In this document: positions 1 through 64,000 of the stretch, one piece after another | Layout: each line of letters starts with the position of its first letter | Position numbering within the stretch: the stretch's first letter is position 1 | Source of the DNA: Planctomycetia bacterium | GTDB lineage: Bacteria > Planctomycetota > Planctomycetia > JALXBF01 > JBGPMX01 | Direction of reading: 5' to 3' | Assembly: GCA_036758585.1 (NCBI GenBank) | Contig: DAIOWH010000001.1 | Coordinates: 98,462-162,461 of the forward strand | DNA length: 64,000 bases | Program-made: the position numbers and the translations under genes | The notes under the pieces: generated by a model | The model's database searches: none | What the model was told of the DNA's origin: nothing | Seen by the model: only the letters and a program-made list of their open reading frames with translations

Positions 1-532
1 TGCGAAACTGTTTTCGTCGCTGCGCGTGTCCACGGTGCTGACGCTGTTGCTTACCGAGCAGATCGTGCTGGCGTACGCGATGGTCGACGACTTCTACCCG
101 AACTTCCTGAGCATGTTCATCTTTTTCGCGATCATACTTGCGACGTGTCTGCTCACGAGCACGCTTGGACTGTTCTTCTCGGTGTTGTGTCGCAAGACCG
201 CCGTGGCGATGATTCTGACCTACCTCGTTATGCTCGCGCTGTTCCTTGGCCCGATGGCGGCGGCTCAGTTCCTGAGGCCGTTTACGACTCTGAGTTACGA
301 GGAGATCAGCCAGTACACGATCAGCAGTCCGTTTTCGGCCATATTCGCCGTGCCGCTGCACTTCCCAAGCATCAACTCGGCAATGCCCCAGGCGGGCGCG
401 GCGACGGCGAGCTTCCCCGTGCACTGGGTCTACCTCGGCTTTTCCCTCGGCTTGTCGGGCGTTCTGCTCGTGGTGATGGACCTGCTGTTCCGTCTTCGCT
501 GGCGCGCGGCGTCGCAGGGTGCGGCCGTGTAG
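1..532 (+). CDS. ABC-2-type transporter permease, C-terminal fragment (5' end lies outside the window)
   Basis: Reading frame is open from base 2. The translation is strongly hydrophobic with several predicted TM helices (LTLLLTEQIVLAY..FIFFAIILATCLL..AMILTYLVMLALFLG), typical of ABC-2 permease C-termini. No start codon is in the window, so the gene begins upstream. Confidence 0.4.
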   Translation, partial: AKLFSSLRVSTVLTLLLTEQIVLAYAMVDDFYPNFLSMFIFFAIILATCLLTSTLGLFFSVLCRKTAVAMILTYLVMLALFLGPMAAAQFLRPFTTLSYEEISQYTISSPFSAIFAVPLHFPSINSAMPQAGAATASFPVHWVYLGFSLGLSGVLLVVMDLLFRLRWRAASQGAAV

Positions 533-567
533 CGCGCGGACATCCGGCACCGTTTGCCCCAGCGGAC

Positions 568-1860
568 TCACTTCAGATCAAGGCCCGCCCCGACGATATC
601 GCGCAGTCGGACGACGCCGTCCGGCGGACGACCCCGGCGCGCGGCGACGTGCAGCAACCACGCGACGAATCCCTCGTCCGGATCAAAGTAGAGTTGGTGC
701 AGCGCCTTGGCGATCTTGCTGCCGGTGCGCATCGCGTACTGGCTCGCGGGCAACTGAAAGAACGTATGGAGTTGAAAACTGGAACAGCCCCGCAACAGGT
801 ACTCGACCGCCTTCTTGCCTGAGTCGATGTCGCCGGTCGCCGAGATCTCCATCGGGGCCGCGTTCGCCGCGTTCCCGCCCCGCCGTTGGTATTGGTCCAG
901 CACGCGCAGGTTGCGGTCACCTAGGTCAGGTCCACCGACGGCGATGCCGCGCTGGCCGTCGAACTCGCGGTTCGGATCGAACAGCCGGTTGGCGTAGACC
1001 ACGAAGTCGGGGCGATCGTTGCCCGCGCTGGCTACGGCGTCGAGCATCTGAAGCTGGAACTCGTCGTCGAACAGCGCGTTGAACAGTTTCAGCCCCACGC
1101 GCACGCGATCGCGGCCGACCGCCTCGCGCATCAGCCGCGGCACGGTTCGCAGCCAGTGCAGGATTTGGGCCTGCTGAGTCGCCAGGTCGGAACCGGCGAG
1201 CGTCGGGCTGAAGTCTTTTTCGAGCGGCATCGCGAGTCCGCCGGCGTCCATCGGCGAGTAGGCGTCCAGGATCGCGCGCGTGGTGAATTCGTACTCGGCA
1301 ATCTTCCAGTCGGGTTCGAGCGGCGTAGGCAAGTGGTATTTGCACGATGGGACCACGAGCATGCCAGCGCTGCGGCCGATCGCGCAGGCCGCTCGGACGA
1401 GCGCGAGGTAATCGTCCAGCGAGCGCGACCAGCCTCGGCCCCGCCAAGTGACCGTCCAGCCCTCGCGACCGTCCCGGCCGCGAATACGTTCGAGCACCAT
1501 GCGGGTTTCCGGAATCGCCCAGGCGCGCATGCTCTGATCACCGGCGGCATCCTGGGCGATGACGGTTTTCAACACGCAGAATCCCAGGCCGGCCGCCGCG
1601 TCTTCGGCGACCTGCTGCTCGGTCATCGACAGTTGGCCCGACGCCTTGCCCCAAGGATTCTTGATCGGGATGCCGCCGTAAGTGCTTGTCACGTCGAGCT
1701 GGTACGCATCGAGTAGGTACTGCTCAATTCGATCGGGCGGCGACGTGGCGAATCGGGCGAAGTCCGAAACAAGCCGATTTCTTGTGGCGATGTCAACTTC
1801 AGGCTTGTCTGGTAATGCATCAACGCTTATGGTGGTTGCTCGGTGGGAATCGGTGACCAC
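568..1860 (-). CDS. Dihydroorotate dehydrogenase-family (DHO_dh-like TIM-barrel) flavin oxidoreductase
   Basis: 430-aa ORF. N-terminal GIPIKNPWGKASGQ..GLGFCVLKTV and C-terminal ISATGDIDSGKKAVEYLLRGCSSFQLHTFF resemble the substrate/FMN-binding segments of the DHOD/dihydropyrimidine dehydrogenase TIM-barrel family. Divergent from giant gene 1. Confidence 0.5.
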   Translation of the reverse strand: MVTDSHRATTISVDALPDKPEVDIATRNRLVSDFARFATSPPDRIEQYLLDAYQLDVTSTYGGIPIKNPWGKASGQLSMTEQQVAEDAAAGLGFCVLKTVIAQDAAGDQSMRAWAIPETRMVLERIRGRDGREGWTVTWRGRGWSRSLDDYLALVRAACAIGRSAGMLVVPSCKYHLPTPLEPDWKIAEYEFTTRAILDAYSPMDAGGLAMPLEKDFSPTLAGSDLATQQAQILHWLRTVPRLMREAVGRDRVRVGLKLFNALFDDEFQLQMLDAVASAGNDRPDFVVYANRLFDPNREFDGQRGIAVGGPDLGDRNLRVLDQYQRRGGNAANAAPMEISATGDIDSGKKAVEYLLRGCSSFQLHTFFQLPASQYAMRTGSKIAKALHQLYFDPDEGFVAWLLHVAARRGRPPDGVVRLRDIVGAGLDLK

Positions 1861-2272
1861 ACTTCTGTCCCCCCTCTCTCGACTGTCCGCCCGTTGGAAA
1901 GTGCGTTTGGTTCAAGAACGGCCGGCTTGTTGGGCAAGTCTGGGCCATCTCTGAACCGATCGTAGGCGGCGGCAAGTATTGGAACTGATAACGGTTGTGT
2001 CAACGGAGTTGGTTGTGTTCAATTGTGCCCATTGGCTTGCACAATCATTCATCGGAGCGTGGCTGCAGACGGTTCTTCCGGTGCCTAATCTGTTAGGAGC
2101 TAGTGCCTTGCGTTCTGCCCCGGCCCCTGGCATGGTATCTGCAACGTCCGATACCGGACCAAAGCTGCGCATGCTGTCTAGACCGCCAATGGCCGTGCAT
2201 GTCGACGAGGTCTCCAGACCGAGGATGGGGCAGGACATCCGCGTTCGCGTGTCTCGGTGGAGCGAGTGAGCG

Positions 2273-5200
2273 ATGGCGAAAACGAAGGCGAAGCGACACC
2301 AGAAGTCGCGGCGGCTTGTTCATGGCAACTCGTCGCCAGGCGGATCGCGCCTTGGCTTTCTGGAGCGGCTTGAGTCGCGCGAATTGCTGAGCGATTTCCA
2401 GCCCGTCCAGGTTGGTTTCTCGTGGCTCACCCCCGGTCAGCCCACCGTCGTCCAATTCAATGCGGCAGGTCAGTGTCTGGGGGTAACGGGTCCGGCGGCA
2501 GGCGACCACGATGATTGTGCGATCGGCGACGTCGGCCCTGACCGCGTGACGATTCAATTCAGTCGCAACATCGATCGGCGCACGTTCAACGCCGCCGCAG
2601 ACGTCACGGTGACCGGCGATCTCGACGCGACCGATCCGTTTCGCGTGACCAGTGGCGTGGCGCGACGCCGCGTGGTTACTATCAACACGGCCGGCGACCT
2701 AGCTACAGGCGCCGACGCCAACCTGACGCTCGGCCTTCGCGACATCAAGGCGAAGGGCAAGTCGGGCGCCTGGCTCGATCCGTGGACGATGACGGTGAAC
2801 GTCAACTCGGACCAGCCGCCGGCGCCCGGCAACACGCCGCCGCGCGTCTTGAGTGTGACGCCCGCAGCGGGCGCCCAGTTGAACGAGTCGCCGAGTTTCA
2901 TCGAGGCATTGCTGAGCGAAGACCTCGACTCGCCGGGCCAGAATGGAATTCAACTCTTCGCCGCCGGGCCTGACGGCAATCTGGGCACGACCGACGACGT
3001 ACGAATCAATCCGAGGCGAGTGGACTACAGTGCGGCGACAGATACGCTGCGCTTCGTGGTAAACGGGCAAGTTGCAGACGGACTCTACCAGGCTCGGGTG
3101 ATGGGTTCGCTGCGTGACGGGGCCGGAAGCAGACTGGACGGCAATGGCGACGGGACGGCGGGCGACGACTTCGTTTGGACGTTTCGCGTTGCATCAGATC
3201 CCGGCGGCGGGCCTACTGACACAACCGCGCCGGGCGTCGTGAGCGTAACGCCGAACGCGGGTGCGACGCTCACGCAGTCGCCGAGCGTCATTGAGGCGAC
3301 GCTGAACGAGGATCTCGATCCGGCCCACTTGCCGGACCAGAACAGCCTTCAGCTTCACGCCGCCGGGGCCGACGGCAACCTCGGCACGGCCGACGACGTG
3401 CGGATCGTTCCGACGCGGGTCGAATACAGTGCCGCGACGGACGTCGTGCGGTTTGTGGTGAACGGTCAACTCGCGAACGGCGCCTATCGTGCTCGTCTCG
3501 TCGGCGACTCGATCCGCGACGCCGCCGGCAACCGCGCGGCCGATTACGCCTGGACTTTCGGCGTGAACGTGCCCACCAATCCACCACCCCCGGGCGACAC
3601 GTCGGCGCCGACGGTGGTCTCAACGAATCCGTCCCCGGGCGCGATCATTACGGAGCCCCTGACGGCGATCGACGTGGTCTTCAATGAAGACCTTGATCCT
3701 GCCACCGTGACGCCTGCCAACTTTGTGCTGAGCGCCAGTGGCGGCGATGGTACGTTCGGCGACGGCAACGAGACCACGATTGCGCCGCAGCGCATCGAGT
3801 ACAGCCCGGCGACCGACACCGGGCGGTTTGTGATCGGCTCGCGTTTGCCCAACGACCTGTTCCAGCTCATGCTCGTCGGCACTGCGTCGATTCGCGACTT
3901 GGCCGGCAACAAGCTGGACGGCGACCGCAACGGTTCCGGCGGCGACAACTTCACGGCCACGTTCAGTGTGGCGGTGGCGCCTCCTCCCGACTCATCGCCC
4001 GGCCCGCACAAGGACGTGCTCGGCGGCGATCCACCGGATGCCATCGCCGACGTGTTCCCAGGTGCGCCGACGCCGACGCTGGACATCAGCGCGATTTCAG
4101 GGTTCGCCGATCCGAACAACCTCTACATCAACGTGCGGTTCAATACGACGCCGCCCGGCACGACGATCGAGGCGCCGTCGGCCAGCGAGCCGAACTCGGT
4201 GTTCGGGTTCATTGACATCGACACCGACCAGGACTTGATCACCCCGAGCTTTCTGACGAACTTCGACCGGACCCCTGCGCCGATTTCCAGCACGCCGGGC
4301 GTCGGCATTGAGTTCGTGGTGGACATCGGTTCCGAAGCGAGGCACCCCGGCTCGGTTGACGTGTTGTACACAGACGAGAAGGTGCCGTTGGCAGGGAACG
4401 ACGATTTCGATTCGCGAGACGATCTCTATATCTACAGGCCGCTGACCGGCGAGTTCTTGATCGGGTTGAACAGCGGTGGTCAGCTTGGCACGGTGCTGGG
4501 CCCGTTCCAGTTCGGAGGCGTGGGTGAGACTCCGATTCTGGGCAATTGGGACCCCGACGGCGCCGGACCGTTGCGAGCGAACGGCGGCGACGACCTCGGC
4601 ACTTTCGACGCGACCACCAGCACGTTCAAGCTCGACCTCAACGACGATCGCCGGCTGGGTGAGGATCGCGACGGCGATGGACTGCTCGACCCGACCGAGG
4701 ACCTGAACAACAACGGGCAGCTTGACGTGGGCGAGGATGCCAACGGCAACGGGTTGCTCGACCTCAGCGAAGACCTGAATGACAATGGCGGGTTTACCGA
4801 AGACTTGAACGGCAACGGCCTGCTCGACCCGACCGAGCAGGACCTGAACAACAACGGCAGGGCCGACAATCTGGTCGACACCGAGACGTTTGTGTTTGGC
4901 TTTGCGGCGCCCGATCCCGCCGACCAGGTCTTGTTCGGCGACTGGGACGAAGACGGCGACACGGATATCGGCGTCTATCGCGCGGCGACAGGCGAATTCC
5001 TTCTCGACCTGAACGGCAACTACGAGATTGACGCGGCCGTGACCGATCCGATTCCCGAGCTTCCCTTCCGGTTTGGTCCGATATCGACGACGAACGTAGC
5101 CCTGGTGGGAGATTGGAACGCCGATGGCCGCACGGAAGTCGGTGTGTTCGTGCGGGGCGAGGACCTGAACGGCGATGGATTCTTCAACGACGGAACGGCT

Positions 5201-8200
5201 GCCCCGCTGTTGGACGAAGCCGCGGACGGAGTCGACTACAACGGCGATGGCGACGCGCTCGACCTGTTCAGTGAGGACCTGAACAACAACTCGATCCGTG
5301 AGGACGGCACCGGCTTCTTTTTCCTCGATCGAGACGGCGACCGTGTGCAGGATGCCAGCGAAGACGCGAACAATAACGGTGTGCTGGATCCGGGCGAAGA
5401 CAAGGACGAAGATCCGATCACTGCGGGCACGCAGGGCAACGCATTCCTGGACAACGATGGCCCATTCGCGTTTGGCTTGGCTACAGACAGCCCCGTGTTC
5501 GGGCAGTGGAGCGTTGTCGGTCGCGACGATATTGGCGTGTATCGCCAGGGGCTCGCCGGCGGCCAGTACATTCTGGATTACAACAGCGATCGCGCGGTGA
5601 GCGTGGGGGAGGGTCCGTTCGCGTTTGGCGGCGTGGGCGACCGACCGGTCGTCGGAGTGTTCAGTTTTGACGGCACCTCCCGCATGGGATCGTACACGCC
5701 GACCACGCGGGCTGGCACACGGATCGGCGGCGACCAGTTTTTCATCGACACGAACGGCGATCGCGCGGTGAGTCCTCGCGAAGGACCGTTCACGCTGGCG
5801 CCGACGGCTCCGATCGAGTTTCTGTTCGATAGTTTTACGGTCAAGCTGCCGCTCAGTCAGCTTGGCAACGACCCTGGCGGCATCGTGAACTTCGTTGCAA
5901 CGGTTGGGCCGTTTGCCGGTTTCAGCGACGAGGCGCCTGACCCGCCGCCGCCTCCGACCCCGCCCAACCCGCCTGTGCCCGGCACACCGGCCGCTAGCGG
6001 CGTCGCGGCGCCGCTGCGCGTCGTCGAACTCTCGTTCCCGAACGAGACAGCGTTTCGGTTGACCGAGCCGCTGGCGGACGCACTGCCCAAGAGCACCATC
6101 GCGATTCCCGGCACATCGGTGGTCGTGGGCACCGTGGGGTTGCAGGCCCGACTCGCCGGCGGCGATGCATCGCTGCAGTCGATTCTGGATCGCCGGTCGG
6201 TCGATGCCCGTACCGTCCTGCTCGAAGGTTCGGGCGGCGACGACGTGTTCGGCAACGGCAACGACGTTTCGATCAGCGCCAATCAAATAGTAGTTGGCAC
6301 CAGTCCGTCAGCGGCGTTGATCGGCAAGAGCAACGACACCATATTCTTCGACCTCACCGGCGTGGACCTGGGCGCCGATCTGTATCGGTTCACGCTGGTC
6401 GGCGACGACCCGATCCGCGACTTCCACGGGGTCCCACTCGACGGCGACTTCCTCGACGCCAACGGCGACGGCGCCTTGACCAACGCCGACTTGCCTTCGG
6501 GAAACGGTGTACCCCAGGGCGACTTCATCGCGACGTTCCGGCTGGACGCGCCGCCCGAGGTGATCAGCTTCCGCATGACCCGACCGACGGACCGCAACGT
6601 CGATCCGCTGGGCGCCGCGCCGAGCGACACGGGCGTCATCGGCGACGGAATCACCAACACGCGAACGCCCAACTTTGTGGGCGTGGTCAGCGACGATCGG
6701 CTTCCCATCATCGGCGACAATCCGGGCGACACGTTCGTCGCGGGCGGACAGTTTGACCTGTTCGAGGGCAGTGGCGAGTTCCTGGACGAAGACCTCAACG
6801 GCAACCAACTATTCAATGACGGGTCCACCGCGCCGCTGCTGGACGAGGCAGTGGACGGTGTCGATTACAACAACGACGGCGACACGGTCGACAGTGTGTC
6901 TGAAGATCGCAATGCCAACGGACAGTTCGATCGTACGATCTATCTAGGTCTGCGCTTCACGACGCCTGTGGACCTTGCGTCGTCTGGGGCGACCAACGCC
7001 GTGCGCGGGTTCATTGATATCGACGCCGATCAGGTTTCCGCCACGGGCGGCACAGGCTGGATCCGCGACCTCGACGGAGACCGAACTGAGGATTTCAGCG
7101 ACGGTATCGTGCATCTGGGCCGCGAGGGCGACGTGCCGATCGTGGGCCAATGGCTGCTTGGCGCCGGCGTCAATCCCACGGGCGACCGACTCGGGATCTT
7201 TCGTCCTAGTACGGGCGAGTTCTTCCTGGACCTCGATGGCGACGGTCGCTTCCTGCCCAGCGAAGACGCGAACGGCGACGGTGTATTCGACCCGTCTGAG
7301 GACCTGAATGGCAACGGTCTTTTGGACACTGAGGGCCCGTTCGCGTCGGGTGTGACGAGCGAAGACCTCGATGGCGATGGCGCGCTTGACCCGGGTGAGG
7401 ACGTGGACGGCAACGGAGTACTGGACGTCGCCGTGCCGGTGGTGGGTAACTTCTGCGCCGACAATCCGCAGACGGTCGCTGTGGAATGTCCAGGGACCGA
7501 GGTCGGCGTTTTCCGAAGCGGTCTGTGGACCATCGACCTGAACGGCGATCGGGAATTCGCGGACGGCAGCTTCACCTACGGTGCAGTGGGCGACATTGCG
7601 GTGGTGGGCAACTGGAACGGGCTGCCCGGCGACGAGGTGGGCGTCGTCACGCCTTCAACGGCGACGCTCGCGCCACGCTGGCTCTTGGACCGAGACGGCG
7701 ACACTTCGGCGGCGAACGATACGCCTTTCGAATACGGCACGGCCAATGATCAACAGATTCCGGTGGTGGGCGATTGGAGCGGCAATGGACGCACCAAGGT
7801 CGGCACCTACAGCCCACGGTTCTCGCAGTGGCGCATCGACATCAATGGCAACACCGTGCTCGAAGCCGCCGAAGGCCCGTTCGTGTTCGGCGACCCGCAA
7901 TCGCAGCCGGTCGTTGGCGACTGGAACGGCGACAACGCCGATGACATTGGCACATACAACACGTTCGGCCCGACGAACCAGGGGACCGGGCAGTGGTTCA
8001 TCGACGCCGACCATGTTGCGGGTACGACACCGACATTGACGTCGAACGACGGACCGCACCGGTTTGGACTGGTCGGCGAAGACCGCAACAACGATGGAGT
8101 ACTGCAAACGCTCGAAGACTTGAACGGCAACGACGCTATCGATCCGCCCGACCTGCCGATCGTGGGCAGGTGGGAAACGAATGGTCAGGCGGCGGCATCC

Positions 8201-11200
8201 GACCTGTTTGGCGTCTTTCGGCTGCGCGACGCTTCGCACGTGAACACGTTTGGGTTCACTACGTCGTTCAACATCGCGGGCCGGGCCGATTTGGGGATCG
8301 AGTACTTCGTCGATCTCGCATCCGAGTCCGGCGGAGTGGCGAACCTGGTCGACGCCCGAACGTCGCGGGTGGTGCAAGCCGTTCCAATTCGTCTGTTTCC
8401 AGACAGCCGCACCGTGATCGTCGACATACCGCTCGCGGCGATGCCCGAAGTTTCGGGTGGCCGTGTGACCTTTGGCGCGATCGTCGGGTCGGCCACGGAG
8501 TTCACGGATCAACTGCCCGAGTTGCCGCGTGCGGCCCAGAGCGCCGAGTCGCTTCAACTGGATTTTGCGACCGGCCAGACGCCCGGCTGCCGCACCGGAT
8601 CGGATGGCATCTTCAACGACGGGACAACGTTCACACGCGGGTTCGGCACGTTCACGCTACAGGTGCCGACCAGCGACCAGTTGTCGGAGACGGTGGTTGG
8701 ATGTCTCCCGAGCGTCGTGCGTGTGCGGGCCACCGACTTGTTCGACAAGGTCAATAACATCGTCAGCACGTCGATCGTCGATCGCGGCGTGCGGGTCGAT
8801 CTGACGCCGCCGCGGATCTATCGCGTGATTCCACCCGACAACTCCCAGGGCCGCGACGGGCCGCGCATCCTTCAACTCAATTTCAGTGAAGATCTGAACG
8901 GCAATGGCATCCTGGACCCCGGCGAAGACACCAACGGCGACAATCTGCTGAACAGCGACGATCTCGACCGCAGCACGGCCGAGCGGTCATCGAGTTATGA
9001 ACTGTTCCGCGCCGACGAGCAACCGTTCGAATCCGACTCCAACGAGTTGCGGCAGATCACCTACAACTCGGTGACCGACAGCGTGTCGATCACTCTGGGC
9101 GAGGGTCTGGATTCGGGGCACTATACGTTCGTGGCGTTGAGCCTCGGCGGCATAACCGACGTGGCCGGCAATCGACTCGACGGCGAACCGAACCCCGGCG
9201 CCCGGCCAGGTCAAGCGAACGTCTTCCCCAGCGGCGACGACGTCGCGGGCGGCGACTTCACGACTACTCTGTTGATCAACCAGGGTCCGCCCATCGTCAC
9301 CGCCGCGGCGGGTTCGGCAGGCCCGATCGTTCGTGCTATCTATGATCTGAACAACGAAGACATCAACGGCGACGGCGCGTTCGACGCGGGCGAAGACGTC
9401 GACGGAGACGGCACGTTCGATTTGGGCGACGCGCCCGCGCCGCCGCGCGAAATCGTCGTCACCCTGGATCAGCCGGTGATGCCTTCCAGCGTTCCACTGG
9501 ACCTGAACGGCAACGGGCGATTGGACTGTGGGCCCGACGGCATTTGCGGCACCGGCGACAGTGTGGACCTGAACGGCGACGGCGTCTTCGGACCGGGCGA
9601 CGGCGAAGTCGACGCCGACGGTGATGGAGACATCGACTTCAACGCATTGGACGAAGATACGAAGACCGTGTTCCTGACGCGCACGCGCACGGTCGACCAG
9701 ATTACCGGTCTGGTGTCGAGCATCGGCGACGGCGTTTTCGATCCGTTCTCGAATCGCGTGCTCGGGTTCGTCGAGGTAACGAACGACGGGCACACGCTGA
9801 CCTTCCATCCCAACCCCGAGTTCCTCGATCCGGACAACGACGGCGTGCAAGAGGGCCTGTTGGCGGACCACTACCGCTTCAGCCTGATGGGCGGCGGCAT
9901 ACTGCAGCCCGAACCGTCGGGGTTGCGCGACAACATCATCGTCAGTTGCGATGACTTCCGCAACGATCAGTTGACGCGCCTGGTGCCGGACACGGTCGCT
10001 CCGTCCTTGGCGTGTCGCACCGACAACCGCGACAACGGCCAGGCGCCGACGCCGTTCGACCCGTCGGGCTTCCAGACCACGACCGCCACCGACCTGTTCG
10101 TGACGAACACGCTGAATTCGCAAGGACCCGGTAATGTGTTGCTCACCGCTGTCGAGGACCGTGGCCAGTTGTTCAACGTGTTCGACGACGAGATCGCAGT
10201 CTATGTATCGAAAGATTCGGGCACGAGTTGGGCGAAGACGCCGTTTTTTGCGACCGATGCGGCCCGTACGATAGCCACGCCGGCCAGCCCGACAACGACA
10301 AGCGTCACCTTCGATATTGCCGTCCACCCCAGCGTGGCGTTTGACGCGCTCGGTACGGCGTACGTCGGCTACGCGCTGTACGATCTACCGAACGTCCCCG
10401 ACTTTACGCTGACCGGCGCCGATACTCGCTTCGACGCCGCCGATCGCGACGCCCTCGACACGGGCGGCGCGGTCTGTCAAGACTGCGCCGAAGTGGTAGA
10501 CGTCTTGGCGACCGCCGACGCCGCGACCTACGCGTTTGAGATCGGTTTTTCGCAGACAGTCACTCCGCCGAGCGAGAACGCACTGCGCCCGCTTTTTGGC
10601 CGGTTGGACATCGACTGCGATCGCGACGGCGGCGCCGACTTCTTCGCCGATCTCGCCAGCGAGAACTTCGACCCGGCCGTTGAGTCGCGGTTTGTCAACC
10701 TGCTTGTGGCCGCCGGCGTTAGCCCCGCGTGCAATCCCAGCAACCTAGCGCCCGGTTCGCTCGTGTCGCCTTCGATTCCCATCGATTATCTGGGCGACCG
10801 GGTGCGGTTGCGAGTTGCGCGGGAACTGGTGGACATGGATCCGCCGGTGCTGGCGGACTTCCGAGTTTTGGTCTCGCAGAGTGCGGGCGGTCCGGTGTCG
10901 GACGCCGCGCCCAACGCGGGCTTTACGGCAGTGCGCGACCGGCGTTTTCGTTCCAGCGCGGTCGCGCTTAGTCGATCGGTGGATGTGGTCACGGCCCCTT
11001 CTGGGTCAGCGGTGTTTCAGTCGCCGATTCCGGCGTCCTTCCACTTCCACGAAGACCTTAACGACAACGGCGCGAACGATGCCGGCGACATAGACGTCGA
11101 CGGCGACGGTCAAATCACACAAATGACGTTCGTGGATCTTGACCCGTCCATTGCCGTGGACAAGACCCGCATATACTCGGACCGTGCGCGGACGCCTAAC

Positions 11201-14200
11201 TCGAACTTTGGGTTCGTGTACGTGGCTTTCGTAATCTCCGGCGTCGGGGACGAGGGATCGCTGAGCGATCGCGACATCTACGTGGCCCGCAGTATCGACG
11301 CGCTGGTGTACAACGACCCGACTCTGGGCTTCAGGCCTTACTGGGAGGCTTCGACGTTCGAGCGCCCGCCCGTCGCGTTGCCCAATCCTGGCCCGATTAC
11401 GTTCGATAGTCTGGACCCGACAGACCTTGGTTTTCGGCCGAACTTTCTCGGGAACCAAGCCAATGATGATCTTGCCGCAATTCCGAGCGAGGTCGCTTCG
11501 CCTCGCCTTGCCGTCGGAGCACTGGGGCAAGTCTACGTTATCTGGCAGGACTACTCGCAACAGACCGTGTCTATTGAACTCGATCGGACCTTTGACACGT
11601 TCCACGCGAACCTGATTTCGACGTTTTGCGATCGAGACCGGCTCGACACACCGTTCAACTTGCCGACGGGCCAAGACCCGCCATTGAACCCGGCAGACAC
11701 GTGCCCAGCTCAAGACGCTCCCGGTCGGCTCCCACCGCCCCTGGATCCCACGGTGCCGATTACGTGGCGCGGCTCGAACTGGAGCGGCGCAGACATCACG
11801 GTGGCGCTAAGCACCGTGAACGGCTTCGACGATCCTGCGAGCAACGGCGAAAATGACACGTTCGATGAGAAGGCCCGCCAACCGGTGTGCGATGCGCCGC
11901 AGTTCCCCGACATCGAGATCATCACCACGAACTTGTTTGGGTCGTGTTACTCCATTGCGGCCCAGCCACGCGGCATCACGACGAACGCCCGCATCGCCCT
12001 GGACAGCTCGGCTGGCCCGTTTGCGGGGCGAGTCTATGTGGCATACACCTCGCGTCACGACCCGAACGACCCCGTAGGACATGACGACACGGATGTCTTC
12101 CTGACTTTCAGCGACGATTTCGGCAGGAACTGGAGCACATACCCCGCGGCGTTTGGCACGCCGCCGATTCCGGGCAGTTTGCTTCAGGAGCCGGGAACTC
12201 AGGTGAACGACGTCGATCGTGGCAGCCAGTTTAGTCCGGCGCTCAGCGTCGATCCCGTTACCGGCGACGTGTACATGGCTTGGTACGACACGCGCAACGA
12301 CGAGACCGACTTTGTGCGTGGGATATTTGGCAACGAGCAAGCCGAGGTGTTTTTTGCCGTCGGACGGCCCGAGACGGCTGGCATCACCTTCCTGCAGAAC
12401 CAGGTGCTCACTACGCGGCCGAGCGATCAATCGCTGCGCAATCCGAACCGCAGCCAGTTCGCTTACGGCGACTACATCGACATCGTCGGGGTCGACGGCG
12501 TCGCCCACCCAGCCTGGACCGACACGCGGCTGATCTTGGTAGACCATACCGCGGTGCCGCAGCGCGAGGAGCAGATTGCGGAAGTGATGACGGCACGGAT
12601 CGACGTGAACCCCGCGTTCGAGCCGGCCGACCAGACGCCGGCTGTCACTGACGTGCTCGGCAACGCACTGGACGGCGAGCCGATCAACGAATCGGACACT
12701 GTGGTCGGGTTGCCGTCGGGCGACGGCCAGGCGGGCGGCAACTTTGTCGCCGGCTTTTCAATATCGGACCGCATCTTGTTTGCCGACAGCGCGTTCGAAG
12801 AGGATCCACTGCGCCCGTCCACCGGCACGGCGGACAACCCATTCCCGACGCTGCGTCGCGCGATTGATCAGGCAAACTCGATTCGTTTTTCCATCACCTT
12901 TGATCGCGCCATTGCGCTTCCGTCCGCGGGCGCCGGCAATCGCGTTCAGGGGTTCATCGACCTGGACGTCGACCGGCGAGTGACGACGCCGGTCGTAGAC
13001 CTCGATGGCGACGGCGACGCGGGCGAACCTGAGGACACGTTCGGCTTGTCGCGAGTCAACCTGCTGGGCCTTGGCCCGACGGGTTTGGGGACCGAGTTTT
13101 ACATCGACCTGGCCAGCGAGTTCGACCATCCAGGCGCCGTGGACCTCTTGAACTCGGTGACCCGCGCACTGGTGGCGCGGATTCCGGTTTTTATTGAATC
13201 AACGGCGCCGGACACGCTCGTCGTTGAGGTGCCGCGCGGCGCCATCCGAGTCGGCGAGTTCATTCCAGACCGCGTGAACTTTGCGATCGCCGTCGGCGTT
13301 GACGCCGACGGAGACGGAGTGCTGGAGCCTGCGGAGTTGCATGACGAAGCGCCGAACCGGTTCGTCGAGACCGATCGCGACCATTTCCGAGTCCCGCCGC
13401 CCGGCACGCCGGCCGTCGGCGCGCCGCTGTCCGAAGAAGGCGACACGCTGCTTGTCGGCGCCACGCTCGACATTCGACGAGTGATCGTCGACAGCGTGCC
13501 GACCAGGCCGGTGGTGGTGCATGTGCGCGACGGCCGCACCCCCGGCGGCCAGCCGGTGCCCTATGTGGTCCAGCCGCGATCGGGCGGACTCAATGGGACC
13601 ATCACCGTCGGCCACTTCACCGACGTCGAGTTCGAGCCGGGCGTTGTGGTCAAGTTGCGAGCGGCGAATTTGGATGTCGCGGGCGATGGGTCCAATGTGT
13701 TCAGCCGCGGCGATGTGAACGATCCGGTGATCTTCACCTCGCTGTTCAACGACGATCAGAACGTGGGTGGCGACACCAACGGCGACCTGGACAACACCCA
13801 GCAGCGGCGCGGCGACTGGGGCGGCATTGTATTTCACGCCAACACCGACGACGCGCTGTCGCTGGTCAACTTCACGCGTCTGGAGTTCGGCGGCGGCGTC
13901 GTGCCGCGCGCCGCTGAAGGCGGTCTCGACACCGACGTGCGGCCCGAGGCGATCACGCTGAAGGCCGCCCGACCGGCCGTGGTCAACACGGTGATTGCCC
14001 AGAGCGGGGCCGCGCCAGTCACGCTCGAGCAGAACGCCCAGGCCGGCATGTCCGCCACACCCGACAGTTTCGCCGACGACACCGCACTGCCTGCCGACGG
14101 CACCGGCGCCGGTCAGCGCGGCCCGCTCTTGCGCGACCTGCTGTTCCGCGACAACTCCATCAACGGCCTTTTGGTACACGCCGACCACGACACCGGCGAG

Positions 14201-17200
14201 GCCGCCTTCACCAGCTTCGTCGATGCACGTTGGGACGACACCAGCGTCGTACACGTCTTGACGTCGCTGATGCGAGTAACACAGGGCACTGAGCTGGTGA
14301 TCGATCCGGGCATCGCCGTCAAGAACCGGTTGGGGGCCATCCAGATAGACGGTCGCGGAACCTTGCGTGTGGGCGGTCCCAACGAGGCCGACAGCAAGGT
14401 CGTCTTTACATCGGTGTTCGATGACACGGTGATCGAAGACACCACCAGCGACGGCGCTGCCACCGTGTCCAGGGCGGGCGACTGGGGTTCGATCTTTACG
14501 GTTGAGCCGCCGCGGCGATTCAACTTGGCCGTCGCCGAACCCGGACTCGAGCAGCGCGTGATCGGTGGAGTCGGGCCTACGGTGATCATCGACGGCGCCG
14601 AGATCAAGTTTGGCGGCGGCCTCTACGTGGACAACCAGGTTCCGTCGCTCGGTTTCGGCGTAACCACGAATGTGGTGAACAACGCGCTGCGGCCGACCAT
14701 GACGCAATGCGTCGCCGCCGTCGCCAACTGCCGACCGCGCAGCGCCGTTCAGTTAGAGACGCCCGGTTACTATCAGATCACCAACACCGCGTTTCGCAAC
14801 AACGGACTCGCCAACAACGGCGCCCTCCTGACCGATCCGCCGCTCACTGTGTACGCCAACGTGCTGCGACCCGATATCCCGTTCGACATACCTACAACGT
14901 TCGTCGACGAGGCGGCGCTCAACGAAGATCCGCTGTTCCGCGACAACGACTTCGAAAACAACGAGCTCGACGGCATGGAGGTCCTGCCGATCTTCCTCGA
15001 TGAAAATGGCGACCGCGCCAATGACGAGTCTTGGGCGGCGAACCAGCCGAGCGAAGCCTACCTGCTGAACACTCAGTTTGTGGATCTAGATGCGGACGGT
15101 CGCCTGGAGCTGACCGACGGTATCGACGGGTTGTGGAATGACACGGATGTTGTTCACGTCGTGCGCAACACGATTGGGCTGCCCGGCCGCGTCGAAGTCC
15201 CCGGAGCGGCGGCCGGCCGATTTGGCATCACGCCGTTTCTCGACCCGGTGCAGTTCCGCGACCTGATTCTGAAGGTAGGCAAGGTGGATCAGGCAGACTT
15301 GCTGGAGCTTGACTTTGAGTCCGACGCACTCGGTGCGCCTTTGTCGCCGGGCCAGGTAATCCGACCCGAGGCCTACAACCTCTCTCCGTTCCGGGTTTCT
15401 ATCGTGCCCAACTTGGGGCTTTCGACACAACTGCGTATCGAGGGAACGCAGACGAACTTCTCGGACTTGTTCGCTCTGAATGATACTACTGCGGGTTGTG
15501 TCCCTGATCCGGAACTGCCCGGGTTCGTCCCGACCAGTGGCAACAATGTCCTCACCACAGATACGGACGGTTTTCCCCCAGCGGCCGATGGCGTCACGAT
15601 CCGGTTCAACCAGCCTGTCTATGCCGTAGGACTCAATATCATCGGCAACCGGTTCGTCGGTCTCGGTGAGAATATCGAGGTGGTCGCGCTTGACCCGAAC
15701 GGTGTCGAGGGCACGTTTACCACCGCGTTCCCACTAACCGGCGACGCTGGGAGCGCGTTCCGCGGATTCATCAGTGCATTTCCGATTGTCGAGTTGCGGC
15801 TGAACGAACACCTAGGCGATGAGGACGACCTCATCACGGCCCCCGTTGGCTGTCCACCCGATGATGAGATCTACGATGACGTAGCCTACGACGACCTCGT
15901 CTTCAGCACCGCGCCCGTCTTTCCGTTCCAGCCGACGGCGACACAACCGTCCGCCGCATTGACACTGACGAGCCTGGTATCGGGTCACGAGTTGCGCACG
16001 CCTTTGAACGAGGCTTTCCAAACGCTTAGCGACGCCGAGGGTTTGGTGGTGAAACTCTCTGGTGCAGCGCCGGCGGCGACCGTAACCGGCGCGCTAGCGT
16101 TCGGGGATCTCCCCAGCCAGAACCGTGCGTTCGTCGGTGCGGGATTTCAGATTGGTATGGACGAAGGCCATGACGCCTTCTTCGACACCGATTCGGCGAT
16201 CCAGAGCAATCCGACGACCGATTGGGGCCTTGGGTCGGCCTTCCGGATCCTGGGCGTGCCGGCGAACGAGGCCACGGGCCAACCGCGAGTGCCAGTCGTC
16301 TTGACGTCGTTGCGCGACGATTCCGAAGGACCCAAGGGCCAACCGCACAACACCGACGCCGTCAATGACTTGACCGACCAGCAAGGCTCCCTGATCGGCG
16401 TGCCGGGCGCGCCGGTCACTGGCGATTGGGGCGATATCTTCATCGGCGCCCGTTCGGCGGGAGACCGCGACGACCTCATGGTCCGCGATCTGCTCGGCCG
16501 CCTGGTCGCCGACGCTCAGGCCGTACCCGGACGAGCAGTGACTCCGAACGATGTGAGCACCGAGTTCCGTGAGGACTTGTTGCCCGCCACGATGGATGAG
16601 ACGCAAGGATCGGTCATCCTCGACGCGCGCATCAAATACGGCGCTAAGATTCGGTTGCAGGGCGCGTCGCAGATATCCAACCAGGCGAACTCGGCGGCGT
16701 TTGGCCAGGAGGCGCGCAATGGACGCGCCATCTTGCCCAACGGTCGGTTTCCAGCCACTTGTCCGGATTCCCCGCTCGATTTCTCGCCAGGTTTGTGTCC
16801 GGGCGCCTTCCTTGCCGAAGACGGGTCGATGGTCATTGCACACAACGAGCTGCTCAACTTACGCGACGCCGGCGTCATCGCTCACCCCGGTTACTTTTTG
16901 GCGGCCGACGCACAGCACGACAACTGGGTGTGGGTCCCGTCTGAGCCGTGGGTTTTTAACAACGTCATCGCATTCATAGATGAACTGAATGGCGTGGCCC
17001 CGACCGGCACGCAGGGGGCGCACGGAGTGCGCATTCAAGGCGCCGCTCCACCAGACTGCGACCGGTTCACTCAGGATGCCGGAATAGTAGCCGATGGCGT
17101 ATCCGGCGTGGTCATGCACAACACCATCTTCGGCACGCAGCAAGGTATAGAACTGTCGCCCAACGCGGCCGCGCTGGCGATCAACAACATCATCTCCGAC

Positions 17201-20077
17201 GCCGGCACTGGTCTGACGTTTGCCGGATGTGCTGGTCAGACCCCACAGGCCGGCTTCAACCTGTTCTTCAACGTCACCGGCGCACAACAGGGGCTGAACA
17301 ACATCGCTGGCAACCCGCTGTTCAACGCCCCGAGTCTGTTCTTGGATCCGACGACCGCCGATTTCCGCTTGGTGCCATTCTCGCCGTCAGGGCAGCCGAA
17401 CCCGGCGATCGATACTGCGATAGGTGAGTTTGCACCCAGTGCGCACTGGGTGAACACCATTGACGACGGCATTGTTCGGCTGCCACTACCGATCACGGTG
17501 TTTAACACATCGCCGCTTGGTCCGGAGAAGGATCTGGTCGGATCGGTTCGCCAGGACGACGTGCGCATTCAGAATTCGCCGCCGGCCGTTGGAGTGGGCG
17601 CCGAGGTGTTCTTCGACATCGGTGCGGTCGAGTCGCGTGACTTTGGCGCACCGGTCGTGCTCGATGCGGTGGCGATTGTGGGCGCCCAAAGCCCGCAATT
17701 GGTGCCGGTCGGGTCGGCCACGCCGTTGCAATTGAACGAAAGCCCAACCGTCATCGTCGTCACGCTGAGCGAAGACCTGGACATTGGCACCATCACCACG
17801 ACCGACACCGGGTCGGTGCGGCTGATCCAGGTTGCGGCCCAGGGTCCTGAGCAGCCAGTCAATATCCTGCATGCATTTGACCCGGCCACAGACACACTGA
17901 CGATAACGCCGGCTCAGTCGCTGGGCGATGGGAGATACCGTCTGGAATTGCGCGGGGCGGGGGGCGAAGGGCTGACCGATCTGGATGGGGTACGGTTGGA
18001 CGGCGAGTTCCCTGGCAGCCAATCCGTTTGCCAGGGTACGCCGCTGCCGAGTCCATGCACCGACCCAGCCACGGGCTACTCGAGTGGCGATGGGTTGCCG
18101 GGCGGCAATTTTGTCAGTGAGTTTACGGTGGGTGAGCCGCCGCGCGTCGAGTCCGTGACCGTCACCGACGGCCGTGCGGACCCGGTTGTGGTGCTTGGCC
18201 CGCCGCGCGGCGTTGACGCCGATTTCTTCCCAAGCGTGCCCGAATTCCGCATCGACAACCCACCCACGTCGATCGTGGTGGAGTTCCGCAAGGACGTCAT
18301 CGTTCCGACTGCCTCGACCTTTCAGGTGTTCTCGTACGGCGTTGACGGTCAGCCGCTCACTGCCGATGACGATCTGATCAGCGGCCAGTATTTCCCGCAA
18401 CCTGGCGCCACGAGCAAGGTGTGGGAATTCCGACCGACGGTGCAGGGAGTTCTGCCGACCGACACTGTCTGGTTCGTGGTGCTCGACGGAACGATCGCCG
18501 GCACCAACGACCCAGCCATCATCGACGCGAACGGCATCCCGCTCGACGGCGAGTTCCTCTCAGGCAACGAAGACGACAATCGCAACGATCAGATCGATCC
18601 GGGTGAAGACCGGAACAACAACGGCATCCTCGACTCCGGTCCCGATCTCGTGCCGTCGGGCGACGGCGCGAGTGGCGGCGACTTCGTCGGCTACTTCCAG
18701 GTGGGCGACATCGCGCCGCCGGTCACGGCGGCGTTGATCGTCGACCAGAAGTTCCAGGCCGTGATTGGGAGCTGTCCGCTCAACAATCTCGGCATACCCT
18801 TCGAGGTAGGGACGGCGACCTGCCCGTTCAACACAATCAACGAGGCGTTGGAGGAGACCACGGGCCTGAACAGCCCGAAGTTGATCGAAGTGTTGCCCGG
18901 CACCTACTTCGAGAACGTCGTGGTGGACAGTCGGCACCTAGGGGTCACGCTGCGTTCGCAAGAGGGCGATGCCGATACAATCATCGAAGTGGCGGTCGGC
19001 GCGAGCAACGCCGATGGCGTGGTTGTCGACGTCGCCCAACCGCCGTTGTTCATCGATCGCGGTTCAGACGTCGTGGTCGAGGGATTCCAGATTACGTCCA
19101 ACGGCCGAACCGCGGTGCGGATCGACGTTTCGGACGGCACGACCAGTTTGAAGCCGGTACTGCTGGGGCGCAATACGATCTTCGGCAACCAGACCGGTGT
19201 GGAGATTCTTGCCGGGTCGGGTCGGGTGGCGCGGCTGGAGAACAACATTATTTGGGCCAACAGCGGCGCGGGCGTGGAAGTGCGCGGCGGGACTGGCGTG
19301 CGGCCGGCCGAACTAGTGAACAACACGGTGGTGTTCAACCAAGAAGGCATTGTGGTGCGGGCCACCAGCGTGGGCAGTCCGAACATCGCCAACATCTTCA
19401 ACAACATCGTGGTTGGCTCCAACGGCGCCGGCATCCGCAGCGTCAACACCGCCGGCGCCACCATCGACTTCAACGACGTCTACCAGAACCTGGGCGGCAA
19501 CTACATCAACGTCATCCGGCTCGGTGAGCATAACATCTCGGCCGATCCGTTGTTCCTGCAGCCGGTGGGCCGTCCCGCCGGCGGTCGGCCCGATCCGTCG
19601 TTGGCCGATTGGCAATTGGGTTCGCTGTCGCCCGCCATCGACGCCGCGCTGGGCAGCGAGGATGTCAACCAGAACCTCACGCTCGACGCGGGCGAGGACC
19701 TGAACGGAAACAACCTCTTGGACGCCGCGCCCACGGAAGACCACAACCGCAACGCGCGGCGCGACGACCTTAACGTCTTCGATACTGGCTTGGGCTTCCC
19801 CACGTTCGTCGACCTTGGGGCGTTGGAGCGAGGCGCGGACTCGACCGGCGCGCCTGGCGCCCCGCGGAATCCCGGCAATATCGTGCGATCGACGGTCGCT
19901 GCGGTGGATCTGGTGATCAGTCGCGGCGAATACAGGGTGGACGAAACGGACGACGATGAGGTACAGTCCGATGCCGCCAATGAGTGGTCCGACGCCATCG
20001 ACGTACTGCTGGAACGGGCCGGGACCAGGGCGGGTCGCGCGGCGCGCCAGGATAGGCTTGAAACAGATCGCGACTAA
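2273..20077 (+). CDS. Giant multidomain extracellular/adhesin-like protein (5934 aa). N-terminal basic region + LERLESRELLS motif. Three tandem Ig-like modules, Ca-binding DxNxNG repeats, FG-GAP/VCBS-like repeats, a BNR/Asp-box sialidase-like propeller, and right-handed beta-helix (NosD/pectate-lyase-like) repeats
   Basis: Single uninterrupted 17.8-kb ORF. A GGAG lies about 11 nt upstream of ATG 2273. Three ~110-aa repeats (SVTP..AGA.L..SPS.IEA.L.EDLD..LQL.AAG.DGNLGT.DDVRI.P.RV.YSAATD..RFVVNGQ) are also visible as ~80%-identical DNA repeats at about 2850-3970. DLNNNGQLDVGEDANGNGLLDLSEDLNDNG lies at about 4658-4870. Repeated FGDWDEDGDTDIGVYR-type units follow. BNR motifs SKDSGTSW (10208-10231) and SDDFGRNWS (12110-12133) plus WYDTRND/AWTDTRL. 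Beta-helix repeat blocks (NNIIWANSGAGVEVRGG.. NNTVVFNQEGIVVRAT..) occur near the C-terminus. Confidence 0.85.
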   Translation: MAKTKAKRHQKSRRLVHGNSSPGGSRLGFLERLESRELLSDFQPVQVGFSWLTPGQPTVVQFNAAGQCLGVTGPAAGDHDDCAIGDVGPDRVTIQFSRNIDRRTFNAAADVTVTGDLDATDPFRVTSGVARRRVVTINTAGDLATGADANLTLGLRDIKAKGKSGAWLDPWTMTVNVNSDQPPAPGNTPPRVLSVTPAAGAQLNESPSFIEALLSEDLDSPGQNGIQLFAAGPDGNLGTTDDVRINPRRVDYSAATDTLRFVVNGQVADGLYQARVMGSLRDGAGSRLDGNGDGTAGDDFVWTFRVASDPGGGPTDTTAPGVVSVTPNAGATLTQSPSVIEATLNEDLDPAHLPDQNSLQLHAAGADGNLGTADDVRIVPTRVEYSAATDVVRFVVNGQLANGAYRARLVGDSIRDAAGNRAADYAWTFGVNVPTNPPPPGDTSAPTVVSTNPSPGAIITEPLTAIDVVFNEDLDPATVTPANFVLSASGGDGTFGDGNETTIAPQRIEYSPATDTGRFVIGSRLPNDLFQLMLVGTASIRDLAGNKLDGDRNGSGGDNFTATFSVAVAPPPDSSPGPHKDVLGGDPPDAIADVFPGAPTPTLDISAISGFADPNNLYINVRFNTTPPGTTIEAPSASEPNSVFGFIDIDTDQDLITPSFLTNFDRTPAPISSTPGVGIEFVVDIGSEARHPGSVDVLYTDEKVPLAGNDDFDSRDDLYIYRPLTGEFLIGLNSGGQLGTVLGPFQFGGVGETPILGNWDPDGAGPLRANGGDDLGTFDATTSTFKLDLNDDRRLGEDRDGDGLLDPTEDLNNNGQLDVGEDANGNGLLDLSEDLNDNGGFTEDLNGNGLLDPTEQDLNNNGRADNLVDTETFVFGFAAPDPADQVLFGDWDEDGDTDIGVYRAATGEFLLDLNGNYEIDAAVTDPIPELPFRFGPISTTNVALVGDWNADGRTEVGVFVRGEDLNGDGFFNDGTAAPLLDEAADGVDYNGDGDALDLFSEDLNNNSIREDGTGFFFLDRDGDRVQDASEDANNNGVLDPGEDKDEDPITAGTQGNAFLDNDGPFAFGLATDSPVFGQWSVVGRDDIGVYRQGLAGGQYILDYNSDRAVSVGEGPFAFGGVGDRPVVGVFSFDGTSRMGSYTPTTRAGTRIGGDQFFIDTNGDRAVSPREGPFTLAPTAPIEFLFDSFTVKLPLSQLGNDPGGIVNFVATVGPFAGFSDEAPDPPPPPTPPNPPVPGTPAASGVAAPLRVVELSFPNETAFRLTEPLADALPKSTIAIPGTSVVVGTVGLQARLAGGDASLQSILDRRSVDARTVLLEGSGGDDVFGNGNDVSISANQIVVGTSPSAALIGKSNDTIFFDLTGVDLGADLYRFTLVGDDPIRDFHGVPLDGDFLDANGDGALTNADLPSGNGVPQGDFIATFRLDAPPEVISFRMTRPTDRNVDPLGAAPSDTGVIGDGITNTRTPNFVGVVSDDRLPIIGDNPGDTFVAGGQFDLFEGSGEFLDEDLNGNQLFNDGSTAPLLDEAVDGVDYNNDGDTVDSVSEDRNANGQFDRTIYLGLRFTTPVDLASSGATNAVRGFIDIDADQVSATGGTGWIRDLDGDRTEDFSDGIVHLGREGDVPIVGQWLLGAGVNPTGDRLGIFRPSTGEFFLDLDGDGRFLPSEDANGDGVFDPSEDLNGNGLLDTEGPFASGVTSEDLDGDGALDPGEDVDGNGVLDVAVPVVGNFCADNPQTVAVECPGTEVGVFRSGLWTIDLNGDREFADGSFTYGAVGDIAVVGNWNGLPGDEVGVVTPSTATLAPRWLLDRDGDTSAANDTPFEYGTANDQQIPVVGDWSGNGRTKVGTYSPRFSQWRIDINGNTVLEAAEGPFVFGDPQSQPVVGDWNGDNADDIGTYNTFGPTNQGTGQWFIDADHVAGTTPTLTSNDGPHRFGLVGEDRNNDGVLQTLEDLNGNDAIDPPDLPIVGRWETNGQAAASDLFGVFRLRDASHVNTFGFTTSFNIAGRADLGIEYFVDLASESGGVANLVDARTSRVVQAVPIRLFPDSRTVIVDIPLAAMPEVSGGRVTFGAIVGSATEFTDQLPELPRAAQSAESLQLDFATGQTPGCRTGSDGIFNDGTTFTRGFGTFTLQVPTSDQLSETVVGCLPSVVRVRATDLFDKVNNIVSTSIVDRGVRVDLTPPRIYRVIPPDNSQGRDGPRILQLNFSEDLNGNGILDPGEDTNGDNLLNSDDLDRSTAERSSSYELFRADEQPFESDSNELRQITYNSVTDSVSITLGEGLDSGHYTFVALSLGGITDVAGNRLDGEPNPGARPGQANVFPSGDDVAGGDFTTTLLINQGPPIVTAAAGSAGPIVRAIYDLNNEDINGDGAFDAGEDVDGDGTFDLGDAPAPPREIVVTLDQPVMPSSVPLDLNGNGRLDCGPDGICGTGDSVDLNGDGVFGPGDGEVDADGDGDIDFNALDEDTKTVFLTRTRTVDQITGLVSSIGDGVFDPFSNRVLGFVEVTNDGHTLTFHPNPEFLDPDNDGVQEGLLADHYRFSLMGGGILQPEPSGLRDNIIVSCDDFRNDQLTRLVPDTVAPSLACRTDNRDNGQAPTPFDPSGFQTTTATDLFVTNTLNSQGPGNVLLTAVEDRGQLFNVFDDEIAVYVSKDSGTSWAKTPFFATDAARTIATPASPTTTSVTFDIAVHPSVAFDALGTAYVGYALYDLPNVPDFTLTGADTRFDAADRDALDTGGAVCQDCAEVVDVLATADAATYAFEIGFSQTVTPPSENALRPLFGRLDIDCDRDGGADFFADLASENFDPAVESRFVNLLVAAGVSPACNPSNLAPGSLVSPSIPIDYLGDRVRLRVARELVDMDPPVLADFRVLVSQSAGGPVSDAAPNAGFTAVRDRRFRSSAVALSRSVDVVTAPSGSAVFQSPIPASFHFHEDLNDNGANDAGDIDVDGDGQITQMTFVDLDPSIAVDKTRIYSDRARTPNSNFGFVYVAFVISGVGDEGSLSDRDIYVARSIDALVYNDPTLGFRPYWEASTFERPPVALPNPGPITFDSLDPTDLGFRPNFLGNQANDDLAAIPSEVASPRLAVGALGQVYVIWQDYSQQTVSIELDRTFDTFHANLISTFCDRDRLDTPFNLPTGQDPPLNPADTCPAQDAPGRLPPPLDPTVPITWRGSNWSGADITVALSTVNGFDDPASNGENDTFDEKARQPVCDAPQFPDIEIITTNLFGSCYSIAAQPRGITTNARIALDSSAGPFAGRVYVAYTSRHDPNDPVGHDDTDVFLTFSDDFGRNWSTYPAAFGTPPIPGSLLQEPGTQVNDVDRGSQFSPALSVDPVTGDVYMAWYDTRNDETDFVRGIFGNEQAEVFFAVGRPETAGITFLQNQVLTTRPSDQSLRNPNRSQFAYGDYIDIVGVDGVAHPAWTDTRLILVDHTAVPQREEQIAEVMTARIDVNPAFEPADQTPAVTDVLGNALDGEPINESDTVVGLPSGDGQAGGNFVAGFSISDRILFADSAFEEDPLRPSTGTADNPFPTLRRAIDQANSIRFSITFDRAIALPSAGAGNRVQGFIDLDVDRRVTTPVVDLDGDGDAGEPEDTFGLSRVNLLGLGPTGLGTEFYIDLASEFDHPGAVDLLNSVTRALVARIPVFIESTAPDTLVVEVPRGAIRVGEFIPDRVNFAIAVGVDADGDGVLEPAELHDEAPNRFVETDRDHFRVPPPGTPAVGAPLSEEGDTLLVGATLDIRRVIVDSVPTRPVVVHVRDGRTPGGQPVPYVVQPRSGGLNGTITVGHFTDVEFEPGVVVKLRAANLDVAGDGSNVFSRGDVNDPVIFTSLFNDDQNVGGDTNGDLDNTQQRRGDWGGIVFHANTDDALSLVNFTRLEFGGGVVPRAAEGGLDTDVRPEAITLKAARPAVVNTVIAQSGAAPVTLEQNAQAGMSATPDSFADDTALPADGTGAGQRGPLLRDLLFRDNSINGLLVHADHDTGEAAFTSFVDARWDDTSVVHVLTSLMRVTQGTELVIDPGIAVKNRLGAIQIDGRGTLRVGGPNEADSKVVFTSVFDDTVIEDTTSDGAATVSRAGDWGSIFTVEPPRRFNLAVAEPGLEQRVIGGVGPTVIIDGAEIKFGGGLYVDNQVPSLGFGVTTNVVNNALRPTMTQCVAAVANCRPRSAVQLETPGYYQITNTAFRNNGLANNGALLTDPPLTVYANVLRPDIPFDIPTTFVDEAALNEDPLFRDNDFENNELDGMEVLPIFLDENGDRANDESWAANQPSEAYLLNTQFVDLDADGRLELTDGIDGLWNDTDVVHVVRNTIGLPGRVEVPGAAAGRFGITPFLDPVQFRDLILKVGKVDQADLLELDFESDALGAPLSPGQVIRPEAYNLSPFRVSIVPNLGLSTQLRIEGTQTNFSDLFALNDTTAGCVPDPELPGFVPTSGNNVLTTDTDGFPPAADGVTIRFNQPVYAVGLNIIGNRFVGLGENIEVVALDPNGVEGTFTTAFPLTGDAGSAFRGFISAFPIVELRLNEHLGDEDDLITAPVGCPPDDEIYDDVAYDDLVFSTAPVFPFQPTATQPSAALTLTSLVSGHELRTPLNEAFQTLSDAEGLVVKLSGAAPAATVTGALAFGDLPSQNRAFVGAGFQIGMDEGHDAFFDTDSAIQSNPTTDWGLGSAFRILGVPANEATGQPRVPVVLTSLRDDSEGPKGQPHNTDAVNDLTDQQGSLIGVPGAPVTGDWGDIFIGARSAGDRDDLMVRDLLGRLVADAQAVPGRAVTPNDVSTEFREDLLPATMDETQGSVILDARIKYGAKIRLQGASQISNQANSAAFGQEARNGRAILPNGRFPATCPDSPLDFSPGLCPGAFLAEDGSMVIAHNELLNLRDAGVIAHPGYFLAADAQHDNWVWVPSEPWVFNNVIAFIDELNGVAPTGTQGAHGVRIQGAAPPDCDRFTQDAGIVADGVSGVVMHNTIFGTQQGIELSPNAAALAINNIISDAGTGLTFAGCAGQTPQAGFNLFFNVTGAQQGLNNIAGNPLFNAPSLFLDPTTADFRLVPFSPSGQPNPAIDTAIGEFAPSAHWVNTIDDGIVRLPLPITVFNTSPLGPEKDLVGSVRQDDVRIQNSPPAVGVGAEVFFDIGAVESRDFGAPVVLDAVAIVGAQSPQLVPVGSATPLQLNESPTVIVVTLSEDLDIGTITTTDTGSVRLIQVAAQGPEQPVNILHAFDPATDTLTITPAQSLGDGRYRLELRGAGGEGLTDLDGVRLDGEFPGSQSVCQGTPLPSPCTDPATGYSSGDGLPGGNFVSEFTVGEPPRVESVTVTDGRADPVVVLGPPRGVDADFFPSVPEFRIDNPPTSIVVEFRKDVIVPTASTFQVFSYGVDGQPLTADDDLISGQYFPQPGATSKVWEFRPTVQGVLPTDTVWFVVLDGTIAGTNDPAIIDANGIPLDGEFLSGNEDDNRNDQIDPGEDRNNNGILDSGPDLVPSGDGASGGDFVGYFQVGDIAPPVTAALIVDQKFQAVIGSCPLNNLGIPFEVGTATCPFNTINEALEETTGLNSPKLIEVLPGTYFENVVVDSRHLGVTLRSQEGDADTIIEVAVGASNADGVVVDVAQPPLFIDRGSDVVVEGFQITSNGRTAVRIDVSDGTTSLKPVLLGRNTIFGNQTGVEILAGSGRVARLENNIIWANSGAGVEVRGGTGVRPAELVNNTVVFNQEGIVVRATSVGSPNIANIFNNIVVGSNGAGIRSVNTAGATIDFNDVYQNLGGNYINVIRLGEHNISADPLFLQPVGRPAGGRPDPSLADWQLGSLSPAIDAALGSEDVNQNLTLDAGEDLNGNNLLDAAPTEDHNRNARRDDLNVFDTGLGFPTFVDLGALERGADSTGAPGAPRNPGNIVRSTVAAVDLVISRGEYRVDETDDDEVQSDAANEWSDAIDVLLERAGTRAGRAARQDRLETDRD

Positions 20078-20130
20078 ACGCGACAGAGTCTTGCCTCGGG
20101 GTGTTCCTGGGGCCGTGGAGATGGCAAACG

Positions 20131-23100
20131 ATGACTAACGCGACGGGCAAACGATTCGGAGCAGCACGGCGCCTCGGCCGCACCCGGCCGACGCTTCGCG
20201 CCCGGCACGCCGGACAGGTCGAGCGCCTCGAGTCGCGCGAACTGCTCAGCTCGTTTGCGCCGGTCGACGCCAAGTTTCTCTGGGGTGCGGCTGGCCCGAC
20301 TAGCTTGGCCCAGGTCTGGGTGAACGCCTCCGGCGATTGTGTGGGCGTCTCCGGTCCGCAGATGTTTCTGCATGAGGATTGCCTGCTCGGCGAAGGGGCC
20401 GGCCCGAACCGCGTCGTCGTTCAGTTCAACGCGAACATCGACAAACGCAGCTTCAACGCCGCGTCGGACGTCGTCGTCGGCGGCGACCTGGACCCATCGA
20501 ATCCGTTCCGCGTGTTCGGCGGCACGGCCCGACGCGGCCTCTTGACCCTGTTCACCACCGGCGGTTTCTCCGCGGACGACGGCTCGGAGATGACGCTGAC
20601 GATTCAAGGGATTTCGTCCAAGGGTCGCAAGCGGACGCCTGCGGTTGTGATGGACCCGTGGACAGTCACGTTGCAAGTAACGCCCGATCCCCCGCCGCCT
20701 CCGCCCCCGGTCGAGGTCTGTGGGGACAATGTCGACAACGACGGCGACGGCCAGGCCGACGAGGGCTGTGCGCCGCCGCCCCCGCCACCGGTCGAGGTCT
20801 GTGGGGACAACATCGACAACGATGGCGACAGCCGGACCGACGAAGACTGCGTCGTCACGCCGCCCGATCCGCGACCTTCGGTCTCGCCCGGCGACATCAC
20901 GCCGCCTCTCGTTGTGGGAGTGTCGCCGACGGTCGATGCCGTGATCGGCACGTTGCCCACCACGATTTCGGTCGCCTTTAGCGAACCAGTCGACCCGACC
21001 ACGTTGTCGACCAGCTCCATTCGCCTGTTCACCAGCGGCGGCGACGGCCGATTCGGCGATCGAGCCGACCGGCCGATCGCAACGAGCGGCGTCACCTACA
21101 ATGCCGCCGGTCGCACCGCGGTGCTGCAACTGGCCGAGACGCTCGGCGATGAGGTTTATCAGATTCAAGTAGGCGGAGCGCACAGCATCAAGGACCTGGC
21201 GGGCAACACGCTCGACGGCGACCGCAACGCTCTGGTCGGCGGCCTGTTCACCAGCGAGTTCCAGATCGACCGCTCGACGCCGAGTTTTGACCTCTCGCTG
21301 GCGCCGGTCGCGAACACCGGCATCTCCACCGACGAGACTACGTCGCGCCAAGACCATATCGGAGTCACCGGCCAGGTGAGCGACGGCAGCCTGAGTCGAC
21401 TTGGCGGCTATCAGGTGGCGATGGACGTCGATGGAGACGGCTTCGACGACGGCGGCGCCATCACCGACGCGAATGGGTATTTCACAGTTACGTCGCTCGC
21501 ACAGATTGCGACGTCCGGCCGGCATGATATCGACGTACGAGTAACCGACCGCGCCGGCAACTCGTCCGTGCGGACCACGACCATCAACGTAGATGCCGAC
21601 GCGCCGCTGCTAATGCCGATCAACCTTGCCGAGCGTCCAGACCCGAACGATTACCGAATAACGCCCGCAGGCCACGTGGTTCGGTTGTTTGACGAGTCTC
21701 CGACCGAACTGCGCATTGCCGTGAGCGAGAACCTGGCGCCCGGTCCGGCGCGCGACTTGGACAACTACCGCCTGGAACGTACCGGACAACTTGGTCTGTT
21801 CTCCAGTCCGACCGCGTTGGATTTGTCGTCTCAGATTAGTGAGGCCCGTTTCGATGAGACGACGCGTCAAATCGTGGTCACGCTGGCGTCCGCGCTCGCC
21901 GACGGCGAGTATCAGTTGGTCGTTCGCAGTCATGGCACGATCACCGACGTAGCCGGCAACCACCCAGTGTCGGACGGCATTCTGGGTTTCTATGTGGGCG
22001 CGTACCCTGCTGTGCGCGCCTTCACTCCGGCGGTGACGCCGATGACGCCCGACAACGTGCGGCAGATGCCCACCGTGCGCAGCAGCTCGATTGAATACTA
22101 CGGCCGCGACGGTGGGTCGCGGTCCGAGCAGTCCACCAGTTTCGGGTCTCGGTCTGCCGGTTTGGCCCGACTCACCGTGAACGAGTCGGAGACGTTCGGC
22201 AACAGTACCAACAATCCATTCGATCCTCAGATGCCTGGAACCGCCGAGCCGATCGCCGGGACGACGTTCCCGTTCGGCAACTTCGGCGTCGATCAGGGTG
22301 AAGATCCCGAGGCGTTCATTTTTGGCGACATCGACTCCGGACTTGACGTCGACGTGTATTCGTTTCGCGCCAAGGCGGGCGAGTCGGTGCGGTTCACGCT
22401 CACCGACCAGTTCGGCTTTTTCCCGTTCGGCGGCGAAATCGCGATCATCGACCTCGGTACCGACAACGCCGTCGGCGGTGCGGGCGACGCCGCCGACCGC
22501 ACGCTCATCAGCAACGTACACAAGTTCATCGATCCAGACTTCGCTTTTTTTCAACTCCTCGACCTGTCACAAATCGAGATTACGATCACCGGCCTGACCG
22601 GCCGCGCCCTGGACAATCCCGAAAACGAGCTGTTGAACCCGCTTACATCCGAACGCCGCGACCCGAGCGACCGCACGTACCTGTTGCGCGTCGACCCGTT
22701 CATCGGCAGCTATGTGATCTCTGCCGAGATGTGGGAGTCCTTCAGCCGCGATACGAACCAGAGCCAAATCGTCTATGTTGATTTCGACGGGCAGGAAGAC
22801 GTGTCCTTTCCGAACTATTTTACGGGCGGAACCTTGTCGGTCGACATGCCGCCGTTCGACATTCGCGATTTCGGCATCGACCCGATCTTTCAGAATCAGT
22901 TCATCGACACCGTGATGGCGGCGGTGCGAGAGGACTTCGAGCAGATCCGTGCGGAAGGAATCAATCCAGCCTACAATTTCCAACTGCGCGACAGTCTGTG
23001 GCATCCCGATCCAGGGAACGCCAACAACGTGCTTCGCGTGGTGGTAGGCGGCGCGGGCGACCTGATAGGTTTCCAGCCGTCGTTTGGGCTGGCGGGCATT

Positions 23101-26100
23101 GCCGACGCGTTAGATACCGGCAACCGGCAAGGCAACAACGTCGTGCTGGTGTTTCCGAGCGGACTCATCGACGTTGCACAGATTTTTGGGGTCGCCCCAC
23201 TCGGATTCACGCCCGCACAACTGGACGAAATCGCCCTCGAGACCGCCGCGACAGTCAGTCACGAGGCCGGCCACGTGCTCGGTCAACGGCATACGAATCA
23301 GGGTTTGTTCCAGGTCGACCTCGTAAACAACGTCTTCGGCTGCGATCCTCTGACGCTCGACAACATCGCCGACGCCTCGCCGCTCGGTTTCGGCGACGAC
23401 TTGCTGCACCGCTTCGACCGCTATCTGAACATGGACGACTTGTTCTGCCAGGGTCGAATCGAAGACTACGACGGTGTCGCCGACTCGGGCGGCGTGATCG
23501 CGTGGGGCATGGAAGGGCGCGACACGACGCCTCCGCGAGTACTCGACATCGATGTGTTGCCGGGACAGATCAAGATCGCGTTCGATGAAGGCGTGGATGC
23601 CGCCACGCTGATCAATCCGAACAATGTGCGACTGTTCCGCGATGACGGAAACAACGACTTCCAGAACGGCGGTACGCCCGTTCAACTCCGCCCCGTCACC
23701 GAGCGACAGTTGACCACCAGCCAGGCCGACCCTTGCGACGGACCCACGCAACTGGGCGTCAGCCTGTACGATGCGTGCACCACCACGCTGACCCTCGACG
23801 TATCCGATCCGGTCAACGAGATTCACAAGGACAAGAAGTATCGGTTGGTGCTCAGTGGCATCACCGACAATCCACTGAACCCCCTGAATCCAACCAACCC
23901 CCGGCCTAATGCGCTCGACTGCGAATTGAACCGCAAACCGTTCACCGGCGCGTATGTGTTTCCGACGGGCAACGGCACGCCTGGCTGCGGCGACGACGCC
24001 GTCTTTCCGGGCGACTCGACGAACGTGTTTCAGTTCGACTTCTTGGCAACCGAGACGGTGTTCGTCGATGGCGACTACAGCGCCGACAACGGCGCCAGTA
24101 CGGGACTCTTCGCCGCGCCGCACACTCTCCTGCCGCAGGCGTTGCAAGTAGCCGAGTACGCGGGATTCCTTCAGCCGCTGGTGGGTGAGCCGGAGCCGGT
24201 GACTGTGCGAGTGGCGCCGTCGATAGCTCCCTACCGCGCTGTAGACCCTCAACTCGATTCCAGTTTCAACGACCAGCCTGACCAAGGCAGCCTTTTTGTG
24301 CCGCCGCGCGTGAACCTGGTCTTCGACGGTCGCACCGACATCGTGCAGTCGATCTTTGTGGTCGCACCCGATCCGGCCGCCCCGGCGGACAATCCGGGCA
24401 CGATCTACCGCGTCGACGCCAACTCGCCTGCGGGCGGCAATGCCGTCGTGCTCGACCGGTTCTTTACGCCGCGGCCGATTCCAGGTGGCGCCGGGCTCGC
24501 GTTTGACGGGTCGAGTCTCTTCTTGACTCAAGACGCGCCCGGCGACGACGCCGTTTGCGACGAGATATTCACGCTTGATCCGTTCACGGGCGCGACCCGC
24601 AGCATCGTCACGCCGCGCACAGCATCGGCCACAGGCGCCGCGACGTGCCCAGCCGATGCGACCAACATCGACGGCCTGGCCGCCGCCGAGACCCTGCTGT
24701 TTGGCGTGGATGCGACCGACGAAAGGGTGGTGCTGCTCGATCGCTCGAACGGCACGCTTGTCGGAAGTTTCGTCGCGTCGTTCGACCTGGCCGGCGGCAT
24801 TGATTTCGACGCCACGACCAACACGCTGTGGGCGGCCGGCGTCGTCACGGACGTTGCGGACCCGTTGGTCGGCAGACGGGTGATCCGGCAAATGAACCCA
24901 GTCACCGGGGAGGTCCGAAACACCGTTCCACTTCCTGCCGGCTCGCCGTCCGCCGAGGGACTGGGACTGTCTGGCGACCGCATCTTCTTCAGCGACGTTG
25001 CCGGCCGCAACATTTTGGAACTCAACGAGGCTGACCCGTCCGCGTCGAGATCGTTTGCGTTTGCGCTCGGCGCCCCGGTGGCGCTGGCTGGTCCGCCCCG
25101 TGAATTGGTGGTGACCAAACTGCTGGGCACACGCATCGAGGCGTTCGGCGAAGATGCTTCGCTCAGCGCCATCGGCAAGAGCGTGGACGAGCCAGTGGTG
25201 TTTACCTCGCTGCGCGATACTGCGTTTATGGGCACGGGAGTCAGTTCCGCACTGGCCGGCGACTGGATGGGTTTAGTGTATCGTCCCGACTCGGCCGATG
25301 TGCTGACCGATCGCCTGACGCCTGAGTACGCGTCGGTGCTTGAAAACGTGCTGGTCCGATTCGGCGGCGGTCCGGGAACGATCATTCCGCCGGTTGATCC
25401 GGCGAGTCAGGATCCTGTACGCAAGTTCGGCGTGGTGCAGTCGCTCAGTCCGCTGAACCTCTTCGACGCGCGGATCAAGGTTGAGAACGTGGAGTTCTCG
25501 AATAATGCCGAAGCGGCAATCGCTGTTACACCGAACGCGCTCGAGCGGATTCAGGGCAAGTCCGGCTTCGAACTGTTCTGGGACGTCGAACCGGGCGCGC
25601 CGATCGTCGGCAACTGGTGCGTCGATGATCCAAGCACGCCGGCGGAGATCGAGTGCGAGGGCGTCGAATTTGGGTTGTATGAAGCCACGCGCCGACGCGT
25701 ACTGGTCGATGCCAACGGCAACCGCGAGTTGGACGAGGCCGAACAGTCCACGGCCGCGCTGGGCGAGACCGATAGCGTGCCGGTGGTGGGTAACTTCACG
25801 CCCGACATAGAAGGCCGCGATGAACTGGCGGTGTTCAATCGTGCCACGGGCGTATGGATTGTCGACGTCGACCGTTCGTTCAGCGAAACGGGCGCGGATT
25901 TGCTCATTGAGTTCGGCAAGCACGGCGATATTCCGATCGTCGGCGACTGGGGAGGCACGGGCACTGACAAGCTCGGTCTGTACCGACCGCGGCCGCGCAC
26001 GACCGACACAGAATGCCAGATGGCGGCGCTGTTACCGGCCGCTTGTTTCGTGCTCGACCTGAACAACAACTTCCGGTTCGACGCTGGCGAGGACTTCAAT

Positions 26101-29100
26101 CTGACGTTCGACCCCGACCAGGATCGGCTGTTTGGTGCTCGGACCGATGTGCCCGTGGTCGGCGACTTCTGCGTGGACGATCCGACCACCGCCCCGGTGG
26201 AATGCCCGGGTGACGAGATCGGCCTGTATCGTGGTACGTCCGGCGACTTCCTGCTCGACCGCAACGCCAACTTCTTCTTCGACCCAGGCGAACAAGACAC
26301 AAACGGCGACGGCGTCGAAGACTCGTCCGAAGTCAAGGGCGTACCGAACGGGCAAATCGACATTAACGACGGCCCGATCGTGTTTGGCCCGCTGGGCGGC
26401 ACGCCCGTCGTGGGCGATTGGTGTGTCGACGACGCCCTGACCGCCGCGGTCGAATGCCCCGGTGACGAGGTGGGCGTAGTCGATTCATCGCTCAAGTGGA
26501 TCGTCGATGCGAACGGCAATCTCAAACAAGATGAGTTGGAAGTCCTGGTTCAGTTTGGCAAGGCAGGCGACGTGGTCGCACCCGGCAACTGGCGCGGCAC
26601 GCGAGTCGGCGACGAGTTCGGCGTGTTCCGACCCGTGGAGGGAACCTGGACTATCGACTTGGTCACGCTCGACCCGACCCGGGCCGAGGACCCCAGCGAA
26701 GACATCGACCTCGATCGGCGACTGGACCGTAAGGAAGATGCGAACGGCAATAACACCCTCGACCCAGGGGAAGACCGCGACCTCGACAAGCGGTTGGACC
26801 TGGACGAAGACATCGACCCGGATGGCATCGGACCGCTTCTCGCCAATGGGCGGTTGGACTTGAATGATGGGCCGTTTGTGTTCAGTGCCGCACGTCGCAA
26901 CGACATCAGCGATTTTGTCTTTGAGAACAGTTTGAATTCAGTTTGGGTGCGTCCTGGCCTGCAGACGGTCTCGGACGCGCACTGGGACGACACGCAGATT
27001 CCCCACGTGCTTACCGGGACGGTAGAGATACAGGCATTGCCCCTCTTGGGAGTGGTGCCGACGCTGCAAATGAAACCAGGCATGGTCGTCAAGATGGGGC
27101 TGGCGAACCTGAACGTGGGTGGGTTTGGGGCCACGCTGCTGGTGGATTCCGACTTGGAGATCGATCAACCGCGCGTTGTGTTTACGTCGTTGTTGGACGA
27201 CGAGCGTGGTCCAGGCAGTCGACCGAACGACACGAACAACGACAAGGGATCGCTCACGCCGTTGCCGGGGGACTGGGGCGGCATCGTGCTCAGTTCCGGC
27301 ACCACGGCGGTCATCAACGGAGCAGAGATCCAATATGGCGGCAACCTGCGCGTGCCGGCCGGCACGTCGCTCATTTCGCCCAGTCCGATCACGCTGAACC
27401 AGGCGACCTGCAACCTCACTGGTTTCTTTGTGCTCGCCACCACTTGCGACCCTGTGTTCGCCACGATCACGAACAACATCATCGCCAACACAAACAACCT
27501 GCGGAACACGTCGAGTCCACGCACGCTACCCAGTGATGTGGCGGCGATCGGCGCCGTGGGCGTGTCGCTGTTGGGCCTGGGTCCGAACACGCCCCGAATC
27601 CCGTTCAACGCCAATCCGTTCATTCGTGGAAACGACGTCAGCCAGAACAACGGATTGAACGGGCTTGAGATCCGAACGTCGGAGTTCCAAGACCCGGCCA
27701 CGGCCCCGCTAACGTTCGCTCACGCGCACCTGTTTTCCGAATCACGGTGGGACGACACAGACATTACTCACATCTTGTTGGGCACGCTGCAATTCGTGTC
27801 GTCAGCGGCGCAGTTCCCACAACCGTTTGACATCCCGGACCAAACGTCCTTCACCAACATTGAGGGGTTCGGACTGACGCTCGCCAGCAACCCGATTGGG
27901 TTCTTTGACGAGTTCGACGGCACGGTGGATGGGGCCGCCGAGAGCCTCGTGGTGAAGTTTGGCGGCCGGCTTAGCAATCGTTACAGTTTGGCAGCGGCGT
28001 TTCCGGGCACGGTGATCGACAATGGTTCATTCGTGGGGTTCCCGCGTCAGATCGGGGCCGGCTTCAACGTGGGGTTCGACGACGGCGGCGCCAATACGCC
28101 GTTCCAGAACTTCCCGTGGGATTCGGGCGGCGACTCGTTCATCACGGTCCAGGGTATCCTGGGCGACCCGGAACGCGGCGTTCCTGCCAGTCCCGTGATC
28201 CTGACGTCGGTGCGCGACGATACCACTGGACCTCGGGGCGTGCAGGAGGACACGAACAACGACGGGGCGACGACCGCGCCGGCTCGTGGCGACTGGGAAG
28301 GAATCCACGTCGGCGCATGGTCGCGCAACGCCGGCCGAATCTCGCCGATCAACGGCGCGCCGCTGAGCGCATCGTCGATCCGCAACGCCGACATTCGCTA
28401 CGCCAACACTGCCGTACTGTTGCAGTCTCAATCGATCGAATTGGAAGGCAACCTGATTCGCAACAGTAATATCGCGATCGATTCGCTGCAGGGTCCGAAC
28501 ATTCCAGACGTCCCCATGGGAGTCAACCCGCCGCCGATTCCGCGCGATCCGGCCTCGCCGATCGTCTACAACAACCTGCTCATCGAGAACGGCATTGGCT
28601 ATCGTCAGACCGGCGGCCCCGACAACGGCAATCCGCTCCAGGAGTCGTTTCCGTCGCGCGCGGTGTTTGTCAACAACACCGTGGATGCCAATGACGCCGG
28701 CTTGGTCATCGCGCAGCGGTCCGGTCCGCTCATCATGAACAACGCGATCACCAATACGGTCGGCACCGGCTTGAATGCAGACAGTTCGTCCCTGCGATTG
28801 AACCTGGAAGCAAGCTTGCAGCACGATCCGCCGATTCAGATTGTGCGCAACCTGTTCTTCGGCAACGGCGCCAACGGCTCAACGGGTACTGTGCCCGCGA
28901 CCGTCGGCGGTCAGGAGATCGTGGGGTTGGCGCCGAACTACACGAGTCCCGGCTCGCCCGACTACAACTACCGGCCGGCGCCAGGCTCGCCGCTAGTGGA
29001 TTCGGCGCTGAGCGAGTACGGCGACGTCTTCGGGGTATACGGGCTGGTCGAGGCGCCGGACCGAGACCGTAACGGCCTGTTCCGTCGCGACCATTTTGGC

Positions 29101-31005
29101 ACCCCGAACGTCGGCGTAGGCCAGCGACCCTGGCTGGATATCGGCGGCGCTGAGTTGGTTGATCTTCGAACGGCGCTGCCACGCGTGGTGCGAATGAACC
29201 CAGTACCCGACACGAACTTCGACAACGGTCAGGGGCCGGGGCTGGTCGAACTGGAGTTCAGCGAACCAGTCACGGGCGTGGGCGCCACGACGATCTTTGT
29301 CGAGTCATCGGGCGGTGACGGCAGCTTCCTCGAGGGCAACGAGCAGCGTTTGGTCGGCGTTGTTTCCGCCTCGCCTGGGTCCAACAACACCCGATGGGTA
29401 TTCACCCCCTCCGGCGGCTCCTCGTTTAACGACTTCCAGAATGAGATCTTCCAGGTTACGGCGGTGGGCAGCGGCCCGAATCCAGTCAAGTCCATTGCAT
29501 CCGACGATGCTCTCGACGGGGAGTTCAACGGCGCCTTCCCCAGCGGCGATGGCATTGAGGGCGGCGACTTCGAGGCGACCTTCACCATCGGCGAAGTGGT
29601 CCTCAACGCCATCTACGTGGACGACACGTCGCCGCCTTGCAACAGCGTGCCTCGCAACGATCCGAACCTGGTGCTGGTGAACAGCATTCAAGCCGCCCTT
29701 GCCCAGGCCGGCGCGGGTAGCACCATCTTGGTCTGCCCCGGCGTATACACCGCCCCATTGCAGGTCACTTTCCCGGTCACGATCGAATCGCTCGAAGGTG
29801 CGCTGCCGCGCAAGAACCCGGACGGCTCGATCATCCAGGGCACGGGTACATTCATTACCGTCAACGGCGGCACAGCGGTTCAGTTCCTCAACGTCTCTGG
29901 TCAAACCACTGCTCGGCTCGGTCGAACACGCGGCGGCGCCAACCGCGGCTTTGTGATCTCGACGGCGCCCACGTCTGGCTCGCCGAACATTCAGCCCAGC
30001 GGCATAGGCATCGACGTACAGGCGAGTACGGTGGAAATCGAAGGGAACGTGATTGTGGCCACGACGATCGGCATCAACGTCGATTCTCAAGGCACCAATC
30101 GTATGCCGAACATCAGCAACAACCTGATTGCCGGCAACACCAGTGCGGGCATCGATGTCATTGGCCGCAGCCGCGACGCGGTGGCCAACATCGTCAACAA
30201 CACGATTGCGTTCAACAACAACGGTATTCTGGTCCGTGACGACGGAGTCGAGGCCGCGGGCCGTGTCGTCGCGAACGTCTACAACAACATCGTCACGAGC
30301 AACACGCTTGCCGGCATCAGCCAACTCGTGAAGTCGCGGCCCCTGATCAAGCACAATAACGTCTGGGGCAACGACCAAAACCGAGCGAACTTTAGCGGCA
30401 GTCTGACCAACTTGCCGCCGAGCTCATTCGACCCCGCTGGGAACCCGGTGCCCGACAGCGCCTGCGGACCGACGTCGACTAAGTGCGGTAACATCTCGGT
30501 CAATCCCTTGTTCGTGCGACCTGTTGATCCCGGCTCCGTTTCCGACCGCGCCGACTTCCTGCGGCTGGGCAACTTTACGCTTCAATCCGCATCGAAACTG
30601 ATCGACCGTGCGCTGGACGAAGTCGCGGTGATCCGTGACTTCAACGGAGTTACACGTACCGTCGATGTTCCGGACGTCGGTATCCCAGAGACGGACCCTG
30701 AGGCCAGTCCGCGCAGTGTGGACATCGGCGCGTTTGAGTTCGTGCCGTCGTCCGTGGCCGGCCGAACCGCGGAGCGCAGCCGGACGGCAGCGACGCCGAA
30801 GGCGGCGACGAGCCGGATTCATCCACGCGAAAGGGACCTCCTGGAGTTCGACCTGCACCGCGTCGGGGTCGGAGCAGAAGTCTCTGATTACCTGTTGCAA
30901 CAGGTAGGTACACTCGCGAGCGACCTGGAACGATTCAGCGACGAGTGGACGACGCTCATAGACTCTTGGCTCGACGATGAGGGAAGGGAGTTGCACACGC
31001 CGTAG
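20131..31005 (+). CDS. Giant multidomain extracellular protein 2 (about 3624 aa). VERLESRELLS N-motif. Tandem MopE-like Cys/Asp metal-binding repeats. Embedded metzincin-type Zn-metalloprotease motif HEAGHVLGQRH. Cys-containing FG-GAP-like repeats. Beta-helix repeats
   Basis: 10.9-kb ORF. The six-frame ORF begins at ATG 20101, but ATG 20131 (MTNATGKRF...) has GGAGA about 10 nt upstream and gives an N-terminus parallel to the other three giants. PPPPPPPVEVCGDNVDNDGDGQADEGCAPPPPPPVEVCGDNIDNDGDSRTDEDC is encoded at 20719-20850 as a direct ~60-bp DNA repeat. HExxHxxGxxH is encoded at 23260-23292. Repeats of VGNWCVDDPSTPAEIECEGVEFGLY / VGDFCVDDPTTAPVECPGDEIGLY / VGDWCVDDALTAAVECPGDEVGVV. The C-terminal third carries NNxI..N.. 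beta-helix repeats. Confidence 0.85.
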   Translation: MTNATGKRFGAARRLGRTRPTLRARHAGQVERLESRELLSSFAPVDAKFLWGAAGPTSLAQVWVNASGDCVGVSGPQMFLHEDCLLGEGAGPNRVVVQFNANIDKRSFNAASDVVVGGDLDPSNPFRVFGGTARRGLLTLFTTGGFSADDGSEMTLTIQGISSKGRKRTPAVVMDPWTVTLQVTPDPPPPPPPVEVCGDNVDNDGDGQADEGCAPPPPPPVEVCGDNIDNDGDSRTDEDCVVTPPDPRPSVSPGDITPPLVVGVSPTVDAVIGTLPTTISVAFSEPVDPTTLSTSSIRLFTSGGDGRFGDRADRPIATSGVTYNAAGRTAVLQLAETLGDEVYQIQVGGAHSIKDLAGNTLDGDRNALVGGLFTSEFQIDRSTPSFDLSLAPVANTGISTDETTSRQDHIGVTGQVSDGSLSRLGGYQVAMDVDGDGFDDGGAITDANGYFTVTSLAQIATSGRHDIDVRVTDRAGNSSVRTTTINVDADAPLLMPINLAERPDPNDYRITPAGHVVRLFDESPTELRIAVSENLAPGPARDLDNYRLERTGQLGLFSSPTALDLSSQISEARFDETTRQIVVTLASALADGEYQLVVRSHGTITDVAGNHPVSDGILGFYVGAYPAVRAFTPAVTPMTPDNVRQMPTVRSSSIEYYGRDGGSRSEQSTSFGSRSAGLARLTVNESETFGNSTNNPFDPQMPGTAEPIAGTTFPFGNFGVDQGEDPEAFIFGDIDSGLDVDVYSFRAKAGESVRFTLTDQFGFFPFGGEIAIIDLGTDNAVGGAGDAADRTLISNVHKFIDPDFAFFQLLDLSQIEITITGLTGRALDNPENELLNPLTSERRDPSDRTYLLRVDPFIGSYVISAEMWESFSRDTNQSQIVYVDFDGQEDVSFPNYFTGGTLSVDMPPFDIRDFGIDPIFQNQFIDTVMAAVREDFEQIRAEGINPAYNFQLRDSLWHPDPGNANNVLRVVVGGAGDLIGFQPSFGLAGIADALDTGNRQGNNVVLVFPSGLIDVAQIFGVAPLGFTPAQLDEIALETAATVSHEAGHVLGQRHTNQGLFQVDLVNNVFGCDPLTLDNIADASPLGFGDDLLHRFDRYLNMDDLFCQGRIEDYDGVADSGGVIAWGMEGRDTTPPRVLDIDVLPGQIKIAFDEGVDAATLINPNNVRLFRDDGNNDFQNGGTPVQLRPVTERQLTTSQADPCDGPTQLGVSLYDACTTTLTLDVSDPVNEIHKDKKYRLVLSGITDNPLNPLNPTNPRPNALDCELNRKPFTGAYVFPTGNGTPGCGDDAVFPGDSTNVFQFDFLATETVFVDGDYSADNGASTGLFAAPHTLLPQALQVAEYAGFLQPLVGEPEPVTVRVAPSIAPYRAVDPQLDSSFNDQPDQGSLFVPPRVNLVFDGRTDIVQSIFVVAPDPAAPADNPGTIYRVDANSPAGGNAVVLDRFFTPRPIPGGAGLAFDGSSLFLTQDAPGDDAVCDEIFTLDPFTGATRSIVTPRTASATGAATCPADATNIDGLAAAETLLFGVDATDERVVLLDRSNGTLVGSFVASFDLAGGIDFDATTNTLWAAGVVTDVADPLVGRRVIRQMNPVTGEVRNTVPLPAGSPSAEGLGLSGDRIFFSDVAGRNILELNEADPSASRSFAFALGAPVALAGPPRELVVTKLLGTRIEAFGEDASLSAIGKSVDEPVVFTSLRDTAFMGTGVSSALAGDWMGLVYRPDSADVLTDRLTPEYASVLENVLVRFGGGPGTIIPPVDPASQDPVRKFGVVQSLSPLNLFDARIKVENVEFSNNAEAAIAVTPNALERIQGKSGFELFWDVEPGAPIVGNWCVDDPSTPAEIECEGVEFGLYEATRRRVLVDANGNRELDEAEQSTAALGETDSVPVVGNFTPDIEGRDELAVFNRATGVWIVDVDRSFSETGADLLIEFGKHGDIPIVGDWGGTGTDKLGLYRPRPRTTDTECQMAALLPAACFVLDLNNNFRFDAGEDFNLTFDPDQDRLFGARTDVPVVGDFCVDDPTTAPVECPGDEIGLYRGTSGDFLLDRNANFFFDPGEQDTNGDGVEDSSEVKGVPNGQIDINDGPIVFGPLGGTPVVGDWCVDDALTAAVECPGDEVGVVDSSLKWIVDANGNLKQDELEVLVQFGKAGDVVAPGNWRGTRVGDEFGVFRPVEGTWTIDLVTLDPTRAEDPSEDIDLDRRLDRKEDANGNNTLDPGEDRDLDKRLDLDEDIDPDGIGPLLANGRLDLNDGPFVFSAARRNDISDFVFENSLNSVWVRPGLQTVSDAHWDDTQIPHVLTGTVEIQALPLLGVVPTLQMKPGMVVKMGLANLNVGGFGATLLVDSDLEIDQPRVVFTSLLDDERGPGSRPNDTNNDKGSLTPLPGDWGGIVLSSGTTAVINGAEIQYGGNLRVPAGTSLISPSPITLNQATCNLTGFFVLATTCDPVFATITNNIIANTNNLRNTSSPRTLPSDVAAIGAVGVSLLGLGPNTPRIPFNANPFIRGNDVSQNNGLNGLEIRTSEFQDPATAPLTFAHAHLFSESRWDDTDITHILLGTLQFVSSAAQFPQPFDIPDQTSFTNIEGFGLTLASNPIGFFDEFDGTVDGAAESLVVKFGGRLSNRYSLAAAFPGTVIDNGSFVGFPRQIGAGFNVGFDDGGANTPFQNFPWDSGGDSFITVQGILGDPERGVPASPVILTSVRDDTTGPRGVQEDTNNDGATTAPARGDWEGIHVGAWSRNAGRISPINGAPLSASSIRNADIRYANTAVLLQSQSIELEGNLIRNSNIAIDSLQGPNIPDVPMGVNPPPIPRDPASPIVYNNLLIENGIGYRQTGGPDNGNPLQESFPSRAVFVNNTVDANDAGLVIAQRSGPLIMNNAITNTVGTGLNADSSSLRLNLEASLQHDPPIQIVRNLFFGNGANGSTGTVPATVGGQEIVGLAPNYTSPGSPDYNYRPAPGSPLVDSALSEYGDVFGVYGLVEAPDRDRNGLFRRDHFGTPNVGVGQRPWLDIGGAELVDLRTALPRVVRMNPVPDTNFDNGQGPGLVELEFSEPVTGVGATTIFVESSGGDGSFLEGNEQRLVGVVSASPGSNNTRWVFTPSGGSSFNDFQNEIFQVTAVGSGPNPVKSIASDDALDGEFNGAFPSGDGIEGGDFEATFTIGEVVLNAIYVDDTSPPCNSVPRNDPNLVLVNSIQAALAQAGAGSTILVCPGVYTAPLQVTFPVTIESLEGALPRKNPDGSIIQGTGTFITVNGGTAVQFLNVSGQTTARLGRTRGGANRGFVISTAPTSGSPNIQPSGIGIDVQASTVEIEGNVIVATTIGINVDSQGTNRMPNISNNLIAGNTSAGIDVIGRSRDAVANIVNNTIAFNNNGILVRDDGVEAAGRVVANVYNNIVTSNTLAGISQLVKSRPLIKHNNVWGNDQNRANFSGSLTNLPPSSFDPAGNPVPDSACGPTSTKCGNISVNPLFVRPVDPGSVSDRADFLRLGNFTLQSASKLIDRALDEVAVIRDFNGVTRTVDVPDVGIPETDPEASPRSVDIGAFEFVPSSVAGRTAERSRTAATPKAATSRIHPRERDLLEFDLHRVGVGAEVSDYLLQQVGTLASDLERFSDEWTTLIDSWLDDEGRELHTP
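20719..20850 (+). repeat. Intragenic tandem coding repeat: two copies of a Pro-rich linker + C-x2-D-N-x-D-N-D-G-D-x3-D-E-x-C (MopE-like putative metal-binding motif) inside giant gene 2
   Basis: Near-identical ~60-bp DNA units (ccggtcgaggtctgtggggacaa[t/c]Ntcgacaacga[c/t]ggcgac...) seen directly in the sequence. A third divergent copy is in giant gene 3 at 35548-35598 (ICGDNIDNNGNGLVDEGC). Confidence 0.7.
23260..23292 (+). other. Metzincin-type zinc-binding signature HEAGHVLGQRH (HExxHxxGxxH) embedded in giant protein 2
   Basis: Directly read from the translation at about aa 1050 of the ORF. The downstream Met (YLNMDD) is a possible Met-turn. Confidence 0.6.
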
Positions 31006-31206
31006 AGTTGATAGAACCGCTGTCGTCGGCACTCGAAGAGACCAGTGTTGGCGGCAGGGGGTGGGGCCGTAAGCCGTGTGGCTGCTTGATTCGTGTGAGG
31101 CGGCGTGCATAATGGAGCTAACCTTTGCAGCCTAGGACAGTAGTCACGTGGAGTTTTTTCGCCCTGGCACAGCGGCGAATTCGCGTATCGTAGACCACTA
31201 GCATTT

Positions 31207-31590
31207 TTGGAGGGTAGAAACTTGGCTAAGGAAACCAGTACAGCGGTCGAAGAACAACCAGCTCCTGCGGAACAGACCCAGCAGCCCGCTCGGGCCGTCC
31301 AAACCGAGGTGGTTGTAGACGAGGCCAGCGCCCACGCGGCCTATGCAAACTTCGCTCGGGTCACGGCGACCCCCGAAGAGGTGATCGTCGACTTCGCCCT
31401 GAACCCCCAGCCGTTCGCCACCGGTCGGCAAGAAGTCAAGGTCTCGCAGCGACTGATCATGAACTTCTACACCGCAAAGCGACTGTTGGGCGCGTTGCAG
31501 ATGACGATCCAACGCCACGAATCGGCGTTTGGCGCAATTGAGTTGGACGTACGGCGCCGGGCGAACATCCCAGCTACGGGCGCTCGCTAG
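31207..31590 (+). CDS. DUF3467-family small protein
   Basis: 127-aa ORF (TTG start in the track; the true start may be slightly downstream). YANFARVTATPEEVIVDFALNPQ...VSQRLIMNFYTAKRLLGALQ matches the DUF3467 pattern YSNLA.I.HS.SEFVLDF...R...TP.HAKRLL.AL recalled from Bacteroidetes/PVC proteins. Confidence 0.55.
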   Translation: MEGRNLAKETSTAVEEQPAPAEQTQQPARAVQTEVVVDEASAHAAYANFARVTATPEEVIVDFALNPQPFATGRQEVKVSQRLIMNFYTAKRLLGALQMTIQRHESAFGAIELDVRRRANIPATGAR

Positions 31591-31597
31591 GTTGCCA

Positions 31598-31622
31598 AAG
31601 CGGGCGGATTGAACGCCCGCTT
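31598..31622 (+). terminator. GC-rich hairpin (AAGCGGGCG-gattgaa-CGCCCGCTT) immediately 3' of the DUF3467 gene, followed by a second hairpin at about 31646-31690. Candidate factor-independent terminator without a U-tract
   Basis: Perfect 9-bp stem read from the sequence 8 nt after the TAG stop. There is no T-run, so assignment as a terminator is tentative. Confidence 0.3.
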
Positions 31623-31930
31623 GAAGTCAAAAATCCCGGCCGGACCTCGGCGGTAGCTGCCGCCGAGGGCCGGCTTGATTACGAGGTCGGTACAGAGAGG
31701 ATGCACGTGGGGAGCGACCGGAATCGCCGCGAGTCCTGCACATCTTGGGATTCTCGCTGGTTCTGTGAGGCACACACTCCGGGGGGGAGTGTGTGTGGAT
31801 AGTCGCTGTCGGTGGCTTTTGCTGTGGCCTTACGCTCCACCGTCCACTTGCACGCCGATGGAACCGAGGCATGAGCCGTCGCAGAGAGGGAGGCCACATT
31901 GTGGGCCAGGACGGCACTAAGTACTGCTCG

Positions 31931-32064
31931 ACATTGAAAGGGGTTCGTTTAACCCGCAGCCGCAGGCGAGGCACAACAAACGCCAGCCATGCCTCGCCTG
32001 CGGCTGCGGGTTAAACGACCGAAGCCGATTTCAGACCCCTATTCAATGCGACACAGTACTAAGC
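31931..32064. repeat. Palindromic intergenic repeat element, copy 1 (core stem TTTAACCCGCAGCCGCAGGCGAGG / CCTCGCCTGCGGCTGCGGGTTAAA, 20-nt loop, outer imperfect inverted repeats CATTGAAAGGGG.../...CCCCTATTCAATG)
   Basis: Stem arms at 31948-31971 and 31992-32015. About 85-90% identical over ~130 bp to copy 2 (44393-44554). The core stem is shared with copy 3 (57903-57984). Confidence 0.8.
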
Positions 32065-32214
32065 TTCAGGATTCCGCACCGACCATCTGACGAGATTGAC
32101 GGACAGACCCAGGAAAACACGGCGACCCCACAGACCGCCTCCGGCGTTGACGGTTTGCCGTTTCGCCGATGTCTCAAGGACGGTCTGATTTCGGTTGGTG
32201 TAAGGAGAAAGAGG

Positions 32215-35200
32215 ATGCGCAAGGCAAGACTGAAGCCCCGAGGGACCGAACGAAACAAGTGTTTTCTCGGCGCGATCGAACGTCTCGAAGACCGTTGTTT
32301 GCTCGCACCAGTCATGGTGACGGGCACTTCCTATCAGCCGATGATCGGCTCCGCTACGTTTGCCGACGACGGGTTCGTCAGTTTCCGCTTGATCAGCACA
32401 CAGGCCGGCCGTATCGAAGCTGATCCCACAGGAGCGTTTGGCAACGATCTATTCGTTGTCTCACGGGGCACAGCCGTGGGGACCGGTGGGTTGGTTCCAT
32501 CGGGGGCGAACCCAGGCGACCTCGCGGGCAATATCTATCGCATCGACCCGTACGGCGCCAATGCGTTCGGCGCGTCGCCCGCGGACAACCGACGGCTCTT
32601 CGCGACCATTCCCGGCGGGGGCTCCTCGTTCGGTGGATACGAAGACTGGTTCGACATTGCGTTCGATTCTACCGGCAACTTCACCGGTAGCCCGTTGCTG
32701 AACGGCGCTGGCCCGACAATGTTCGTCAGTTCGTTGGACTCTACCACCACACCGGGAATCAACCCGCGCAACGCCATCTATGCGTTTCTGACCAATGGCG
32801 ACTTGGCGGCGCCGGCCGGCGTACCGCTGAATCCCGGACGGGTCACCGCGTTTTCGACCTTGGACGTCGTCCAACCAGGCATCCTGGACAGTCAAATCGG
32901 TGCGATCGCGGTGGCGCCGGGCGACACATTCGGCCGCGACCTGTATGTGCTCGACGTCGCATGCGATAACGCCGTGGGCGTCACCTGCGCCGCGGGCGAC
33001 GGCAACTCGATGTTCCGAGTCCGTCCCGTGCAGGCCGATCCGGTCGACCTTGATGCCTCGGCGCTTTTCAGCGGCCACGTAGAGGGCGTGTTGCCAACCT
33101 TGGCGCCCGCGCCAGCCAACAACGACATCGACGTACGAGCGATGGTGTTCGATCCTAACCGAGGCATCATCCTGCAAGGCCAGTTCGGTGGACCAGCGTT
33201 CCAGTTGTATGGCGGACTGTTCGTAGCGTCGAGTGACCTGGAGGCCAATGACACTGCGCTCACTCGCGTGCTGCATTTCCCGTCGCCTGGCTCGCCGCCC
33301 CTGGATGTCGTTGCTCCGGCGGCGATCGCCACTCGGCTGATCGGCGACATGACGTTCGATCCGGTTGGCTATTTCGGCGGCGGCCTCTTCTTCACGGACT
33401 ATATCAGTCGCTCGGTTCAACAAATCACGCAAGATCCGGCCACGGGGTTGGCGACGATCACTACGATAGCCAACAACTTCAACGTGTTGACGCCCACGGA
33501 CTTCACCGGTGTGACACCGCCTGGCGATGATCCGGCCGACGCCTATCGCGATGCCTTCTCCATTAGTTTCTCGGCCGACGGTGAGATCTTGTTCGTTTCC
33601 GACCGCGACGGCGTTTGGGCGTTCTACGCCAACACGCTAGCGCATTCTTCGTCCGGCACGGCGATCGGCCTTACCGACCTGCGCGAGCTGCGAGCGCCCT
33701 ATTCGGGCGAGGGCCTGGCGGCCGCCGTCGTCGACACCGGCGTCGACGGCGCCCACCTCGGATTCCGCGGCACGGTCACCGCCGGTTTCAACCCGGCGTT
33801 CCCCGGACCCGGCAACTTCGACACCAACGGCCACGGCACAGCCGTGGCCGGAATCATCCACCAGATGGCGCCGGGCGCGCTGGTCGTTCCGATCAACACG
33901 TTGGGCTTCGGTTTCACGAACCAGGACCTCTACAACTCCGTGCGCTTCGTCCGCGACAATCCGTTCGCCGACGACCCGCGCACCGCGGCCGTCGAGGCGG
34001 TTCCGATCGTCGCGGTCAACATGTCGCTAGGCATCCGTGGGCTCGGCGACCCCGACAACGCACTGGACAGCGATGCGGAGGCCGTGGCCACAGACCAGTC
34101 GATCGCCATCCCGCTCAAGGCCATCTTCCAGGACTATCGCACAGTGCACCCGCTCGGCATCGTGCCTGTGGGATCTGCGGGCAACGAAGGCGACCTGTTC
34201 AACGGTATGAGCGGCAGCATCATTCCATCGATTCTGAATGAAGTGGTGGAAGTGGGAGCAAGCTATCCGTTCGGGCCTGCCGTGGCCGGCACGGCAGGCA
34301 CAACGGCTTCGGGCCTGACGCCGCCGCTAAACTTGACGGGCAGCCTGCGCTGTCAGGTGTTGTCGACCGGCACGGCGCAGGATTTCATCGCCTTCCCGGG
34401 AAAGCTGGCGGCGTTTTCGAACCGGAACGTCACCACGGACATGATCGCCCCGGGCACATGCGTGAGTTCCTTCGGAGTATCCCTGTTTGACAGCTCGCTG
34501 GTCGCGTCGGCCCAGGCGGTGCGCACAGCTCCCATCATGCCAGCCTTTGACGGCACCTCGGCGTCGGCGCCCCTCGTGACGGGGAGTTTTCTGTTCGGCT
34601 ACGACGTTGTTGCGCAGTGGGCGGAAGTGCTCGGCGCCGGCGGCGCCATCGCACCCGACTCGGCCGACCAGACGATTCGCCGACTGAACCAGTACCTGAC
34701 GCGCGAGATTACCTTGCCGGGCGTGACGGCGCCGACCATCACGCTCGGCGGCGTCGTGCCAGCGAACATCGCGGAGTATCTGAATCCGGACGGCGTGAAT
34801 TCCATCCTGCAGTGGACGGCGATCCCACGTGAAGACGTGAACATCGGCGCGACGTTCGACGCGCCGGCCGGCGTCGATGACAGCGTGGAACAGGAACGGG
34901 CGTTCAACAGCCATCGCTATCGCGTCTATTCGCACGTAAACATCGCCAACGCGCTGGCCGCGGTGGAAGGGACGATCGCGCTGAACTTCTTCGTCGCCAA
35001 CCCGGCCGCCCTCGCCGCGCTCGACGCCGCCGCCGGCACGCCCGGACTGATCACCGCCGTGGACATCGACACGTTCGTGGCCGACCCGCTGCAATTGGCC
35101 AGCGCTCGCGCCATGGCCCGGCTGCTCGGCGGAACGGGCCGAGTCGCGCGGCTCAATCGGCTTGCGTACCTTGATCTCGTCCAAGACGCTGTGCAGAACG

Positions 35201-36636
35201 GCGGCATCTTCACGGCGACGATCGCCGATTTGGCCGACCGCTTGCTCCCAGAACCGACCGACTTCCGCATCACCGCTCGTGCGGCCAGTGCGGATATTCC
35301 ATACGCCCTGGACCCGACGGCGATTCGGGCCTACCAGGCGCTCAAGTTCCGACCGGACGACATCTTCCGCGGCATCACCAAGAAACTGCGCCGCATGTCG
35401 CCCGATGAATTCACGTTTGGCTCGCGCGGCGCCGCCGGACTGCGGCTGCTCCCAATCACGGGCGCCGATGAACGCAGAGTGATGCAACCACGGCTGAGTA
35501 TCGTCGGCCGGGCTGGCGACGTTCCGCCCCCGCCTATCGACGAAATCTGCGGCGATAATATCGACAACAACGGCAATGGCCTGGTGGACGAGGGCTGTCC
35601 GCCCCCGCCACCCCCGTCAACCGACGCCAGCAACAACTTCGTGGCGATGGACGAAGCCGGCGCCGAGTACATCTACAGCACCAACTCGATCGGCGACTTG
35701 CTGGAGTACGCGCGAGCAGCCGACGGAACGTGGTCGCTCACGAACGTCTCCGACGGCACCACCGCGCCGGACGTCTGCTGTGACTTGCTGGCCCTCGATC
35801 GGCCCGGCGGTTCCACTCGGACCGTCTTCGCGCTCGACGCCAACGGACACGTCGTGCGTTTCGACCGCAACGGCGAGTCGTGGTCGACCAGCGACATGAC
35901 CGGTCAGAACCTGCCGGCCCTGACGAACAGTCTTACGGGCTTGGTGATGCAGGTTCGCGGCGTTGAGTCTGTGCGGCTGTACGGTTTGAACGGCATAGGT
36001 CACCTCATCGAGTACCGTCCGGCGCGGGTTGGCTACATCGCTCGCGACGTCACCGCCGAGACGCGCGGCCCGATCCTGCAGCCGGGGCTGGCGAGTTGGG
36101 GCGAAACCGTTCGCAACAAGGACCGCATCTACGTCTACGGGGTCAGCGCCGCCGGCACGGTCGAGCAATACACCTGGACCGGCCGACGCTGGGTGCGACT
36201 GAACCTGACCGCGCTGGCCGGCGGCCCGGCGGTTGCAGCGGGAAGCTTGGCGGTTCCACCGCGTCCACCCACAGGCCGCGGCGCGGCGCCCGGCGTCTTC
36301 GCGCTCGACAACCAAGGCAGCCTGTGGCACTTCTTCGGGAGATGGGAGTCGGTGACCGCCGTGGCTGGCAGCGACGCGATTGTCGGTGAGCTGGCGGTTC
36401 AATACGACGCCACGGACGCAGTCTCACACGTGTACGGCCGCAATGCCCAGGGCGGGTTGGTGCGGCACAGTGGACGACTCGGCAGTTGGACGAGCGACGT
36501 ATTGGTGGACTCTGGCGTGGCTGCGGGCGCTGACTTGGCCGTCTCCACTGGCAACCAGGCGACATACGCCGAGCTGGTGGATGGCGCGCTGGCCGAGTTC
36601 TGGTTCGATGACGGATGGTCTCGCCTGCTCCAGTAG
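32215..36636 (+). CDS. Large extracellular subtilisin-like (S8) serine protease-domain protein (about 1473 aa) with IERLEDRCLL N-motif, MopE-like Cys/Asp motif and a C-terminal 7x Trp-containing propeller-like repeat domain
   Basis: The track start of 32155 is probably too long. ATG 32215 is preceded by AAGGAGAAAGAGG. Catalytic-triad motifs VVDTGVD (33727-33741), NGHGTAVAG (33826-33840) and GTSASAPLVTG (34552-34575). ICGDNIDNNGNGLVDEGC at 35548-35598. The C-terminal ~330 aa holds 7 repeats of the form VFALD..GHLI.Y...G.W....D.T. Confidence 0.85.
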   Translation: MRKARLKPRGTERNKCFLGAIERLEDRCLLAPVMVTGTSYQPMIGSATFADDGFVSFRLISTQAGRIEADPTGAFGNDLFVVSRGTAVGTGGLVPSGANPGDLAGNIYRIDPYGANAFGASPADNRRLFATIPGGGSSFGGYEDWFDIAFDSTGNFTGSPLLNGAGPTMFVSSLDSTTTPGINPRNAIYAFLTNGDLAAPAGVPLNPGRVTAFSTLDVVQPGILDSQIGAIAVAPGDTFGRDLYVLDVACDNAVGVTCAAGDGNSMFRVRPVQADPVDLDASALFSGHVEGVLPTLAPAPANNDIDVRAMVFDPNRGIILQGQFGGPAFQLYGGLFVASSDLEANDTALTRVLHFPSPGSPPLDVVAPAAIATRLIGDMTFDPVGYFGGGLFFTDYISRSVQQITQDPATGLATITTIANNFNVLTPTDFTGVTPPGDDPADAYRDAFSISFSADGEILFVSDRDGVWAFYANTLAHSSSGTAIGLTDLRELRAPYSGEGLAAAVVDTGVDGAHLGFRGTVTAGFNPAFPGPGNFDTNGHGTAVAGIIHQMAPGALVVPINTLGFGFTNQDLYNSVRFVRDNPFADDPRTAAVEAVPIVAVNMSLGIRGLGDPDNALDSDAEAVATDQSIAIPLKAIFQDYRTVHPLGIVPVGSAGNEGDLFNGMSGSIIPSILNEVVEVGASYPFGPAVAGTAGTTASGLTPPLNLTGSLRCQVLSTGTAQDFIAFPGKLAAFSNRNVTTDMIAPGTCVSSFGVSLFDSSLVASAQAVRTAPIMPAFDGTSASAPLVTGSFLFGYDVVAQWAEVLGAGGAIAPDSADQTIRRLNQYLTREITLPGVTAPTITLGGVVPANIAEYLNPDGVNSILQWTAIPREDVNIGATFDAPAGVDDSVEQERAFNSHRYRVYSHVNIANALAAVEGTIALNFFVANPAALAALDAAAGTPGLITAVDIDTFVADPLQLASARAMARLLGGTGRVARLNRLAYLDLVQDAVQNGGIFTATIADLADRLLPEPTDFRITARAASADIPYALDPTAIRAYQALKFRPDDIFRGITKKLRRMSPDEFTFGSRGAAGLRLLPITGADERRVMQPRLSIVGRAGDVPPPPIDEICGDNIDNNGNGLVDEGCPPPPPPSTDASNNFVAMDEAGAEYIYSTNSIGDLLEYARAADGTWSLTNVSDGTTAPDVCCDLLALDRPGGSTRTVFALDANGHVVRFDRNGESWSTSDMTGQNLPALTNSLTGLVMQVRGVESVRLYGLNGIGHLIEYRPARVGYIARDVTAETRGPILQPGLASWGETVRNKDRIYVYGVSAAGTVEQYTWTGRRWVRLNLTALAGGPAVAAGSLAVPPRPPTGRGAAPGVFALDNQGSLWHFFGRWESVTAVAGSDAIVGELAVQYDATDAVSHVYGRNAQGGLVRHSGRLGSWTSDVLVDSGVAAGADLAVSTGNQATYAELVDGALAEFWFDDGWSRLLQ

Positions 36637-36750
36637 CGACGAACGTCAGACCCGCCTCGGGTTCGACCGGGGCGCAAGTGGGGCGTAGTACGACGGATGC
36701 AATGGATTGCCCGTGAGTGTGATACTTCGTGTGAAGTGGAGGCGATAAAC

Positions 36751-39700
36751 GTGTCGACGCCAAAGAGAAACCGAGGCCGGCTGACATTTCGGGCCGGTGT
36801 GGAACGCCTCGAAGTTCGCGAACTGCTCACCAGCACGTTCCTCGAGGGCCTTGCGGCGGCTGATTCGGCCGGGACCGCGCTGGCGCCGCTAGGAAACATC
36901 TTTGACGACGCACCGGCCAGCCTGGTCGGTGCGGATTTCGCGATTGGAGCGCCGCTCGCGAGCGCCCGCGCGGGCGAGGTTTACGTCGTCTTCGGACACG
37001 CAGGACTTGACACCGCCACGCTCAACGGATGCCTCACGCCGCTGCCTGTCAGTCCGCGCGGGCCGAATTGCGAGCTGATCAACAACTTGCTCACAACACA
37101 GCGCGCGATTCGTATCGTCGGCGATTCGGCCGACGACCTGGCGGGCTATTCGGTGGCAGGGGTTGGCGACGTGGTCGGCGACTCGCGCCCCGACCTGCTG
37201 ATCGGCGCGCCGTTCGCGCGGAACGGAGCCGCAGTGCAGACGGGTCGCGCGTACCTGATCGGCGGCGACTACATCGCCAACGTGATCGGCACGGCCCGCG
37301 CGGCGGGCGGCGCCGCTGTCGGCACCATCGATCTCGGCTCACCCGCATTGGGAGCGACCTTCCGCATCATCGAAGGCGAGTCGGCCGACGACCAGATGGG
37401 TAACGGCGTCGCAGGCATAGGCAACGGATTCTTCATGACCAGCTCGCCGTTGTTTGGCGCCGCGCCTTTCGAGGACCGCGGCAAAGTTTACGTTTTCGGC
37501 GGCTTGCGCGGCATTGCCGGACCGGGCGCCGCGCTGGTGCCACTGGCGACCGTCGTCGGTCCATCGGACGGCGCACACCTGGGCGGGGTACCCGCCGAAG
37601 AACTGACCACAACAGGGTTCAAGGGCCAAGCGATCTCGCCGCTACGCAACCCAGCGCTCATTCCGGTCGCCAGCGAATCACCGAGCGACCGGCGTTACCG
37701 CGTGCTCAGTACAACGTCGCCCGATGTGTTGTTGGGCGCGCCCGACGCCTGCACGGTCAACACCTGTACGCCGGCCACAGCCGTGCGACACGGCCGTGCC
37801 TACCTGCTTTCGGGAACCCAACTGATCGGCGTTGGCGGAAACTTCGACCTCTCAGTCCAAGCGGACTTGCAGGCGCTTGAGGCGATCATCGTACAGGGTG
37901 GGTCACCGAACGATCGACTCGGCGCGGCCGTCAGCAGCGCGGGCGACTTCGACGGCGACTTCGACATCGACACGACCGGCGACGGACTCCCGGACGGCAA
38001 GAGCGACTTCATGTTCGCCTCTCCGGGGCGCGATGTGACCCAGAGTGGCCTGACCGAGACCGATGCCGGCGAAGTGTATCTGATCTTCGGACGCGAGGTG
38101 AACGGTACTCCATTCCCCGACGGTAGCTGCCAAAGCGACCCGGGCATTGTCGGCGTACCGCAGATGAACTTCCGACAGTGCCGCGACGCCGCTGGCAACA
38201 TCGTGCCGCTCACCGCGACTAACTTCGTGGTGGCTGGGAACCTGACTGGCCTGACGCTGCGCGGCGCCACCACAACAGAACAACTAGGTACGTCCCTGAG
38301 CGAAGGTGGAAACTTCAGCGATCCGACCGGCAGAGGCAGCGCGGGCTTGTCGGGTCAGGTCGGCGTCAGCGACATTCTGGTCGGTGCGCCGTTCCACGAC
38401 GTACGCACCGGCGCCGTCACGGTGCTGGCCGACGCTGGCCGCGCGTACGGCATGTTCGGCAGTCGTGACTATCGCACCATCTCCGGCCAACTGCGCGACC
38501 TGGAACTGATCGGCGCCACCGGCGAGGGGATCATCTTCAACGGCCGTTTCGCGGGCGACAACTACGGCATCGCCGTGGCCGCCGCTGGTAACGTGGGCGA
38601 CCCCACCGGGCTGATTGGCGACGATGTACTGTTCGGCGCACGCAACGCCGAGGCCGTTCTGGGCGGCGCGGCAACAAACAACGTCGGGGAAGTCGAGTTG
38701 TTGTTTGGGTCGACTTCAGGGGCCGCCGGAGCGGGTGGGGTCGTCTCACTGCTCCCCTTTGTGCAGCCTGGGACATTTGGACCGCAGATTTTTGCCGGTG
38801 GATACTGGTCGTTCATCAACCAGACCCCGCCGGCCGGCAGCGTGAATCAGTTCCCGCTCGTGGCGAGTCAGCCGAGCGACGACCTGTTGTTCCCGCCGTT
38901 CACGCCCAGCATCCTGCCCGCCGGCGCGGTGGGGCCGTTCATTCCCGCTACGCTGCGCGGCTCGACGATCTTCTTGCCCGATCGGCCGCTCGCGCTGGTC
39001 GATCGTTCGGGCAACCTGAACGTCTACGATCGTGCCAGCGGCGACCGCGGCGTCAACGTCACCGCGTCCGCGCGAGGACCCAGGATTCGAGCTGGAGCCG
39101 TTGCCAGCGCCGCCGACGGCGCAACCAGTGTGTTCGCACTCGATCAGGCCGGACACCTAATTCACCACCGCGGCAACGGCACAAGCTGGTCGGCGACCGA
39201 CCTGACGCAAGGCTCCAGTGGACCCAGCCTCACCGGCAACCTCGCGGTGCGGCGCATCGACGGCGCGAACGATTCGTTCGTGATCAGCGGCCGGGCCGCA
39301 TCCGGCGGCGTCGCCGTCTACGCGGGCAACGATTCCGACGGCTGGCGGTCCGCCGTGTTTACGCCGCCCGGCGGCGCCGGCGCATCGACGGCCGTGACGC
39401 CACCCACACTCAGCGCGAACTATGTGGTCGGCAGCAACGGGCACCTGATCGAGTACATGCCGTCGCGGCGCAAGTGGCGGACAACGGACATCAGCGCGGC
39501 GGCCGGCGGACCTCAGCTTGCCGGCGACGTCGCGGCCAACGTTGTGCTCGGCGGCCCGCTTCGCGCCGTGCTCGAAGTGTTTGCGCGAAGCGTCGATGGA
39601 CGCCTCATCCGTTTCACGCGAGCCGGGCGGAGCTGGCAGTTCGAGGACATCAGCGAGCGGCTGGCCGGCGCGGGCGCCATCGACGGTTCGATGATCGTCG

Positions 39701-40011
39701 TGCCCGGTTCGCTGGGTCAGCGGTTCATCTACGCACAGTCAGGCGGCCGTATCGTTGAAGTCGCAGGCGACGGCGCCGGTTGGCGAGTGCAGGAACTTCC
39801 GGCGGTGGACGGCGTAGCCTCGATGGTCGGCCCGATCGCCGCGATGCCGACCAATGGCAACTCACGTGTCGTCTACGGTTACGAATCGGGCGGCTCGGTT
39901 GTCGAGTACAGCTTCAACGGAACTTGGACCACACGCTCGTTCTCAAGCGACGCCACGGCGCTGGGCGCATTGCTCGACCTACTGACTGACTTGGGTGTCC
40001 AAAGCCGCTAG
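36751..40011 (+). CDS. FG-GAP (integrin-alpha-like) repeat protein (about 1087 aa) with VERLEVRELLT N-motif and the same C-terminal Trp-containing propeller-like repeats as the preceding gene
   Basis: The probable start is GTG 36751 (VSTPKRNRGRL...), 8 nt after GGAGG. The track start 36697 is an upstream in-frame extension. FG-GAP units (GADFAIGAPLASARAGEVYVVFG; DLLIGAPFARNGAAVQTGRAYLIGG; ..DFMFASPGRD..GEVYLIFG). C-terminal repeats GHLIHHRGNGTSWSATDLT / GHLIEYMPSRRKWRTTDIS / GRLIRFTRAGRSWQFEDIS. Confidence 0.8.
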   Translation: MSTPKRNRGRLTFRAGVERLEVRELLTSTFLEGLAAADSAGTALAPLGNIFDDAPASLVGADFAIGAPLASARAGEVYVVFGHAGLDTATLNGCLTPLPVSPRGPNCELINNLLTTQRAIRIVGDSADDLAGYSVAGVGDVVGDSRPDLLIGAPFARNGAAVQTGRAYLIGGDYIANVIGTARAAGGAAVGTIDLGSPALGATFRIIEGESADDQMGNGVAGIGNGFFMTSSPLFGAAPFEDRGKVYVFGGLRGIAGPGAALVPLATVVGPSDGAHLGGVPAEELTTTGFKGQAISPLRNPALIPVASESPSDRRYRVLSTTSPDVLLGAPDACTVNTCTPATAVRHGRAYLLSGTQLIGVGGNFDLSVQADLQALEAIIVQGGSPNDRLGAAVSSAGDFDGDFDIDTTGDGLPDGKSDFMFASPGRDVTQSGLTETDAGEVYLIFGREVNGTPFPDGSCQSDPGIVGVPQMNFRQCRDAAGNIVPLTATNFVVAGNLTGLTLRGATTTEQLGTSLSEGGNFSDPTGRGSAGLSGQVGVSDILVGAPFHDVRTGAVTVLADAGRAYGMFGSRDYRTISGQLRDLELIGATGEGIIFNGRFAGDNYGIAVAAAGNVGDPTGLIGDDVLFGARNAEAVLGGAATNNVGEVELLFGSTSGAAGAGGVVSLLPFVQPGTFGPQIFAGGYWSFINQTPPAGSVNQFPLVASQPSDDLLFPPFTPSILPAGAVGPFIPATLRGSTIFLPDRPLALVDRSGNLNVYDRASGDRGVNVTASARGPRIRAGAVASAADGATSVFALDQAGHLIHHRGNGTSWSATDLTQGSSGPSLTGNLAVRRIDGANDSFVISGRAASGGVAVYAGNDSDGWRSAVFTPPGGAGASTAVTPPTLSANYVVGSNGHLIEYMPSRRKWRTTDISAAAGGPQLAGDVAANVVLGGPLRAVLEVFARSVDGRLIRFTRAGRSWQFEDISERLAGAGAIDGSMIVVPGSLGQRFIYAQSGGRIVEVAGDGAGWRVQELPAVDGVASMVGPIAAMPTNGNSRVVYGYESGGSVVEYSFNGTWTTRSFSSDATALGALLDLLTDLGVQSR

Positions 40012-40093
40012 ACAGTGGGCACGTTCTAACGTTCCAGTCTCCTGAGCCCGTGTTTCCTAACCGCCGTAGAATCCTCGCTCCTGCCGGGCGGTG

Positions 40094-41662
40094 TTACTGG
40101 CCGAATCCGCCACCCGCAGCACCGGTGACTTGGAAACGACGCTCGCCGGCCAGTGAGTTGAACTGCGGAAACACGTTGAGGCGAACGTAACGTCGATCCG
40201 CGGAGATCACCGCCTGAGCGGTAAATCCGGCGCCGAAGAAGAAGGGCGTAATGGTCGGATTGAAAGCTACCGCCCCGCCGCCGACCGCCCCGCCGAATTG
40301 GAAGAGGTGCTGCGGCCCGCCGTAGGGGCCGGCTCGCCCGCCCGGATCGCCGGCCGACGTCCGATCGGACAGCCCCATCAGTTCTTGGATCGGCAGTCGG
40401 CCCGACGATGCGACGCCCACGCCTGGCGGAACGTATTGCGGAATCGCCAGCAGTCCGGTGCGTCGGCCGGTTTCGAGTTTCACTAACAGCGGCTTGGTCG
40501 CGCCGAGCGGAACGTAGAACGTGTCGTGCTTCTCGTCCGGCGAACCCTCGTGATACGTCACTTCAACCTTGACGCGGCCGCCGAGCGGACTGCCCCAAAC
40601 GCGGTCCACACGAATCTCGTAGTCACCGGGCAGCGCGCGGGCACAAACGTAAAGCTCAGCCGTGTTCTTGGCCGACCCCGCGTCCTTGCCGAAGCTGTCG
40701 CGGACCAGCACGCCGCCGGCGCCCGTAACTCGATTCTGTGCACAGCAGACCGTGCCGGGCGGCTCGACTACTCGCAGGTCGATGTCGGCGTCGCCCTGCC
40801 AGCCAATGCGCACGACCAGGTCGCGCGTGTCGGCCCGCCGAACCTGTTCGACCAGCGCATCAGCTTCGGATGTGCGGCCGGCGCGGCGCAGCTTGTTCTC
40901 GACGTCGGCGGCTTGGCTGCGGGCCTTCTTGTGCAGTTCGTCCTGCACGTTCACCCAACCGTGCGCGAGCAGGTGCGAAGCAGCCCACGCCACAGTGCGG
41001 CCATCGACAAGCTCGGCGGCCAGGTCCAGACTCTCCAGGTAGGGTTCCGGCGCGAGCGGCACTTTCTCGGAGGCCTCGCGATAGAGTCGAATCGCGGCCT
41101 CCTTTAGACCATGTCGCGCGAGTCGTCGAGCGACACGGTACTGGGCGTCGGGTGAGTCGGAGACGACATCGGCCGCGGAGAGCAGAGTTCGTTGGATCTC
41201 CTGCTTGTCGGCGCCGGTAGCCTCTTGAAGTAGCGCGAGCGACTCGTACATCCACGGCTCGTTGAAGCCGTGCCGAATGGCAGCCTTGAGCAGCGCGACG
41301 CCGTGATCGGGTTTCTTGGACTTGACCAGAACCTCAAGGGCGGCGCGAACGCCGGCCGAAGATTCCTTGTGTTGCGCAAAGTGCCGATCCCAGACAACCT
41401 CGGGGTCGAGGTCCGCCTTGGACGAACGGGCTGGGTTGGTCGGTGCGGCGTCCCTCGCCTGTTTCTGCCGGGCCTTCGGCTCATCGTCCTGGGAGCCGAG
41501 CCCGGCCGCTAAAAAGGGCTTACGTTTCTCAGGCCGTTCGCGCGACGCGATTGGTCCAGCACGCCGCCGATTTGCTCGTGGATTTCTGATGTCTGTCTGA
41601 TGACCAGGGCCGGGTTCCGACGCCAGTAACGGATCGAGCCTTCGCCACCGCGCACGTCCCAC
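40094..41662 (-). CDS. Hypothetical protein (helical repeat N-half, beta-rich C-half ending in a Gly-rich tail). 5' end uncertain
   Basis: 522-aa ORF. Its first ~51 codons overlap the 3' end of the upstream VWA gene (stop at 41509) in another frame, so the true start is probably an internal or alternative codon near 41500. No family recognised. Confidence 0.45.
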   Translation of the reverse strand: MGRARWRRLDPLLASEPGPGHQTDIRNPRANRRRAGPIASRERPEKRKPFLAAGLGSQDDEPKARQKQARDAAPTNPARSSKADLDPEVVWDRHFAQHKESSAGVRAALEVLVKSKKPDHGVALLKAAIRHGFNEPWMYESLALLQEATGADKQEIQRTLLSAADVVSDSPDAQYRVARRLARHGLKEAAIRLYREASEKVPLAPEPYLESLDLAAELVDGRTVAWAASHLLAHGWVNVQDELHKKARSQAADVENKLRRAGRTSEADALVEQVRRADTRDLVVRIGWQGDADIDLRVVEPPGTVCCAQNRVTGAGGVLVRDSFGKDAGSAKNTAELYVCARALPGDYEIRVDRVWGSPLGGRVKVEVTYHEGSPDEKHDTFYVPLGATKPLLVKLETGRRTGLLAIPQYVPPGVGVASSGRLPIQELMGLSDRTSAGDPGGRAGPYGGPQHLFQFGGAVGGGAVAFNPTITPFFFGAGFTAQAVISADRRYVRLNVFPQFNSLAGERRFQVTGAAGGGFGQ

Positions 41663-44259
41663 GTGTCCGGCGCGATCACTTCCTGAATCAGGTTGATCAG
41701 TTCATCGCTCAGGTCTTCGCCGGCGCCGCCACCACCGGCGCCGCCAGCACCGCCGCCACCGCCAGCGCCGCCGCCGCCCGGCCCGTTGCCGACGTTTCGC
41801 ATGCCGAAGCCGCCCATGCCGCCGCCCATGCCGCCACCCATCATGCCGCCACCGCCCGACTGAACGGGGATGACCAGATCGGCGACCGGGTAGACCTTGT
41901 GCACGAGCTCGTTTCCGGCGGAGAGCTGGCTGGTGATCTGGAGCACATCATCTTTGATCACGTAAGTGAGGTTCAGGCCGCCCAGCAGGAGCTTCAGAGC
42001 GCTCTTGAGAGCGATCTGCTCGACGTGGATCGTGACGGGCGTGTCGCTGGTGACGCCTTCCTCTTCGAGTGCCACGCGGTCGAGTACGATGTTGACGTCG
42101 GTGTAGTCGCGCAAGAAGTCGACCACGTCGCTCAGCGGCGTCTCGACGAATTCGAGCGTTACCGGATCCTTCAGCTTCGCGCTGATCTTCTCCTCAGCCT
42201 TGCTGGGCACGGTCAGATCGACGCGCGCCCACTTCGCTCGCCGCTTGCTCATCTCTTCCCACCACCGCGCGTCGGGGTATTCGATCGGCGGCTCGTCGGG
42301 GAACGGGATGTGCGACTTGTCGATCTGCAGCAGCGTGAGCAGCACGCGGTGCTTGCGGATCTCTTTGAGTTCGTTGAGGTCATGAGCGATCCCCTCCATC
42401 TCGGCGTGGAACGGTGCCAACATGGCCAGTGGCGTTTCGCGGTCCTTATCGCGCATGCGCCGCGCGACGGTCAGGGCCTCGCGATACGATTCCTCGGCCA
42501 TCAAGGCCCAGAACTGTTCCATCAGTTGATGAACTTCCTCGTTCTTCTGGTTCAGCAGGTTGTTCAGCCGTTTCATCTCGGCGCCTTGGGCGTTTCGCTG
42601 CTGTCGGGCGGCGTCCTCCATGTCGACCCGCTCTTTCTCGCGAGCGGCCTGGCGCAGGGCGCTCTCGACCTGGCGCCGCAGCGTGTCGCGGTGGGACTCG
42701 GGCGCGTCAGTCGCCGACTCGATACGGAGCAGCGTGTAGCCCTTGAGCAGATCGATGGCTCGCTGCGGTTCGCGTTGCATCAGACGCTTCGCCTCGGCCA
42801 TTTGAGCGTTGACTTCGGTGCGCAGTTGTTCAACCGCGGCCTTCTCGCGTTCTTTGAGTGTGGCGATGTCGGCGCGTGGTTGCGGCGTGCGCGGAGCTTG
42901 TGGCTGGGCACCGGCCGGTTCTTCGACCTCTGGTTTGGCATCGGCCGGCGCGGGCGGCTGGTTCCCGGCCGCGGGTGCGGGCGGAGGTGGCGGAGGCGGC
43001 TGCGCGCCGGGTTCCTGACCAGCCTGGGCCAGCAGAATCTCTTTCTTCTTGGTGGCCAGTCCGCGCAACAGCGTCTTTGCCTCGAGGTTCTTCGGATCGT
43101 GCTTGAGCACTTCGTTCAGGAACTTCTCGGCCTCTTGCACTTGGCCGCGTCGCGCTGCGATCTCGCCCAAGGACAACAGTGTATCGACGTCCTTCTCGTG
43201 ATCGCCCGCGGCGAGTTCCATGATGCTCTTCGCGTCGCTCGGCGCCGCGGCCGACGCCTCGGCCGACCACTTCGACCAGAGGTCAGGCAGGTAGGCGAGG
43301 TCCTCGCTTGATCGCCCCGCGCTCACCGTCCAGGCCCGAGAGACTGCCTCGCCCTGTACTTCACCGCTGACCGAGACCTGGATCGGTGCGTCGAACGTTC
43401 CGCGCACCAGGAACAGAGTCGCCTGATCGGCACGCAACGGCGGCGCGACTTGCGGCAGCACCGGCAGATCGTCGCCGGCCAGGTCCAGCCGTGTGCCGTA
43501 GCAGACCGGCGAACCGGCCGCTGCCACCAGGTTCGCAATCATGCCGGCGACGTCGTCCTTGTCGGCCGCGTTAAAGAATCGTCCGCCCGTTTCGGCGGCC
43601 AGTCGCTGAAGCACGGTCTCGTTGACGTCGCGCCCGACGGCCACCGTGTGCACCGCCACGCGCTGGTTGCGCAGCTCGCTGCTGATCGCGGCGATCTTGG
43701 CCGGCGAGAACAGGCCGGCCGTGTGCTGCCCGTCACCGACGTACACAATCGATCGCGCGCCGGAGTTGGCCTCGGTGAACAGTTCGGCAGCTTGACGCAG
43801 GCCCGCCTCGAGGTTGCTGGTGCCGAGCGGAGCGCGGCGGTTGAGTTTTGCGAGGCCCGTGCGAAGTCCGTCGGCGCCGGGCGCGGCAAATCCGCCGCTC
43901 AGGTTCTCGGTAGTTACGTCCATCGCCACGAGGGCGGCCCGGTCGCCATTCTTCAGTCCGCCCACGACTCCAGAAGCTACCTCGACGGCCCGATTCAGGA
44001 TCGCCCCAGTTTGGCTGGCCGAAGTGTCCACGAGCACGAGAAGGTCACGCCGGCCGGCGACCGGTCGACCGAAGTCCGCCTTGACGGACAAGGCCGCATA
44101 GGTCTGGCCGTCGGGAGCCTTGTAGGTGCTTACAGTCACCGCCGAGCCAGTTGCAGTTTCGCCGCCGTTCGCTGCGACAAGAGATGCCGCGCCCATGGCC
44201 AGCAAACCCAGAACGACGCCTCGACGCCAAATCGCCTTAGACATGATCGAACTCCCCAA
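41509..44259 (-). CDS. Secreted VWA-domain protein with TPR segment, Pro-rich linker, long coiled-coil and C-terminal STN/secretin-N-like domains (916 aa)
   Basis: Signal peptide MSKAIWRRGVVLGLLAMGAASLVAANG. VWA/MIDAS-like LLVLVDTSASQTG ... SIVYVGDGQHTAG. TPR-like LLSLGEIAARRGQVQEAEKFLNEVLKHDPKNLEAK. PPPPPPPAPAAG linker. E/R/Q-rich coiled coil. PVTLEFVETPLSDVVDFLRDYTDVNIVLD...LNLTYVIKDDVLQI (STN/N0-like). Gly/Met-rich spacer. ...NPALVIRQTSEIHEQIGGVLDQ (secretin-N1-like). Confidence 0.75.
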   Translation of the reverse strand: MGSSIMSKAIWRRGVVLGLLAMGAASLVAANGGETATGSAVTVSTYKAPDGQTYAALSVKADFGRPVAGRRDLLVLVDTSASQTGAILNRAVEVASGVVGGLKNGDRAALVAMDVTTENLSGGFAAPGADGLRTGLAKLNRRAPLGTSNLEAGLRQAAELFTEANSGARSIVYVGDGQHTAGLFSPAKIAAISSELRNQRVAVHTVAVGRDVNETVLQRLAAETGGRFFNAADKDDVAGMIANLVAAAGSPVCYGTRLDLAGDDLPVLPQVAPPLRADQATLFLVRGTFDAPIQVSVSGEVQGEAVSRAWTVSAGRSSEDLAYLPDLWSKWSAEASAAAPSDAKSIMELAAGDHEKDVDTLLSLGEIAARRGQVQEAEKFLNEVLKHDPKNLEAKTLLRGLATKKKEILLAQAGQEPGAQPPPPPPPAPAAGNQPPAPADAKPEVEEPAGAQPQAPRTPQPRADIATLKEREKAAVEQLRTEVNAQMAEAKRLMQREPQRAIDLLKGYTLLRIESATDAPESHRDTLRRQVESALRQAAREKERVDMEDAARQQRNAQGAEMKRLNNLLNQKNEEVHQLMEQFWALMAEESYREALTVARRMRDKDRETPLAMLAPFHAEMEGIAHDLNELKEIRKHRVLLTLLQIDKSHIPFPDEPPIEYPDARWWEEMSKRRAKWARVDLTVPSKAEEKISAKLKDPVTLEFVETPLSDVVDFLRDYTDVNIVLDRVALEEEGVTSDTPVTIHVEQIALKSALKLLLGGLNLTYVIKDDVLQITSQLSAGNELVHKVYPVADLVIPVQSGGGGMMGGGMGGGMGGFGMRNVGNGPGGGGAGGGGGAGGAGGGGAGEDLSDELINLIQEVIAPDTWDVRGGEGSIRYWRRNPALVIRQTSEIHEQIGGVLDQSRRANGLRNVSPF

Positions 44260-44392
44260 AAGTGACTCGCGAAACCGTCCAACCGGGGCAAATTGCCAAG
44301 TTTGTGAACCTATTGTAGCGGCGGCCTCAAGTAATCTTCCAGCACGAATTTCGGCTGCGGTCGCCGTCCGCCGTTAGATCGGGATTACTCCA

Positions 44393-44554
44393 CATTGAAA
44401 GAGGTTCGTTTAACCTCGTTTAACCCGCAGCCGCAGGCGAGGTGAGGCACAACAACGCCAGCCGTACCTCGCCTGCGGCTGCGGGTTAAACGACCGAGGC
44501 GGATTTCAGACCCTATTCAATGCGGCACAGTACTTAGCGGCACAGTACTTAGTC
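44393..44554. repeat. Palindromic intergenic repeat element, copy 2 (same orientation and loop as copy 1; carries small internal tandem duplications)
   Basis: Core stem arms at about 44419-44443 and 44468-44491. Duplicated cgtttaacc and gcggcacagtacttag units. Lies upstream of the VWA gene and downstream of the PP2C gene. Confidence 0.8.
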
Positions 44555-44733
44555 GTCGGCTCGCCCGCGGGATTCACGGCCAGAGTGGCCCGCGGCCCGC
44601 AGGGTTCAGAGTGGTCGCAAGGAGTATAGCCCGACCCGACGCGGATAGCAACTTGTTGACGCGGTTGATGTAAGGGCCGACCGTAAGGATACGCCGCTGA
44701 TTGATCGCCCAAACTGGCGTGAATCTTCTGGCG

Positions 44734-47174
44734 CTAGTCGACGCGCCCGACTTCGTTGACTTCCTCGGGTTCGAGGGCACGAAGGACCAGGAGAGTGAAG
44801 TCGTCGAACTGCTGGCTAGTGGCACAGTATTCTTGGACGCTCTGCTGAATGCGGGCGGCAAGTTCTGCGGCGGGTTGGGCGTGATGCTCGCGGACCAGGT
44901 GTTCGAGCCGCGCGCGACCAAACGGTTCGCCAGCCGGGTTCATCGCATCGAGCGCCCCATCGGAGAACGCAACCATGACGTCGCCGGGGACCAGCGTAAT
45001 CTCGTCCTGCTCGATTGGGTTTTCCGGTTCCACGCCAAGCGGCCGGCCACGTGTGTCGAGCGCAGCGAGTACGCCGGTCGACGACCGATACAGGATAGCC
45101 GCCGGGTGGCCCGCCGAAGCGAACTGCAGCCGACCGCTCGGCACGGTCAACACGGCGCAGAACATCGTCGTGAATGCGGCTTCGAGCGACTGGACCTGAA
45201 ACAGCGTGTGGTTGGTCCGCCGCAACACCACGCCGGGCGACGGGCTATCCTGCAGGTGGCTCAGCGCGAGCGAACGGGCCTCGTTCACCAGGAACGCCGC
45301 AGGCAGCCCCTTGCCGCACGCGTCGCCGATGAGCAAGCCCCAGCGAATGTCCGACAGGGCGTGCCAATCGTAAAAGTCGCCGCCGACCTCGCGTGCCGGC
45401 ATGCACAACCCCGCCAGGTCAAACCCCGTTATCTGTGGCGCTGCGGCCGGTAAGATGCGTCGCTGCAAACTGGCGGCCAGTTCCTCTCGTAGGTCAGCCG
45501 TTCCTTTTCGGCCGTAGTCCGTTCGAGCGCGGCGATCGATCGCCGCAACTGCCGCGACATCTCGTTGAACGTCGCCGCCAACTCGCCGATCTCGTCGTGG
45601 CCGTGTACGACCGCTTCGATCTCGACATCCAGCCGGCCGGCCTGCCGAACGGTGCGAGTCAACTCGCTGATCGGCTGTTCCACCGTGCGAGCCAAGTAGC
45701 CGCCGATCATGAGCGCGGCGAACAGCGCCAGCGTCGTGATCACCGCCGTCGGATTGCGGCGCTCCGCGAGCGCCTCTTTCACGCCGTACACTTGCGGAAT
45801 CATCAGCCCCAACTTCCAGCCGGTGGGCCGCAATGTCCGCCAATGGCGCAGCAGCGTGGCGCCGTCCACAACCTCCATCGCGTCGCCGTCGTCCTCGGTG
45901 GGTTCGACGACGCCAAACCGATCGGTCTGCAGCAGCGTCTGACCGTCCGAACCAAACAGGGCGTACTCGTAGCGCTGCCGCGAGGCCGACGCAAAGACGT
46001 ACTGCTCCAACTCGTCGAGCACGATCGAGTCGATCACCACGGTGCCCGCCTGGGCGCCGCCGGGCACGAGTCGCATCAGGTTGATCGCTCGACGCCGCTC
46101 AGGCGGTGGGCCGGGGCCAGTCTGAACGGCGGTCTTGCCCGTGGTCATCGTCTGCATCACCGCGTTGTCAATGCGGTGCGACTCCTGAATCTCCGCGAGC
46201 TGAGCCGTTTGCATCGTCGGCGCCAGGCTGGTCATGATCGGCGAGAGGGGAAGATGGCCGGGCGACAACGACTCTGGCGATGGCGACGCAGCCAGATTGG
46301 CGACGTACCGCGCCACAGCCGATTCATGCGTGGCCAGCACTTGCCGCAGGTCACGATCGATCTGCTCTGCCAACTCCGACTGAACGGTGCGAACCCTCAG
46401 GCGAGCCTGGCGATAGTCGTCCCACAAGTGCACCGCGACGACCAACAGCAGCGGCAAGAACCCGGCAGCCGACAACCCCAACAGGATCTTGACGATGATC
46501 GGCTGATGGCGAAACCGACGCATCGACGGCTCCCGTCCCGCCGCCGACTGCCACCAGCCGCGACAGAACAGACTGGATCGAGTGATCACCGGCGACAGCG
46601 TGCGCAACAGGGGCAAGCCCAACACCAAACACGGACCCGCACCGGCCGCAAACCACGCCACGACGTGAGCGAGCCAGCGGCTCGGCCGCCAGTTGTCGAC
46701 GTCTGCTAGCGCGAGCGAAGTCGTCCCGATCGCCGCGGCGATCAGGTTGCCGAGGCCGACGACAACCACAAGGTAAACCAGCCGGTCGCGTCGCAGGCGC
46801 AATCGAGGATCGCGCCGAGAATAACGGAACCAAAACGCAGGCAACCCGCTTAGCACGAGGTCCGCCAGCACGCGCCCGGGTAGGTTGTCGGGTCCCGTCA
46901 GCGATCGCACAATGGCGGGAAAGATAACGCCCGCAACGACGCCCCATGCGCCGAACCATATCCCCGCGACCACCTGAATCGCGACCGCCGGCGTGAACCC
47001 GCTGGGCGTTTCGTGAACCGGGAAGCTCAGCGTACCCAGGCCGCCGACCACCGTGCCGACGGCGATCGTTCCAGCCAACGCGAAGATGTGCCGTGACCCC
47101 ACACTCAGCGTCGTGTCGGGCGGTACATCCCACACGCTTCCGCGCGACTTGTTCAATTCGTTGGTGACGGCCAA
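44734..47174 (-). pseudogene. Membrane sensor-HAMP-PP2C (SpoIIE/RsbU-like) serine phosphatase, split by a single frameshift into 581-aa and 369-aa ORFs (genuine pseudogene or 1-nt sequence error)
   Basis: The upstream ORF (45429-47174) has multiple TM helices and a HAMP-like IGELAATFNEMSRQLRRSIAALERTTAEKERL. The downstream ORF (44734-45843) has a PP2C core (GDFYDW...LLIGDACGKG...FSDGALDA...DDFTLLV). Its first ~110 codons are Arg-rich out-of-frame read-through. The canonical post-HAMP motif LREELAASLQRRILP appears only in the second frame. Junction at about 45485-45515. Confidence 0.6.
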
Positions 47175-47358
47175 GGCAAGTTGCTCGTTCCGAGAGAAGT
47201 AGACCCACTGTAGATGGTCAACACGCGGAGGATTCTAGCGGGATCGTCCGCGAATGTCAGAGCCAAAGTATAAGTCGACGCACGGCGGAGTCATCTGAGT
47301 ACAGGACGCCAACGTGAATTGTCGGCAAGGCGAGCCATTGGTAAGAATGGATCGACGC

Positions 47359-47432
47359 GCGCCCGTAGCTCAACCGGATAGAGCAGCGGATTTCTAATCC
47401 GCCGGTTGCAGGTTCGACTCCTGCCGGGCGTA
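47359..47432 (+). tRNA. tRNA-Arg (anticodon TCT)
   Basis: Manual cloverleaf: acceptor GCGCCCG/CGGGCGT (G1-U72 wobble), D-arm GCTC-aaccggata-GAGC, anticodon arm GCGGA-tTtCTAa-TCCGC, variable loop cggtt, T-arm GCAGG-TTCGAct-CCTGC, discriminator A. CCA is not encoded. Confidence 0.85.
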
Positions 47433-47441
47433 CTTGGCTGG

Positions 47442-49748
47442 TTACTTGGAGTCGGTGGCGGCCTCCGAAAGGTCGACGATGCCGAGGTCGATGTACTGCC
47501 CGCCGCCGGTTTGATGGCAGTGGACGGCGAGCGTGTTCTTGCCGGCTTTGAGCGTCTTGCGAGCGGCCTCATCGAGCGGCACTTCGACGTACTGCGTCGT
47601 GTAGCCGGTGACTTGTGCGATCAACTCGCCGTTCAAAAACACTTCGGCGTCTTCGTCGTGATGGATTCGCAATGCGAGTTCGTGGACCGCCATGAATGGC
47701 TTACCATCGCCGGCAATGTCGAACTCGCGACGCAGCCAGATGTCGTTCGTCTTCCAAGGCGTCTTCACGACGCTGCCGGGTGTTGACGGTTCGCCGAAAC
47801 CGCCGGGGCCGGACTTCCACGACGAATCGTCGAAGTCGGACTTCTGCCAGCCGTCGGCTGGTTTGTCGGCCGTGTATCGCCACGTCTGAGCGGTGTGCTC
47901 CGACGTCGGGACAAGCGTCGTAACCTTCGGCGGCGGCAGGTAGAGCTTGCGAGCGGCCTTGGCGATCACATCGGCGTCCATCTTCAACACGGTTCGGTCG
48001 TAGGTCATCAGGCCGTTGACTTCGATTTCGACGTCGGTCGTTTGCGTGTACACGGCCGCGCTGACTCCTTGACCGATCATGGGCCGCAGCGCGCCGAGCA
48101 ACCCGACGTAGGCTCGCTGCAAGTCCTCGCTCTTCGTGAAGGAGCGATAGCCCCAGTTCTTTTCGTCTTGCCAGGTGTGTCCCTTGATCGGCAGGCCGAG
48201 GCCGCCGAACTCACCGAGCACGGCGGCCCGGTCGGCGGTCGGTTTCGGGGCGAACGGGCCGGGGTAGCGATGCACGTCGATGACGTCGCCGACCGGGAAG
48301 TCATTGCCGCCCGACGCGCAGTTCACGAGCCGGGTCGGATCGTGCTCTTTGGTCCACTTCGTGACGGCGACCGTGTTGGCCTGCCCCCAGCCTTCGTTGA
48401 ACGGCACCCACATCACGATGCTGGGATGATTCCGCAGCGAATCGATGATCGCCTGCCACTCGCGGTTGAAGTTGTCGGCCGATTCCGGCAAGCGAGTTGT
48501 CTCGGTGTTGTCGTGCCGGCCGAACGGGTCCCACTTCGCGTGTTTGTCGCCGCTGGGCATGTCCTGCCACACGAGCATCCCCAGCTTGTCGCAGTGATAG
48601 TACCACCGAGCCGGCTCGACCTTCACATGCTTGCGAATCATGTTGAAGCCCAGTTTTCTGGTTTGCTCGATGTCGTAACGGAGCGCTTCGTCGGTCGGCG
48701 CGGTGTAGAGTCCATCCGGCCAAAAGCCTTGATCGAGCGGCCCGTACTGGAAGAGCGGCTTGTTGTTGAGCAGGATGCGAGTCACTCCCGCTTCGTCTTT
48801 GCCGAGTGAGATCTTGCGCAGGCCGAAGTAGCTCCGCACGGAATCGACCACCTTGTCATCGCGGCTGAGTTCCACGCGGAGGTCGTAGAGGAACGGGTCG
48901 GCGGGCGACCATGGCCGCACGATCGGAACCTCGACGGCCAGGTCCTCGACTTCGTCGATCGAACCGTCGGGAATCAGCTCTACCCCCGTGGCCTTGTCAT
49001 TCGCTTCAACCCACACACTTGGCGAAAGTCCTGCCCGTGGTCCGGCGACTTGCACGGCGACGCGCACCAACTTCGCGTCGAGGTCGGGAGTGATCGTGAG
49101 AGACGCGATCCGCGACTCGGGCACCGGCTCGAGCCACGCGGTCTGCCAGATACCGGTGGTGGGCGTGTACCAGATGCCATGCGGGTTCAGGTGTTGTTTA
49201 CCGATCGGTTGGTAGCCGGCGGTGGTCGGGTCCCAGACGCTCACGACTAACTCCTGGTCGCCCGCAGAGGCGAGCGCATCGGTGATGTCGAAAGTGAACG
49301 GGTCGTAGCCGCCGCGGTGCGAGCCCACTTGCTTGCCGTTCACCCAAACAGTTGTGTCCCAATCGACGGCGCCGAAGTGCAACAGCAGTCGTGCGCCTTG
49401 CAGTTGGGGCGGCGCGAACGTTCGGCGATACCACAGCCGGTTGTCCGGCCCAACCTGTTTCATGACGCCCGACAGCGCGGCCTCAACCGGGAACGGCACG
49501 AGTATCTTGCCGTCGAATCGCTCGGGCCGCGGCTGGTCCTTGGGTCGAATGGCGTATTGCCACAGTCCGTTCAGGTTAACCCATCGGTCTCGAACCATCT
49601 GCGGCCGCGGGTATTCGGGATGCACGCGGTCGGGCGATACGTCTTTGGCCCATCGCGTCATGAGTCGCCCGGCGGCCGGCGTCCACTCGTCGGCTGACGC
49701 AGGACTGATTCCGATTGCGGACAGCAAGATCAGGGTTTGCGAGAGCAT
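47442..49748 (-). CDS. Secreted glycoside hydrolase family 2 (beta-galactosidase/beta-mannosidase-like)
   Basis: 768 aa. Signal peptide MLSQTLILLSAIGISPASA. N-terminal sugar-binding jelly-roll (LNGLWQYAIRP). TIM-barrel motifs FNMIRKHVKVEP...LGMLVWQDMP and WVPFNEGWG (GH2 acid/base region). Confidence 0.8.
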   Translation of the reverse strand: MLSQTLILLSAIGISPASADEWTPAAGRLMTRWAKDVSPDRVHPEYPRPQMVRDRWVNLNGLWQYAIRPKDQPRPERFDGKILVPFPVEAALSGVMKQVGPDNRLWYRRTFAPPQLQGARLLLHFGAVDWDTTVWVNGKQVGSHRGGYDPFTFDITDALASAGDQELVVSVWDPTTAGYQPIGKQHLNPHGIWYTPTTGIWQTAWLEPVPESRIASLTITPDLDAKLVRVAVQVAGPRAGLSPSVWVEANDKATGVELIPDGSIDEVEDLAVEVPIVRPWSPADPFLYDLRVELSRDDKVVDSVRSYFGLRKISLGKDEAGVTRILLNNKPLFQYGPLDQGFWPDGLYTAPTDEALRYDIEQTRKLGFNMIRKHVKVEPARWYYHCDKLGMLVWQDMPSGDKHAKWDPFGRHDNTETTRLPESADNFNREWQAIIDSLRNHPSIVMWVPFNEGWGQANTVAVTKWTKEHDPTRLVNCASGGNDFPVGDVIDVHRYPGPFAPKPTADRAAVLGEFGGLGLPIKGHTWQDEKNWGYRSFTKSEDLQRAYVGLLGALRPMIGQGVSAAVYTQTTDVEIEVNGLMTYDRTVLKMDADVIAKAARKLYLPPPKVTTLVPTSEHTAQTWRYTADKPADGWQKSDFDDSSWKSGPGGFGEPSTPGSVVKTPWKTNDIWLRREFDIAGDGKPFMAVHELALRIHHDEDAEVFLNGELIAQVTGYTTQYVEVPLDEAARKTLKAGKNTLAVHCHQTGGGQYIDLGIVDLSEAATDSK

Positions 49749-49790
49749 CTGGGTCCTGCACGATTTCGGTCGGGGCGGGCCGCTGCGAAC

Positions 49791-52700
49791 CTACTGCGTC
49801 TCGACCGTCACGGCCATCACGACGGGGGCCGTGGCGTCGGGGCCCTTCACCAACTCGATCCGTTCGATCGTGTCGGTGCGCTTCGGTTGAACGGCGAGGT
49901 AGCGAATCTGCTGGCCGCGCAGGCGGAACGCGAGCTTCGACTGCGGCACATCGACGACGCGAATGTAGTCGGCGAAGTGGACGCCGTTCTTCAGTTCGTG
50001 GTCTTCGGTCGCGCCGTCGGCGTAGTGCAAGCGCACGATCATCGACACGGTCTCGTCGCGATTGAACGGGAACGCCCAGCCGCCCACGCCCGAGAGCAAG
50101 TGAATCGCTCGCGCCGGCGCGTTGCACGGCAGCGTCACCGACCTGGGCATCTTGGGGGGCAGCGCGCCCTGTGGACCGTTGAGCAGAACGGCGTTCTTCA
50201 CGCGGTCGCCCTGCGGATCGACCAGCACGAACGGCACGCCCTCGACCGTCTTTGGCGACCAGTCGCGGAAGATGAGTCGCTCGACGTCGGAGTCTTCGTT
50301 GATGAACATGCCGCGCGTGCTGACGACCGTGGCGACCTTGGCGAGGTCGAGCGGCAGATACTTGCCGCGGGCGGCGAGAAACTCCAGCAGGTTCACGAGT
50401 TCCTCGCGAGTGATCTGTTTCTCGAACCCCTCGGGCATGAGCGATTTCGGCGATTCGAGCAACTCCTCGACGTCCTCGCGCAGTACGATCTGCTTCTTGC
50501 CCTCGGGGTCGAACAGTTCGAGCGCGGTCTTTGTTTCCGAGGCCAAGAGGCCGGTGAGCACGCGGCCGTCTTTGGTGGCAACCAGGTACGCGCGGTAGTT
50601 GCCCTCGACCGAGCGGCTGGGGTCGAGGATGTTCGTTAGGAGTTCGATCTTCGGGTGTACGGCCATGCCGGTGAGGTCCGGGCCGACTTTCGACCCTTCG
50701 CCCGAATGCGTGTGGCACTTGGCACAATGTTTGGTGAACGCCGCCTTGCCCGCGGCCACGTCGCCTGTTTCCTTCGTGATCGGCTCGAACTCCTCCATCA
50801 CCTTCTGCCGGTCCGGGTTCGGCAGGCGTCCCTTGCGCGCGAGCACCGTCTTCGCCCGCTCCGCGATCGCCTTGTTGGGATGCCCGGCCAGCGTCGTCGC
50901 CTGGTCCGACGCCAGATCGGTCGAATCGACCTTGCCCGCTTCAATCGCATCGAGCAGCGCCTTCGACCACGCCGGCCGCTTCACGAGTGCCGCCAGGGCC
51001 GCCCGTCGCGTCGCGGGAGTCAGCGACGGCCAGCGCTCGAGGATCGCCGCGCCGACTTCGTCCGAGCCGCTTTCGCCGAGCGCTTCGATGATGCCGCCGG
51101 ACAGCGCGGGACTCGCCGCGGGCGTGACGAGATCGAGCAGCGATTTCATCGACTCATCGTCGCTACCGACGGCAACCAGTTGCCGCGCGGCGGCAACACG
51201 CGACTCGTCTGCGAGTTTTGTATCGCCGATCCGCGTCAGCATCGTCTTTCTGATTCCAGCCGCCGACGCCTCGAACTTGCCGCGAATTCCCATCCGACCG
51301 GCAAGCTTCGCGAGCGCGAGTTGTCCCTGAGGTGATAGCTTGCCGACCATCGCGTCTAGCGCGTCATTGGCGTCCTCGTCAAGTTTCGACCTGTGCTCCG
51401 ATGACCAACCGGCAGCGAGTCCAGCGACTGCCGCATCGGCAACGATCGGAACTTCCGAAGCGCTCAGTGAACGAATCACGACGCCGATATCCTCGTCATC
51501 AGGTTTGCGACGTGCGAAGTTTTCGGCAACGGTGCGTACGGCGTCGGTGACTCGTTTCGTTGACGCTACATCCGACTTCAAATTCAGCGCAGCCGCGGAA
51601 AGAAATCCCACGTCACTCTTGGCGCCCGCAACAATGGCGGCCAATGGGATCCACGGATCAGAAGCACTCTGTGGTTCCGAAAGGAACCTCGCGGCGTTCT
51701 CACCTGAAACCGTGGACGGTTCTGAATTCGCGCTGAACAGGAGCATTGCCAATCGCTCCTTCGGATGACCAGCCACGTAACGGTCCCGCTGCGGCGGTAA
51801 AAGTATGCCGTTGAGTCGCGGTGTCTCGGCGAGGCCCTCCTCAGTCTGATGGGCGTGAAGTGCCGAGAGTTCAATCGCTGTCGGAAGCCCATCGGCCTTT
51901 CGACCCACCTTGTCTCTCACGTAGCTCATCAGAGTCTCGTGGAGCTGCGGCGCCAGTTCTTTCCGCTTGCTTTCGACGAGCAACCGTTGCGCAGTCAGGC
52001 GCACCCACATGTTCTTGTCCGAAAAGGCGGCAAGAAGTTGCTCCGGCGTCGCGCGGTCGAGTCGAATGGGCGGCTGGGGTCGAGTCTTCGAGCCCCCAGC
52101 CTTTTCGTTAGCGTAGTGCAGGCGGCCCGCCTGCAATGTCGTCAAAGGAAACCGCAGGCGATCCGCCTGCACTACGACTTCCTTGGGAGTCGCTTTGTCG
52201 CCCGCAGCCTGGGTGCTCGAAGAATCGACCCCAGCCACCCCAACGCTGGACGATTTCTCCGCGTCGTGCACGACGCGATAAATCCGCCCGTGCGTTTGGT
52301 CGCGGAGTGGAGTTTCGTAGGCGTTGCCGCGGCCGGTCTTGAAGCCGGCGGGCGTGGGGTTGTGCTGAATGATGTAGTTGTACCAGTCGAGGATCCAGAC
52401 GGCGCCGTCCGGACCGACCTTGGCATCGACCGGGCCGAACCACGGGTCGGTCGAGGCCACGAGGTTCCAGCCGTCGCGGGCGATGAAGCCGGAACCGTTC
52501 GGCACGAGCCAGTCGATGTGCACCAGCCGCGCGGTCGGCTCGCAGACGAACACGGCGCGGTTCCAATATTCCGGCGGGAAGCTGCGGGCTGTGTACACCT
52601 CGCAGCCGGCCGCGGCCGTGAACCCGCCGTGCCAGTCCATCTGACGGAAGTCGCCGACGATCGGGTGTACCTTATTGTGGTCCTGGATTCCGGCGCTGCC

Positions 52701-54500
52701 GACGCCGTGCCAGCCGCGGACCATCTCGAAGTAGCGGTTCGGGATCGCCATGTGGACGAGATGCTGGTTGTTCGCCGTCGAGCAGAACACGTCGCCGGTC
52801 TCGCTGAAGCCGAGGCCCCAGGTGTTGTTCGAGGTGGGGGTGATGACCTCGAAGGCGGTGACGCGGGGGAGAGATTGCTGATTGCTAATTGCTGATTGCT
52901 GATTGCCAGATTTCGTCACTTGCGTCTCTTCCGTCCTTCTTGTCCCGGAAGAAACCTCGGTCGACCCACCGTTTAGTTTGAAGCGAAAGATGCACTGGCG
53001 GAACGAAATCTCTTCCTCCCTCTCCCCGTCTGCGGGGAGAGGGTTGGGGTGAGGGGTAGTCGGCACGTTGTTCGAGTTCACTAGTTTTTTTGCTTGCTCC
53101 CCAGACCCCTCACCCCGGCCCTCTCCCCGCAGACGGGGAGAGGGAGCAGTCGTGACGGCGGAGGCCGGCCGCGTCACTTTCACTTTGCCGCCGGAGTAGC
53201 CGCACACGCCCCAAATCCAGTTGTCGAGGCCGTAGCGCAGGTTCGAGGTGACGGCGTGCGTGTCGCCGCGGCCGAAGCCGGTGAGGATGATCTCGCGCAC
53301 GTCGGCCCGGTCGTCGCCGTCGGTGTCCTTGAGGAACAGGAGGTGCGGGGCGCACGCGACCACGACTCCGCCGTGCGTGTTCACGATCGCGGTCGGGATG
53401 TTCAGCTTGTCGGCGAACACGGTGAACTTGTCGGCGCGGCCGTCTTGGTTGGTGTCTTCGCAAATCTTGATCTGGTCGTTGCCGTTTTGGTGCGGGTCGT
53501 CGAGCAGCTTGTTCGGGTAGTCGACGCTCTCGATGATCCAGAGACGTCCGCGTTCGTCCCATGAACCGGCCATCGGCTTCTTGATGTCCGGTTCGGCGGC
53601 GAACAGTTCCGCGCGGAACCCTTCCGGCATGTGCATATGTTTGATGGATAGTTCGGGCGGCAGCGGCTTGGCGATCTTGTTCAGGTTCTCGCCCTGTGTG
53701 CCCCACTTCTGGCCGGGGGTGTAGTGAGGAATCGGCGCGCCGGCGTCGACGTATTCGAGTGGCGGCAGGTCGTCGGTCAGGCGGCCGGTCGCCCAGCGGA
53801 TGCCATTCTCGACGAGCTTGTGAAACTGCGGTTGCCCGAAAGTTTTTTCATCGTGGCCGAGCGCAGTGTAGAAGACGCGGCCTTTGCCTTGCTGACGTAC
53901 CCAGCAACTCGGCTCATAGCCGCCCGCCTCGTCGCGTACCATCACCGCCTGAATGTCGGCGGCGACATCGGAGTGCGTGTAATCCTCGTCTGTGACCTCG
54001 AATCCGCTGAGTCCGCGCACGGCGGGATGCTGTGCGTCGATGATCCGAGTTTGGAACTTGCGGAACCCGTGCTTCGAGAACCGGCCGCCGACAAGAGACA
54101 CATACCTTGTGCTCGATCCGAAACATGCGGACGCACAGTGCAACGGGACGAATCCCTTGCCGCCCTCGACGAACTCAACCAGCGCCGCTTCCTGCTCGGC
54201 CGACATTGTGGTGTGATTGGCGTACACGACCAGTCCGTCGTATTCGCCGAGCGTCTTTGCGTTCAAGTCGGCGACGCGATCGGTGTAAGTCAGCTTGATG
54301 CCGCGCTCGGCCAGCACAGGCTCGATCTGCTTGAACCGGGCGGCCGGCCGGTGGTGGCCGTTGTCGCCAAGGAATAGGATGCGGATCGGCGTCTGCTCGC
54401 CGGGGTCCTCGGCGCCCGACCAGGCCAACGTCGCACCGCCCAAGAGCAATAGTGTCGTGACAGTAACGGCACGGCTGAGATTACGCATGGATCTCTCCAC
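49791..54500 (-). CDS. PVC-type fusion protein: ThuA-like (class-I glutamine-amidotransferase-like) domain + putative membrane-bound dehydrogenase beta-propeller + HEAT repeats + CxxCH cytochrome c domain (1569 aa)
   Basis: Signal peptide MRNLSRAVTVTTLLLLGGATLAWS. ILFLGDNGHH...ALGHDEKTF (ThuA-like). Propeller segments (WIIESVDYPN.., WILDWYNYIIQHNPTP..). Long HEAT/ARM-like helical region. CAKCHTHSG heme-binding motif at about 50711-50725 followed by LMPEGFE. This architecture is characteristic of Planctomycetes/Verrucomicrobia. Confidence 0.85.
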   Translation of the reverse strand: MERSMRNLSRAVTVTTLLLLGGATLAWSGAEDPGEQTPIRILFLGDNGHHRPAARFKQIEPVLAERGIKLTYTDRVADLNAKTLGEYDGLVVYANHTTMSAEQEAALVEFVEGGKGFVPLHCASACFGSSTRYVSLVGGRFSKHGFRKFQTRIIDAQHPAVRGLSGFEVTDEDYTHSDVAADIQAVMVRDEAGGYEPSCWVRQQGKGRVFYTALGHDEKTFGQPQFHKLVENGIRWATGRLTDDLPPLEYVDAGAPIPHYTPGQKWGTQGENLNKIAKPLPPELSIKHMHMPEGFRAELFAAEPDIKKPMAGSWDERGRLWIIESVDYPNKLLDDPHQNGNDQIKICEDTNQDGRADKFTVFADKLNIPTAIVNTHGGVVVACAPHLLFLKDTDGDDRADVREIILTGFGRGDTHAVTSNLRYGLDNWIWGVCGYSGGKVKVTRPASAVTTAPSPRLRGEGRGEGSGEQAKKLVNSNNVPTTPHPNPLPADGEREEEISFRQCIFRFKLNGGSTEVSSGTRRTEETQVTKSGNQQSAISNQQSLPRVTAFEVITPTSNNTWGLGFSETGDVFCSTANNQHLVHMAIPNRYFEMVRGWHGVGSAGIQDHNKVHPIVGDFRQMDWHGGFTAAAGCEVYTARSFPPEYWNRAVFVCEPTARLVHIDWLVPNGSGFIARDGWNLVASTDPWFGPVDAKVGPDGAVWILDWYNYIIQHNPTPAGFKTGRGNAYETPLRDQTHGRIYRVVHDAEKSSSVGVAGVDSSSTQAAGDKATPKEVVVQADRLRFPLTTLQAGRLHYANEKAGGSKTRPQPPIRLDRATPEQLLAAFSDKNMWVRLTAQRLLVESKRKELAPQLHETLMSYVRDKVGRKADGLPTAIELSALHAHQTEEGLAETPRLNGILLPPQRDRYVAGHPKERLAMLLFSANSEPSTVSGENAARFLSEPQSASDPWIPLAAIVAGAKSDVGFLSAAALNLKSDVASTKRVTDAVRTVAENFARRKPDDEDIGVVIRSLSASEVPIVADAAVAGLAAGWSSEHRSKLDEDANDALDAMVGKLSPQGQLALAKLAGRMGIRGKFEASAAGIRKTMLTRIGDTKLADESRVAAARQLVAVGSDDESMKSLLDLVTPAASPALSGGIIEALGESGSDEVGAAILERWPSLTPATRRAALAALVKRPAWSKALLDAIEAGKVDSTDLASDQATTLAGHPNKAIAERAKTVLARKGRLPNPDRQKVMEEFEPITKETGDVAAGKAAFTKHCAKCHTHSGEGSKVGPDLTGMAVHPKIELLTNILDPSRSVEGNYRAYLVATKDGRVLTGLLASETKTALELFDPEGKKQIVLREDVEELLESPKSLMPEGFEKQITREELVNLLEFLAARGKYLPLDLAKVATVVSTRGMFINEDSDVERLIFRDWSPKTVEGVPFVLVDPQGDRVKNAVLLNGPQGALPPKMPRSVTLPCNAPARAIHLLSGVGGWAFPFNRDETVSMIVRLHYADGATEDHELKNGVHFADYIRVVDVPQSKLAFRLRGQQIRYLAVQPKRTDTIERIELVKGPDATAPVVMAVTVETQ
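52874..52908. repeat. Tandem heptamer repeat (ATTGCTG-like x5) inside the PVC dehydrogenase coding sequence
   Basis: attgctg attgcta attgctg attgctg attgcca read directly. It encodes the low-complexity NQQSAISNQQS stretch on the minus strand. Local GC is far below the gene average. Confidence 0.75.
53019..53144. mobile_element. MITE-like insertion inside a coding sequence: near-perfect 39-bp inverted repeat (CCTCTCCCCGTCTGCGGGGAGAGGGTTGGGGTGAGGGGT ... ACCCCTCACCCCGGCCCTCTCCCCGCAGACGGGGAGAGG) flanking a 47-bp AT-rich core, kept in frame
   Basis: The arms at 53019-53058 and 53106-53144 match at 37 of 39 positions as reverse complements, and each arm also contains its own short hairpin. The core (agtcggcacgttgttcgagttcactagtttttttgcttgctcc) is AT-rich relative to the gene. 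Together with the heptamer repeat it adds about 95 low-complexity residues (..RGEGRGEGSGEQ..PHPNPLPADGEREEE..) between propeller segments. Confidence 0.55.
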
Positions 54501-54597
54501 GAACAGTAAAAAACCAAGCCGCCGTCACGCACCGCCGGCACCACGGCGTCCGGGGGCGCGTGAGGGCCACGATTCCCGACTACTTGCGCGAGACAGT

Positions 54598-55725
54598 TTA
54601 AGGTGTAACAGGCGTCGGATGGAATACCCGAACCGTGCAGTCTGTGGGCGCCGCTCGCACCGCCGCCTCGTCGTCCCGCGGAAAGTAGTCGTCGACGACG
54701 TCGAGAAACTGCTGGCGCGTCGAGACCTTGGTGACCCGTGCACGGAAGGTCGTCGCGCCGCGCTTGCCGCTGGCATAGTGGCAGGCGTACTTTTTCATCA
54801 ACAGCGTACCGCTGCGTTCGTCGAATCTTTGGCAAATCAGATCGTAGTGGTGCAGCATCAGTTGCCGCTGCTGGTCGAACGTCGGATCGGGCGGCACCGG
54901 CTCACCGCGCAGGGCGGCCTCGATCTGGCGAAACAGCCAGGGCCGGCCGATCGCCGCGCGCGCGATCATCACGCCGTCGACGCCGTAGCGGCGAAACGCG
55001 GCGATCACCTTGGCGGGCGAATCGAGATCGCCGTTGCCGATGAGCGGCATCCGTTTGAGGTGCGGCTTGATCGCGGCGATGCGGTCCCAGTCGGCATGCC
55101 CGCCGAAATAGTCCTGGGCCGTGCGGCCGTGTACGGTGAGTGCGGCTGCGCCGGCCGACTCCACCACCTGCGCCACGTCGATCGCATTCATCTGGTCGCG
55201 GGTGCAACCGAGCCTGATCTTGGCGGTGACCGGCGTCGGCCGGCACGCGGCGACGACACGCTCGATGATCCGCCCCATCCGGTCGGGAAACCTCAGCAGG
55301 TACGATCCGCTGTGCGCCCGTTCGGTCAACTTCTTCACCGGGCAACCAAAGTTGATGTCGACGACGCTCACGCGATACTCATGGGCCAGGCGCTCGCCCA
55401 CCTTGGCCAGCGTGTCGGGGTCGTTGTCCCACATCTGCACGGCGATCGGCCGCGGCTCGTCTTTCACGCCCCACAATCGCTCGGGGTGTTCGCAATCGTG
55501 TTCGTCCAGCCAGACGAACGCGCGTGCGTTCACCATCTCGGTCGCCTGCAGCCCCACGCCGCCGAACTGCCGCACGATCTGCCGAAACGCATAGCTGGTG
55601 TAGCCCGCCATCGGCGCGGCGAGCACCGGCGGGTCGATGCGCAGCGGGCCGATGAACAACGTCGCCAAGGCCAGCGGCGCGATCGGCGAGTTAGGTGGCG
55701 GCGGCGTGGTCAACTGGTCGTGCAT
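54598..55725 (-). CDS. tRNA-dihydrouridine synthase (Dus family)
   Basis: LAAPMAGYTSYAFRQI, VDINFGCPVKK, LTVHGRT, LIGNGDL motifs of the Dus TIM barrel. The probable start is ATG at 55725 (MHDQLTTPPPP...), giving 376 aa. The 477-aa track ORF is an upstream in-frame extension. Confidence 0.8.
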   Translation of the reverse strand: MHDQLTTPPPPNSPIAPLALATLFIGPLRIDPPVLAAPMAGYTSYAFRQIVRQFGGVGLQATEMVNARAFVWLDEHDCEHPERLWGVKDEPRPIAVQMWDNDPDTLAKVGERLAHEYRVSVVDINFGCPVKKLTERAHSGSYLLRFPDRMGRIIERVVAACRPTPVTAKIRLGCTRDQMNAIDVAQVVESAGAAALTVHGRTAQDYFGGHADWDRIAAIKPHLKRMPLIGNGDLDSPAKVIAAFRRYGVDGVMIARAAIGRPWLFRQIEAALRGEPVPPDPTFDQQRQLMLHHYDLICQRFDERSGTLLMKKYACHYASGKRGATTFRARVTKVSTRQQFLDVVDDYFPRDDEAAVRAAPTDCTVRVFHPTPVTP

Positions 55726-55824
55726 GCACGCATCTTGCGAGAAGTCGGCGCGTGCGCCAAGTGCGGGAACTTGTTTTGGCGGCCACTTGCGGCAACAATT
55801 CGTGCAACTCTTAGAGAGGAACCA

Positions 55825-56088
55825 ATGGCCAGTGAACTGCTCTGGAAACGTGCGGTCCGCCGGGCGTTCGACTCGTTGCGGGGAGAACGGTTCGACGGCG
55901 ACTTCCGGCTTGCCTGCGAACTTTCGGCGATGTCCATTGACATGCTGCGTCGGTATCTGGCGGGATCGGATAATCCATCCGACGAGGAACTGGACCGACG
56001 GGTCTCCCGATTTCGCATTGAGATGGAGCAAGTCGAGCGACGCATGGCCACGTCATGGCGAACGGTGCGAGTCACGGTGAAGGAATGA
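55825..56088 (+). CDS. Small hypothetical protein (87 aa), first gene of a translationally coupled pair
   Basis: ATG at 55825 is preceded by AGAGAGGA (SD-like) 6 nt upstream. Its stop overlaps the next gene's start in an ATGA arrangement. No recognisable family. Confidence 0.4.
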   Translation: MASELLWKRAVRRAFDSLRGERFDGDFRLACELSAMSIDMLRRYLAGSDNPSDEELDRRVSRFRIEMEQVERRMATSWRTVRVTVKE

Positions 56089-56645
56089 CCAGCGCAACTG
56101 TTCGGGCAACCCTGGAAGCCGCCATTGGCTTGCTGGAGCGACTGAACCTTCCTTACGCGCTGATGGGAGCGATGTCGCTCGGGTTCTATGGCCGATTGCG
56201 AGCGACCGACGACGTCGACCTATTGGTTGCAGGGGACAGCCAGACCCTCGATCGCCTTCGTGATGAAGCGCAACGTGAAGGTTTTTCGATCGACGAACAG
56301 TGGTCGCTGTACAATCCGGGGTTGCGCGACACGCACGTCCGATTGGTCCGCTCGGGCGTCCCTGTCGATATGATGCTGCCGCGCGACGATCAGGACCGGT
56401 CCGCCGCCGACCGCCGTCGTCAGCACGTGATAGAGACCGGTACCATCTGGGTCGTCGCGCCCGAGGACTTGATCCTTCAGAAACTCAAGGCAGGTCGCCC
56501 CCGCGATTTCGACGACGCAATCCCGATCTTCGCGCGGAACCGAGCGCAGCTCGACCACGACTATCTCAATGAATGGGCGCGGCGGCTTGGTGTGCGCGAG
56601 GAATTGGATTACCTCTGGAGTCAAAGCGGCCGAGCCGAACCATGA
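56085..56645 (+). CDS. Minimal nucleotidyltransferase-fold (Pol-beta superfamily) protein, about 186 aa
   Basis: GAMSLGFYGRLRATDDVDLLV matches the hG[GS]x9-13Dh[DE] NTase signature. A second acidic cluster (VVAPEDLILQKLKAGRPRDFDD) follows. The start is taken as the ATG in the ATGA overlap at 56085; the track's 56055 ATG is an alternative. Confidence 0.5.
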   Translation: MTSATVRATLEAAIGLLERLNLPYALMGAMSLGFYGRLRATDDVDLLVAGDSQTLDRLRDEAQREGFSIDEQWSLYNPGLRDTHVRLVRSGVPVDMMLPRDDQDRSAADRRRQHVIETGTIWVVAPEDLILQKLKAGRPRDFDDAIPIFARNRAQLDHDYLNEWARRLGVREELDYLWSQSGRAEP

Positions 56646-56661
56646 GATTGCCGGCAGGGAA

Positions 56662-57777
56662 TCACTGCAGAGTGAACTCCGGCAGGCGCACGATTTCGCC
56701 GCCCTTCAGAGCCGACTGGTGGGCGCAGATGCCCACGCACGTCCAGTTTGCCGACTGCACGGCGTTCGGCCATGGGTCGCGGTTGCCGACCAGGGCGCTG
56801 ACGAACTCGTTCACCAAGTGCGGGTGCGATCCGCCGTGACCGCCGCCCTGAATGAACGACAGGTGGTCGGCGTCTTGAATGGTCCGCGTGAACTGCCGAA
56901 TCGGCTCGGGCAGCAGGTGTGCGTAGTCGGGCGACTGGACCTTCGACGGAATCTCCGGCTCCGGCTTCTTGGCTGTGTGAATGATGTGCGGCTCATGCTC
57001 GACCAGCGTCCACTCGAAACTCTTCTTGGTGCCGTACACGTCGAAGCTCTCGCGGTACTGACGGGCCGTATCGTACAGGAACCGCCAGATGTGACAGGCG
57101 ATGTCCGAGTCCTTGATCTTGATGTGGCAACTCTCGACAGCGAACTTGTTGCCCGACTTTTTCTGGATGTCCTCGCGCACCGTGCCCGACCCGAAACAAC
57201 TGACGTATTCGGCCCGGCCGTTCACCAGGCCCAGGCACGGACTGACGACATGCGTCGCGTAGTGCATCGGGATCATCCGCTCCCAGTACGCCGGCCAGCC
57301 GTCCATGTCTTGCGGGTGCGATGCGGCCATGTGCTGAATCTTGCCCAGCTCGCCCTTGGTGTACATTTCTTTGACGAACAGGAACTCGCGGCTGTACACG
57401 ACGGTCTCGGCCATCATGTACTTGAGGCCGGTCTTTTTGACGAGGTCGCAAATCTCTTTGCACTCTTCGACGGTCGTGGCCATCGGCACGGTACACATCA
57501 CGTGCTTGCCGGCTTTGAGCGCCGCGGCGGACATCGGTGCGTGGTCGGGGATCGGCGAGTTGATGTGTACGAAGTCGACGCTGGGATCCTTCAGCACGTC
57601 GTCGTAGTTGGTGTAGCGTTTTTCAATGCCGAAGTGATCGCCGACCTTGTTCATCTTGTCGGCCGATCGCTGGCAGATCGCGTACATGTTCGCGTTGGGG
57701 TGTTTCTGATAGATGGGGATAAACTCGGCCCCGAACCCAAGCCCGACGATTGCGACGTTGACTTTCTTGTTGCTCAT
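56662..57777 (-). CDS. Gfo/Idh/MocA-family NAD(P)-dependent oxidoreductase
   Basis: N-terminal Rossmann VNVAIVGLGFGAEFIP and family-typical EKP-like region. 371 aa. Spot counts of 60-nt windows give about 52-56% GC versus about 67% in the giant genes. Confidence 0.85.
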   Translation of the reverse strand: MSNKKVNVAIVGLGFGAEFIPIYQKHPNANMYAICQRSADKMNKVGDHFGIEKRYTNYDDVLKDPSVDFVHINSPIPDHAPMSAAALKAGKHVMCTVPMATTVEECKEICDLVKKTGLKYMMAETVVYSREFLFVKEMYTKGELGKIQHMAASHPQDMDGWPAYWERMIPMHYATHVVSPCLGLVNGRAEYVSCFGSGTVREDIQKKSGNKFAVESCHIKIKDSDIACHIWRFLYDTARQYRESFDVYGTKKSFEWTLVEHEPHIIHTAKKPEPEIPSKVQSPDYAHLLPEPIRQFTRTIQDADHLSFIQGGGHGGSHPHLVNEFVSALVGNRDPWPNAVQSANWTCVGICAHQSALKGGEIVRLPEFTLQ

Positions 57778-57891
57778 GTTTGCGAATCTCCAAGTGATCT
57801 GGTGAGCCAGCCCATCGGCGGCCCGACAGTATACAAGCGAGCGACCGGCTCAGCGAGTGTGCAGGGCGCAAAGGGTGTATTTCCGTAGCTG

Positions 57892-57998
57892 CGCTTCGCT
57901 CGTTTAACCCGCAGCCGCAGGCGAGGTCGTGTTTGATCCGTGCAATTCGCACGATGCCGACCTCGCCTGCGGCTGTGGGTTAAGCGAGCGCCGAATGC
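57892..57998. repeat. Palindromic intergenic repeat element, copy 3 (same 24-bp core stem, different loop and extended outer stem GCTTCGCTCG/CGAGCGCCGAA)
   Basis: Core arms 57903-57926 and 57961-57984 (one mismatch: ggctgTgggttaa). The loop contains its own small hairpin cgtgc-aattc-gcacg. Located in the divergent intergenic region between the oxidoreductase and the fragmented surface-protein gene. Confidence 0.75.
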
Positions 57999-58016
57999 AA
58001 TTACGGGTATACACCC

Positions 58017-60287
58017 GTGCAAACGACAAACGACGATGGACAGCACCAGCGGCTGGGTGATGGTTCGAGCGGGTGCGGCAACAACGGCGCGCCGACGACT
58101 ACTACAGATTCCGCCTTCGATGAGACCGGCGCGTATTGGTTCATGGTCGACCCTGGCACGTACGTGGTCCGTGAGATCGTTCCCAACGGCTTGGTCCAGA
58201 CTTTCCCATCGGCTGACGACTACGGCGGTTCCGTTTCGGTCGACGAATACGGTGGCGGGGTGGGGCATGTGGTGGACGTGCCCGACGGCACGGCAGTGTA
58301 CGACGTGGACTTCGGCAACGCGCCTGCCGCAGAGTTCACCGACCTTTATCCTGACGTCTACCACGTCGTCGAAGTCCTGCCCGATGGATTCGCCCAGACG
58401 GCCCCGGACGAGTACGGCGGATTCGGAGACTACGGCGGCGGAGTCACTAACTTCTGCGATGAGTACGGCGGCTTTGGTGAGTACGGCGGCTTCGGTGATA
58501 TCGGCGACTACGGCGGCGCCATCGGTTGCCTGGGTTACAGCGTCCATCTGGCGGCGGGCGACGTCGTCGAAGACCTCGACTTTGGCAACATCGAGTTGCT
58601 GGGCGAAATTCACGGCGTCAAGTTCAACGACCTCAACGGAAACGGGATTCAGGACAAGGTGCTCGTACGCGGCGATGAACCGACCGTGGTGTTCGTCGTG
58701 GACGTGTCCGGCAGCACCGATAGCGCCTTCGTCGGCACACCCGTCGGCGACGTTAACGGCAATGGGACGCCTGATACCATTCTGGACGCGGAACTTGCCG
58801 GCTTCATCGCGCTCAATCAGGAACTCGTCGATCGCGGATTCGGTACAACCAGCCGCGTCGCGATTACGGTGTTTGGAGATTACGGCGGTGCCGTCGACAT
58901 GGACCCGACCACGCCGGAATTGGACCTGTCGCTGCCGGCCGGCCAGGACGCTGATTCGGATGGCGTGCTGGATGTCGAAGAGGTTCTGCGTTCGATCGTT
59001 TCCGGCGCGTTCGGCGTTGGCGCCTTGACCAACTATGAAGCAGCCCTTGGTGTGACATTGGATACATTGACCACGCTGTACCTGTCCAGGAACCGGGCAT
59101 TCCTGGCGTTCAGGTCTACCTCGACCTGAACAACAACGGCTCGCACGACGCAGGCGACGAGTTGAACCCGGGCGAGCCGTTGACCGTGACGATGTTCGAT
59201 GATCCGCTCACAGCCGCGGATGAGACCGGTATGTACTGGTTCGATGGGTTGCCGGCGGGCAACTATGTGGTTCGCGAGCTGACGCCCGACGGCTTTGTGC
59301 AGACCTTCCCGACTACCACCGACGACTTCGCCCATGCCGTTGAATTGGCTGCGGGCAGCACGGTGGAAGGCCAGGATTTCGGCAACCAGGCGATCGGCGG
59401 ATCGATACATGGCACCAAGTTCGAAGACATCGACGCCGATGGCGTGCGCGACCCTGGCCCGGCTGTCGTGATCGCCGTGGACCGCTCCGGTCGTCGCCTG
59501 TCTACCGCCGAGCGGTTCACTGTTCCCGTTCGGTGTCACGACGGTGAACTGCACGGCTACAGACTCTCATGGCAATAGTGCGGCTGGTTCATTCCATGTC
59601 ACTGTGCGGGATATCCAACGGCCGACGGTCACGGGACTGGAGTTTATCCCGAGCGCCAAGGGAGGCATTCAGGCAATCGTGGTCGCCTTCAGTGAAGCGG
59701 TAGACGCCGCCACAGCGGGAGTTCCGGGCCACTATCAGGTTGTGGGCGACGTGGCCAAGAACAAGCAGGCCGCTGTCGACAATGTGGCTCTTGATGATGA
59801 TACGCATGTTCGGGTGACGTTGGCCAAGACGGGAATCGGCGCCAACAAGCGGGCCTCGCTCACCGTCTCAGATTCAATCACCGATCGTGCGGGCAATAAG
59901 CTCGACGGCGACGCAGACGGCGTACAGGATGCCGTGGACAGCTTCTTCGACGTGTTTGCACGCGGCAAGGAGATATCGTTCGTCGACTCGACCGCAGACA
60001 AGTCGTCGGTGTCATTGAAGTCAGCGCCGCCGGCTGGCGCCATTGAGGCATTCTTCGAGCAGAACGGCGACCTTCGGCTGATTCGTCTAGTCGGGACGAC
60101 CGAGGCCACGCAACTGCTCGGCAAGACCGCGGGCACGACGCCTCGCCCACCGATCACGGGCACTCCATTCACGGACCTCCTGCCCGACACCTTTGTGCCA
60201 CCCGGCACGTTGGCGTCTGCCGTGGATGAAGTGTTGGCGACCAAGCCAAAGAAGCCCGGTCGAAACGGACGCCTGGGAGGTAGGTAA
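58017..60287 (+). pseudogene. Fragmented cell-surface protein gene (prealbumin-like SdrD-B/Cna-B-type repeats, VWA-like MIDAS segment, HYR domain) split into three ORFs by at least two frameshifts and lacking a signal peptide
   Basis: ORFs 58017-59129, 59162-59578 and 59544-60287. Repeated YWFMVDPGTYVVREIVPNGLVQTFP / YWFDGLPAGNYVVRELTPDGFVQTFP and HGVKFNDLNGNGIQD / HGTKFEDIDADGVRD. VVFVVDVSGSTDS (VWA MIDAS-like). The SdrD-B start GIPGVQVYLDLNNNG is readable only in the frame of ORF2 upstream of ORF1's stop (shift about 59050-59100). The HYR segment [42 protein letters not shown] begins upstream of ORF3's GTG in its frame (shift about 59470). Confidence 0.55.
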
Positions 60288-60386
60288 CCCGCTAGCTGCT
60301 TGACACTCGGTAACCCGCTAAACGACCAACCACGGATTCGCCCGTGGTTGGTTCGTTTTTTGGCAGTGTCGCACGCTTTGGCCGCA

Positions 60387-61594
60387 TCACCCGGCGCCCA
60401 AGACCGCGAGACAGTGCTGCACGATGGCAGACAATGGGCTGGCCAGACCGCGACCGTGAAGCGTCTTGGCCCAGTAGACCGCCTGTTTCGCAAAGCGGGG
60501 ATCAGCGACGACCTGGTGCACCGCTTGGCTGATGGCTTGCACGGTGACGCGGCCGGACAGCGAGATCCCGACCCCCATGCGCTGCAACGCCTGCGCATTC
60601 AGTTGCTGTTCCAAATAGCGCGGCAACAGCAACTGCGGCCGACCGGTTGTCAGTGCGTCCTGGCAAGTCAGAAGACCGCCGTGGTGCAAGACGGCCGAGA
60701 CTCGCGGCAGCACCTCGTGCAGCGGGGCCGGCGTGGCATGTACCTCAAGGCCCATCGCCCGCAGATTCTTTTGAAGTTGCTGTGATGCGCCGCGGACATA
60801 CACCGATCCGGCAACTTGCAACTTGGGCAAGAGAGAGAGTATCTGCTCGGCTGGCCGATGCTCGCCGGCCAAGTATGCGAACAACGACGGGCGAGTCGGT
60901 AGCGTCTCAGCGGCTGGCATCCAAGTGATTGGTCCGACCGCCGAATCGCGCCGGACGGCGTTGTATGGATCGAGCTCTGGAAAAGTACAAGCAAAGCCTC
61001 GGGCGTCAGCCAAAAGACCCGGCAAGGTGTTTGGCGCCGGCCGGTTGCGCCGCCGCTGGACCTCGCGCACCACAGATAGAATCTGTTCCTGCGGCGACTG
61101 GGCGCGAACGTTACGAAGCAACGCCGGGAACTCCGGCCCGTCAGTGGCCGGTACGGTGAAACCGGACCCAATCATTACCACGGGTACCGTTCGATAGGCG
61201 GCAAGACACAGCGTTGGGCTGTGGTCGCACACGATCAATGCCGGGCGAACCACATCGATCACGCCCTGCCAGCCGCACACGATAGGGGTCAGGTCGTCGG
61301 GGTCGGTGAATCCGCGAATCGCGAGATGTCAGCGTAGCTCGCCGCGCGAAACTGCCGGTCGGCCGGCGTCGGTCGCGCGGGCCACGTTGGAGATTGCAAG
61401 ACGGGAAACTGGGTGTCGCCGAGCAGTGGCGCCGCTTCAAGCAGGTTCTTCACGGCAAATACCGGCCGGTGACCGTGCGCCGCAAGCTCATTCGCGACGC
61501 GCAGCAGCGGCTGCACGTGACCGAGGCCCGCCCCTAGTTCCCACCCCATCAGCACGTTTGCCACGCGATCTTCCCCTTGCCACTCGGTTTGCAC
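60387..61594 (-). pseudogene. GT-B fold glycosyltransferase (GT1/MGT, UDP-glycosyltransferase-like) interrupted by a frameshift
   Basis: The N-terminal ORF (61289-61594) has VLMGWELGAGLGHVQPLLRVANELAAHGHRPVF (Gly-rich acceptor-domain start). The C-terminal ORF (60387-61280) has the HHGGLLT donor-binding motif. The C-terminal frame reads FTDPDDLTPIVCGW upstream of its Met, contiguous with the N-terminal part. Junction at about 61310-61321, not at a homopolymer. Confidence 0.6.
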
Positions 61595-61693
61595 GCGGCC
61601 ATATTTGCCGTGTAGCGAGTCGAATTGTTGTGGCCAAACCTCGCCGGGTCAACAGTGGTTGATGACATACCGGTCGGCTCGGGGCGTACGGCA

Positions 61694-62584
61694 ATGCGAG
61701 ACCTCAAGAACGTAGAGGCACTCTCCTTGGAAGAGCGGTGCCGTCGCGAGATACCACCTCTTGGCGCCACCGACGCCGAGGTGCATGCCCTAAATAGTGT
61801 GTCGCTGCGAGAGTCGGAAGCCCTTCGCGAGAACCTTCATTCCCTCAAGACCTATTGCACCTTCATTGGCTACCCGCGCAGCGGCCACAGCATCCTCGGC
61901 AGCCTTCTCGACGCCCATCCGAACGCCGTCCTTGCTCACGAACTCGACACCGTACGCTTTGTTGAAGCCGGGTTTTCCGCCATGCAGTTGTACTACCTGC
62001 TTCTGGAAAACTCGCGGCAGTTCACCAACGCCGGACGCACGTGGGGCAAGTATTGCTATGCGGTTCGAGATCAGTGGCAAGGCCGCTACAGCGAACTAAA
62101 CGTCATCGGCGACAACAAAGGTGGTCGCACCACCGTTCGGATCGGCCGCAACTGGGAACTCATCGAGCGGCTTTGCCGAACGATTCCACTTCAGCACCGT
62201 TTCATATGATACACGTGATTCGCAACCCCTTTCGACAACATTGCAACGATTGCCTTGCGGCAGACGCACGACCTTCGCAGGGCCATCGAGCAGTACTTTT
62301 TCATGTGCGACACGAACCGAAAGATCCGTGAACAACTGGGCGATCAAGTGTTCGACCTGTACCACGAGGACTTCGTTGGAGACCCAAGATACTGGCTGGG
62401 CAGGTTGTGCGATTTCGTCGGCGTTTCGGCGACGCTACCGTATCTCGACGCCTGCGCCGACATCGTCTACCGATTGCCACATCGCAGCCGGCTGGAGGTA
62501 CAGTGGCCGCCAGGCGCGCTCGATCTGGTCGCGGCGGAGAAAGACAAGTACGCTTTTCTACGACGATACAGGCCGGACGATTGA
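61694..62584 (+). pseudogene. Sulfotransferase (Sulfotransfer_3-like, 5'-PSB motif YPRSGHS) carrying two closely spaced compensating frameshifts
   Basis: ORFs 61625-62209 and 62255-62584 are in the same frame but separated by two stops. The intervening 62213-62245 reads HMIHVIRNPF (the sulfotransferase RNP.D 3'-PB region) only in another frame. The shifts coincide with T3 and C4 homopolymers. The probable start is ATG 61694 (MRDLKN...). Confidence 0.5.
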
Positions 62585-62585
62585 A

Positions 62586-63197
62586 CTATCGCAGCAACGG
62601 AGAATTGAAGCTGTCCACTTTGGGGAATAGAATGTCAGGCGGTTCGCGGCCAAGAAATGGGCATAGGACCTCCCAGCCCTCGCCGGCACAGATGTTCATG
62701 ACGAGCAGATCGCCCGGGCGGTCTTGAAAGTAACGTCGCACGTTCTCGATATGTGTGTCGTAAACATACGAGAATCGCTCGCGCTGGAACGCATGACACC
62801 CATACACGCAGCAGTCGATGAACTCACCGAACTTTCGCCAGAAGGGCGCCTGTGGAGGTTCGGCGCCACGAAAGTCGAACTGAGTCCAGTGCTTTTCAGC
62901 CGACCGAAGCCACGATTCTTTCTCGCGCACCGTCAGAATGAACTTGCTGCCGGGATAGATCGCGTCGAACTGAGGGTAGTACGGCACGACAGGAGTGTCC
63001 GTCAACGCATCATAATGCCGTAGTATCGTCAGGCTGAACTGTCCGCTTATCAGTTCGGAATACGTCGTCGGGTCTGCCGGAAACCACTTGGTGCGAATCC
63101 CCAAGAGATTCAAGGCGGCCGCCAGAGTTCGCGTCGCGGTCCGACTTAGACCGATCCCAAATATCTTGGCCTTGTGCATGAGTACTGGCGACCCCAC
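62586..63197 (-). CDS. Sulfotransferase-family protein (Sulfotransfer_4-like)
   Basis: 203 aa. N-terminal KIFGIGLSRTATRTLAAALNLLGI matches the kVIgaG.pRTGT.SLkaAL P-loop-like PAPS-binding start of that family. Lower GC than the core genes. Confidence 0.5.
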   Translation of the reverse strand: MGSPVLMHKAKIFGIGLSRTATRTLAAALNLLGIRTKWFPADPTTYSELISGQFSLTILRHYDALTDTPVVPYYPQFDAIYPGSKFILTVREKESWLRSAEKHWTQFDFRGAEPPQAPFWRKFGEFIDCCVYGCHAFQRERFSYVYDTHIENVRRYFQDRPGDLLVMNICAGEGWEVLCPFLGREPPDILFPKVDSFNSPLLR

Positions 63198-63242
63198 CGA
63201 AAAACCGTGTTTGGTGGGATAGGCCCACCGCCGCGCGAAGAG

Positions 63243-64000
63243 CTAGACCACTTCCGGCACCACGTACGGCTTGCGATACTCGCGGGTTAGTAGCGCGTCG
63301 GCGTCCTTGTCGCCGACGAACTTCTCGGACTTCGGGTCGAAGTGCAGTTTGCGGCCGAGGCGGTACGAGACGTTGGCGAGGTGGCAGAGCGCCGACGACA
63401 GATGGCCCTCCTCCACCGGCGCGTTCAGCGTGGCTGCGTCGCGCGACTTCACGGCCTCGACGAAGTTCAAGAAGTGATCCATGCCGCGAGCTTCCTTGGT
63501 CGGACCGCTCGGGCCGGGCTTGCCGGCCTGGCCCATGAAGGTCTGCCACTTGCCCCGGTTCACGACCATGTAGCCCTCTGAGCCGTAGAAGATGTTGCCA
63601 ACTAAAACCTCGCGTTCGTCGTTCGTGGGCAGGCCGCGAACCTCGAATTGCAACACGCCCTCGTCGTATTCAAAGATCGCGTGCTGTGTGTTGGGCGTTT
63701 CGCCGTCGTCGACGTAGCCAAACCGGCCGCCGTCGCTGAACACGGCCTTGGGCAGACCGACGCCCAGCCCCCAGCGCGCGATGTCCATCTCGTGGACGCC
63801 CTGGTTGCCGATGTCGCCGTTGCCGAAATCCCACTGCCAGTGCCAGTCGTAATGGAACCGCTTGCGGCGGATCGGCTTCATCGGCGCCGGACCGCACCAC
63901 AGGTCGTAGTCGACGCCCGCCGGCACAGGGGTCGGCTCGCTGACCTTGCCGATCGACGGGCGCCACTTGAAGCAGTGCCCTTTGGCCATGTACACCTTGC
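63243..64000 (-). CDS. Gfo/Idh/MocA-family oxidoreductase, C-terminal domain (gene continues past the window end)
   Basis: HYDWHWQWDFGNGDIGNQGVHEMDIARW and following alpha/beta region typical of the family's C-terminal domain. The frame is open to the last base of the window, so the N-terminal Rossmann domain is outside it. Confidence 0.6.
   Translation of the reverse strand, partial: KVYMAKGHCFKWRPSIGKVSEPTPVPAGVDYDLWCGPAPMKPIRRKRFHYDWHWQWDFGNGDIGNQGVHEMDIARWGLGVGLPKAVFSDGGRFGYVDDGETPNTQHAIFEYDEGVLQFEVRGLPTNDEREVLVGNIFYGSEGYMVVNRGKWQTFMGQAGKPGPSGPTKEARGMDHFLNFVEAVKSRDAATLNAPVEEGHLSSALCHLANVSYRLGRKLHFDPKSEKFVGDKDADALLTREYRKPYVVPEVV

Follow-up and report, generated by a model that had tools for sequence, protein, structure and literature searches.

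The C-terminal domains of two neighbouring genes, here termed genes 3 and 4, in a 64,000-nucleotide stretch of DNA from a Planctomycetia bacterium (GCA_036758585.1, DAIOWH010000001.1:98462-162461; hereafter the window) are, as modelled with AF2, seven-bladed beta-propellers with four strands per blade. The propeller is not a new fold but belongs, as a divergent member, to the propeller-lectin superfamily, i.e. to the group that includes AAL, RSL and KozL (PropLec6A), PLL and PHL (PropLec7A), and BP39L and CV39L (PropLec7C). The overall explanation that we favour, and hold to be fairly probable, is that this divergent seven-bladed lectin-superfamily propeller serves as a ligand-binding targeting module on both proteins.

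The two proteins and their genomic setting

Gene 3 (32215-36636, + strand) is an open reading frame encoding 1473 residues, identical to database protein P0151, with which its ATG start at 32215 agrees, the longest ORF running from 32155. Gene 4 (36751-40011, + strand) encodes 1086 residues identical to P0001, again with an agreeing start (GTG, 36751), within an ORF from 36697. In every source the family to which the two proteins belong is a 'hypothetical protein' or unnamed, and nothing relevant was found in literature on Planctomycetes with FG-GAP, subtilisin or giant genes, or on DUF3467.

The gene 3 product is a large, secreted-type protein in which an N-terminal region is followed by an S8 protease domain, a linker and the C-terminal propeller. 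The Peptidase S8 (subtilase) catalytic domain (33706..34590, + strand; Pfam Peptidase_S8 E 3.2e-15) scores 56.7 bits versus a Pfam cut-off of 21.8, and its catalytic residues, D507, H540, N657 and S782 (+ strand; Asp 33733, His 33832, Asn ~34183, Ser 34558), are invariant in 9/9 orthologues, with the oxyanion Asn lying within AGNEG at 34177. The original prediction was right that the triad is complete, but the DTG and HGT motifs lie at 33733 and 33832, rather than at 33727 and 33826; likewise, it placed the Ser motif correctly at 34552, but the motif, which it gave as GTSxAxP, reads GTSASAP (34552-34572), i.e. the kexin-like GTSxSxP. A search with full-length gene 3 returned 15 relatives, all of which have Peptidase_S8. 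Directly before the propeller there is a Cys-rich acidic motif, CGDNIDNNGNGLVDEGC, and then a poly-Pro linker (35548..35619, + strand); the motif gives sub-threshold matches to Cu-binding_MopE (Pfam E 0.32) and to an acidic double-disulfide repeat (NCBIfam E 0.053). Gene 4 encodes an FG-GAP (integrin-alpha-like) protein ending in the same propeller as gene 3, the FG-GAP match in its N-terminal part extending over three stretches (Pfam E 1.4e-10, 41.2 bits versus a cut-off of 22.1).

Genes 3 and 4 had themselves been described as giants, and their repeat as common to the gene cluster, neither of which is the case: the true giants are two upstream genes encoding Big_5/beta-helix, adhesin-like proteins of 5934 and 3634 residues that lack the propeller, which is carried by genes 3 and 4 only, no propeller repeat being found in any other ORF of the window. 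A DUF3467 gene (31207..31590, + strand; 127 residues; Pfam DUF3467 E 6.6e-23) separates the S8 gene from the second giant gene and is a member of the conserved gene order considered below.

Repeats, fold and family of the C-terminal domains

The gene 3 propeller spans 35635..36633 (+ strand), with blades 1-4 at 35665-35799, 35818-35955, 35968-36108 and 36124-36261, and blades 5-7 at 36289-36408, 36424-36549 and 36559-36633; blade 7 is short and is probably completed by the strand NFVAMD (35635), which would close the ring. The gene 4 propeller (38977..39948, + strand), assigned from its model, Foldseek matches and homology to the gene 3 domain, has blades 1-4 at 38986-39117, 39124-39261, 39274-39405 and 39412-39552, and blades 5-7 at 39568-39708, 39718-39852 and 39862-39948. 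Each domain contains seven Trp-containing repeats, with the conserved Trp residues being 43-53 residues apart. Direct comparison of the two domains (BLASTP 4e-12, phmmer 6e-14) confirms the proposal of a shared seven-repeat C-terminal domain, the domains being homologous with E of about 1e-12 to 1e-14; the several out-of-register alignments obtained are as expected because of the internal repeats. The two propellers share only 25% identity and belong to separate clades, each of which includes orthologues from other genomes, and we therefore reject both a recent duplication and gene conversion as their origin.

The G+C content of the window (60-67%), and the finding that at least 8000 unrelated Ala/Gly-rich candidates swamped word-indexed searches with the domain, raise the question of whether the repeats simply reflect chance or the composition of a G+C-rich, Ala/Gly-rich reading frame, with no folded domain. 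We regard the likelihood of this as negligible, and the reading is refuted by several types of evidence. When a single-repeat HMM was built from gene 4 alone, it detected seven repeats in gene 3 (76 bits) and, in the reverse test, an HMM from gene 3 detected six repeats in gene 4 (97.5 bits), whereas the top scores among 200 shuffles of either C-terminal region were 9.0 and 7.5 bits. In addition, an exhaustive HMMER search with a profile built from the two window domains only retrieved 382 proteins at E <= 1e-3, and both the AF2 models and the profile-profile comparison described below are confident.

The AF2 models of the propellers have pLDDT values of 87 (gene 3) and 78 (gene 4; pTM 0.76), and in both proteins bear out the expectation that the repeats form a seven-bladed beta-propeller. 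Both match seven-bladed lectins best; in Foldseek searches against the PDB, ranks 1-36 for the gene 3 model and 1-45 for the gene 4 model are all propeller lectins, with the gene 4 model matching PLL4/PLL5 at E 8e-11 and TM 0.65-0.72.

As originally proposed, the repeats do not match WD40, Kelch or RCC1; on either C-terminal domain the Pfam HMMs for these families, and for PQQ, give no match at E <= 1, and a lone Kelch_1 match (E 0.33) falls within the FG-GAP region of gene 4. Lectin models are similarly silent: no Pfam or NCBIfam lectin model matches the window proteins even at E <= 1, including Fungal_lectin (PF07938; hmmscan with the full proteins and both C-terminal domains), nor does the DUF346 (PF03984) repeat HMM at the same threshold. 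The proposal that the family is uncharacterised was nevertheless wrong, because profile searches link the repeats to members of Fungal_lectin (AAL type) and DUF346 (PLL type); as the search reaches a well-known family, the repeats are not unclassifiable. Among 63 retrieved homologues scanned with Pfam at E <= 0.01, Fungal_lectin is present in 25 and DUF346 in 10 (P0024, P0006 and P0015 being among the latter), and all seven of the Fungal_lectin/DUF346 matches inspected singly were above the gathering score. Alignment of the window-family profile using hhalign with four bacterial proteins that pass the PF07938 gathering score gave a probability of 99.5% (E 9e-23, 324 columns), and PDB sequence profiles matched KozL (6htn; 8.6e-7), FleA (4e-6) and AAL (1.4e-3).

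A narrower profile gave summed sub-threshold matches to the designed PQQ-type propellers 'Cake' and 'Scone', implying that part of the sequence signal is a generic propeller signal, and PQQ_2 is present in 3/63 of the scanned homologues. Since the matches are only summed sub-threshold ones to idealised designs, we rejected PQQ/BamB as the main propeller type of the domain.

Putative binding sites and relationship to known propeller lectins

PropLec6A (AAL, FleA/AFL, AOL, SapL1, RSL, BambL, KozL; PF07938), the members of which come from sources including Aleuria aurantia (AAL), Aspergillus (FleA/AFL), Ralstonia (RSL) and Kordia (KozL), is the closest family by sequence. Each blade in both PropLec6A and the window propellers has a hydrophobic-Y strand, a G-H-x-x-E-aromatic strand and a G-W strand, and the Glu and Trp used in the PropLec6A binding clefts between blades are both conserved in the window repeats. 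PropLec6A proteins, however, are stand-alone lectins with six blades, whereas the window propellers have seven and are C-terminal modules of proteins of 1086 and 1473 residues; because of the difference in blade number, the Foldseek TM values of the window models to PropLec6A are only 0.52-0.59.

The seven-bladed PropLec7A lectins (Photorhabdus PLL, PLL2-5 and PHL; PF03984) are closer in shape, the window propellers being superimposable on PLL/PHL. Two conserved Trp residues in the PLL blades form a hydrophobic site, to which a second ring of polar sites is added (PMC12203525). The window blades, in contrast, have one conserved Trp and lack the PLL-type hydrophobic site; a second Trp occurs only in gene 3 blades 4, 5 and 7, with a spacing different from that in PLL. 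The PropLec7C lectins BP39L (Burkholderia pseudomallei) and CV39L (Chromobacterium violaceum), stand-alone lectins for L-fucose and mannose (PMC11186620), also have seven blades and a fold similar to that of the window propellers; in PDB profile searches with three alignments neither was found at E <= 10 (identity 11-14%). PropLec6A and PropLec7C are the only families with a 'CRD repeats' arrangement (PMC11186620), a grouping that fits the window domain, which is 6A-like in sequence and 7C-like in shape.

The inter-blade fucose sites of AAL-type lectins employ an Arg/Glu/Trp triad (PMC8352872). In an alignment with FleA, the conserved Glu and Trp of the window repeats correspond to the triad Glu and the stacking Trp, whereas most window blades have lost the triad Arg as well as the first Trp. 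In gene 3, Arg is present in 1/7 blades, Glu in 3/7 (plus one Gln), the first Trp in 1/7 and the stacking Trp in 6/7; the corresponding values for gene 4 are 1-2/7, 3/7, 0/7 (one Phe) and 6/7. A hydrophobic or small residue replaces the triad Arg in six of seven gene 3 blades and in at least five of seven gene 4 blades, blade 7 being ambiguous. On inspection of the sequences, only one complete or near-complete triad site was found per propeller. In gene 3 this AAL-like constellation lies at blades 3/4 and comprises Arg (VRLYG), Glu (HLIEY), Trp (YTW) and Trp (RRW); in gene 4 it lies at blades 6/7, with Arg (QRFIY), Glu (RIVEV), Phe and Trp. Among 13 S8-family sequences the complete gene 3 site is confined to the window protein and its 82% relative P0152, and, for the gene 4 site, only the four closer of 7 FG-GAP orthologues retain the Arg and Glu. 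With the triad left in only one inter-blade site per propeller, sugar binding is inferred rather than shown, and the residue pattern suggests that the propeller is probably of low valency, or has changed its ligand from fucose to another one.

These substitutions bear on a different reading, which we consider possible but rather unlikely, in which sugar binding has been lost and the propeller acts as a protein-protein docking platform for a multi-protein surface complex, with the upstream giant Big_5/beta-helix proteins, the DUF3467 protein or the other propeller as partners. The degenerate fucose triad in most blades is consistent with docking, as are the mostly structural nature of the conserved propeller residues (Gly, Trp, Leu), the weak PQQ/BamB-type matches, and strict co-inheritance with DUF3467 together with the presence of a giant gene in three related clusters. 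However, all of the nearest relatives, whether judged by sequence or by structure, bind carbohydrates, one AAL-like Arg/Glu/aromatic/Trp constellation is left in each window propeller, and two loci (L003 and L005) retain the S8/FG-GAP pair without a neighbouring giant gene.

We favour a ligand-binding, most likely glycan-binding, targeting module, in which, by analogy with AAL and PLL, ligands would be bound in the inter-blade clefts. Homologous propellers are fused to Peptidase_A4, Peptidase_C70/C39_2, fn3 and PhoD_N, and such fusion to other enzymes, which is usual for binding modules, supports this interpretation. P0013 (Peptidase_A4 and Fungal_lectin) and P0020 (Fungal_lectin and Peptidase_C70/C39_2; retrieved by the two-sequence window profile at 1.2e-16) resemble gene 3 in combining an AAL-type propeller with a protease. 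They differ in that their proteases are of classes other than S8, their propellers are above the Pfam threshold, and they are without the Planctomycetota N- and C-terminal motifs described below; P0020, at least, keeps the RVYY...E...W...W triad pattern, unlike the window propellers.

Terminal motifs, gene order and implications

The N-terminal motif ERLExRxLL is common to genes 1 to 4, occurring in gene 3 as ERLEDRCLL (32278..32304, + strand), where it was seen in the sequence preceded by a basic stretch, and is present in every S8 and FG-GAP orthologue with an intact N terminus. The N terminus has no obvious hydrophobic signal-peptide core, and Pfam gives no match at E <= 10 for the first 60-80 residues encoded by each of genes 1 to 4. 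At the other end of gene 4, alignments define a 20-residue tail, DATALGALLDLLTDLGVQSR (39949..40008, + strand), which is a low-confidence helix in the AF2 model and likewise has no Pfam match at E <= 10; its pattern, LLDLLxDLGxxSR-COOH, is conserved in the FG-GAP orthologues and most S8 orthologues.

Conservation of the tail at the extreme C terminus, the N-terminal motif common to both families, and the invariably C-terminal location of the propeller in both raise the prospect that propeller and tail constitute a module for export or for surface sorting/anchoring that is specific to this Planctomycetota lineage, comparable in role, though not in sequence, to C-terminal sorting domains known from other phyla. 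This appears very improbable to us, because gene 3 of the window, P0166 and P0152 all keep the propeller without the tail, homologous propellers in other proteins occupy N-terminal or internal positions or stand alone, without either terminal motif, and the N-terminal motif also occurs in the two giant genes, which have no propeller and no tail; moreover, known sorting-signal models (NCBIfam, Pfam) give no match.

The order DUF3467, S8-propeller, FG-GAP-propeller is found at four Planctomycetota metagenomic loci (L001/L002, which are on one contig, L004, L005 and L006). L003 has the S8 and FG-GAP pair without DUF3467, with FG-GAP repeats fused onto the S8 protein, and at both L003 and L005 there is no giant gene adjacent to the pair; a giant gene is present in three of the related gene clusters. 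A genome scan with full-length alignment identified three Planctomycetota MAG loci only. The pairing of S8 and FG-GAP propellers is thus conserved, and the S8-type and FG-GAP-type propellers form two clades that branch in parallel, implying that the pair is old and co-inherited.

The occurrence of paired genes with paralogous propellers beside giant adhesin-like genes suggests delivery of both proteins to one glycan-bearing surface. On the targeting-module reading, the S8 protease and the integrin-like FG-GAP protein would both be retained by their propellers on one carbohydrate-bearing surface, candidates for which are the cell's own envelope, the glycosylated upstream giant proteins, and an external polysaccharide or prey surface, where the two may act side by side. 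A more elaborate proposal, which we consider improbable, is that propeller, tail and ERLExRxLL motif together form a Planctomycetota-specific export/surface-display system in which the lectin-derived propeller tethers both the protease and the integrin-like protein to the glycan coat of the cell itself, there to process or organise the upstream giant adhesin-like proteins. If this were true, the Planctomycetota, a phylum with a poorly understood envelope biology, would possess a novel type of module for assembly at the cell surface.

The overall results enable annotation of a previously unnamed family as containing a lectin-type seven-bladed propeller that is missed by current Pfam and NCBIfam models, and extend the AAL/PLL/BP39L superfamily into the Planctomycetota, as a C-terminal module of large multidomain proteins. 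The combination of PropLec6A-like sequence with a PropLec7-like blade number bridges classes between which a distinction is usually drawn. Confirmation of sugar binding could make the domain a lead for new lectin specificities; failing that, the family would illustrate the recruitment of a lectin fold to a different binding function.

S8 and FG-GAP genes and their terminal repeats

Two neighbouring, co-inherited genes encode an S8 protease with intact catalytic residues and an integrin-like FG-GAP protein, both of which terminate in a paralogous, lectin-type seven-bladed propeller. The genes are co-directional on the + strand. Gene 3 (ORF 32155-36636; the ATG at 32215 is the start in the 100% identical database copy P0151, 1473 aa) contains a Peptidase_S8 domain (Pfam, E 3.2e-15), and gene 4 (ORF 36697-40011; the GTG at 36751 is the start in the database copy P0001, 1086 aa) contains FG-GAP repeats (Pfam, E 1.4e-10). 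The catalytic motifs assigned to gene 3 in the original prediction are present, with DTG (Asp, 33733) and HGT (His, 33832) each lying 6 nt beyond the coordinates first proposed; together with the oxyanion Asn (AGNEG at 34177) and the catalytic Ser (GTSASAP at 34552, a kexin-like GTSxSxP variant), also on the + strand, they supply four residues that are unchanged across nine S8 orthologues. Neither gene is a giant, as both had been called; the giants are the two upstream + strand genes, gene 1 (2273-20077, 5934 aa) and gene 2 (20101-31005, 3634 aa).

Seven repeats terminate each protein, comprising a hydrophobic-Y/F strand, a G-(H)-L-I-E-Y strand, a G-x-W-x-x-x-D-h-T strand and then a G-P...h-A-h strand, with a conserved Trp spacing of 43-53 residues. 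The predicted homology of the repeats between the two genes is borne out by direct comparison of the C-terminal domains (BLASTP 4e-12, phmmer 6e-14), which can also be aligned out of register by whole repeats, and by one-repeat HMMs: that built from gene 4 only picks out seven gene 3 repeats (76 bits), and the reverse finds six in gene 4 (97.5 bits). The best scores from 200 shuffles of each C-terminal region were 9.0 and 7.5 bits, and a compositional artefact is excluded as the source of the repeats. No other window ORF carries the repeat, with all frames searched, and the domain is therefore common to genes 3 and 4 only, not to the whole cluster as had been suggested.

Fold and superfamily of the propeller

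AlphaFold2, using an alignment of 14 rows (the gene 3 domain together with those of twelve S8 orthologues and of gene 4), gave an all-beta model for the gene 3 domain (mean pLDDT 87.1, pTM 0.87); when the gene 4 domain headed this alignment, the result was a gene 4 model (pLDDT 77.7, pTM 0.76) with a low-confidence helix over the final 19 residues. In Foldseek searches of the PDB, the top 36 matches of the gene 3 model and the top 45 of the gene 4 model are all propeller lectins, among them the seven-bladed PHL and PLL2-5 from Photorhabdus (E about 1e-10, TM 0.72-0.77), the six-bladed AAL, FleA, AOL, SapL1, AofleA and RSL (TM 0.5-0.6) and, for gene 4, BP39L and CV39L. The anticipated seven-bladed propeller is thus supported, specifically as one of the lectin type.

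The domain is not recognised by any Pfam or NCBIfam model. A profile of the two window domains alone, run through an exhaustive HMMER search, returned 382 proteins at E <= 1e-3, of which 61 reach E <= 1e-10; at E <= 0.01, Pfam Fungal_lectin (PF07938, the AAL family) was present in 25 of the 63 matches scanned and DUF346 (PF03984, the PLL family) in 10, the gathering score being exceeded in all seven of the Fungal_lectin/DUF346 matches inspected individually. Profile-profile comparison of the window-family profile (A4) with four bacterial proteins passing the Fungal_lectin threshold (A6) gave a probability of 99.5% (E 9e-23, 324 columns). Sequence-profile searches of the PDB found KozL (6htn) with alignments A1 (0.011; FleA and AAL not listed, no other relevant match), A3 (8.6e-7, with FleA at 4e-6, AAL at 0.19 and AOL at 1e-3) and A4 (1.1e-4, with FleA at 0.24 and AAL at 1.4e-3); A4 also matches the designed PQQ-type 'Cake' at 3e-7, from summed sub-threshold repeats.

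Within the PropLec classification (PMC11186620), the domain is closest in sequence to PropLec6A (the AAL type), whereas its blade number and shape agree with PropLec7A (PLL/PHL) and PropLec7C (BP39L/CV39L). Several features that define each class are missing, and it is therefore filed as a divergent form, with seven blades, within the propeller-lectin superfamily and outside any single class. The proposal of an uncharacterised family does not hold, both fold and superfamily being already known, which lowers its novelty.

PropLec6A sites combine an Arg/Glu/Trp triad with hydrophobic contacts to fucose C6 (PMC8352872). On alignment with FleA and the bacterial Fungal_lectin repeat (RVYY..GHVxEFxW.GGxW..DLT), the Glu and last Trp are seen to persist in the window repeats, whose Arg and first Trp are usually replaced. 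By inspection, gene 3 has Arg in 1/7 blades, Glu in 3/7 (plus one Gln), the first Trp in 1/7 and the stacking Trp in 6/7 (plus one Tyr); the gene 4 values are 1-2/7, 3/7, 0/7 (one Phe) and 6/7. One complete constellation lies between blades 3 and 4 of gene 3 and is found in 2 of 13 S8-family sequences (that of the window and P0152, an 82% relative), and a near-complete one lies between blades 6 and 7 of gene 4, its Arg and Glu being retained in the closer four of seven FG-GAP orthologues. The two-Trp-per-blade signature of PLL (PMC12203525) is missing. With the triad mostly lost and this signature missing, we therefore infer carbohydrate binding only tentatively, as a reasonable reading of ancestry, and the ligand may be other than fucose. 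Beside these replacements and the few retained sites we weigh a propeller that became a protein-docking module after loss of sugar binding, which we regard as unlikely, albeit deserving of consideration.

Gene order, ancestry and terminal motifs

The relatives found in genome collections are Planctomycetota MAGs. In the window the genes run giant, giant, DUF3467 (31207-31590, +, 127 aa; Pfam 6.6e-23), S8-propeller, FG-GAP-propeller; the DUF3467 gene is equivalently placed in four related Planctomycetota loci, and the order of the last three genes recurs in L004, L005, L006 and L001/L002 (the last two being the same contig). Upstream of the S8 gene, L001, L004 and L006 have a giant Big_5/NosD/DUF1565-type gene (> 4000 aa). 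Locus L003 keeps the pair without DUF3467; its S8-propeller protein (P0161, GCA_026991575.1, 10001-16171, 2056 aa) has fused N-terminal FG-GAP repeats and still precedes a separate FG-GAP-propeller gene, a fusion that links the two families functionally. The FG-GAP neighbour carries a full propeller in L003, L004, L005 and L006. In L001 (14651-19267, 1538 aa, beside P0002) its FG-GAP module is tandemly duplicated and it ends after about two blades, which may reflect truncation or decay, or a gene-call or assembly problem.

The window's two propellers are 25% identical. In a neighbour-joining tree, indicative only given low identities and no bootstrap, S8-attached and FG-GAP-attached propellers form separate clades with parallel internal branching, which suggests, from sequence comparison, an old duplication and joint inheritance of the pair.

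Several other features of the region were observed. The window giants (2273-31005, +) contain Big_5, CopC-like, Big_13, NosD/beta-helix and DUF1565 domains, the second with an HExxH-like segment, HEAGHVLGQRH. Downstream, the - strand genes at 40094-54500 are apparently unrelated to the propellers (a TPR protein, a 916-aa VWA/TPR/STN-domain protein, a SpoIIE-type phosphatase, a HAMP protein, a GH2 glycosidase and a 1569-aa ThuA/DUF7133/cytochrome c protein). In ENA ERZ27245623 contig k141_49934 (L010), a called Amidase_2 gene (186-695, 169 aa) lies ~300 bp upstream of the gene for a protein identical to gene 3; no window ORF is listed at the corresponding coordinates, and strain variation, different gene calling or chimeric assembly could account for the discrepancy. 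The gene 3 propeller is preceded (35548-35619, +) by an acidic, Cys-rich stretch, CGDNxDNDGDGxxDExC, with a poly-Pro run after it, and gene 2 contains two further copies of the motif close to its N-terminus (about 20680-20830). The motif has sub-threshold matches to Cu-binding_MopE and an acidic double-disulfide repeat and resembles a linker or metal-binding module that the two proteins share.

The products of the four consecutive large + strand genes all start with a basic segment and then ERLExRxLL (regions 2273-2400, 20101-20280, 32278-32304 and 36802-36828; FLERLESRELLS, VERLESRELLS, IERLEDRCLLA and VERLEVRELLT in genes 1-4), with no obvious hydrophobic signal-peptide core. The motif matches no Pfam model, is found in every S8 and FG-GAP orthologue with an intact N-terminus and is missing from the remaining roughly 140 propeller homologues; it may be a lineage-specific export signal. 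After its propeller, gene 4 has a C-terminal tail (39949-40008, +; consensus roughly LLDLLxDLGxxSR-COOH), modelled by AlphaFold2 only as a low-confidence helix. The tail is conserved at the ends of the L003-L006 FG-GAP genes and in P0153, P0155, P0002, P0156 and P0008, S8 orthologues having versions such as SLLISLALASR and RLIELAMATR; gene 3 and its near relatives P0166 and P0152 have no tail, stopping right at the end of blade 7. A lineage-specific role of the propeller in sorting or anchoring, with this tail taking part, we consider improbable.

Proposed role and significance

We favour the propellers as targeting modules, which would bring the S8 protease and the FG-GAP protein to one ligand-bearing, probably glycan-bearing, surface. 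A modular binding role is supported by the fusion of homologous propellers to other proteases and enzymes (Peptidase_A4, Peptidase_C70/C39_2, fn3, PhoD_N). In P0013 (Peptidase_A4) and P0020 (Peptidase_C70/C39_2), the fused propeller is of the AAL type and scores above the Fungal_lectin cut-off of Pfam. The guidance of proteases by lectins may be an architecture that recurs in bacteria. New here is a seven-bladed form with AAL-like sequence that is missed by every curated model. Large Planctomycetota proteins use it as a C-terminal module, it recurs as a conserved pair on a protease and an FG-GAP protein, and terminal motifs accompany it; these three features are likewise new. For annotation the result is useful, and biologically it offers a modest lead.

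Follow-up and report, generated by a model that had tools for sequence, protein, structure and literature searches.

The minus-strand dehydrogenase gene of the window (the whole 64-kb stretch of DNA that was analyzed) has probably been colonized three times, each time in frame, by dispersed repeats that normally lie between genes. The three inserts, here called A, B and C, are predicted to add 147 aa to the encoded protein. Inserts A and C were found in none of the homologues examined. Each insert has a part that belongs to a dispersed repeat family (in A the arms, in B the heptamer array, in C the core), and the codon-position GC pattern of the host gene is missing from the inserts. The gene, its inserts and their parts are located as follows.

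49791-54500, minus strand: host gene, 1569 aa, with ThuA, a DUF7133 six-bladed propeller, HEAT repeats and a CxxCH cytochrome c (from the ORF and its translation)
53016-53174, minus strand: insert A, 159 nt, 53 aa in frame (aa 443-495), TRPASAVTTAPSPRLRGEGRGEGSGEQAKKLVNSNNVPTTPHPNPLPADGERE, delimited by alignment
53016-53057, plus strand: left arm of insert A, with a complete BoxC/PIT/TM motif of the TT-loop type at 53018-53056
53058-53104, no strand assigned: spacer of insert A, 47 nt, 49% GC, with a T7 run
53105-53146, minus strand: right arm of insert A, a second TM motif in inverted orientation, of the CCG-loop type
53147-53174, minus strand: tail of insert A outside the inverted repeat, about 28 nt, encoding TRPASAVTT; its end is taken from alignment A2
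52968-53015, minus strand: host beta-hairpin EEISFRQCIFRFKLNG, 16 aa, 48 nt, separating inserts A and B
52860-52967, minus strand: insert B, 108 nt, 36 aa in frame (aa 512-547), GSTEVSSGTRRTEETQVTKSGNQQSAISNQQSLPRV, delimited by alignment
52873-52906, plus strand: heptamer array, (GATTGCT)x4.9, in which one unit is the variant AATTGCT; its translation is NQQSAISNQQS
52924-52955, no strand assigned: small hairpin in insert B with a 10-bp stem, GTCTCTTCCG / CGGAAGAAAC
52080-52253, minus strand: insert C, 174 nt, 58 aa in frame, in the propeller-HEAT linker, 700 bp downstream
52068-52102 with 52206-52240, and 52112-52134 with 52154-52176: outer and inner arms, respectively, of the nested palindrome of insert C
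52105-52189, minus strand: core of insert C, 85 nt, a dispersed repeat with near-identical copies elsewhere

The host ORF of 4710 nt contains neither a stop codon nor a frameshift, and its translation confirmed what a sequence-only reading of this DNA had stated earlier, that the frame is preserved through the repeats. In the ENA gene call the dehydrogenase gene begins at the ATG at 54488, which gives a product of 1565 aa. Pfam searches with the host protein matched ThuA, DUF7133 (in two stretches) and Cytochrom_C. An AlphaFold (AF2) model, with a pTM of 0.83, has a propeller that resembles those of the PQQ-type aldose/glucose dehydrogenases 2ism, 3das and 2g8s, and the strands flanking inserts A and B have pLDDT values above 90. 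Three alignments span between them aa 282-870, from the propeller into the beginning of the HEAT region, and all residues that are invariant in them are retained by the protein. Because those of the propeller and linker region are all kept, the insert-bearing protein probably still works, as judged from sequence. The gene has 63.5% GC, with codon-position values (GC1/2/3) of.65/.45/.80. Its closest homologue is only ~65% identical (56% with the inserts counted) and gives no nucleotide-level empty site, so that the exact insert boundaries and any target-site duplication are not definable.

A second assembly, the MEGAHIT contig k141_51735 of ENA ERZ27245623, is 100% identical to the window over 16.6 kb and includes all the inserts. 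Beyond the tRNA-Arg junction this contig is structurally different, and it was therefore taken to represent a different genotype. The local misassembly that had been offered as one explanation of the region is thus unlikely, since a second, structurally different assembly has identical inserts.

The region from 52870 to 53150 had been described as one insertion of ~280 bp and ~95 aa. Alignment with 80 homologues resolved it instead into two inserts, A and B, placed around a conserved host segment. The expectation that the extra sequence would be missing from orthologues was borne out: the distance between the GYSG and NNTWG anchors is 32 aa in 77 of 92 homologues versus 119 aa here. A GC content of ~50% had also been claimed, but the measured value for the region is 56.2% versus 63.5% for the gene, and insert A alone has 67%; low GC is limited to insert B (54%), the host hairpin (46%) and the spacer (49%). 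Placement in a surface loop agrees with the AlphaFold model, in which the loops formed by A and B are left disordered between well-modelled strands.

In the 81-sequence alignment A2, the columns of insert A are filled by the window sequence alone. The inverted repeat within it is real and in frame, as first described, but its arms are larger than the 37/39 originally given: the terminal inverted repeats are 42 nt long and 95% complementary, and they enclose the 47-nt core that had been reported. A very stable mRNA hairpin had been predicted, and the 42-bp fold indeed has a calculated energy of -106.9 kcal/mol (z = -10.7); the ViennaRNA folding model takes in Watson-Crick and wobble pairs only. 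The plus strand of the hairpin reaches -114.4 kcal/mol; the TT/CC difference between the arms yields G.U pairs on this strand and C.A mismatches on the mRNA strand. The GC1/2/3 values of insert A (.70/.62/.70) are unlike the host pattern, and the only stop-free frame is the one that is used. The modelled peptide has no secondary structure and pLDDT values of 32-51. In the tail, a small imperfect hairpin, GTGAC-G-GCGG...CCGC-GTCAC, can be read from the sequence. No second copy of the spacer was found in the sequences searched, and no direct repeats are visible adjoining the ends of the inverted repeat (after ..AATCTCTTC on one side and before CAGTCGTGA.. on the other), for which there is no empty site for comparison.

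Both arms of insert A have the structure of a known motif. The 'G/C-rich intrastrand triplex motif' (TM), the same element as BoxC/PIT, occurs in E. coli and >260 other prokaryotes (Holder et al. 2015, PMC4666352) and was described earlier by Maher and colleagues in 2000, as cited in PMC4666352. It consists, over ~34-39 nt, of a C/T block, a loop of 3-5 nt, a complementary G/A block, a second loop of 2-3 nt and a G/T block (PMC4666352). The arms have these three blocks in the form CCCTCTCCCCG-N4-CGGGGAGAGGG-NN-GGGGTGAGGGG, which in the left arm is CCCTCTCCCCG-TCTG-CGGGGAGAGGG-TT-GGGGTGAGGGG, and each arm holds its own 11-bp-stem hairpin plus the third, G-rich block. Against four E. coli TMECO sequences, 31-35 of 39 aligned positions are alike, with 32-33 of 39 for the left arm (TMECO sequences from Table 1 of PMC4666352) and 35 of 39 for the right arm compared with TMECO-18. 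A blastn search with the right arm found unannotated sites in 1310 of 5426 E. coli genomes, with 92.7% identity over 41 nt. In E. coli, inverted TM pairs combine unlike second loops, a type A arm with TTA and a type B arm with CCG (PMC4666352); the window pair, which is the only one within the 64 kb, combines TTG with CCG, and the loops are likewise unlike in the pairs at loci L053, L079, L109 and L113. The arm pattern had no match in any of 100 window shuffles, and the two matches observed for the third-block pattern were reached in none of the window shuffles. The earlier label of a MITE-type insertion captures the dispersed repeat families and the terminal inverted repeats; it is not supported in the strict sense, as no target-site duplication was seen and no parent transposon is known for this motif (PMC4666352). 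Since the arms are the known BoxC/PIT/TM motif, the element is better called REP/REPIN-like or, after the Rickettsia elements discussed below, RPE-like.

The arm and heptamer patterns served as queries for scans of genomes and metagenomes. The arm pattern, with 35 specified bases that both arms fit without mismatch, was found at at least 120 genome loci spanning Proteobacteria, Acidobacteriota, Myxococcota, Planctomycetota, Gemmatimonadota and Dormibacterota. E. coli TM elements are reported to be 'always located intergenically' and to have no link to mobile elements (PMC4666352), but the pair described here lies at aa 443-495 of an intact ORF. This coding location is the unusual point; the identity of the sequence is unaffected by it. 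In all 125 of 125 instances TM is stop-free in five of the six frames and would thus be pre-adapted to in-frame insertion. In-frame copies were found within Mfd, oxoprolinase, LeuRS and UvrD, where Pfam domains lie to either side, and also in a protein fragment whose N-terminal part matches the Fpg N-terminal domain in Pfam. A phmmer search of the full library, with insert A as query, yielded 13 matches, and none of the 10 that were scanned had a Pfam domain; these matches are probably spurious ORFs over intergenic repeats, and for that reason they are useless for counting true in-frame cases. Literature searches for the translated peptides (LSPQAGRG, PLPASGER and others) returned no papers, and a search for intragenic BoxC returned nothing relevant.

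Inserts A and B are separated by a short host segment. It fits the consensus FxQGxYRFKPDG, of which F, Q, R, D and G are invariant or nearly so in the homologue alignment, and its strands (construct residues 213-219 and 222-229) were modelled with pLDDT values of 91-93. In the model, inserts A and B both form disordered loops that leave the propeller from the same end of one beta-hairpin, and insert B itself has pLDDT values of 48-55. Its GC3 of.56 lies below the 5th percentile of host 36-codon windows, and again the frame used is the only one free of stops. Insert B is not palindromic as a whole, and its overall fold is no better than that of shuffled sequences (z = 0.15). The heptamer tandem repeat noted earlier is real and in frame, and its pattern had no match in window shuffles. 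The array belongs to a simple-repeat family, (RATTGCY)n, found at at least 120 metagenome loci with 4-17 units; judged by eye from their flanks, these arrays appear to be mostly non-coding. No DNA or protein relative of insert B was found in the sequences searched, and a peptide search with A plus B gave 10 weak matches, all to translated TM pairs and none to insert B. At the site of insert B, a Gemmataceae homologue has an unrelated perfect palindrome, in frame and in the same loop. At L109, (GATTGCC)n arrays flank a TM pair, which suggested that heptamer arrays and TM pairs might form one composite element. The idea was not upheld as a general rule: only 4 of 120 heptamer loci contain a TM-like motif, in none of them within 400 nt, and near arrays the 8-mer GGGGAGAG shows hardly any enrichment (2 occurrences vs 0.5 expected).

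Insert C, in the linker, lay outside the coordinates of the earlier reading and was missed there. It is missing from 12 of 12 aligned homologues, and the anchor distance across its site is 28 aa in 56 of 65 homologues. The outer arms of its palindrome are 35 nt long and 89% complementary, the mRNA hairpin has a calculated energy of -124.5 kcal/mol, and on the coding strand only the frame that is used is stop-free. The core is 84/85 identical to a sequence at an unrelated locus (L243, JGI 3300009594) and 82/85 identical to an intergenic sequence on another contig of the same ENA sample (L244), a locus that also holds an intergenic TM pair. No target-site duplication was seen at the inverted-repeat ends of C or, in three copies, at the ends of the core, there again being no empty site. 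Recent mobility is shown for the C core only, because the A spacer and all of B lack other copies.

We propose that insert A arrived as an inverted BoxC/PIT/TM pair, with its pyrimidine block, complementary purine block and G/T-rich third block, that insert B may have arrived as a stretch of DNA that included a (RATTGCY)n array together with a short hairpin, and insert C as a nested palindrome around the multi-copy 85-nt core. The insertions could have occurred by transposition of the REP/REPIN type or by repair or recombination at hairpin-forming DNA. Selection would then keep only those copies whose length and frame leave the protein readable, and the inserts would be transcribed and translated as floppy surface loops. 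The mRNA hairpins, of 42 bp and longer, probably reduce expression by slowing ribosomes or as targets of RNase III; that they serve a function is unlikely. Programmed ribosomal bypassing and inteins were both considered and dropped: the inserts are simply open in the reading frame of the gene, there is no stop codon that would have to be bypassed, and intein motifs are lacking.

The gene might instead be decaying, the inserts having crippled a redundant paralogue whose frame is open by a transient accident or through no more than weak selection. PVC-type dehydrogenases usually have many paralogues, three insertions are a heavy load for one gene, and expression should suffer from mRNA hairpins as stable as -107 and -124 kcal/mol. 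We nevertheless consider decay unlikely in view of the intact 4710-nt ORF and of the invariant residues, all of which are kept over the aligned range. Moreover, each of the three inserts has a length divisible by 3 and occupies the sole stop-free frame of the coding strand; if three insertions were made at random, this outcome would be expected, on a rough estimate, in well below 1% of cases. All the inserts are in loops or the linker and none in strands, and they are identical in two genotypes.

Somewhat less probable still is that the elements have been kept for a function, whether as an mRNA hairpin tuning translation or decay, as a plus-strand antisense RNA, or as a heptamer slippage switch. 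The hairpins are very stable, and the plus strand of insert A folds better, with G.U in place of C.A. As read from the sequence, adding or removing a single heptamer unit would change the reading frame, because 7 nt is not a multiple of 3. As at a phase-variable contingency locus, a unit of this kind lies inside an ORF, but the copy number is equal in the two assemblies, and the tract is short (4.9 units) and interrupted by a variant unit. Against function, no promoter-like or terminator-like sites were found in 52600-53400, and an Rfam search at permissive thresholds returned only sub-threshold miRNA-precursor models, which are generic long hairpins. In E. coli, neither promoter nor terminator activity was seen for PIT/TM elements (PMC4666352); insert B does not fold more stably than shuffled sequence, and the homologues manage without these inserts.

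Repeat-induced chimeric joins, which would have put intergenic repeats into the gene as an assembly artefact, are very improbable. Repeat sequences and a metagenome assembly do invite such errors, but the host coding frame continues on either side of each insert, including through the 48 nt between A and B, frame and codon phase would need to have been preserved three times, and the ENA contig, different past the tRNA-Arg junction, has the identical sequence. That the inserts are lineage-specific loop extensions that arose in situ and are repeat-like by chance is scarcely credible: insert B and the A spacer are without relatives in the sequences searched, but both arms fit without mismatch a motif of 35 specified bases found in many phyla, the C core is nearly identical at an unrelated locus, and evolved coding sequence does not have so flat a GC profile over codon positions, so that for the arms of A and for C this origin is, on sequence comparison, effectively refuted.

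Colonization by dispersed repeats, the reading that we prefer, would make this gene a clear case from nature of a folded enzyme that has taken up 147 repeat-derived residues at three sites, with two inserts flanking one propeller beta-hairpin and a homologue from another lineage having a different palindrome in the loop of insert B. BoxC/TM, reported to be strictly intergenic in E. coli, can sit in coding sequence and be read through, here and in several housekeeping genes of other phyla. Tentatively, and with more doubt than confidence, TM pairs may form a family of protein-coding palindromes that is found across phyla and is recurrently in frame in conserved genes; if this were true, it would imply an active mechanism spreading TM within and between phyla. 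The peptide loops added by TM would then be of the form PSPRxRGEGxGEG / PHPxPLPxxGER. Coding copies of TM offer a handle on the spread of a cross-phyla motif and on how often repeat DNA seeds protein loops. Such inserts also inflate protein lengths, split Pfam matches and yield spurious small 'hypothetical proteins' (e.g. P0144 and P0145).

The closest comparison in sequence is with the TM elements of E. coli, which share with the window arms the order CCCTCNCCCC, loop, GGGGAGAGGG, 2-3 nt, GGGGTGAGGGG, and with the window pair an inverted arrangement in which one arm has the TT loop and the other the CCG loop. They differ in their location, reported as always intergenic in E. coli whereas here the pair is inside coding sequence and read through in frame, and in their stems, which are 9-10 bp in E. 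coli and 11 bp here; the spacer here is 47 nt. To judge by the names of the best-matching homologues, the host here is probably a planctomycete. TM elements have no known parent transposon or mobilizing enzyme (PMC4666352). The TM pair also resembles REP doublets and REPINs in being an inverted doublet of a short GC-rich palindrome that forms a long hairpin. REP doublets and REPINs are mobilized by RAYT transposases. REP families are usually species-specific, whereas TM is shared almost unchanged across phyla. ERIC elements occur within genes (Delihas 2007, as cited in PMC10969869); REP doublets, REPINs and ERIC elements have in common with the TM pair that they are dispersed, have no obvious target-site duplication and are occasionally intragenic with an open frame. 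The array of insert B differs from other tandem heptamers and microsatellites in being short, interrupted and invariant between the two assemblies. It can be likened to the tandem heptanucleotide arrays of cyanobacterial STRR repeats and contingency-locus microsatellites, whose unit length is likewise not divisible by 3.

In their mode of action the inserts compare best with the RPEs of Rickettsia, palindromic repeats lying in frame within protein genes (Ogata et al. 2000, 2002, as summarized in PMC10969869). On that summary, both are palindromes of ~150 bp that are in frame in unrelated conserved genes and missing from orthologues, and both supply extra peptide segments where the fold tolerates them, in the present gene as predicted from its translation and the model. 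With roughly 100-175 bp taken as the size expected of an RPE-like palindrome, inserts A (159 nt) and C (174 nt) fall within the range and are palindromic, whereas B (108 nt) is not palindromic. The modelled loops of A and B have pLDDT values of 32-55 versus 90 or more for the strands, and C is placed between the propeller and HEAT. The likeness to RPEs in multi-copy status is limited to the TM arms and the C core. RPEs occur in a reduced intracellular genome, whereas the host here is free-living and GC-rich, and three different repeat families are present in one gene here. By analogy the inserts would work like RPEs; identity with RPEs is not claimed and sequence homology is not expected. The three-insert gene is a modest curiosity that resembles the gene palindromes of Rickettsia, rather than a new kind of system.

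The repeats lie within a minus-strand gene for a 1569-aa protein with Pfam matches to ThuA, DUF7133 and a cytochrome c motif; the Foldseek neighbours of its propeller domain are the six-bladed propellers of PQQ-type aldose/glucose dehydrogenases. Its propeller region was aligned first with 13 and then with 80 homologues. A sequence-only reading had described one MITE-type, low-GC insertion of ~95 aa at 52870-53150. In the homologue alignments the extra residues of the host protein instead form two blocks, insert A (53 aa) and insert B (36 aa), separated by a conserved host segment, EEISFRQCIFRFKLNG, that carries the expected residues wherever the family consensus FxQGxYRFKPDG is invariant or nearly so. 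As that reading anticipated, homologues lack the extra DNA: of 92 compared, 77 have 32 aa between the anchors GYSG and NNTWG, against 119 aa in the host protein. Its repeats and open reading frame were likewise found as described. The GC content is indeed lower than that of the gene (56.2% versus 63.5%), but the figure of roughly 50% is wrong for 52870-53150. A whole-window inverted-repeat scan revealed the palindrome of a third in-frame segment, insert C, in the same gene.

Features of the host gene and its inserts (window coordinates)
49791-54500, minus strand: ORF of 4710 nt, 1569 aa
53016-53174, minus strand: insert A, 159 nt, aa 443-495, bearing the inverted repeat (homologue alignment)
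53016-53057 and 53105-53146: inverted-repeat arms of insert A, 42 nt each, 95% complementary, 47 nt apart (repeat finder)
52968-53015, minus strand: host segment EEISFRQCIFRFKLNG separating A from B (homologue alignment)
52860-52967, minus strand: insert B, 108 nt, aa 512-547, bearing the heptamers (homologue alignment)
52873-52906: heptamer array (GATTGCT)x4.9 (Tandem Repeats Finder)
52080-52253, minus strand: insert C, in frame, 58 aa, aa 750-807, in the propeller-HEAT linker (homologue alignment)
52068-52240: nested palindrome, ~700 bp downstream of the region first reported
Peptides encoded by the inserts: GEGSGEQAK, SGNQQSAISNQQSLPR, FPLTTLQAGR

In an AlphaFold2 model based on an 81-sequence alignment (pTM 0.83), the propeller is predicted with pLDDT of at least 90 and the host hairpin as two strands at 91-93; inserts A and B are predicted to be without structure (pLDDT 32-55), in line with the proposal that the extra residues are tolerated in a surface loop. 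Because both inserts enter or leave one tight hairpin, the topology of the model implies that they must project from the same end of it. The host protein retains all alignment-invariant columns (the alignments span aa 282-870).

The exact host protein is also encoded on an ENA contig (ERZ27245623:k141_51735, here L001), whose sequence agrees with that of the window at 100% identity for 16.6 kb. This contig leaves the window sequence at 47391, inside a tRNA-Arg(TCT) gene (47359-47433) just downstream of the GH2 gene, so that the two share no more of the tRNA than its 3' 43 nt. Beyond the tRNA, L001 17099-24698 encodes a sigma-70 protein, a type I restriction-modification system (HsdM, EcoEI R C-terminal domain), an SLFN/AlbA_2 protein and a DEAD helicase, and has the appearance of a defence island that inserted at this tRNA in one of the genotypes. 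Since identical inserts occur in structurally divergent contigs, two genotypes share them, which argues against the local misassembly that had been considered.

Insert C is missing from all 12 aligned homologues, and the modal distance between its anchors is 28 aa (56 of 65). Its 85-nt core (52105-52189) is identical at 84 of 85 positions to a JGI metagenome contig (L243) and at 82 of 85 to an intergenic site on L244 (k141_7352), a different contig from the ENA sample that yielded L001. These copies at other loci are direct evidence, at the sequence level, that at least one insert, C, copies a dispersed repeat. Another palindromic family has three copies in the window (31945-32018, 44416-44493 and 57897-57990), with arms TCGTTTAACCCGCAGCCGCAGGCGAGG of 29-33 nt. 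All are apparently located between ORFs, one immediately behind the stop codon that ends the 56569-57888 ORF, and they resemble an ordinary REP-like family belonging to this genome. A GC-rich tandem repeat at 20692-20843 (81 nt, 1.9 copies, 88% identity) contains many GAC (Asp) codons.

Each arm of insert A contains a hairpin of its own with an 11-bp stem. The arm pattern, CCCTCTCCCCG-N4-CGGGGAGAGGG-NN-GGGGTGAGGGG, was used to scan one genome per species and matched at least 120 loci in genomes of multiple phyla; the matches listed include Alpha-, Beta- and Gammaproteobacteria, Acidobacteriota, Myxococcota, Planctomycetota, Gemmatimonadota and Dormibacterota. For the arm, the heptamer and the third block (the G/T-rich last block of the arm motif), the observed matches were not reproduced by any shuffle of the window. 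The G/C-rich intrastrand triplex motif TM (Holder et al. 2015), formerly BoxC or PIT, has 23 copies in E. coli K-12, all intergenic; it is not linked to mobile elements and is associated with local genomic instability, and each of the five inverted TM pairs in E. coli joins a TTA-loop type to a CCG-loop type (PMC4666352). Compared with the sequences in the paper's Table 1, the arms agree at as many as 35 of 39 positions; against E. coli genomes their identity is 92.7% across 41 nt. Their second loops are TTG and CCG. On sequence grounds, these matches and the TTG/CCG pairing identify insert A as a BoxC/TM inverted pair, of which the unusual point is the intragenic position. The TM pair at L244 4880-5000 is intergenic, between a GFO_IDH_MocA gene and pheT. 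It is arranged back-to-back, with third blocks outward and both second loops of CC type; the window pair is convergent.

TM is stop-free in five of six frames in 125 of 125 instances, which makes it unusually easy for genes to tolerate. When ~125 motif matches listed from other genomes were surveyed, four were in frame in genuine proteins with Pfam domains flanking both sides.

TM in frame in other genes
L002 1065-4649: mfd, Bordetella MAG
L027 1-2898: oxoprolinase gene, Rhodoplanes, with a second such insert further downstream
L051 116-2302: leuS, Gemmatimonadales MAG
L104 4760-7345: uvrD, alphaproteobacterium

In a peptide search the translated TM pair, SPSPRLRGEGRGEG...APHPNPLP..GE, also turned up in three other contexts: behind the Fpg N-terminal domain of a protein fragment, near the N-terminus of MiaB and at the C-terminal end of DUF2849 proteins. 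A Gemmataceae homologue of the host protein (P0025; L242 1718-1870, DASXAN010000528.1) has a different perfect palindrome, GGGAGGGCGAGGCTCCTGCCGAGCC..., in frame in the same loop as insert B, with a stem of ~30 bp and -90 kcal/mol.

A metagenome scan for (RATTGCY)n gave at least 120 loci of 4-17 units each, often as inverted array pairs; the array of insert B belongs to this widespread simple-repeat family. DNA and protein searches found no relatives of the remainder of insert B. L109 350-870, from a Phycisphaeraceae MAG (JAHCJI010000006.1), holds an intergenic repeat cluster: inverted (GATTGCC)n and (GGCAATC)n arrays on either side of a TM pair, followed by a tandem array of ~21-nt units (CTTGACTCAACAGACAAACGG). 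The linkage of heptamer arrays to TM that this locus suggested is not a general one. Of the five copies of the 8-mer GGGGAGAG in the 64-kb window, four are in TM arms; the fifth, at 52865-52873, abuts the heptamer array at the outer boundary of insert B and may be a remnant of a TM purine block, or chance.

The inserts differ from the gene in codon-position GC. GC1/2/3 is.65/.45/.80 for the host gene and flat in A (.70/.62/.70), B (.50/.56/.56) and C (.64/.55/.69), a sign of non-coding origin. In all three, the used frame is the only stop-free frame of the coding strand; this and the kept invariant residues are signs of a selective filter.

The feature is thus real and largely explained. The best-supported reading is that dispersed palindromic or simple repeats colonised a tolerant host gene three times, independently and in frame, and would be read through as disordered loops. 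That a regulatory hairpin or antisense RNA keeps the inserts is weakly supported: the mRNA strand of the insert A repeat folds into a 42-bp hairpin as stable as had been supposed (-106.9 kcal/mol, z = -10.7), but no promoter-like or terminator-like sites were found in 52600-53400, no Rfam family was assigned, and promoter or terminator activity is unreported for PIT elements (PMC4666352). Phase variation through the heptamer tract likewise finds little support, the tract being short, interrupted and the same in both assemblies. A MITE in the strict sense is poorly supported: there is no visible target-site duplication, no parent element is known, and the spacer of A and insert B are single-copy in the searched data. 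Gene decay is less likely, given that the reading frame is intact and the conserved residues are kept.

The proposed in-frame colonisation is of interest on two counts: one gene holds three inserts, and there is a hint of recurrent translation of a cross-phylum repeat that had been regarded as solely intergenic. The closest known phenomenon to the three inserts is that of the Rickettsia palindromic elements (review PMC10969869), and the closest sequence family to insert A is BoxC/PIT/TM.

Follow-up and report, generated by a model that had tools for sequence, protein, structure and literature searches.

A short open reading frame that runs into the gene for a minimal nucleotidyltransferase (NTase) raises the question of what the two products do together and, if one of them is a toxin, which one. 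The pair lies in the window analysed here, a 64,000-nucleotide stretch of a Planctomycetia genome, and an earlier note on this DNA had read it as possibly toxin–antitoxin (TA)-like or as a defence module. We conclude that it is probably a divergent chromosomal TA module of the MenAT1 type with the NTase as predicted toxin, a reading to which we assign a probability of about 75%. In MenA1–MenT1, a small helical antitoxin precedes a nucleotidyltransferase toxin for which blocking of tRNAs is the proposed action; MenA1 binds and neutralizes MenT1 in a 1:2 complex, and auto-phosphorylation of a threonine is induced. On this reading, the pair is a new case of an already described type of module, not a new type of system, and, for the window genome, an ordinary accessory TA module without link to its neighbours.

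The gene for the 87-aa predicted antitoxin (55825..56088, + strand; identified by translation, orthologues and a partner HMM) starts at the ATG at 55825 and stops at the TGA at 56086-56088. The gene for the 186-aa predicted NTase toxin (56085..56645, + strand; identified by Pfam, a family profile and AF2/Foldseek) starts at the ATG at 56085. Stop and start share an ATGA (56085..56088, + strand), which suggests translational coupling of antitoxin and toxin from the arrangement of the letters, and most homologous loci likewise have a partner/NTase overlap of 1–25 nt or abutting genes. A Shine-Dalgarno-like AGAGAGGA (55813-55820, + strand) stands 4 nt 5' of the small ATG. The ribosome-binding site, the ATGA and the coordinates described earlier can all be read off the sequence. 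The small frame forms the 3' end of a longer open frame (597 aa) antisense to Dus; three things speak for the 87-aa start, namely the Shine-Dalgarno site, the N-termini of orthologues (MATELLWKR, MEKEFLWKR, MPRELLWKR) and public gene calls. The NTase could also start at an in-frame ATG at 56055 and would then have 196 aa, but we prefer 56085 because of homologue N-termini and public gene calls.

Dus (54598-55725, − strand; 375 aa, gene call) and a GFO_IDH_MocA oxidoreductase (− strand; 371 aa, gene call) flank the pair. The earlier description of a position between Dus and a lower-GC oxidoreductase holds for both flanks, but the GC gap is slight (0.56-0.61 versus 0.60-0.67). A giant ThuA/DUF7133/cytochrome c protein is also found in the neighbourhood. 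The divergent intergenic region of ~100 bp between the Dus start and the small frame (55726..55824) presumably holds the promoter of the pair; a sigma-70 consensus scan of this upstream region gave no match, an Rfam scan gave none either, and the region has weak imperfect inverted repeats only (I1, 55753-55763/55784-55794, 82% complementary).

By sequence, the NTase is a member of a conserved family of ~185-aa proteins at the border of Pfam DUF6036 and DUF2204. It scores 22.6 bits against DUF6036 (PF19502; cut-off 23.6) and 20.7 bits against DUF2204 (cut-off 20.3), and a homologue search returned 92 NTases of ~185 aa each, many of which, at 30–57% identity, carry a precomputed PF19502 assignment. 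Against AbiEii (PF08843) it reaches 18.0 bits, under the cut-off of 22.5, and this match covers only residues 23-63 in the N-terminal region. No NCBIfam model was matched by either protein of the pair, and a literature search found nothing on DUF6036 and nothing relevant on DUF2204.

The motif that the earlier note had recognized is present: the Pol-beta signature 'GAMSLGFYGRLRATDDVDLLV' occupies residues 28-48. Within it lies the motif R39-A-T41-D-D43-V-D45 (56199..56219, + strand), delimited by HMM alignment to 8an4 and by conservation, in which R39, T41, D43 and D45 do not vary among 52 homologues. A proposed second acidic cluster survives in part: D95 (VDMML; 56367..56369, + strand) is invariant in the same 52 homologues and lies on the predicted beta-strand E92-97 of the model, where it would serve as the third carboxylate of a Pol-beta active site, whereas D101 (DDQD, residues 100-103) is invariant in the closer clade only. 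A further motif in the C-lobe, K133-LKAGRPRDFD-D144 (56481..56516, + strand), aligns with 'MKLLA....RRPQDRSD' of MenT1, and its K133, R138, D141 and D144 are invariant in the 52 homologues. In the profile alignment to 8an4, T39, D41, D43, K137 and D152 of MenT1 correspond to T41, D43, D45, K133 and D144 of the window NTase, all five invariant across the 52. In MenT1, T39 is the phospho-acceptor and D41 and D43 bind metal (PMC10435456, PMC11375011); K137 is catalytic, and mutational data exist for K137A and D152A (PMC10435456).

Profile and predicted fold both point to MenT1 as the closest solved relative. A single-sequence search of the PDB with the window NTase gave no match; the family profile finds MenT1 (8an4/8an5/8rr5) at E 7.7e-16, and hhalign scores the two at 97.6%. 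The AF2 model (pLDDT 95.2) has its strands within residues 24-123 and helices at 126-136, 139-151, 158-168 and 171-181, reproducing the bi-lobed MenT1 layout of a beta-sheet lobe and a C-terminal four-helix bundle. In Foldseek against the PDB, MenT1 structures are the top five matches (E 3.5e-10 to 5e-8, TM 0.62-0.74), with 8an5 and 8an4 the best (TM 0.70-0.74). Identity to MenT1 is only ~20%. MenT1 belongs to Pfam AbiEii/DUF1814, against which a MenT1 fragment scores 36.4 bits, whereas the window NTase stays below that cut-off.

Compact NTase folds are also found in antibiotic-modifying enzymes, and the NTase might instead be a non-toxic small-molecule or housekeeping enzyme, for example one like ANT(2'') or Lnu, with the small protein as an accessory or regulatory subunit. 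Foldseek does retrieve ANT(2'')-Ia, LnuA and TM1012 (E 5e-5 to 5e-4, TM 0.5-0.6), and Pfam Aminoglyc_resit gives a weak match (E 0.11). However, MenT1 is far better by fold and by profile, with LnuA at E 4.9e-4; the K...RPRD..D of the C-lobe fits the catalytic K137 and D152 of MenT1; and the three enzymes stand alone, whereas the window NTase has an obligate small upstream partner homologous to an antitoxin family. Its patchy occurrence in unrelated contexts and the repeated decay described below would be unexpected for a resistance or housekeeping enzyme. We consider this reading very improbable and rejected assignment to the KNTase/ANT-type resistance enzymes, MenT1 scoring better on both counts; the nearest relatives are TA toxins, not the housekeeping family that the earlier note had held open.

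For the 87-aa partner, the AF2 model (pLDDT 83.5) has three helices (residues 2-18, 21-46 and 53-86), the first of which is an addition relative to MenA1 and carries an invariant tryptophan, W7 (codon 55843-55845). A word-based homologue search with the small frame returned three close relatives only. Orthologues are 82, 71, 59, 54 and 45% identical, and the 82% orthologue sits on the same contig as a 90% NTase homologue. The window protein itself had no match in Pfam (PF18993 included), NCBIfam or PADLOC. At the level of the family, a profile search retrieved 147 partner clusters; 137 were scanned against Pfam, and 23 of these match PF18993, 'Rv0078B-related antitoxin', at E<=0.01. Main-clade partners reach E ~1e-5 and 19-26 bits, under the cut-off of 27.1, and two clusters exceed it when tested singly (P0338, 61.4 bits; P0342, 35.4 bits). 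The partner profile in turn finds these two at library-wide E-values of 3.9e-4 and 8.6e-4. By hhalign, the main partner clade matches the PF18993 set at 98.5% (E 1.5e-15), and the window clade matches the main clade at 80% (E 1.3e-5) and the PF18993-containing set at 73% (E 3.1e-5).

As judged by these profiles, the link between the partner family and PF18993, the Rv0078B/MenA1 antitoxin, runs in both directions, and the window clade is a weak member, placed there by moderate profile–profile scores (73-80%) and positional orthology only. The MenA1 chain was not among the matches when three partner alignments were used for sequence-profile searches of the PDB, and Foldseek with the antitoxin model gave no meaningful structural match, MenA1 included, so the link to MenA1 is one of Pfam PF18993 and profile–profile comparison and not of structure.

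The two genes travel together. Distinct NTase loci number 43, spread over at least seven bacterial phyla and lying in unrelated contexts, and 36 of them have a partner HMM match immediately 5' of the NTase and in the same orientation. Sampled hosts include Planctomycetota, Methylomirabilota, Binatia, Nitrospirota, Desulfobacterota and Gemmatimonadota. The flanking genes differ in each context examined and include VapBC/PhdYefM islands and one CRISPR-Cas locus. The small frame, whose conservation had been in doubt, thus has homologues at most loci, and the two genes stay together in changing surroundings, which makes the pairing more than a chance arrangement. In a genome scan with 19 closer NTase sequences, the closest genome match is from Planctomycetaceae (L012).

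Sequence divergence indicates that NTase and partner co-evolve: their distances correlate with a Mantel r of 0.85, a value reached in none of 2,000 permutations, and the partner is the faster evolving of the two (mean identity 27% versus 45% for the NTase). This co-evolution is an indirect sign that the two proteins may interact physically. Conserved together, co-evolving and homologous to the characterized MenA1–MenT1, the genes support the initial TA-like reading. At five loci the NTase has been independently disrupted, by insertion, frameshifts or deletions, next to a full-length partner, an indirect sign that the NTase may be toxic, although these copies come from metagenome-assembled genomes, where errors of assembly could account for some of them. 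Two database proteins are fusions created by deletion, with the catalytic lobe of the NTase missing. None of 80 loci with a Dus orthologue carries the pair, and none keeps the oxidoreductase or ThuA neighbours, so this comparison shows only that the pair is unlinked to Dus and does not provide a clean insertion polymorphism.

These observations also bear on which protein is the toxin. MNT–HEPN (type VII) TA systems likewise consist of two genes, one for a minimal Pol-beta NTase, but there the NTase is the antitoxin and a HEPN RNase is the toxin. The earlier note had compared the pair with that arrangement, among others; here it would mean that the NTase neutralizes the small protein, by AMPylation or otherwise. 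Apart from the broad likeness in having a small NTase next to a small partner, the evidence runs the other way: neither protein matches an MNT (PF01909/Polbeta) or HEPN profile, the 87-aa sequence lacks an Rx4-6H motif, as had been noticed at the outset, homology ties the partner to an antitoxin family and the NTase to a toxin, and in degenerate loci decay has struck the NTase rather than the small frame. We regard this reading as highly improbable and reverse the polarity: toxicity is predicted for the NTase, and an antitoxin function for the small protein encoded upstream. The suggested checks against KNTase and CD-NTase profiles were also without match. A CD-NTase/CBASS assignment was rejected, as the fold match to CdnC has a TM of only 0.29 and the PADLOC match is non-significant.

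In a MenAT1-like module, the 186-aa protein would act as a minimal Pol-beta-fold nucleotidyltransferase toxin, and the 87-aa helical protein would bind across the active-site face of the toxin and so neutralize it post-translationally, possibly also by inducing auto-phosphorylation of the conserved Thr41. Toxicity, a tRNA target, nucleotide preference, stoichiometry and phosphorylation are properties that we infer for this pair. The parallel with MenA1–MenT1 of Mycobacterium tuberculosis (Rv0078B–Rv0078A; 8AN4, 8AN5, 8RR5; PMC10435456, PMC11375011) extends to gene order, with a small helical antitoxin directly 5' of an NTase of ~190 aa, and to the threonine phospho-acceptor, DxD, lysine and aspartate residues that the two NTase active sites have in common. 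Neither antitoxin has a recognizable DNA-binding domain (Pfam for the window protein; PMC10435456 for MenA1).

The two modules differ in other respects. The window antitoxin is longer than MenA1 (87 versus 68 aa), with a longer C-terminal helix and the extra conserved N-terminal helix, whose invariant tryptophan belongs to a 'P.WLRRL' motif in most relatives. No TetR-type regulator such as Rv0078 adjoins the window pair, and modules of the window type occur in uncultured Planctomycetota, Methylomirabilota, Binatia, Nitrospirota and Desulfobacterota rather than in actinobacteria. On the toxin, the MenA1-contact residues F28 and F38 of MenT1 are replaced by M30 and A40, so the binding mode may differ. 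Given the gained tryptophan helix and the replaced contact residues, neutralization, and perhaps the target, could depart from those of MenAT1. We entertain as a speculative extension, with low confidence, that the DUF6036-type clade is a mechanistically distinct branch of NTase toxins, in its neutralization and perhaps in its RNA target or nucleotide preference, and that recurrence near CRISPR-Cas genes and in TA islands could reflect a role in defence.

The same module could, in principle, serve anti-phage abortive infection like AbiE (AbiEi/AbiEii) instead of stress or 'addiction'. The window NTase shares the Pol-beta NTase toxin superfamily with AbiEi–AbiEii, MenA3–MenT3 and MenA4–MenT4, the COG5340–DUF1814 type IV/VII TA and abortive infection systems, and its active-site motifs are of the AbiEii/DUF1814 type, with a weak N-terminal Pfam match to AbiEii; a serine or threonine before DxD together with a catalytic lysine is the active-site logic of these toxins (PMC11375011). 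One homologous pair is flanked by cas6b and cas1 in a CRISPR-Cas locus, and others lie within TA/WYL islands. Yet the AbiEii, MenT3 and MenT4 toxins have ~240-300 aa against 186 aa here, and their antitoxins AbiEi, MenA3 and MenA4 are wHTH COG5340 proteins of ~200 aa, unrelated to the 87-aa helical partner. The best PADLOC match of the NTase (PDC-M21B, E 0.036) is non-significant and the partner has none, the window pair sits amid metabolic and housekeeping genes and not in a defence island, the phage search gave no match and the plasmid search two weak ones only, and PMC10435456 and PMC11375011 show no phage-defence role for MenAT1. We give an anti-phage role a low probability; if it were real, it would concern environmental phyla without any studied MenAT-type system.

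With a MenAT1-type reading, two 'hypothetical proteins' and part of the uncharacterized DUF6036 family acquire a function that experiments can test. The invariant threonine at the phospho-acceptor position is consistent with the idea, already proposed, that such NTases are in general regulated by auto-phosphorylation that the antitoxin induces, and the family accordingly offers divergent examples on which that idea can be tested. MenAT1-type systems also appear to reach more widely than first described: only 21 menA1 homologues were reported in 2023 (PMC10435456), against the ~147 sequence clusters retrieved here by exhaustive profile search.

The gene pair is a distant relative of MenAT1 (MenA1-MenT1, Rv0078B-Rv0078A), a toxin-antitoxin (TA) system of Mycobacterium tuberculosis. 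We place it in this kind because both of its components are homologous to those of MenAT1 and stand in the same order. The two systems nonetheless come from different phyla and their toxins fall in different Pfam families, and the window antitoxin differs from MenA1 in scoring below the threshold of PF18993 and in having an extended architecture. The TA-like reading of the earlier note is supported once its polarity is corrected: homology to MenT1 makes the nucleotidyltransferase (NTase) the predicted toxin, and homology to MenA1 makes the small protein the predicted antitoxin. The MNT/HEPN model offered alongside it is rejected: neither protein matches such a profile, and toxin and antitoxin would be the other way round.

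Re-reading coordinates and translations from the sequence bore out the proposed architecture. An 87-aa plus-strand ORF (ATG at 55825, TGA at 56086-56088) is preceded by a Shine-Dalgarno (SD) site, AGAGAGGA, at 55813-55820 on the same strand, and its stop overlaps, within ATGA, the ATG at 56085 of the plus-strand 186-aa NTase, which ends at 56645 and does carry the Pol-beta-type motif ascribed to it (G28-A-M-S...R39-A-T-D-D43-V-D45-LLV). Gene calls likewise place the pair between a minus-strand Dus gene (375 aa), divergent from the small ORF across an intergenic gap of ~100 bp, and a GFO_IDH_MocA oxidoreductase gene convergent with the NTase. At 49791-54500 on the minus strand lies a 1569-aa ORF to which public gene calls assign ThuA, DUF7133 and cytochrome c domains. 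This ORF, together with the fact that the nearest GTDB relative of the NTase comes from Planctomycetaceae, hints that the window is of Planctomycetota origin. A 597-aa plus-strand open frame (54295-56088), antisense through the entire Dus gene and ending in the small antitoxin ORF, is a high-GC artefact through which callers relying on ORF length could misplace the antitoxin start. The 87-aa start is favoured by the SD site, by the N-termini of orthologues (MATELLWKR, MEKEFLWKR, MPRELLWKR) and by independent public calls at the same locus; the N-termini of homologues also argue against an alternative NTase start at ATG 56055. The base composition of the pair is unremarkable.

Taken directly, the Pfam matches of the window NTase are marginal: 22.6 bits for DUF6036 (cut-off 23.6), 20.7 bits for DUF2204 (cut-off 20.3) and, over the N-terminal region only, 18.0 bits for AbiEii (cut-off 22.5). 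Searches of NCBIfam and PADLOC gave nothing significant. We found 92 homologues of ~185 aa in a large protein database, nearly all metagenomic and many bearing DUF6036. The sole strong match of a 52-sequence NTase profile to a solved protein is MenT1 (Rv0078A; 8AN4/8AN5/8RR5; E 7.7e-16), to which hhalign relates the NTase family with 97.6% probability. AlphaFold models the NTase with high confidence (pLDDT 95.2, pTM 0.89), and the top five Foldseek hits of this model against the PDB are all MenT1 chains (E 3.5e-10 to 5e-8, TM 0.62-0.74); ANT(2'')-Ia, LnuA, TM1012 and CCA-adding enzymes score more poorly. As MenT1 itself falls in Pfam AbiEii/DUF1814, where the window NTase lies below the cut-off, the latter is a sister-family relative and, by the curated threshold, a non-member. 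Ten residues are invariant in an alignment of 52 homologues (R39, T41, D43, D45, D95, D128, K133, R138, D141 and D144), and they include all five positions (T41, D43, D45, K133 and D144) aligned with T39, D41, D43, K137 and D152 of MenT1. MenT1 loses its toxicity when D41, K137 or D152 is mutated, and its D43 contributes to metal binding, whereas T39 is conserved in the site, yet T39A is still toxic (PMC10435456); T39 is also the auto-phosphorylation site (PMC11375011). Readings of the NTase as a CD-NTase or a resistance enzyme are poorly supported.

A word-based search with the small ORF yielded only three close relatives; its conservation was settled instead by genomic context. In every homologue contig examined, a same-strand ORF of 71-109 aa abuts or overlaps the NTase start. 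With 36 further NTase loci added from species-representative genomes, 36 of 43 distinct loci have a partner HMM match directly upstream of the NTase; the match is missing from the most distant NTases and from a few low-GC copies in deltaproteobacteria. An N-terminal helix, 'P.WL[RK][RK]L', is common to most partners; W7 and L33 do not vary (window numbering), and the central helix reads '...EEG.RQCAELS...'. The small planctomycete clade that includes the window protein (LLWKRAVRR...CELS) is a divergent version, matching the main clade of partners at 80% probability (hhalign, E 1.3e-5). An exhaustive search of 1.84 billion representative proteins with the partner profile returned 147 clusters, and 23 of the 137 scanned against Pfam match PF18993, 'Rv0078B-related antitoxin', the MenA1 family. 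Two proteins tested individually, P0338 (61.4 bits) and P0342 (35.4 bits), exceed its curated cut-off of 27.1; in the reverse direction, main-clade partners match PF18993 at E 7e-6 to 1e-3, slightly below the cut-off. Aligned by hhalign to the PF18993-containing set, which was itself retrieved by the partner profile and is not fully independent, the main clade reaches a probability of 98.5% (E 1.5e-15) and the window clade one of 73% (E 3.1e-5). The finding provides a useful annotation of the pair and modestly widens the MenAT1 family, to ~147 clusters here against 21 menA1 homologues reported in 2023 (PMC10435456).

AF2 predicts three helices in the window antitoxin, at 2-18, 21-46 and 53-86 (pLDDT 83.5). 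In the published description (PMC10435456), MenA1 has a single long helix and, at its C-terminus, a short one; the PF18993-like region of the window protein begins around residue 22, which makes the Trp helix an addition relative to MenA1. Searching for similar folds with this small helical model was of no help. Of the NTases with a coupled partner, the most divergent (37% identity; L007 and L008) overlaps, through ATGA, a 71-aa upstream protein (L007:2789-3004; …MTPGERLAIAFKLTDEA…) that by eye resembles the 'MTPEERL' motif of PF18993 and matches neither PF18993 nor the partner HMM.

We infer every functional step of the TA mechanism. By homology, the NTase would move NMPs onto RNA 3' ends, the 87-aa protein would neutralise it post-translationally, and through the ATGA coupling the antitoxin would always be made ahead of the toxin. 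MenAT1 has two modes of neutralization: a single MenA1 sits asymmetrically over two MenT1 protomers, blocking their active-site faces (PMC10435456, PMC11375011), and MenA1 induces auto-phosphorylation of T39 (PMC11375011). The invariant T41 fits the second mode. Binding details may differ, since F28 and F38, the MenT1 residues that contact MenA1, are not conserved (M30 and A40 in the window NTase) and the Trp helix is extra. Promoter, inverted-repeat and RNA-family scans of the pair found no operator-like palindrome, sigma-70 match or RNA family hit, which is compatible with, and no demonstration of, an absence of transcriptional autoregulation such as has been reported for MenAT1 (PMC11375011).

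Divergence of NTase and partner is tightly correlated (Mantel r 0.85, a value reached by 0 of 2000 permutations), the partner evolving faster (mean identity 27% vs 45% for the NTase). In five loci from MAG assemblies, independent NTase lesions lie beside a full-length partner: two frameshifts, two deletions and one palindromic insertion of ~120 nt directly behind the DxD motif. A TA module is expected to decay in this way, losing its toxin and keeping its antitoxin, though in MAG assemblies some of these lesions may be assembly errors. The insertion (L036:3008-3128) has GC-rich inverted repeats (AACCCCGCCTCTTGAGGCGGG ... GCGGGGTTAAATCCCCGCCCGCG), resembles a MITE/REP element and splits the gene immediately past the DVDFLV active-site motif, leaving the upstream antitoxin intact. 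Two database proteins, P0306 (109 aa) and P0341 (147 aa), join the antitoxin N-terminus to the C-terminal helices of the NTase (…PEDLILLKL…GHPTDFEDA…) and are apparently products of internal deletion in which the catalytic lobe was lost. At locus L040, a frameshifted copy is flanked upstream by a partner+NTase fragment (1076-1329) and downstream by a second tandem NTase (3674-4189). In locus L014, another full-length partner gene (1838-2122) lies ~1 kb upstream of a pair whose own partner has an open frame covering only the C-terminal part.

The flanks of the pair vary in every context seen, and include a PPC-domain protein, a DUF7133/cytochrome c protein, an RND efflux operon, a VapBC/WYL island, a PhdYefM cluster and a CRISPR-Cas locus. 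The pair is not linked to Dus, being present in 0 of 80 metagenomic Dus-orthologue loci (Dus identity 57-83%). Hosts are Planctomycetota, Methylomirabilota/Rokubacteria, Binatia, Nitrospirota, Desulfobacterota, Gemmatimonadota and Pseudomonadota MAGs; sequenced plasmids carry essentially no member of the family, with two weak cyanobacterial matches only, and a phage search found none. A defence role for the pair, also raised in the earlier note, is possible. In L009 (2691-3555), as in L010 and L011, a homologous pair (NTase identity 45%) occupies the space between cas6b and cas1 in a CRISPR-Cas locus, and its surroundings in L009 also hold a Cas3-like helicase and cas4; TA genes or accessory genes associated with defence are typically placed in this way. 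L006:1-8576 is a TA-rich island with VapB/PIN, DUF2283, a WYL regulator and the pair, and its opposite strand encodes a further NTase paralogue, which is longer (gene called at 1864-2664, 266 aa; NTase HMM match 2257-2649). In L003 the pair homologue adjoins a DUF7133/cytochrome c gene, as the window has such an ORF nearby, which we take to be coincidence.

Follow-up and report, generated by a model that had tools for sequence, protein, structure and literature searches.

Three neighbouring genes at positions 58017-62584 of the DNA analysed here, a 64,000-nt stretch (the window) from an uncultured member of the Pirellulales, appear to have been inactivated recently in a process of ordinary gene decay, a reading to which we give a probability of roughly 80%. 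The genes encode a large cell-surface protein, a glycosyltransferase (GT) and a sulfotransferase (ST2), and they lie within a segment (56662-63197) which a sequence-only reading had described as a horizontally acquired glycan-sulfation/surface-decoration island of lower GC that is decaying. The gene content proposed for this segment was matched by Pfam: a Gfo/Idh/MocA oxidoreductase (Gfo1; 56662-57777, minus strand; 371 aa, with the N- and C-terminal domains covered end to end); the SdrD_B/Big_5 pieces of the surface protein (58017-60287, plus strand), a remnant in three frames; an EryCIII-like/UDPGT glycosyltransferase, the GT (60387-61549, minus strand), a GT1-family pseudogene; the Sulfotransfer_3 (PF13469) pseudogene ST2 (61694-62584, plus strand); and a Sulfotransfer_4 (PF17784) sulfotransferase, ST1 (62586-63179, minus strand; 197 aa). 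Comparison with intact orthologues confirmed the disruption of the three genes named as broken; that most of the genes are disrupted is thus true for three of five, but Gfo1 and ST1 are intact. With frames broken relative to intact orthologues that are 96-97% identical, the surface-protein gene, GT and ST2 would all qualify as pseudogenes.

The key reference is a contig of a sister strain (L097), which is 96-97% identical to the window over 3.6 kb and has unbroken copies of the surface-protein gene, GT and ST2 in unchanged order; its surface-protein gene is an open reading frame of at least 1,483 aa with HYR and Big_5 domains. This orthologue was reached indirectly, via the 90% cluster of ST2, while a protein search for a close intact homologue of the remnant returned only partial matches of 32-52% identity. 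The idea that the remnant is a paralogue of the giant genes of the window, or of the giant protein of the more distant locus L086, was rejected, as the similarity is at the level of motifs only.

The first piece of the remnant (piece a; 58017-59077, plus strand, frame 1), located by tblastn with the homologues P0226, P0231, P0238 and P0276, comprises an SdrD-B-like unit and eight [DE]YGG motifs, together with a VWA domain of which only the N-terminal half is left; a signal peptide and start region are absent from it, and its [DE]YGG run was not found in any of the giant proteins compared. It ends at a first junction (~59049-59077), where approximately 86-93 VWA residues are missing and the frame changes. 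A DNA comparison of this piece with positions 1-1559 of the sister contig gave no match, and of two metagenome scans for a sister-strain copy of 58017-59048 the first gave 0 hits and the second only relatives at 32-43% identity; piece a could stem from a neighbouring gene fused by deletion, rather than from the same surface-protein gene. The second piece (piece b; 59078-59490, plus strand, frame 3) is 97.3% identical to positions 1560-1972 of the sister contig and holds an SdrD-B-like unit together with the opening residues of a second VWA domain. It runs into a second junction (59476-59490, plus strand), a frame-breaking deletion of 1,697 nt relative to the sister strain (~1973-3669) that removed VWA, SdrD-B and several HYR domains and is flanked by the imperfect short repeats GTGGACCG and GTCGACCCG. 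The third piece (piece c; 59491-60287, plus strand, frame 1), ~97% identical to the sister contig, contains the Big_5 domain and the C-terminus, preceded by the end of the last HYR domain. The surface-protein and GT genes are convergent, and a terminator-like hairpin, 12 pairs followed by a T-run (60324-60353, plus strand), lies between them.

We propose that the surface-protein gene was reduced to this 2.3-kb remnant in three frames by three events: the 1,697-nt deletion, probably between the short repeats; another deletion, or else a rearrangement, that left a junction within a VWA domain; and the putative loss of the 5' end at a palindromic repeat. This palindromic element, whose third copy had been placed in the segment from the sequence alone, is indeed present at 57892-57992; the other copies lie at 31940-32025 and 44415-44501, and all three are intergenic. 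The window holds six arms of the element in three hairpins, where none would be expected by chance, and the predicted fold has an energy of -83 kcal/mol (z = -12.6). No Rfam family matched it, and a Logan contig breaks inside the third copy; being multi-copy, intergenic and hairpin-forming, it would fit a REP- or MITE-like repeat. The in-frame TAA upstream of the remnant (57981-57983) sits in the right arm of the element.

GT has lost a single nucleotide at 61325, where the coding strand reads CATCTC instead of CATCCTC; this 1-nt deletion splits the gene into frames -1 and -3, and residues 1-75 and 76-384 of the orthologue align seamlessly in the two frames and join at this very position. The C-terminal fragment still reaches the Pfam cut-offs (PF06722, 54.9 bits vs 31.7; PF00201, 24.2 vs 19.5), and the orthologues carry PF06722. 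The intact orthologue P0121 does not reach the NCBIfam model TIGR01426 (MGT; 59.5 bits vs a cut-off of 260), and the NCBIfam activator-dependent glycosyltransferase model likewise stays at ~59 bits vs a cut-off of 440. An apparent second, independent GT pseudogene in a distant relative (L088) was rejected, as the gene is split there by a run of Ns at a scaffold gap, accompanied by an inverted duplication.

ST2 carries two lesions, ATATGA in place of G at 62204-62209 (+5 nt) and an additional T at ~62230 (+1 nt); the pair creates two in-frame TGA stops (62207-62209 and 62216-62218) that would have inactivated the gene, next to the still intact ST1. Intact ST2 alleles are present in both sister strains (P0345 in L097, and P0001 in L083). 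The intact allele carries PF13469; with 23.6 bits, the C-terminal fragment of the window copy by itself misses the cut-off of 27, and no NCBIfam model matched ST2. The family alignment shows no variation in the PAPS 5'-phosphosulfate loop, GYPRSGHS. ST1 scores 124.9 bits against PF17784 (cut-off 22.8), covering profile positions 1-210 of 215, and keeps 130 of 130 invariant columns of a four-sequence orthologue alignment that includes the window copy itself.

Altogether, at least five independent lesions are found in three adjacent genes (4.6 kb), and they are absent from the 96-97% identical sister strain. The second sister contig (L083), 96% identical, covers ST2, which is intact, and the beginning of ST1. 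The source assembly is metagenome-derived, and the GT split in L088 is indeed a false one; the frameshifts and the deletion might therefore be sequencing or assembly artefacts in genes that are truly intact. We give this almost no credence. The window sequence recurs at 100% identity, lesions included, in three other assemblies that were made with different assemblers and may share their samples or derive from related ones (ENA ERZ27245623, JGI 3300009594 and Logan SRR5747427); the ENA contig represents a separate strain variant, because its structure differs 9 kb away, at a tRNA. The lesions also lie outside long homopolymers, one of them exchanges 1 nt for 6 nt in a complex replacement, the 1.7-kb deletion has a clean microhomology junction, and more than 30 kb of giant ORFs are unbroken in the same window. 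Phase variation by repeat slippage was rejected as well, given that the lesions lie outside simple-sequence tracts. The earlier suggestion that genes here are undergoing decay is therefore borne out by at least five lesions that the sister strain lacks and that recur in the three other assemblies.

The dN/dS values between the window and intact copies are low, at 0.07 for GT (against L097), 0.085 for piece b, 0.17 for piece c and 0.12-0.14 for ST2; that of ST1 against L083 is 0.12, and that of intact against intact copies 0.15. Since the values against intact copies span only 0.07-0.17, the lesions must be very recent. At least five lesions within 4.6 kb, with almost no neutral substitutions since inactivation, are also what might be seen if selection had removed an exposed surface protein together with its modifying enzymes in several quick hits, for example in escape from phages or predators, and it fits this scenario that the lesions are confined to adjacent genes, Gfo1, ST1 and the next oxidoreductase, Gfo2, being intact. 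However, one knock-out followed by neutral hits would look alike, as would a single error-prone repair episode, and direct evidence for selection is lacking; we thus regard adaptive loss as possible but unlikely, and ordinary decay as the better account of the three broken genes. They may have decayed together because they work together. Either way, the locus shows an uncultured planctomycete very shortly after gene loss, a clean and datable case with intact sister alleles as references.

The proposal of horizontal acquisition relied on a GC contrast of 52-57% against 67% in the giant genes, which turned out to be overstated: we measured 60.8% for the segment and 63.8% for the rest of the window, and the two giant genes have 63.7% and 62.7%. 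The segment is nonetheless the lowest-GC 6.5-kb stretch in the window, though only ~2.3 SD under the average for stretches of that length, with local minima of ~55% at 61.95-62.4 kb and 62.55-62.85 kb and gene values of 60.2% (Gfo1), ~58% (ST2) and 56% (ST1). Gfo1 has a GC3 of 0.857, above the local norm, so its low total GC derives from codon positions 1 and 2; it deviates in the opposite direction to GT, ST2 and ST1, which as a triad have a GC3 of 0.71 vs 0.78 expected (z = 3.9), each gene singly lying within ~2 SD. The highest GC3 of the region (0.86-0.88) is found in Gfo1 and in Gfo2, a second Gfo/Idh/MocA oxidoreductase (63243-64000, minus strand, cut by the window end; 439 aa on the identical contig, intact, GC3 0.88). 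A GC3 of ~0.70 is found in piece c, and one of 0.69-0.70 in a gene pair directly left of the segment and outside the decayed module, consisting of an 87-aa ORF and a 186-aa DUF6036/DUF2204-type nucleotidyltransferase with a 4-nt overlap (55825-56645, plus strand; gene calls on the identical contig, and Pfam). This pair was considered as a defence system and rejected, as PADLOC gave no match. The ST1 and ST2 genes of relatives are lower in GC as well; in them, the first and second codon positions account for this, and GC3 is normal. For annotation, GC contrasts estimated by hand may be several-fold too large, and low total GC can reflect amino-acid composition, as in Gfo1, and not foreign origin.

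We consider it improbable that 56662-63197 as a whole is such an island, acquired horizontally, lower in GC, devoted to sulfating glycans and decorating the surface, and by now decaying. The compositional signals just described, namely the lowest-GC position, the triad GC3 and the ~0.70 of piece c and the nucleotidyltransferase pair, do point in this direction, as does the finding that the flanks of the triad differ in every distant relative. But the dip is 3 points, not 10-15, the oxidoreductases deviate the other way, and the low GC of the sulfotransferases is not a third-position effect in relatives. A search of Pfam, gene calls and repeats found no tRNA, integrase, transposase or flanking direct repeats bounding the segment, the only tRNA in the window being at 47359-47433. 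The segment is not absent from sister strains either, which share the same genes in the same order (surface protein-GT-ST2 in L097 and ST2-ST1 in L083, the Gfo1 and Gfo2 junctions being outside the reach of these contigs); the earlier reading had itself counted such conserved, intact synteny against an island. Finally, the 80 GTDB loci examined around the housekeeping gene dus (best 74% amino-acid identity) share no neighbour with the window; since flanks are equally unconserved there, variable flanks reflect low synteny in this group and not mobility. The segment is thus not a demonstrable foreign island, although the GC3 shift of the triad leaves room for an older transfer.

What is conserved is not the 6.5-kb segment but a 2.8-kb unit, the GT-ST2-ST1 triad, laid out as three transcription units in alternating orientation (GT minus, ST2 plus, ST1 minus). 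At least three lineages that are further removed (L084/L085, L086/L087 and L088) have it intact, at 57-79% amino-acid identity; their flanks are unrelated, and only the triad is shared. Gfo1 is unlinked to the triad in every relative, and Gfo2 likewise lies outside the conserved unit; a giant surface protein adjoins GT in only one of these distant lineages (L086/L087), so that this association is not conserved. An occurrence of the triad in distant phyla was rejected, as the GT homologues of Rhodospirillales and Gemmata are solitary, and the more distant GT homologues (47-48%) come without sulfotransferases.

The clade thus seems to inherit GT-ST2-ST1 as a block. Judging from family membership, GT would use an NDP-sugar to glycosylate an acceptor, and ST2 and ST1, presumably PAPS-dependent, would sulfate its product, which may be a sulfated glycoside or glycoconjugate; in the window strain this putative pathway would be switched off. 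A role in glycan sulfation or surface decoration is a functional guess, the nearest solved relatives being small-molecule glycosyl- and sulfotransferases. Planctomycetota are better known for sulfatases; within this phylum, the uncharacterised cassette of a Pirellulales clade, with its one GT and its two sulfotransferases, is a candidate route to such a sulfated product. We find it very improbable that the triad is a dedicated modifier of the giant surface protein, with ST2 sulfating the tyrosines of the eight acidic [DE]YGG motifs and all being lost as a unit. To our knowledge, RaxST/RaxX is the single known case of tyrosine sulfation of a bacterial surface protein; if true, this reading would add one outside that system.

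Compared with known systems, the segment differs from tRNA-integrated islands, of which a true example occurs 9 kb to the left in the strain variant, where a 43-nt 3' tRNA-Arg fragment is followed by restriction-modification, Rad52 and DUF932 genes; the borders of the segment are without tRNA, recombinase or repeats, and it is present in sister strains. The remnant resembles the SdrD-B-like/VWA/HYR surface proteins of Planctomycetota and Cyanobacteria in its IxGxKF/WxDxNGNG linker leading into a VWA domain and an SdrD-B unit, but the window copy is in three frames and has lost more than 1.7 kb, and the best external homologues reach only 32-52% identity, and this over parts of the sequence. 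GT, as a GT-B-type protein of ~385 aa, is like the small-molecule GT1 enzymes (YjiC, OleD/OleI, CalG1-3, GtfA/B/D), and its C-terminal NDP-sugar-binding region matches PDB chains of YjiC, OleD and CalG3 (E = 1e-8 to 1e-10), a likeness confined to ~100 C-terminal residues; it has no polyketide or macrolide gene context, and the window copy is a pseudogene.

The family profile of ST2 matches the activating sulfotransferase domains of OLS and CurM (4gox, E = 3.5e-11; 4gbm, E = 7e-9) better than the protein-tyrosine sulfotransferases TPST1/2 (E ~5e-7), all of these being remote matches, as a single-sequence search finds only 4gox (E = 1e-4). In its intact form ST2 is a free-standing protein of 294 aa, unlike the polyketide synthase domains of OLS and CurM, and the window copy is broken. 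The PDB matches of ST1 are small-molecule enzymes of PF17784, 9kf1 (E = 7e-12) and SgdX2 (8y9p, E = 4e-11), with schistosome enzymes of the oxamniquine-activating sulfotransferase kind also among them. SgdX2, from sungeidine biosynthesis, is described as an activating sulfotransferase of a secondary metabolite in a reference cited in PMC11677658. Unlike enzymes of the SgdX2 type, ST1 has no biosynthetic core genes nearby and is ~200 aa long; and in this clade it is always paired with ST2 and GT, which sets it apart from the named PF17784 enzymes.

Pfam matches and comparison with orthologues gave a gene map of the segment (window 56662-63197) that agrees with the gene calls of the earlier sequence-only reading: Gfo1, an intact Gfo/Idh/MocA oxidoreductase gene (56662-57777, minus strand); copy 3 of 3 of a palindromic repeat (57892-57992); the remnant of an SdrD-B/VWA/HYR/Big_5 surface-protein gene (58017-60287, plus), spread over three frames; a frameshifted GT1-family glycosyltransferase gene, GT (60387-61549, minus); the PF13469 sulfotransferase gene ST2 (61694-62584, plus), with two premature stops; the intact PF17784 sulfotransferase gene ST1 (62586-63179, minus); and, just beyond the segment, Gfo2, a second Gfo/Idh/MocA gene (63243 onward, minus), intact and cut at the window end. 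ST1 retains all invariant positions in an alignment of four orthologous sequences, its own included.

That reading had also called the surface-protein, GT and sulfotransferase genes disrupted, rightly so, as mapping against intact sister-strain alleles shows. The reconstructed ST2 retrieved an intact 294-aa protein (P0001, contig L083; 96% identical), whose 90% cluster led to a second intact allele on the 6.9-kb contig L097 (JGI 3300037422). L097 keeps the gene order and orientation of the window; its surface-protein ORF (SdrD_B, HYR) runs unbroken for at least 1,483 codons, and both GT and ST2 are intact. The contig aligns with window 59078-59490 at 97.3% and 59476-62679 at 96.2% identity. 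Relative to L097, the surface-protein gene has a deletion of 1,697 nt, not a multiple of 3, that removed a VWA domain, an SdrD-B unit and several HYR domains, with its junction (59476-59490) between the imperfect repeats GTGGACCG and GTCGACCCG. At a second junction (~59049-59077), 5' of which the window sequence has no counterpart in L097 at the DNA level, alignment to homologues reveals a VWA domain lacking its C-terminal 86-93 residues, and the frame shifts. A TAA within the right arm of the palindromic repeat closes the remnant's frame on the upstream side, and nothing is left of the start region or signal peptide. One 1-nt deletion relative to L097, at 60314, is intergenic; another, at 61325, breaks GT, where orthologue residues 1-75 and 76-384 both align in full, each in its own frame. 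In ST2, ATATGA stands in place of a G at 62204-62209 and there is an additional T at ~62230 (net +6 nt), with premature TGA stops at 62207 and 62216. The replacement makes a perfect 8-nt palindrome, TCATATGA, at 62202-62209, and the compensating T lies 21 nt further downstream; the pair may be one complex (template-switch-like) mutation instead of two events.

Three further assemblies show 100% identity with the window across the lesions: ENA ERZ27245623 k141_51735 (window 47391-64000), JGI 3300009594 (57111-63560) and Logan SRR5747427 (60593-63294 and 54717-57908). Since the ENA contig diverges from the window within a tRNA gene 9 kb off, it represents a structurally distinct strain variant with the same lesions. 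By the Nei-Gojobori method, dN/dS between the window copies and intact L097 was 0.07 for GT, 0.085 and 0.17 for the surface-protein pieces and 0.12 for ST2, and against L083 it was 0.14 for ST2 and 0.12 for ST1, while the two intact ST2 alleles (L083 vs L097) gave 0.15; dS was ~0.08-0.16. With dN/dS so low (0.07-0.17), nearly all divergence must have built up under purifying selection, and the inactivations are therefore very recent. Recent pseudogenisation of the surface-protein gene and two cassette genes (the cassette being GT-ST2-ST1) is well documented, but ordinary.

The proposal that the segment is a foreign island in decay holds for the decay and is not borne out for the island. The sole tRNA gene of the window lies at 47359-47433, outside the segment; no direct repeats flank the segment, Pfam and gene calls found no recombinase or transposase in the region, and the locus is common to sister strains (L097). 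These results support resident-gene decay, and nothing specific indicates recent acquisition. The window at large (~63.5% GC) encodes giant repeat proteins, a ThuA/DUF7133/cytochrome c fusion, numerous Gfo/Idh/MocA proteins and sulfotransferases. Among GTDB species representatives, Pirellulaceae/Pirellulales MAGs match its dus product at 74% identity or less, which on this sequence evidence places the lineage in uncultured Pirellulales without a close representative genome. None of 80 dus loci in relatives shared a neighbour with the window, so at such distance synteny carries no information and variable flanks are no evidence of mobility.

The GC contrast, for which ~67% had been quoted for the giant genes, was overstated several-fold: these genes have 63.7% and 62.7%, and the segment 60.8% vs 63.8% in the remainder of the window. 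It is the lowest-GC 6.5-kb stretch, yet only ~2.3 SD under the mean of such stretches. Gfo1 has 60.2% GC, ST2 ~58% and ST1 56%. In Gfo1, GC1 (0.565) and GC2 (0.387) are low; GC3 there (0.857) and in Gfo2 (0.88) exceeds the local norm of 0.78-0.80. The reduced total GC of both reflects amino-acid composition. GT, ST2, ST1 and the final surface-protein piece have GC3 of 0.68-0.73. On synonymous-codon resampling every gene singly fell within ~2 SD of expectation, the pooled cassette gave 0.71 vs 0.784 expected (z = 3.9), and Gfo1 departed in the opposite direction. In three distant relatives the total GC of ST1 and ST2 is also below that of the flanks, but GC3 is ordinary. The segment does differ in composition, but slightly and unevenly, and resident-gene decay leaves the cassette's modest GC3 deficit unaccounted for.

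The tRNA-Arg(TCT) gene marks a strain-variable junction (window 47359-47433; L094 12300-22307). Beyond window 47391-64000, over which it is 100% identical, the ENA contig retains just 43 nt from the 3' end of the tRNA, followed by sigma-70-like, HsdM-fragment, SLFN/AlbA_2, EcoEI_R_C, HsdR-like helicase, Rad52/22 and DUF932 genes. This arrangement resembles the attR end of a mobile or defence island integrated at a tRNA, which is absent from the window, as the tRNA there is intact. An intergenic hairpin repeat (core TTAACCCGCAGCCGCAGGCGAGG; six arms in all) occurs in three nearly identical copies, at 31940-32025, 44415-44501 and 57892-57992; none of the relatives' loci retrieved contains the family, and Rfam has no match. 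Copy 3 adjoins the surface-protein remnant at its truncated 5' end, and a Logan contig stops within this copy. Two long hairpin repeats, at 53016-53146 (translated as GEGRGEG...PHPNPLPADGEREE) and 52068-52240, are in frame within the 1,569-aa ThuA/DUF7133/cytochrome c gene; with arms of 42 nt at 95% and 35 nt at 89% complementarity, they look like palindromic elements tolerated in coding sequence.

In more distant relatives (contigs L084/L085, L086/L087 and L088), GT(-), ST2(+) and ST1(-) stand side by side as in the window and all three are intact, at identities of 57-79%, 56-65% and 76-79%, respectively. The flanks are unrelated between lineages: L084 has a Ser/Thr kinase-WD40 gene, L086 a gene for a 2,141-aa PATR/cadherin/PKD protein, and L088 radical-SAM and aminotransferase genes. 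The conserved unit includes neither Gfo1 nor Gfo2, nor the surface protein. In L088 (NCBI MAG contig CAYYNZ010000073.1) the GT gene is annotated as 229-aa and 142-aa 'genes'; we rejected a pseudogene, since an N run and an inverted duplication at 5660-5760 mark the split as a scaffolding artefact. GT homologues of 47-48% identity (Rhodospirillales MAG, Gemmata) have no sulfotransferase neighbours. The triad forms three transcription units that alternate in orientation. That it persists in lineages where the flanks are scrambled suggests that its genes may work together.

The closest solved structures for GT are the small-molecule GT1 enzymes YjiC, OleD and CalG3, and its scores against NCBIfam macrolide-GT models are far under the cut-offs. 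The ST2 family profile best matches OLS/CurM activating sulfotransferases, then TPST1/2, while ST1 matches 9kf1, a schistosome drug-activating sulfotransferase and SgdX2, given as an activating sulfotransferase of sungeidine biosynthesis in a reference cited in PMC11677658. The predicted product is most likely a sulfated glycoside or glycolipid; alternatively, the cassette may modify protein or glycan. The upstream remnant piece has 8 [DE]YGG motifs in 344 residues (window 58200-58900; DDYGG, DEYGG, GDYGG, GEYGG etc.), several falling within a short tandem repeat of the DNA (58407-58517), and the other giant proteins examined have 0 in ~17,000 residues. With such acidic-Tyr sites beside a distant TPST relative, protein-tyrosine sulfation can be imagined; we regard it as speculative and quite improbable, because the association of cassette and surface protein is not conserved between lineages.

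Just left of Gfo1 in the window (55825-56645; GC3 0.69-0.70), an 87-aa ORF and a gene for a 186-aa DUF6036/DUF2204/AbiEii-like nucleotidyltransferase overlap by 4 nt. The pair has no match in PADLOC or NCBIfam and was not found beside dus in relatives; in layout it resembles a toxin-antitoxin pair.
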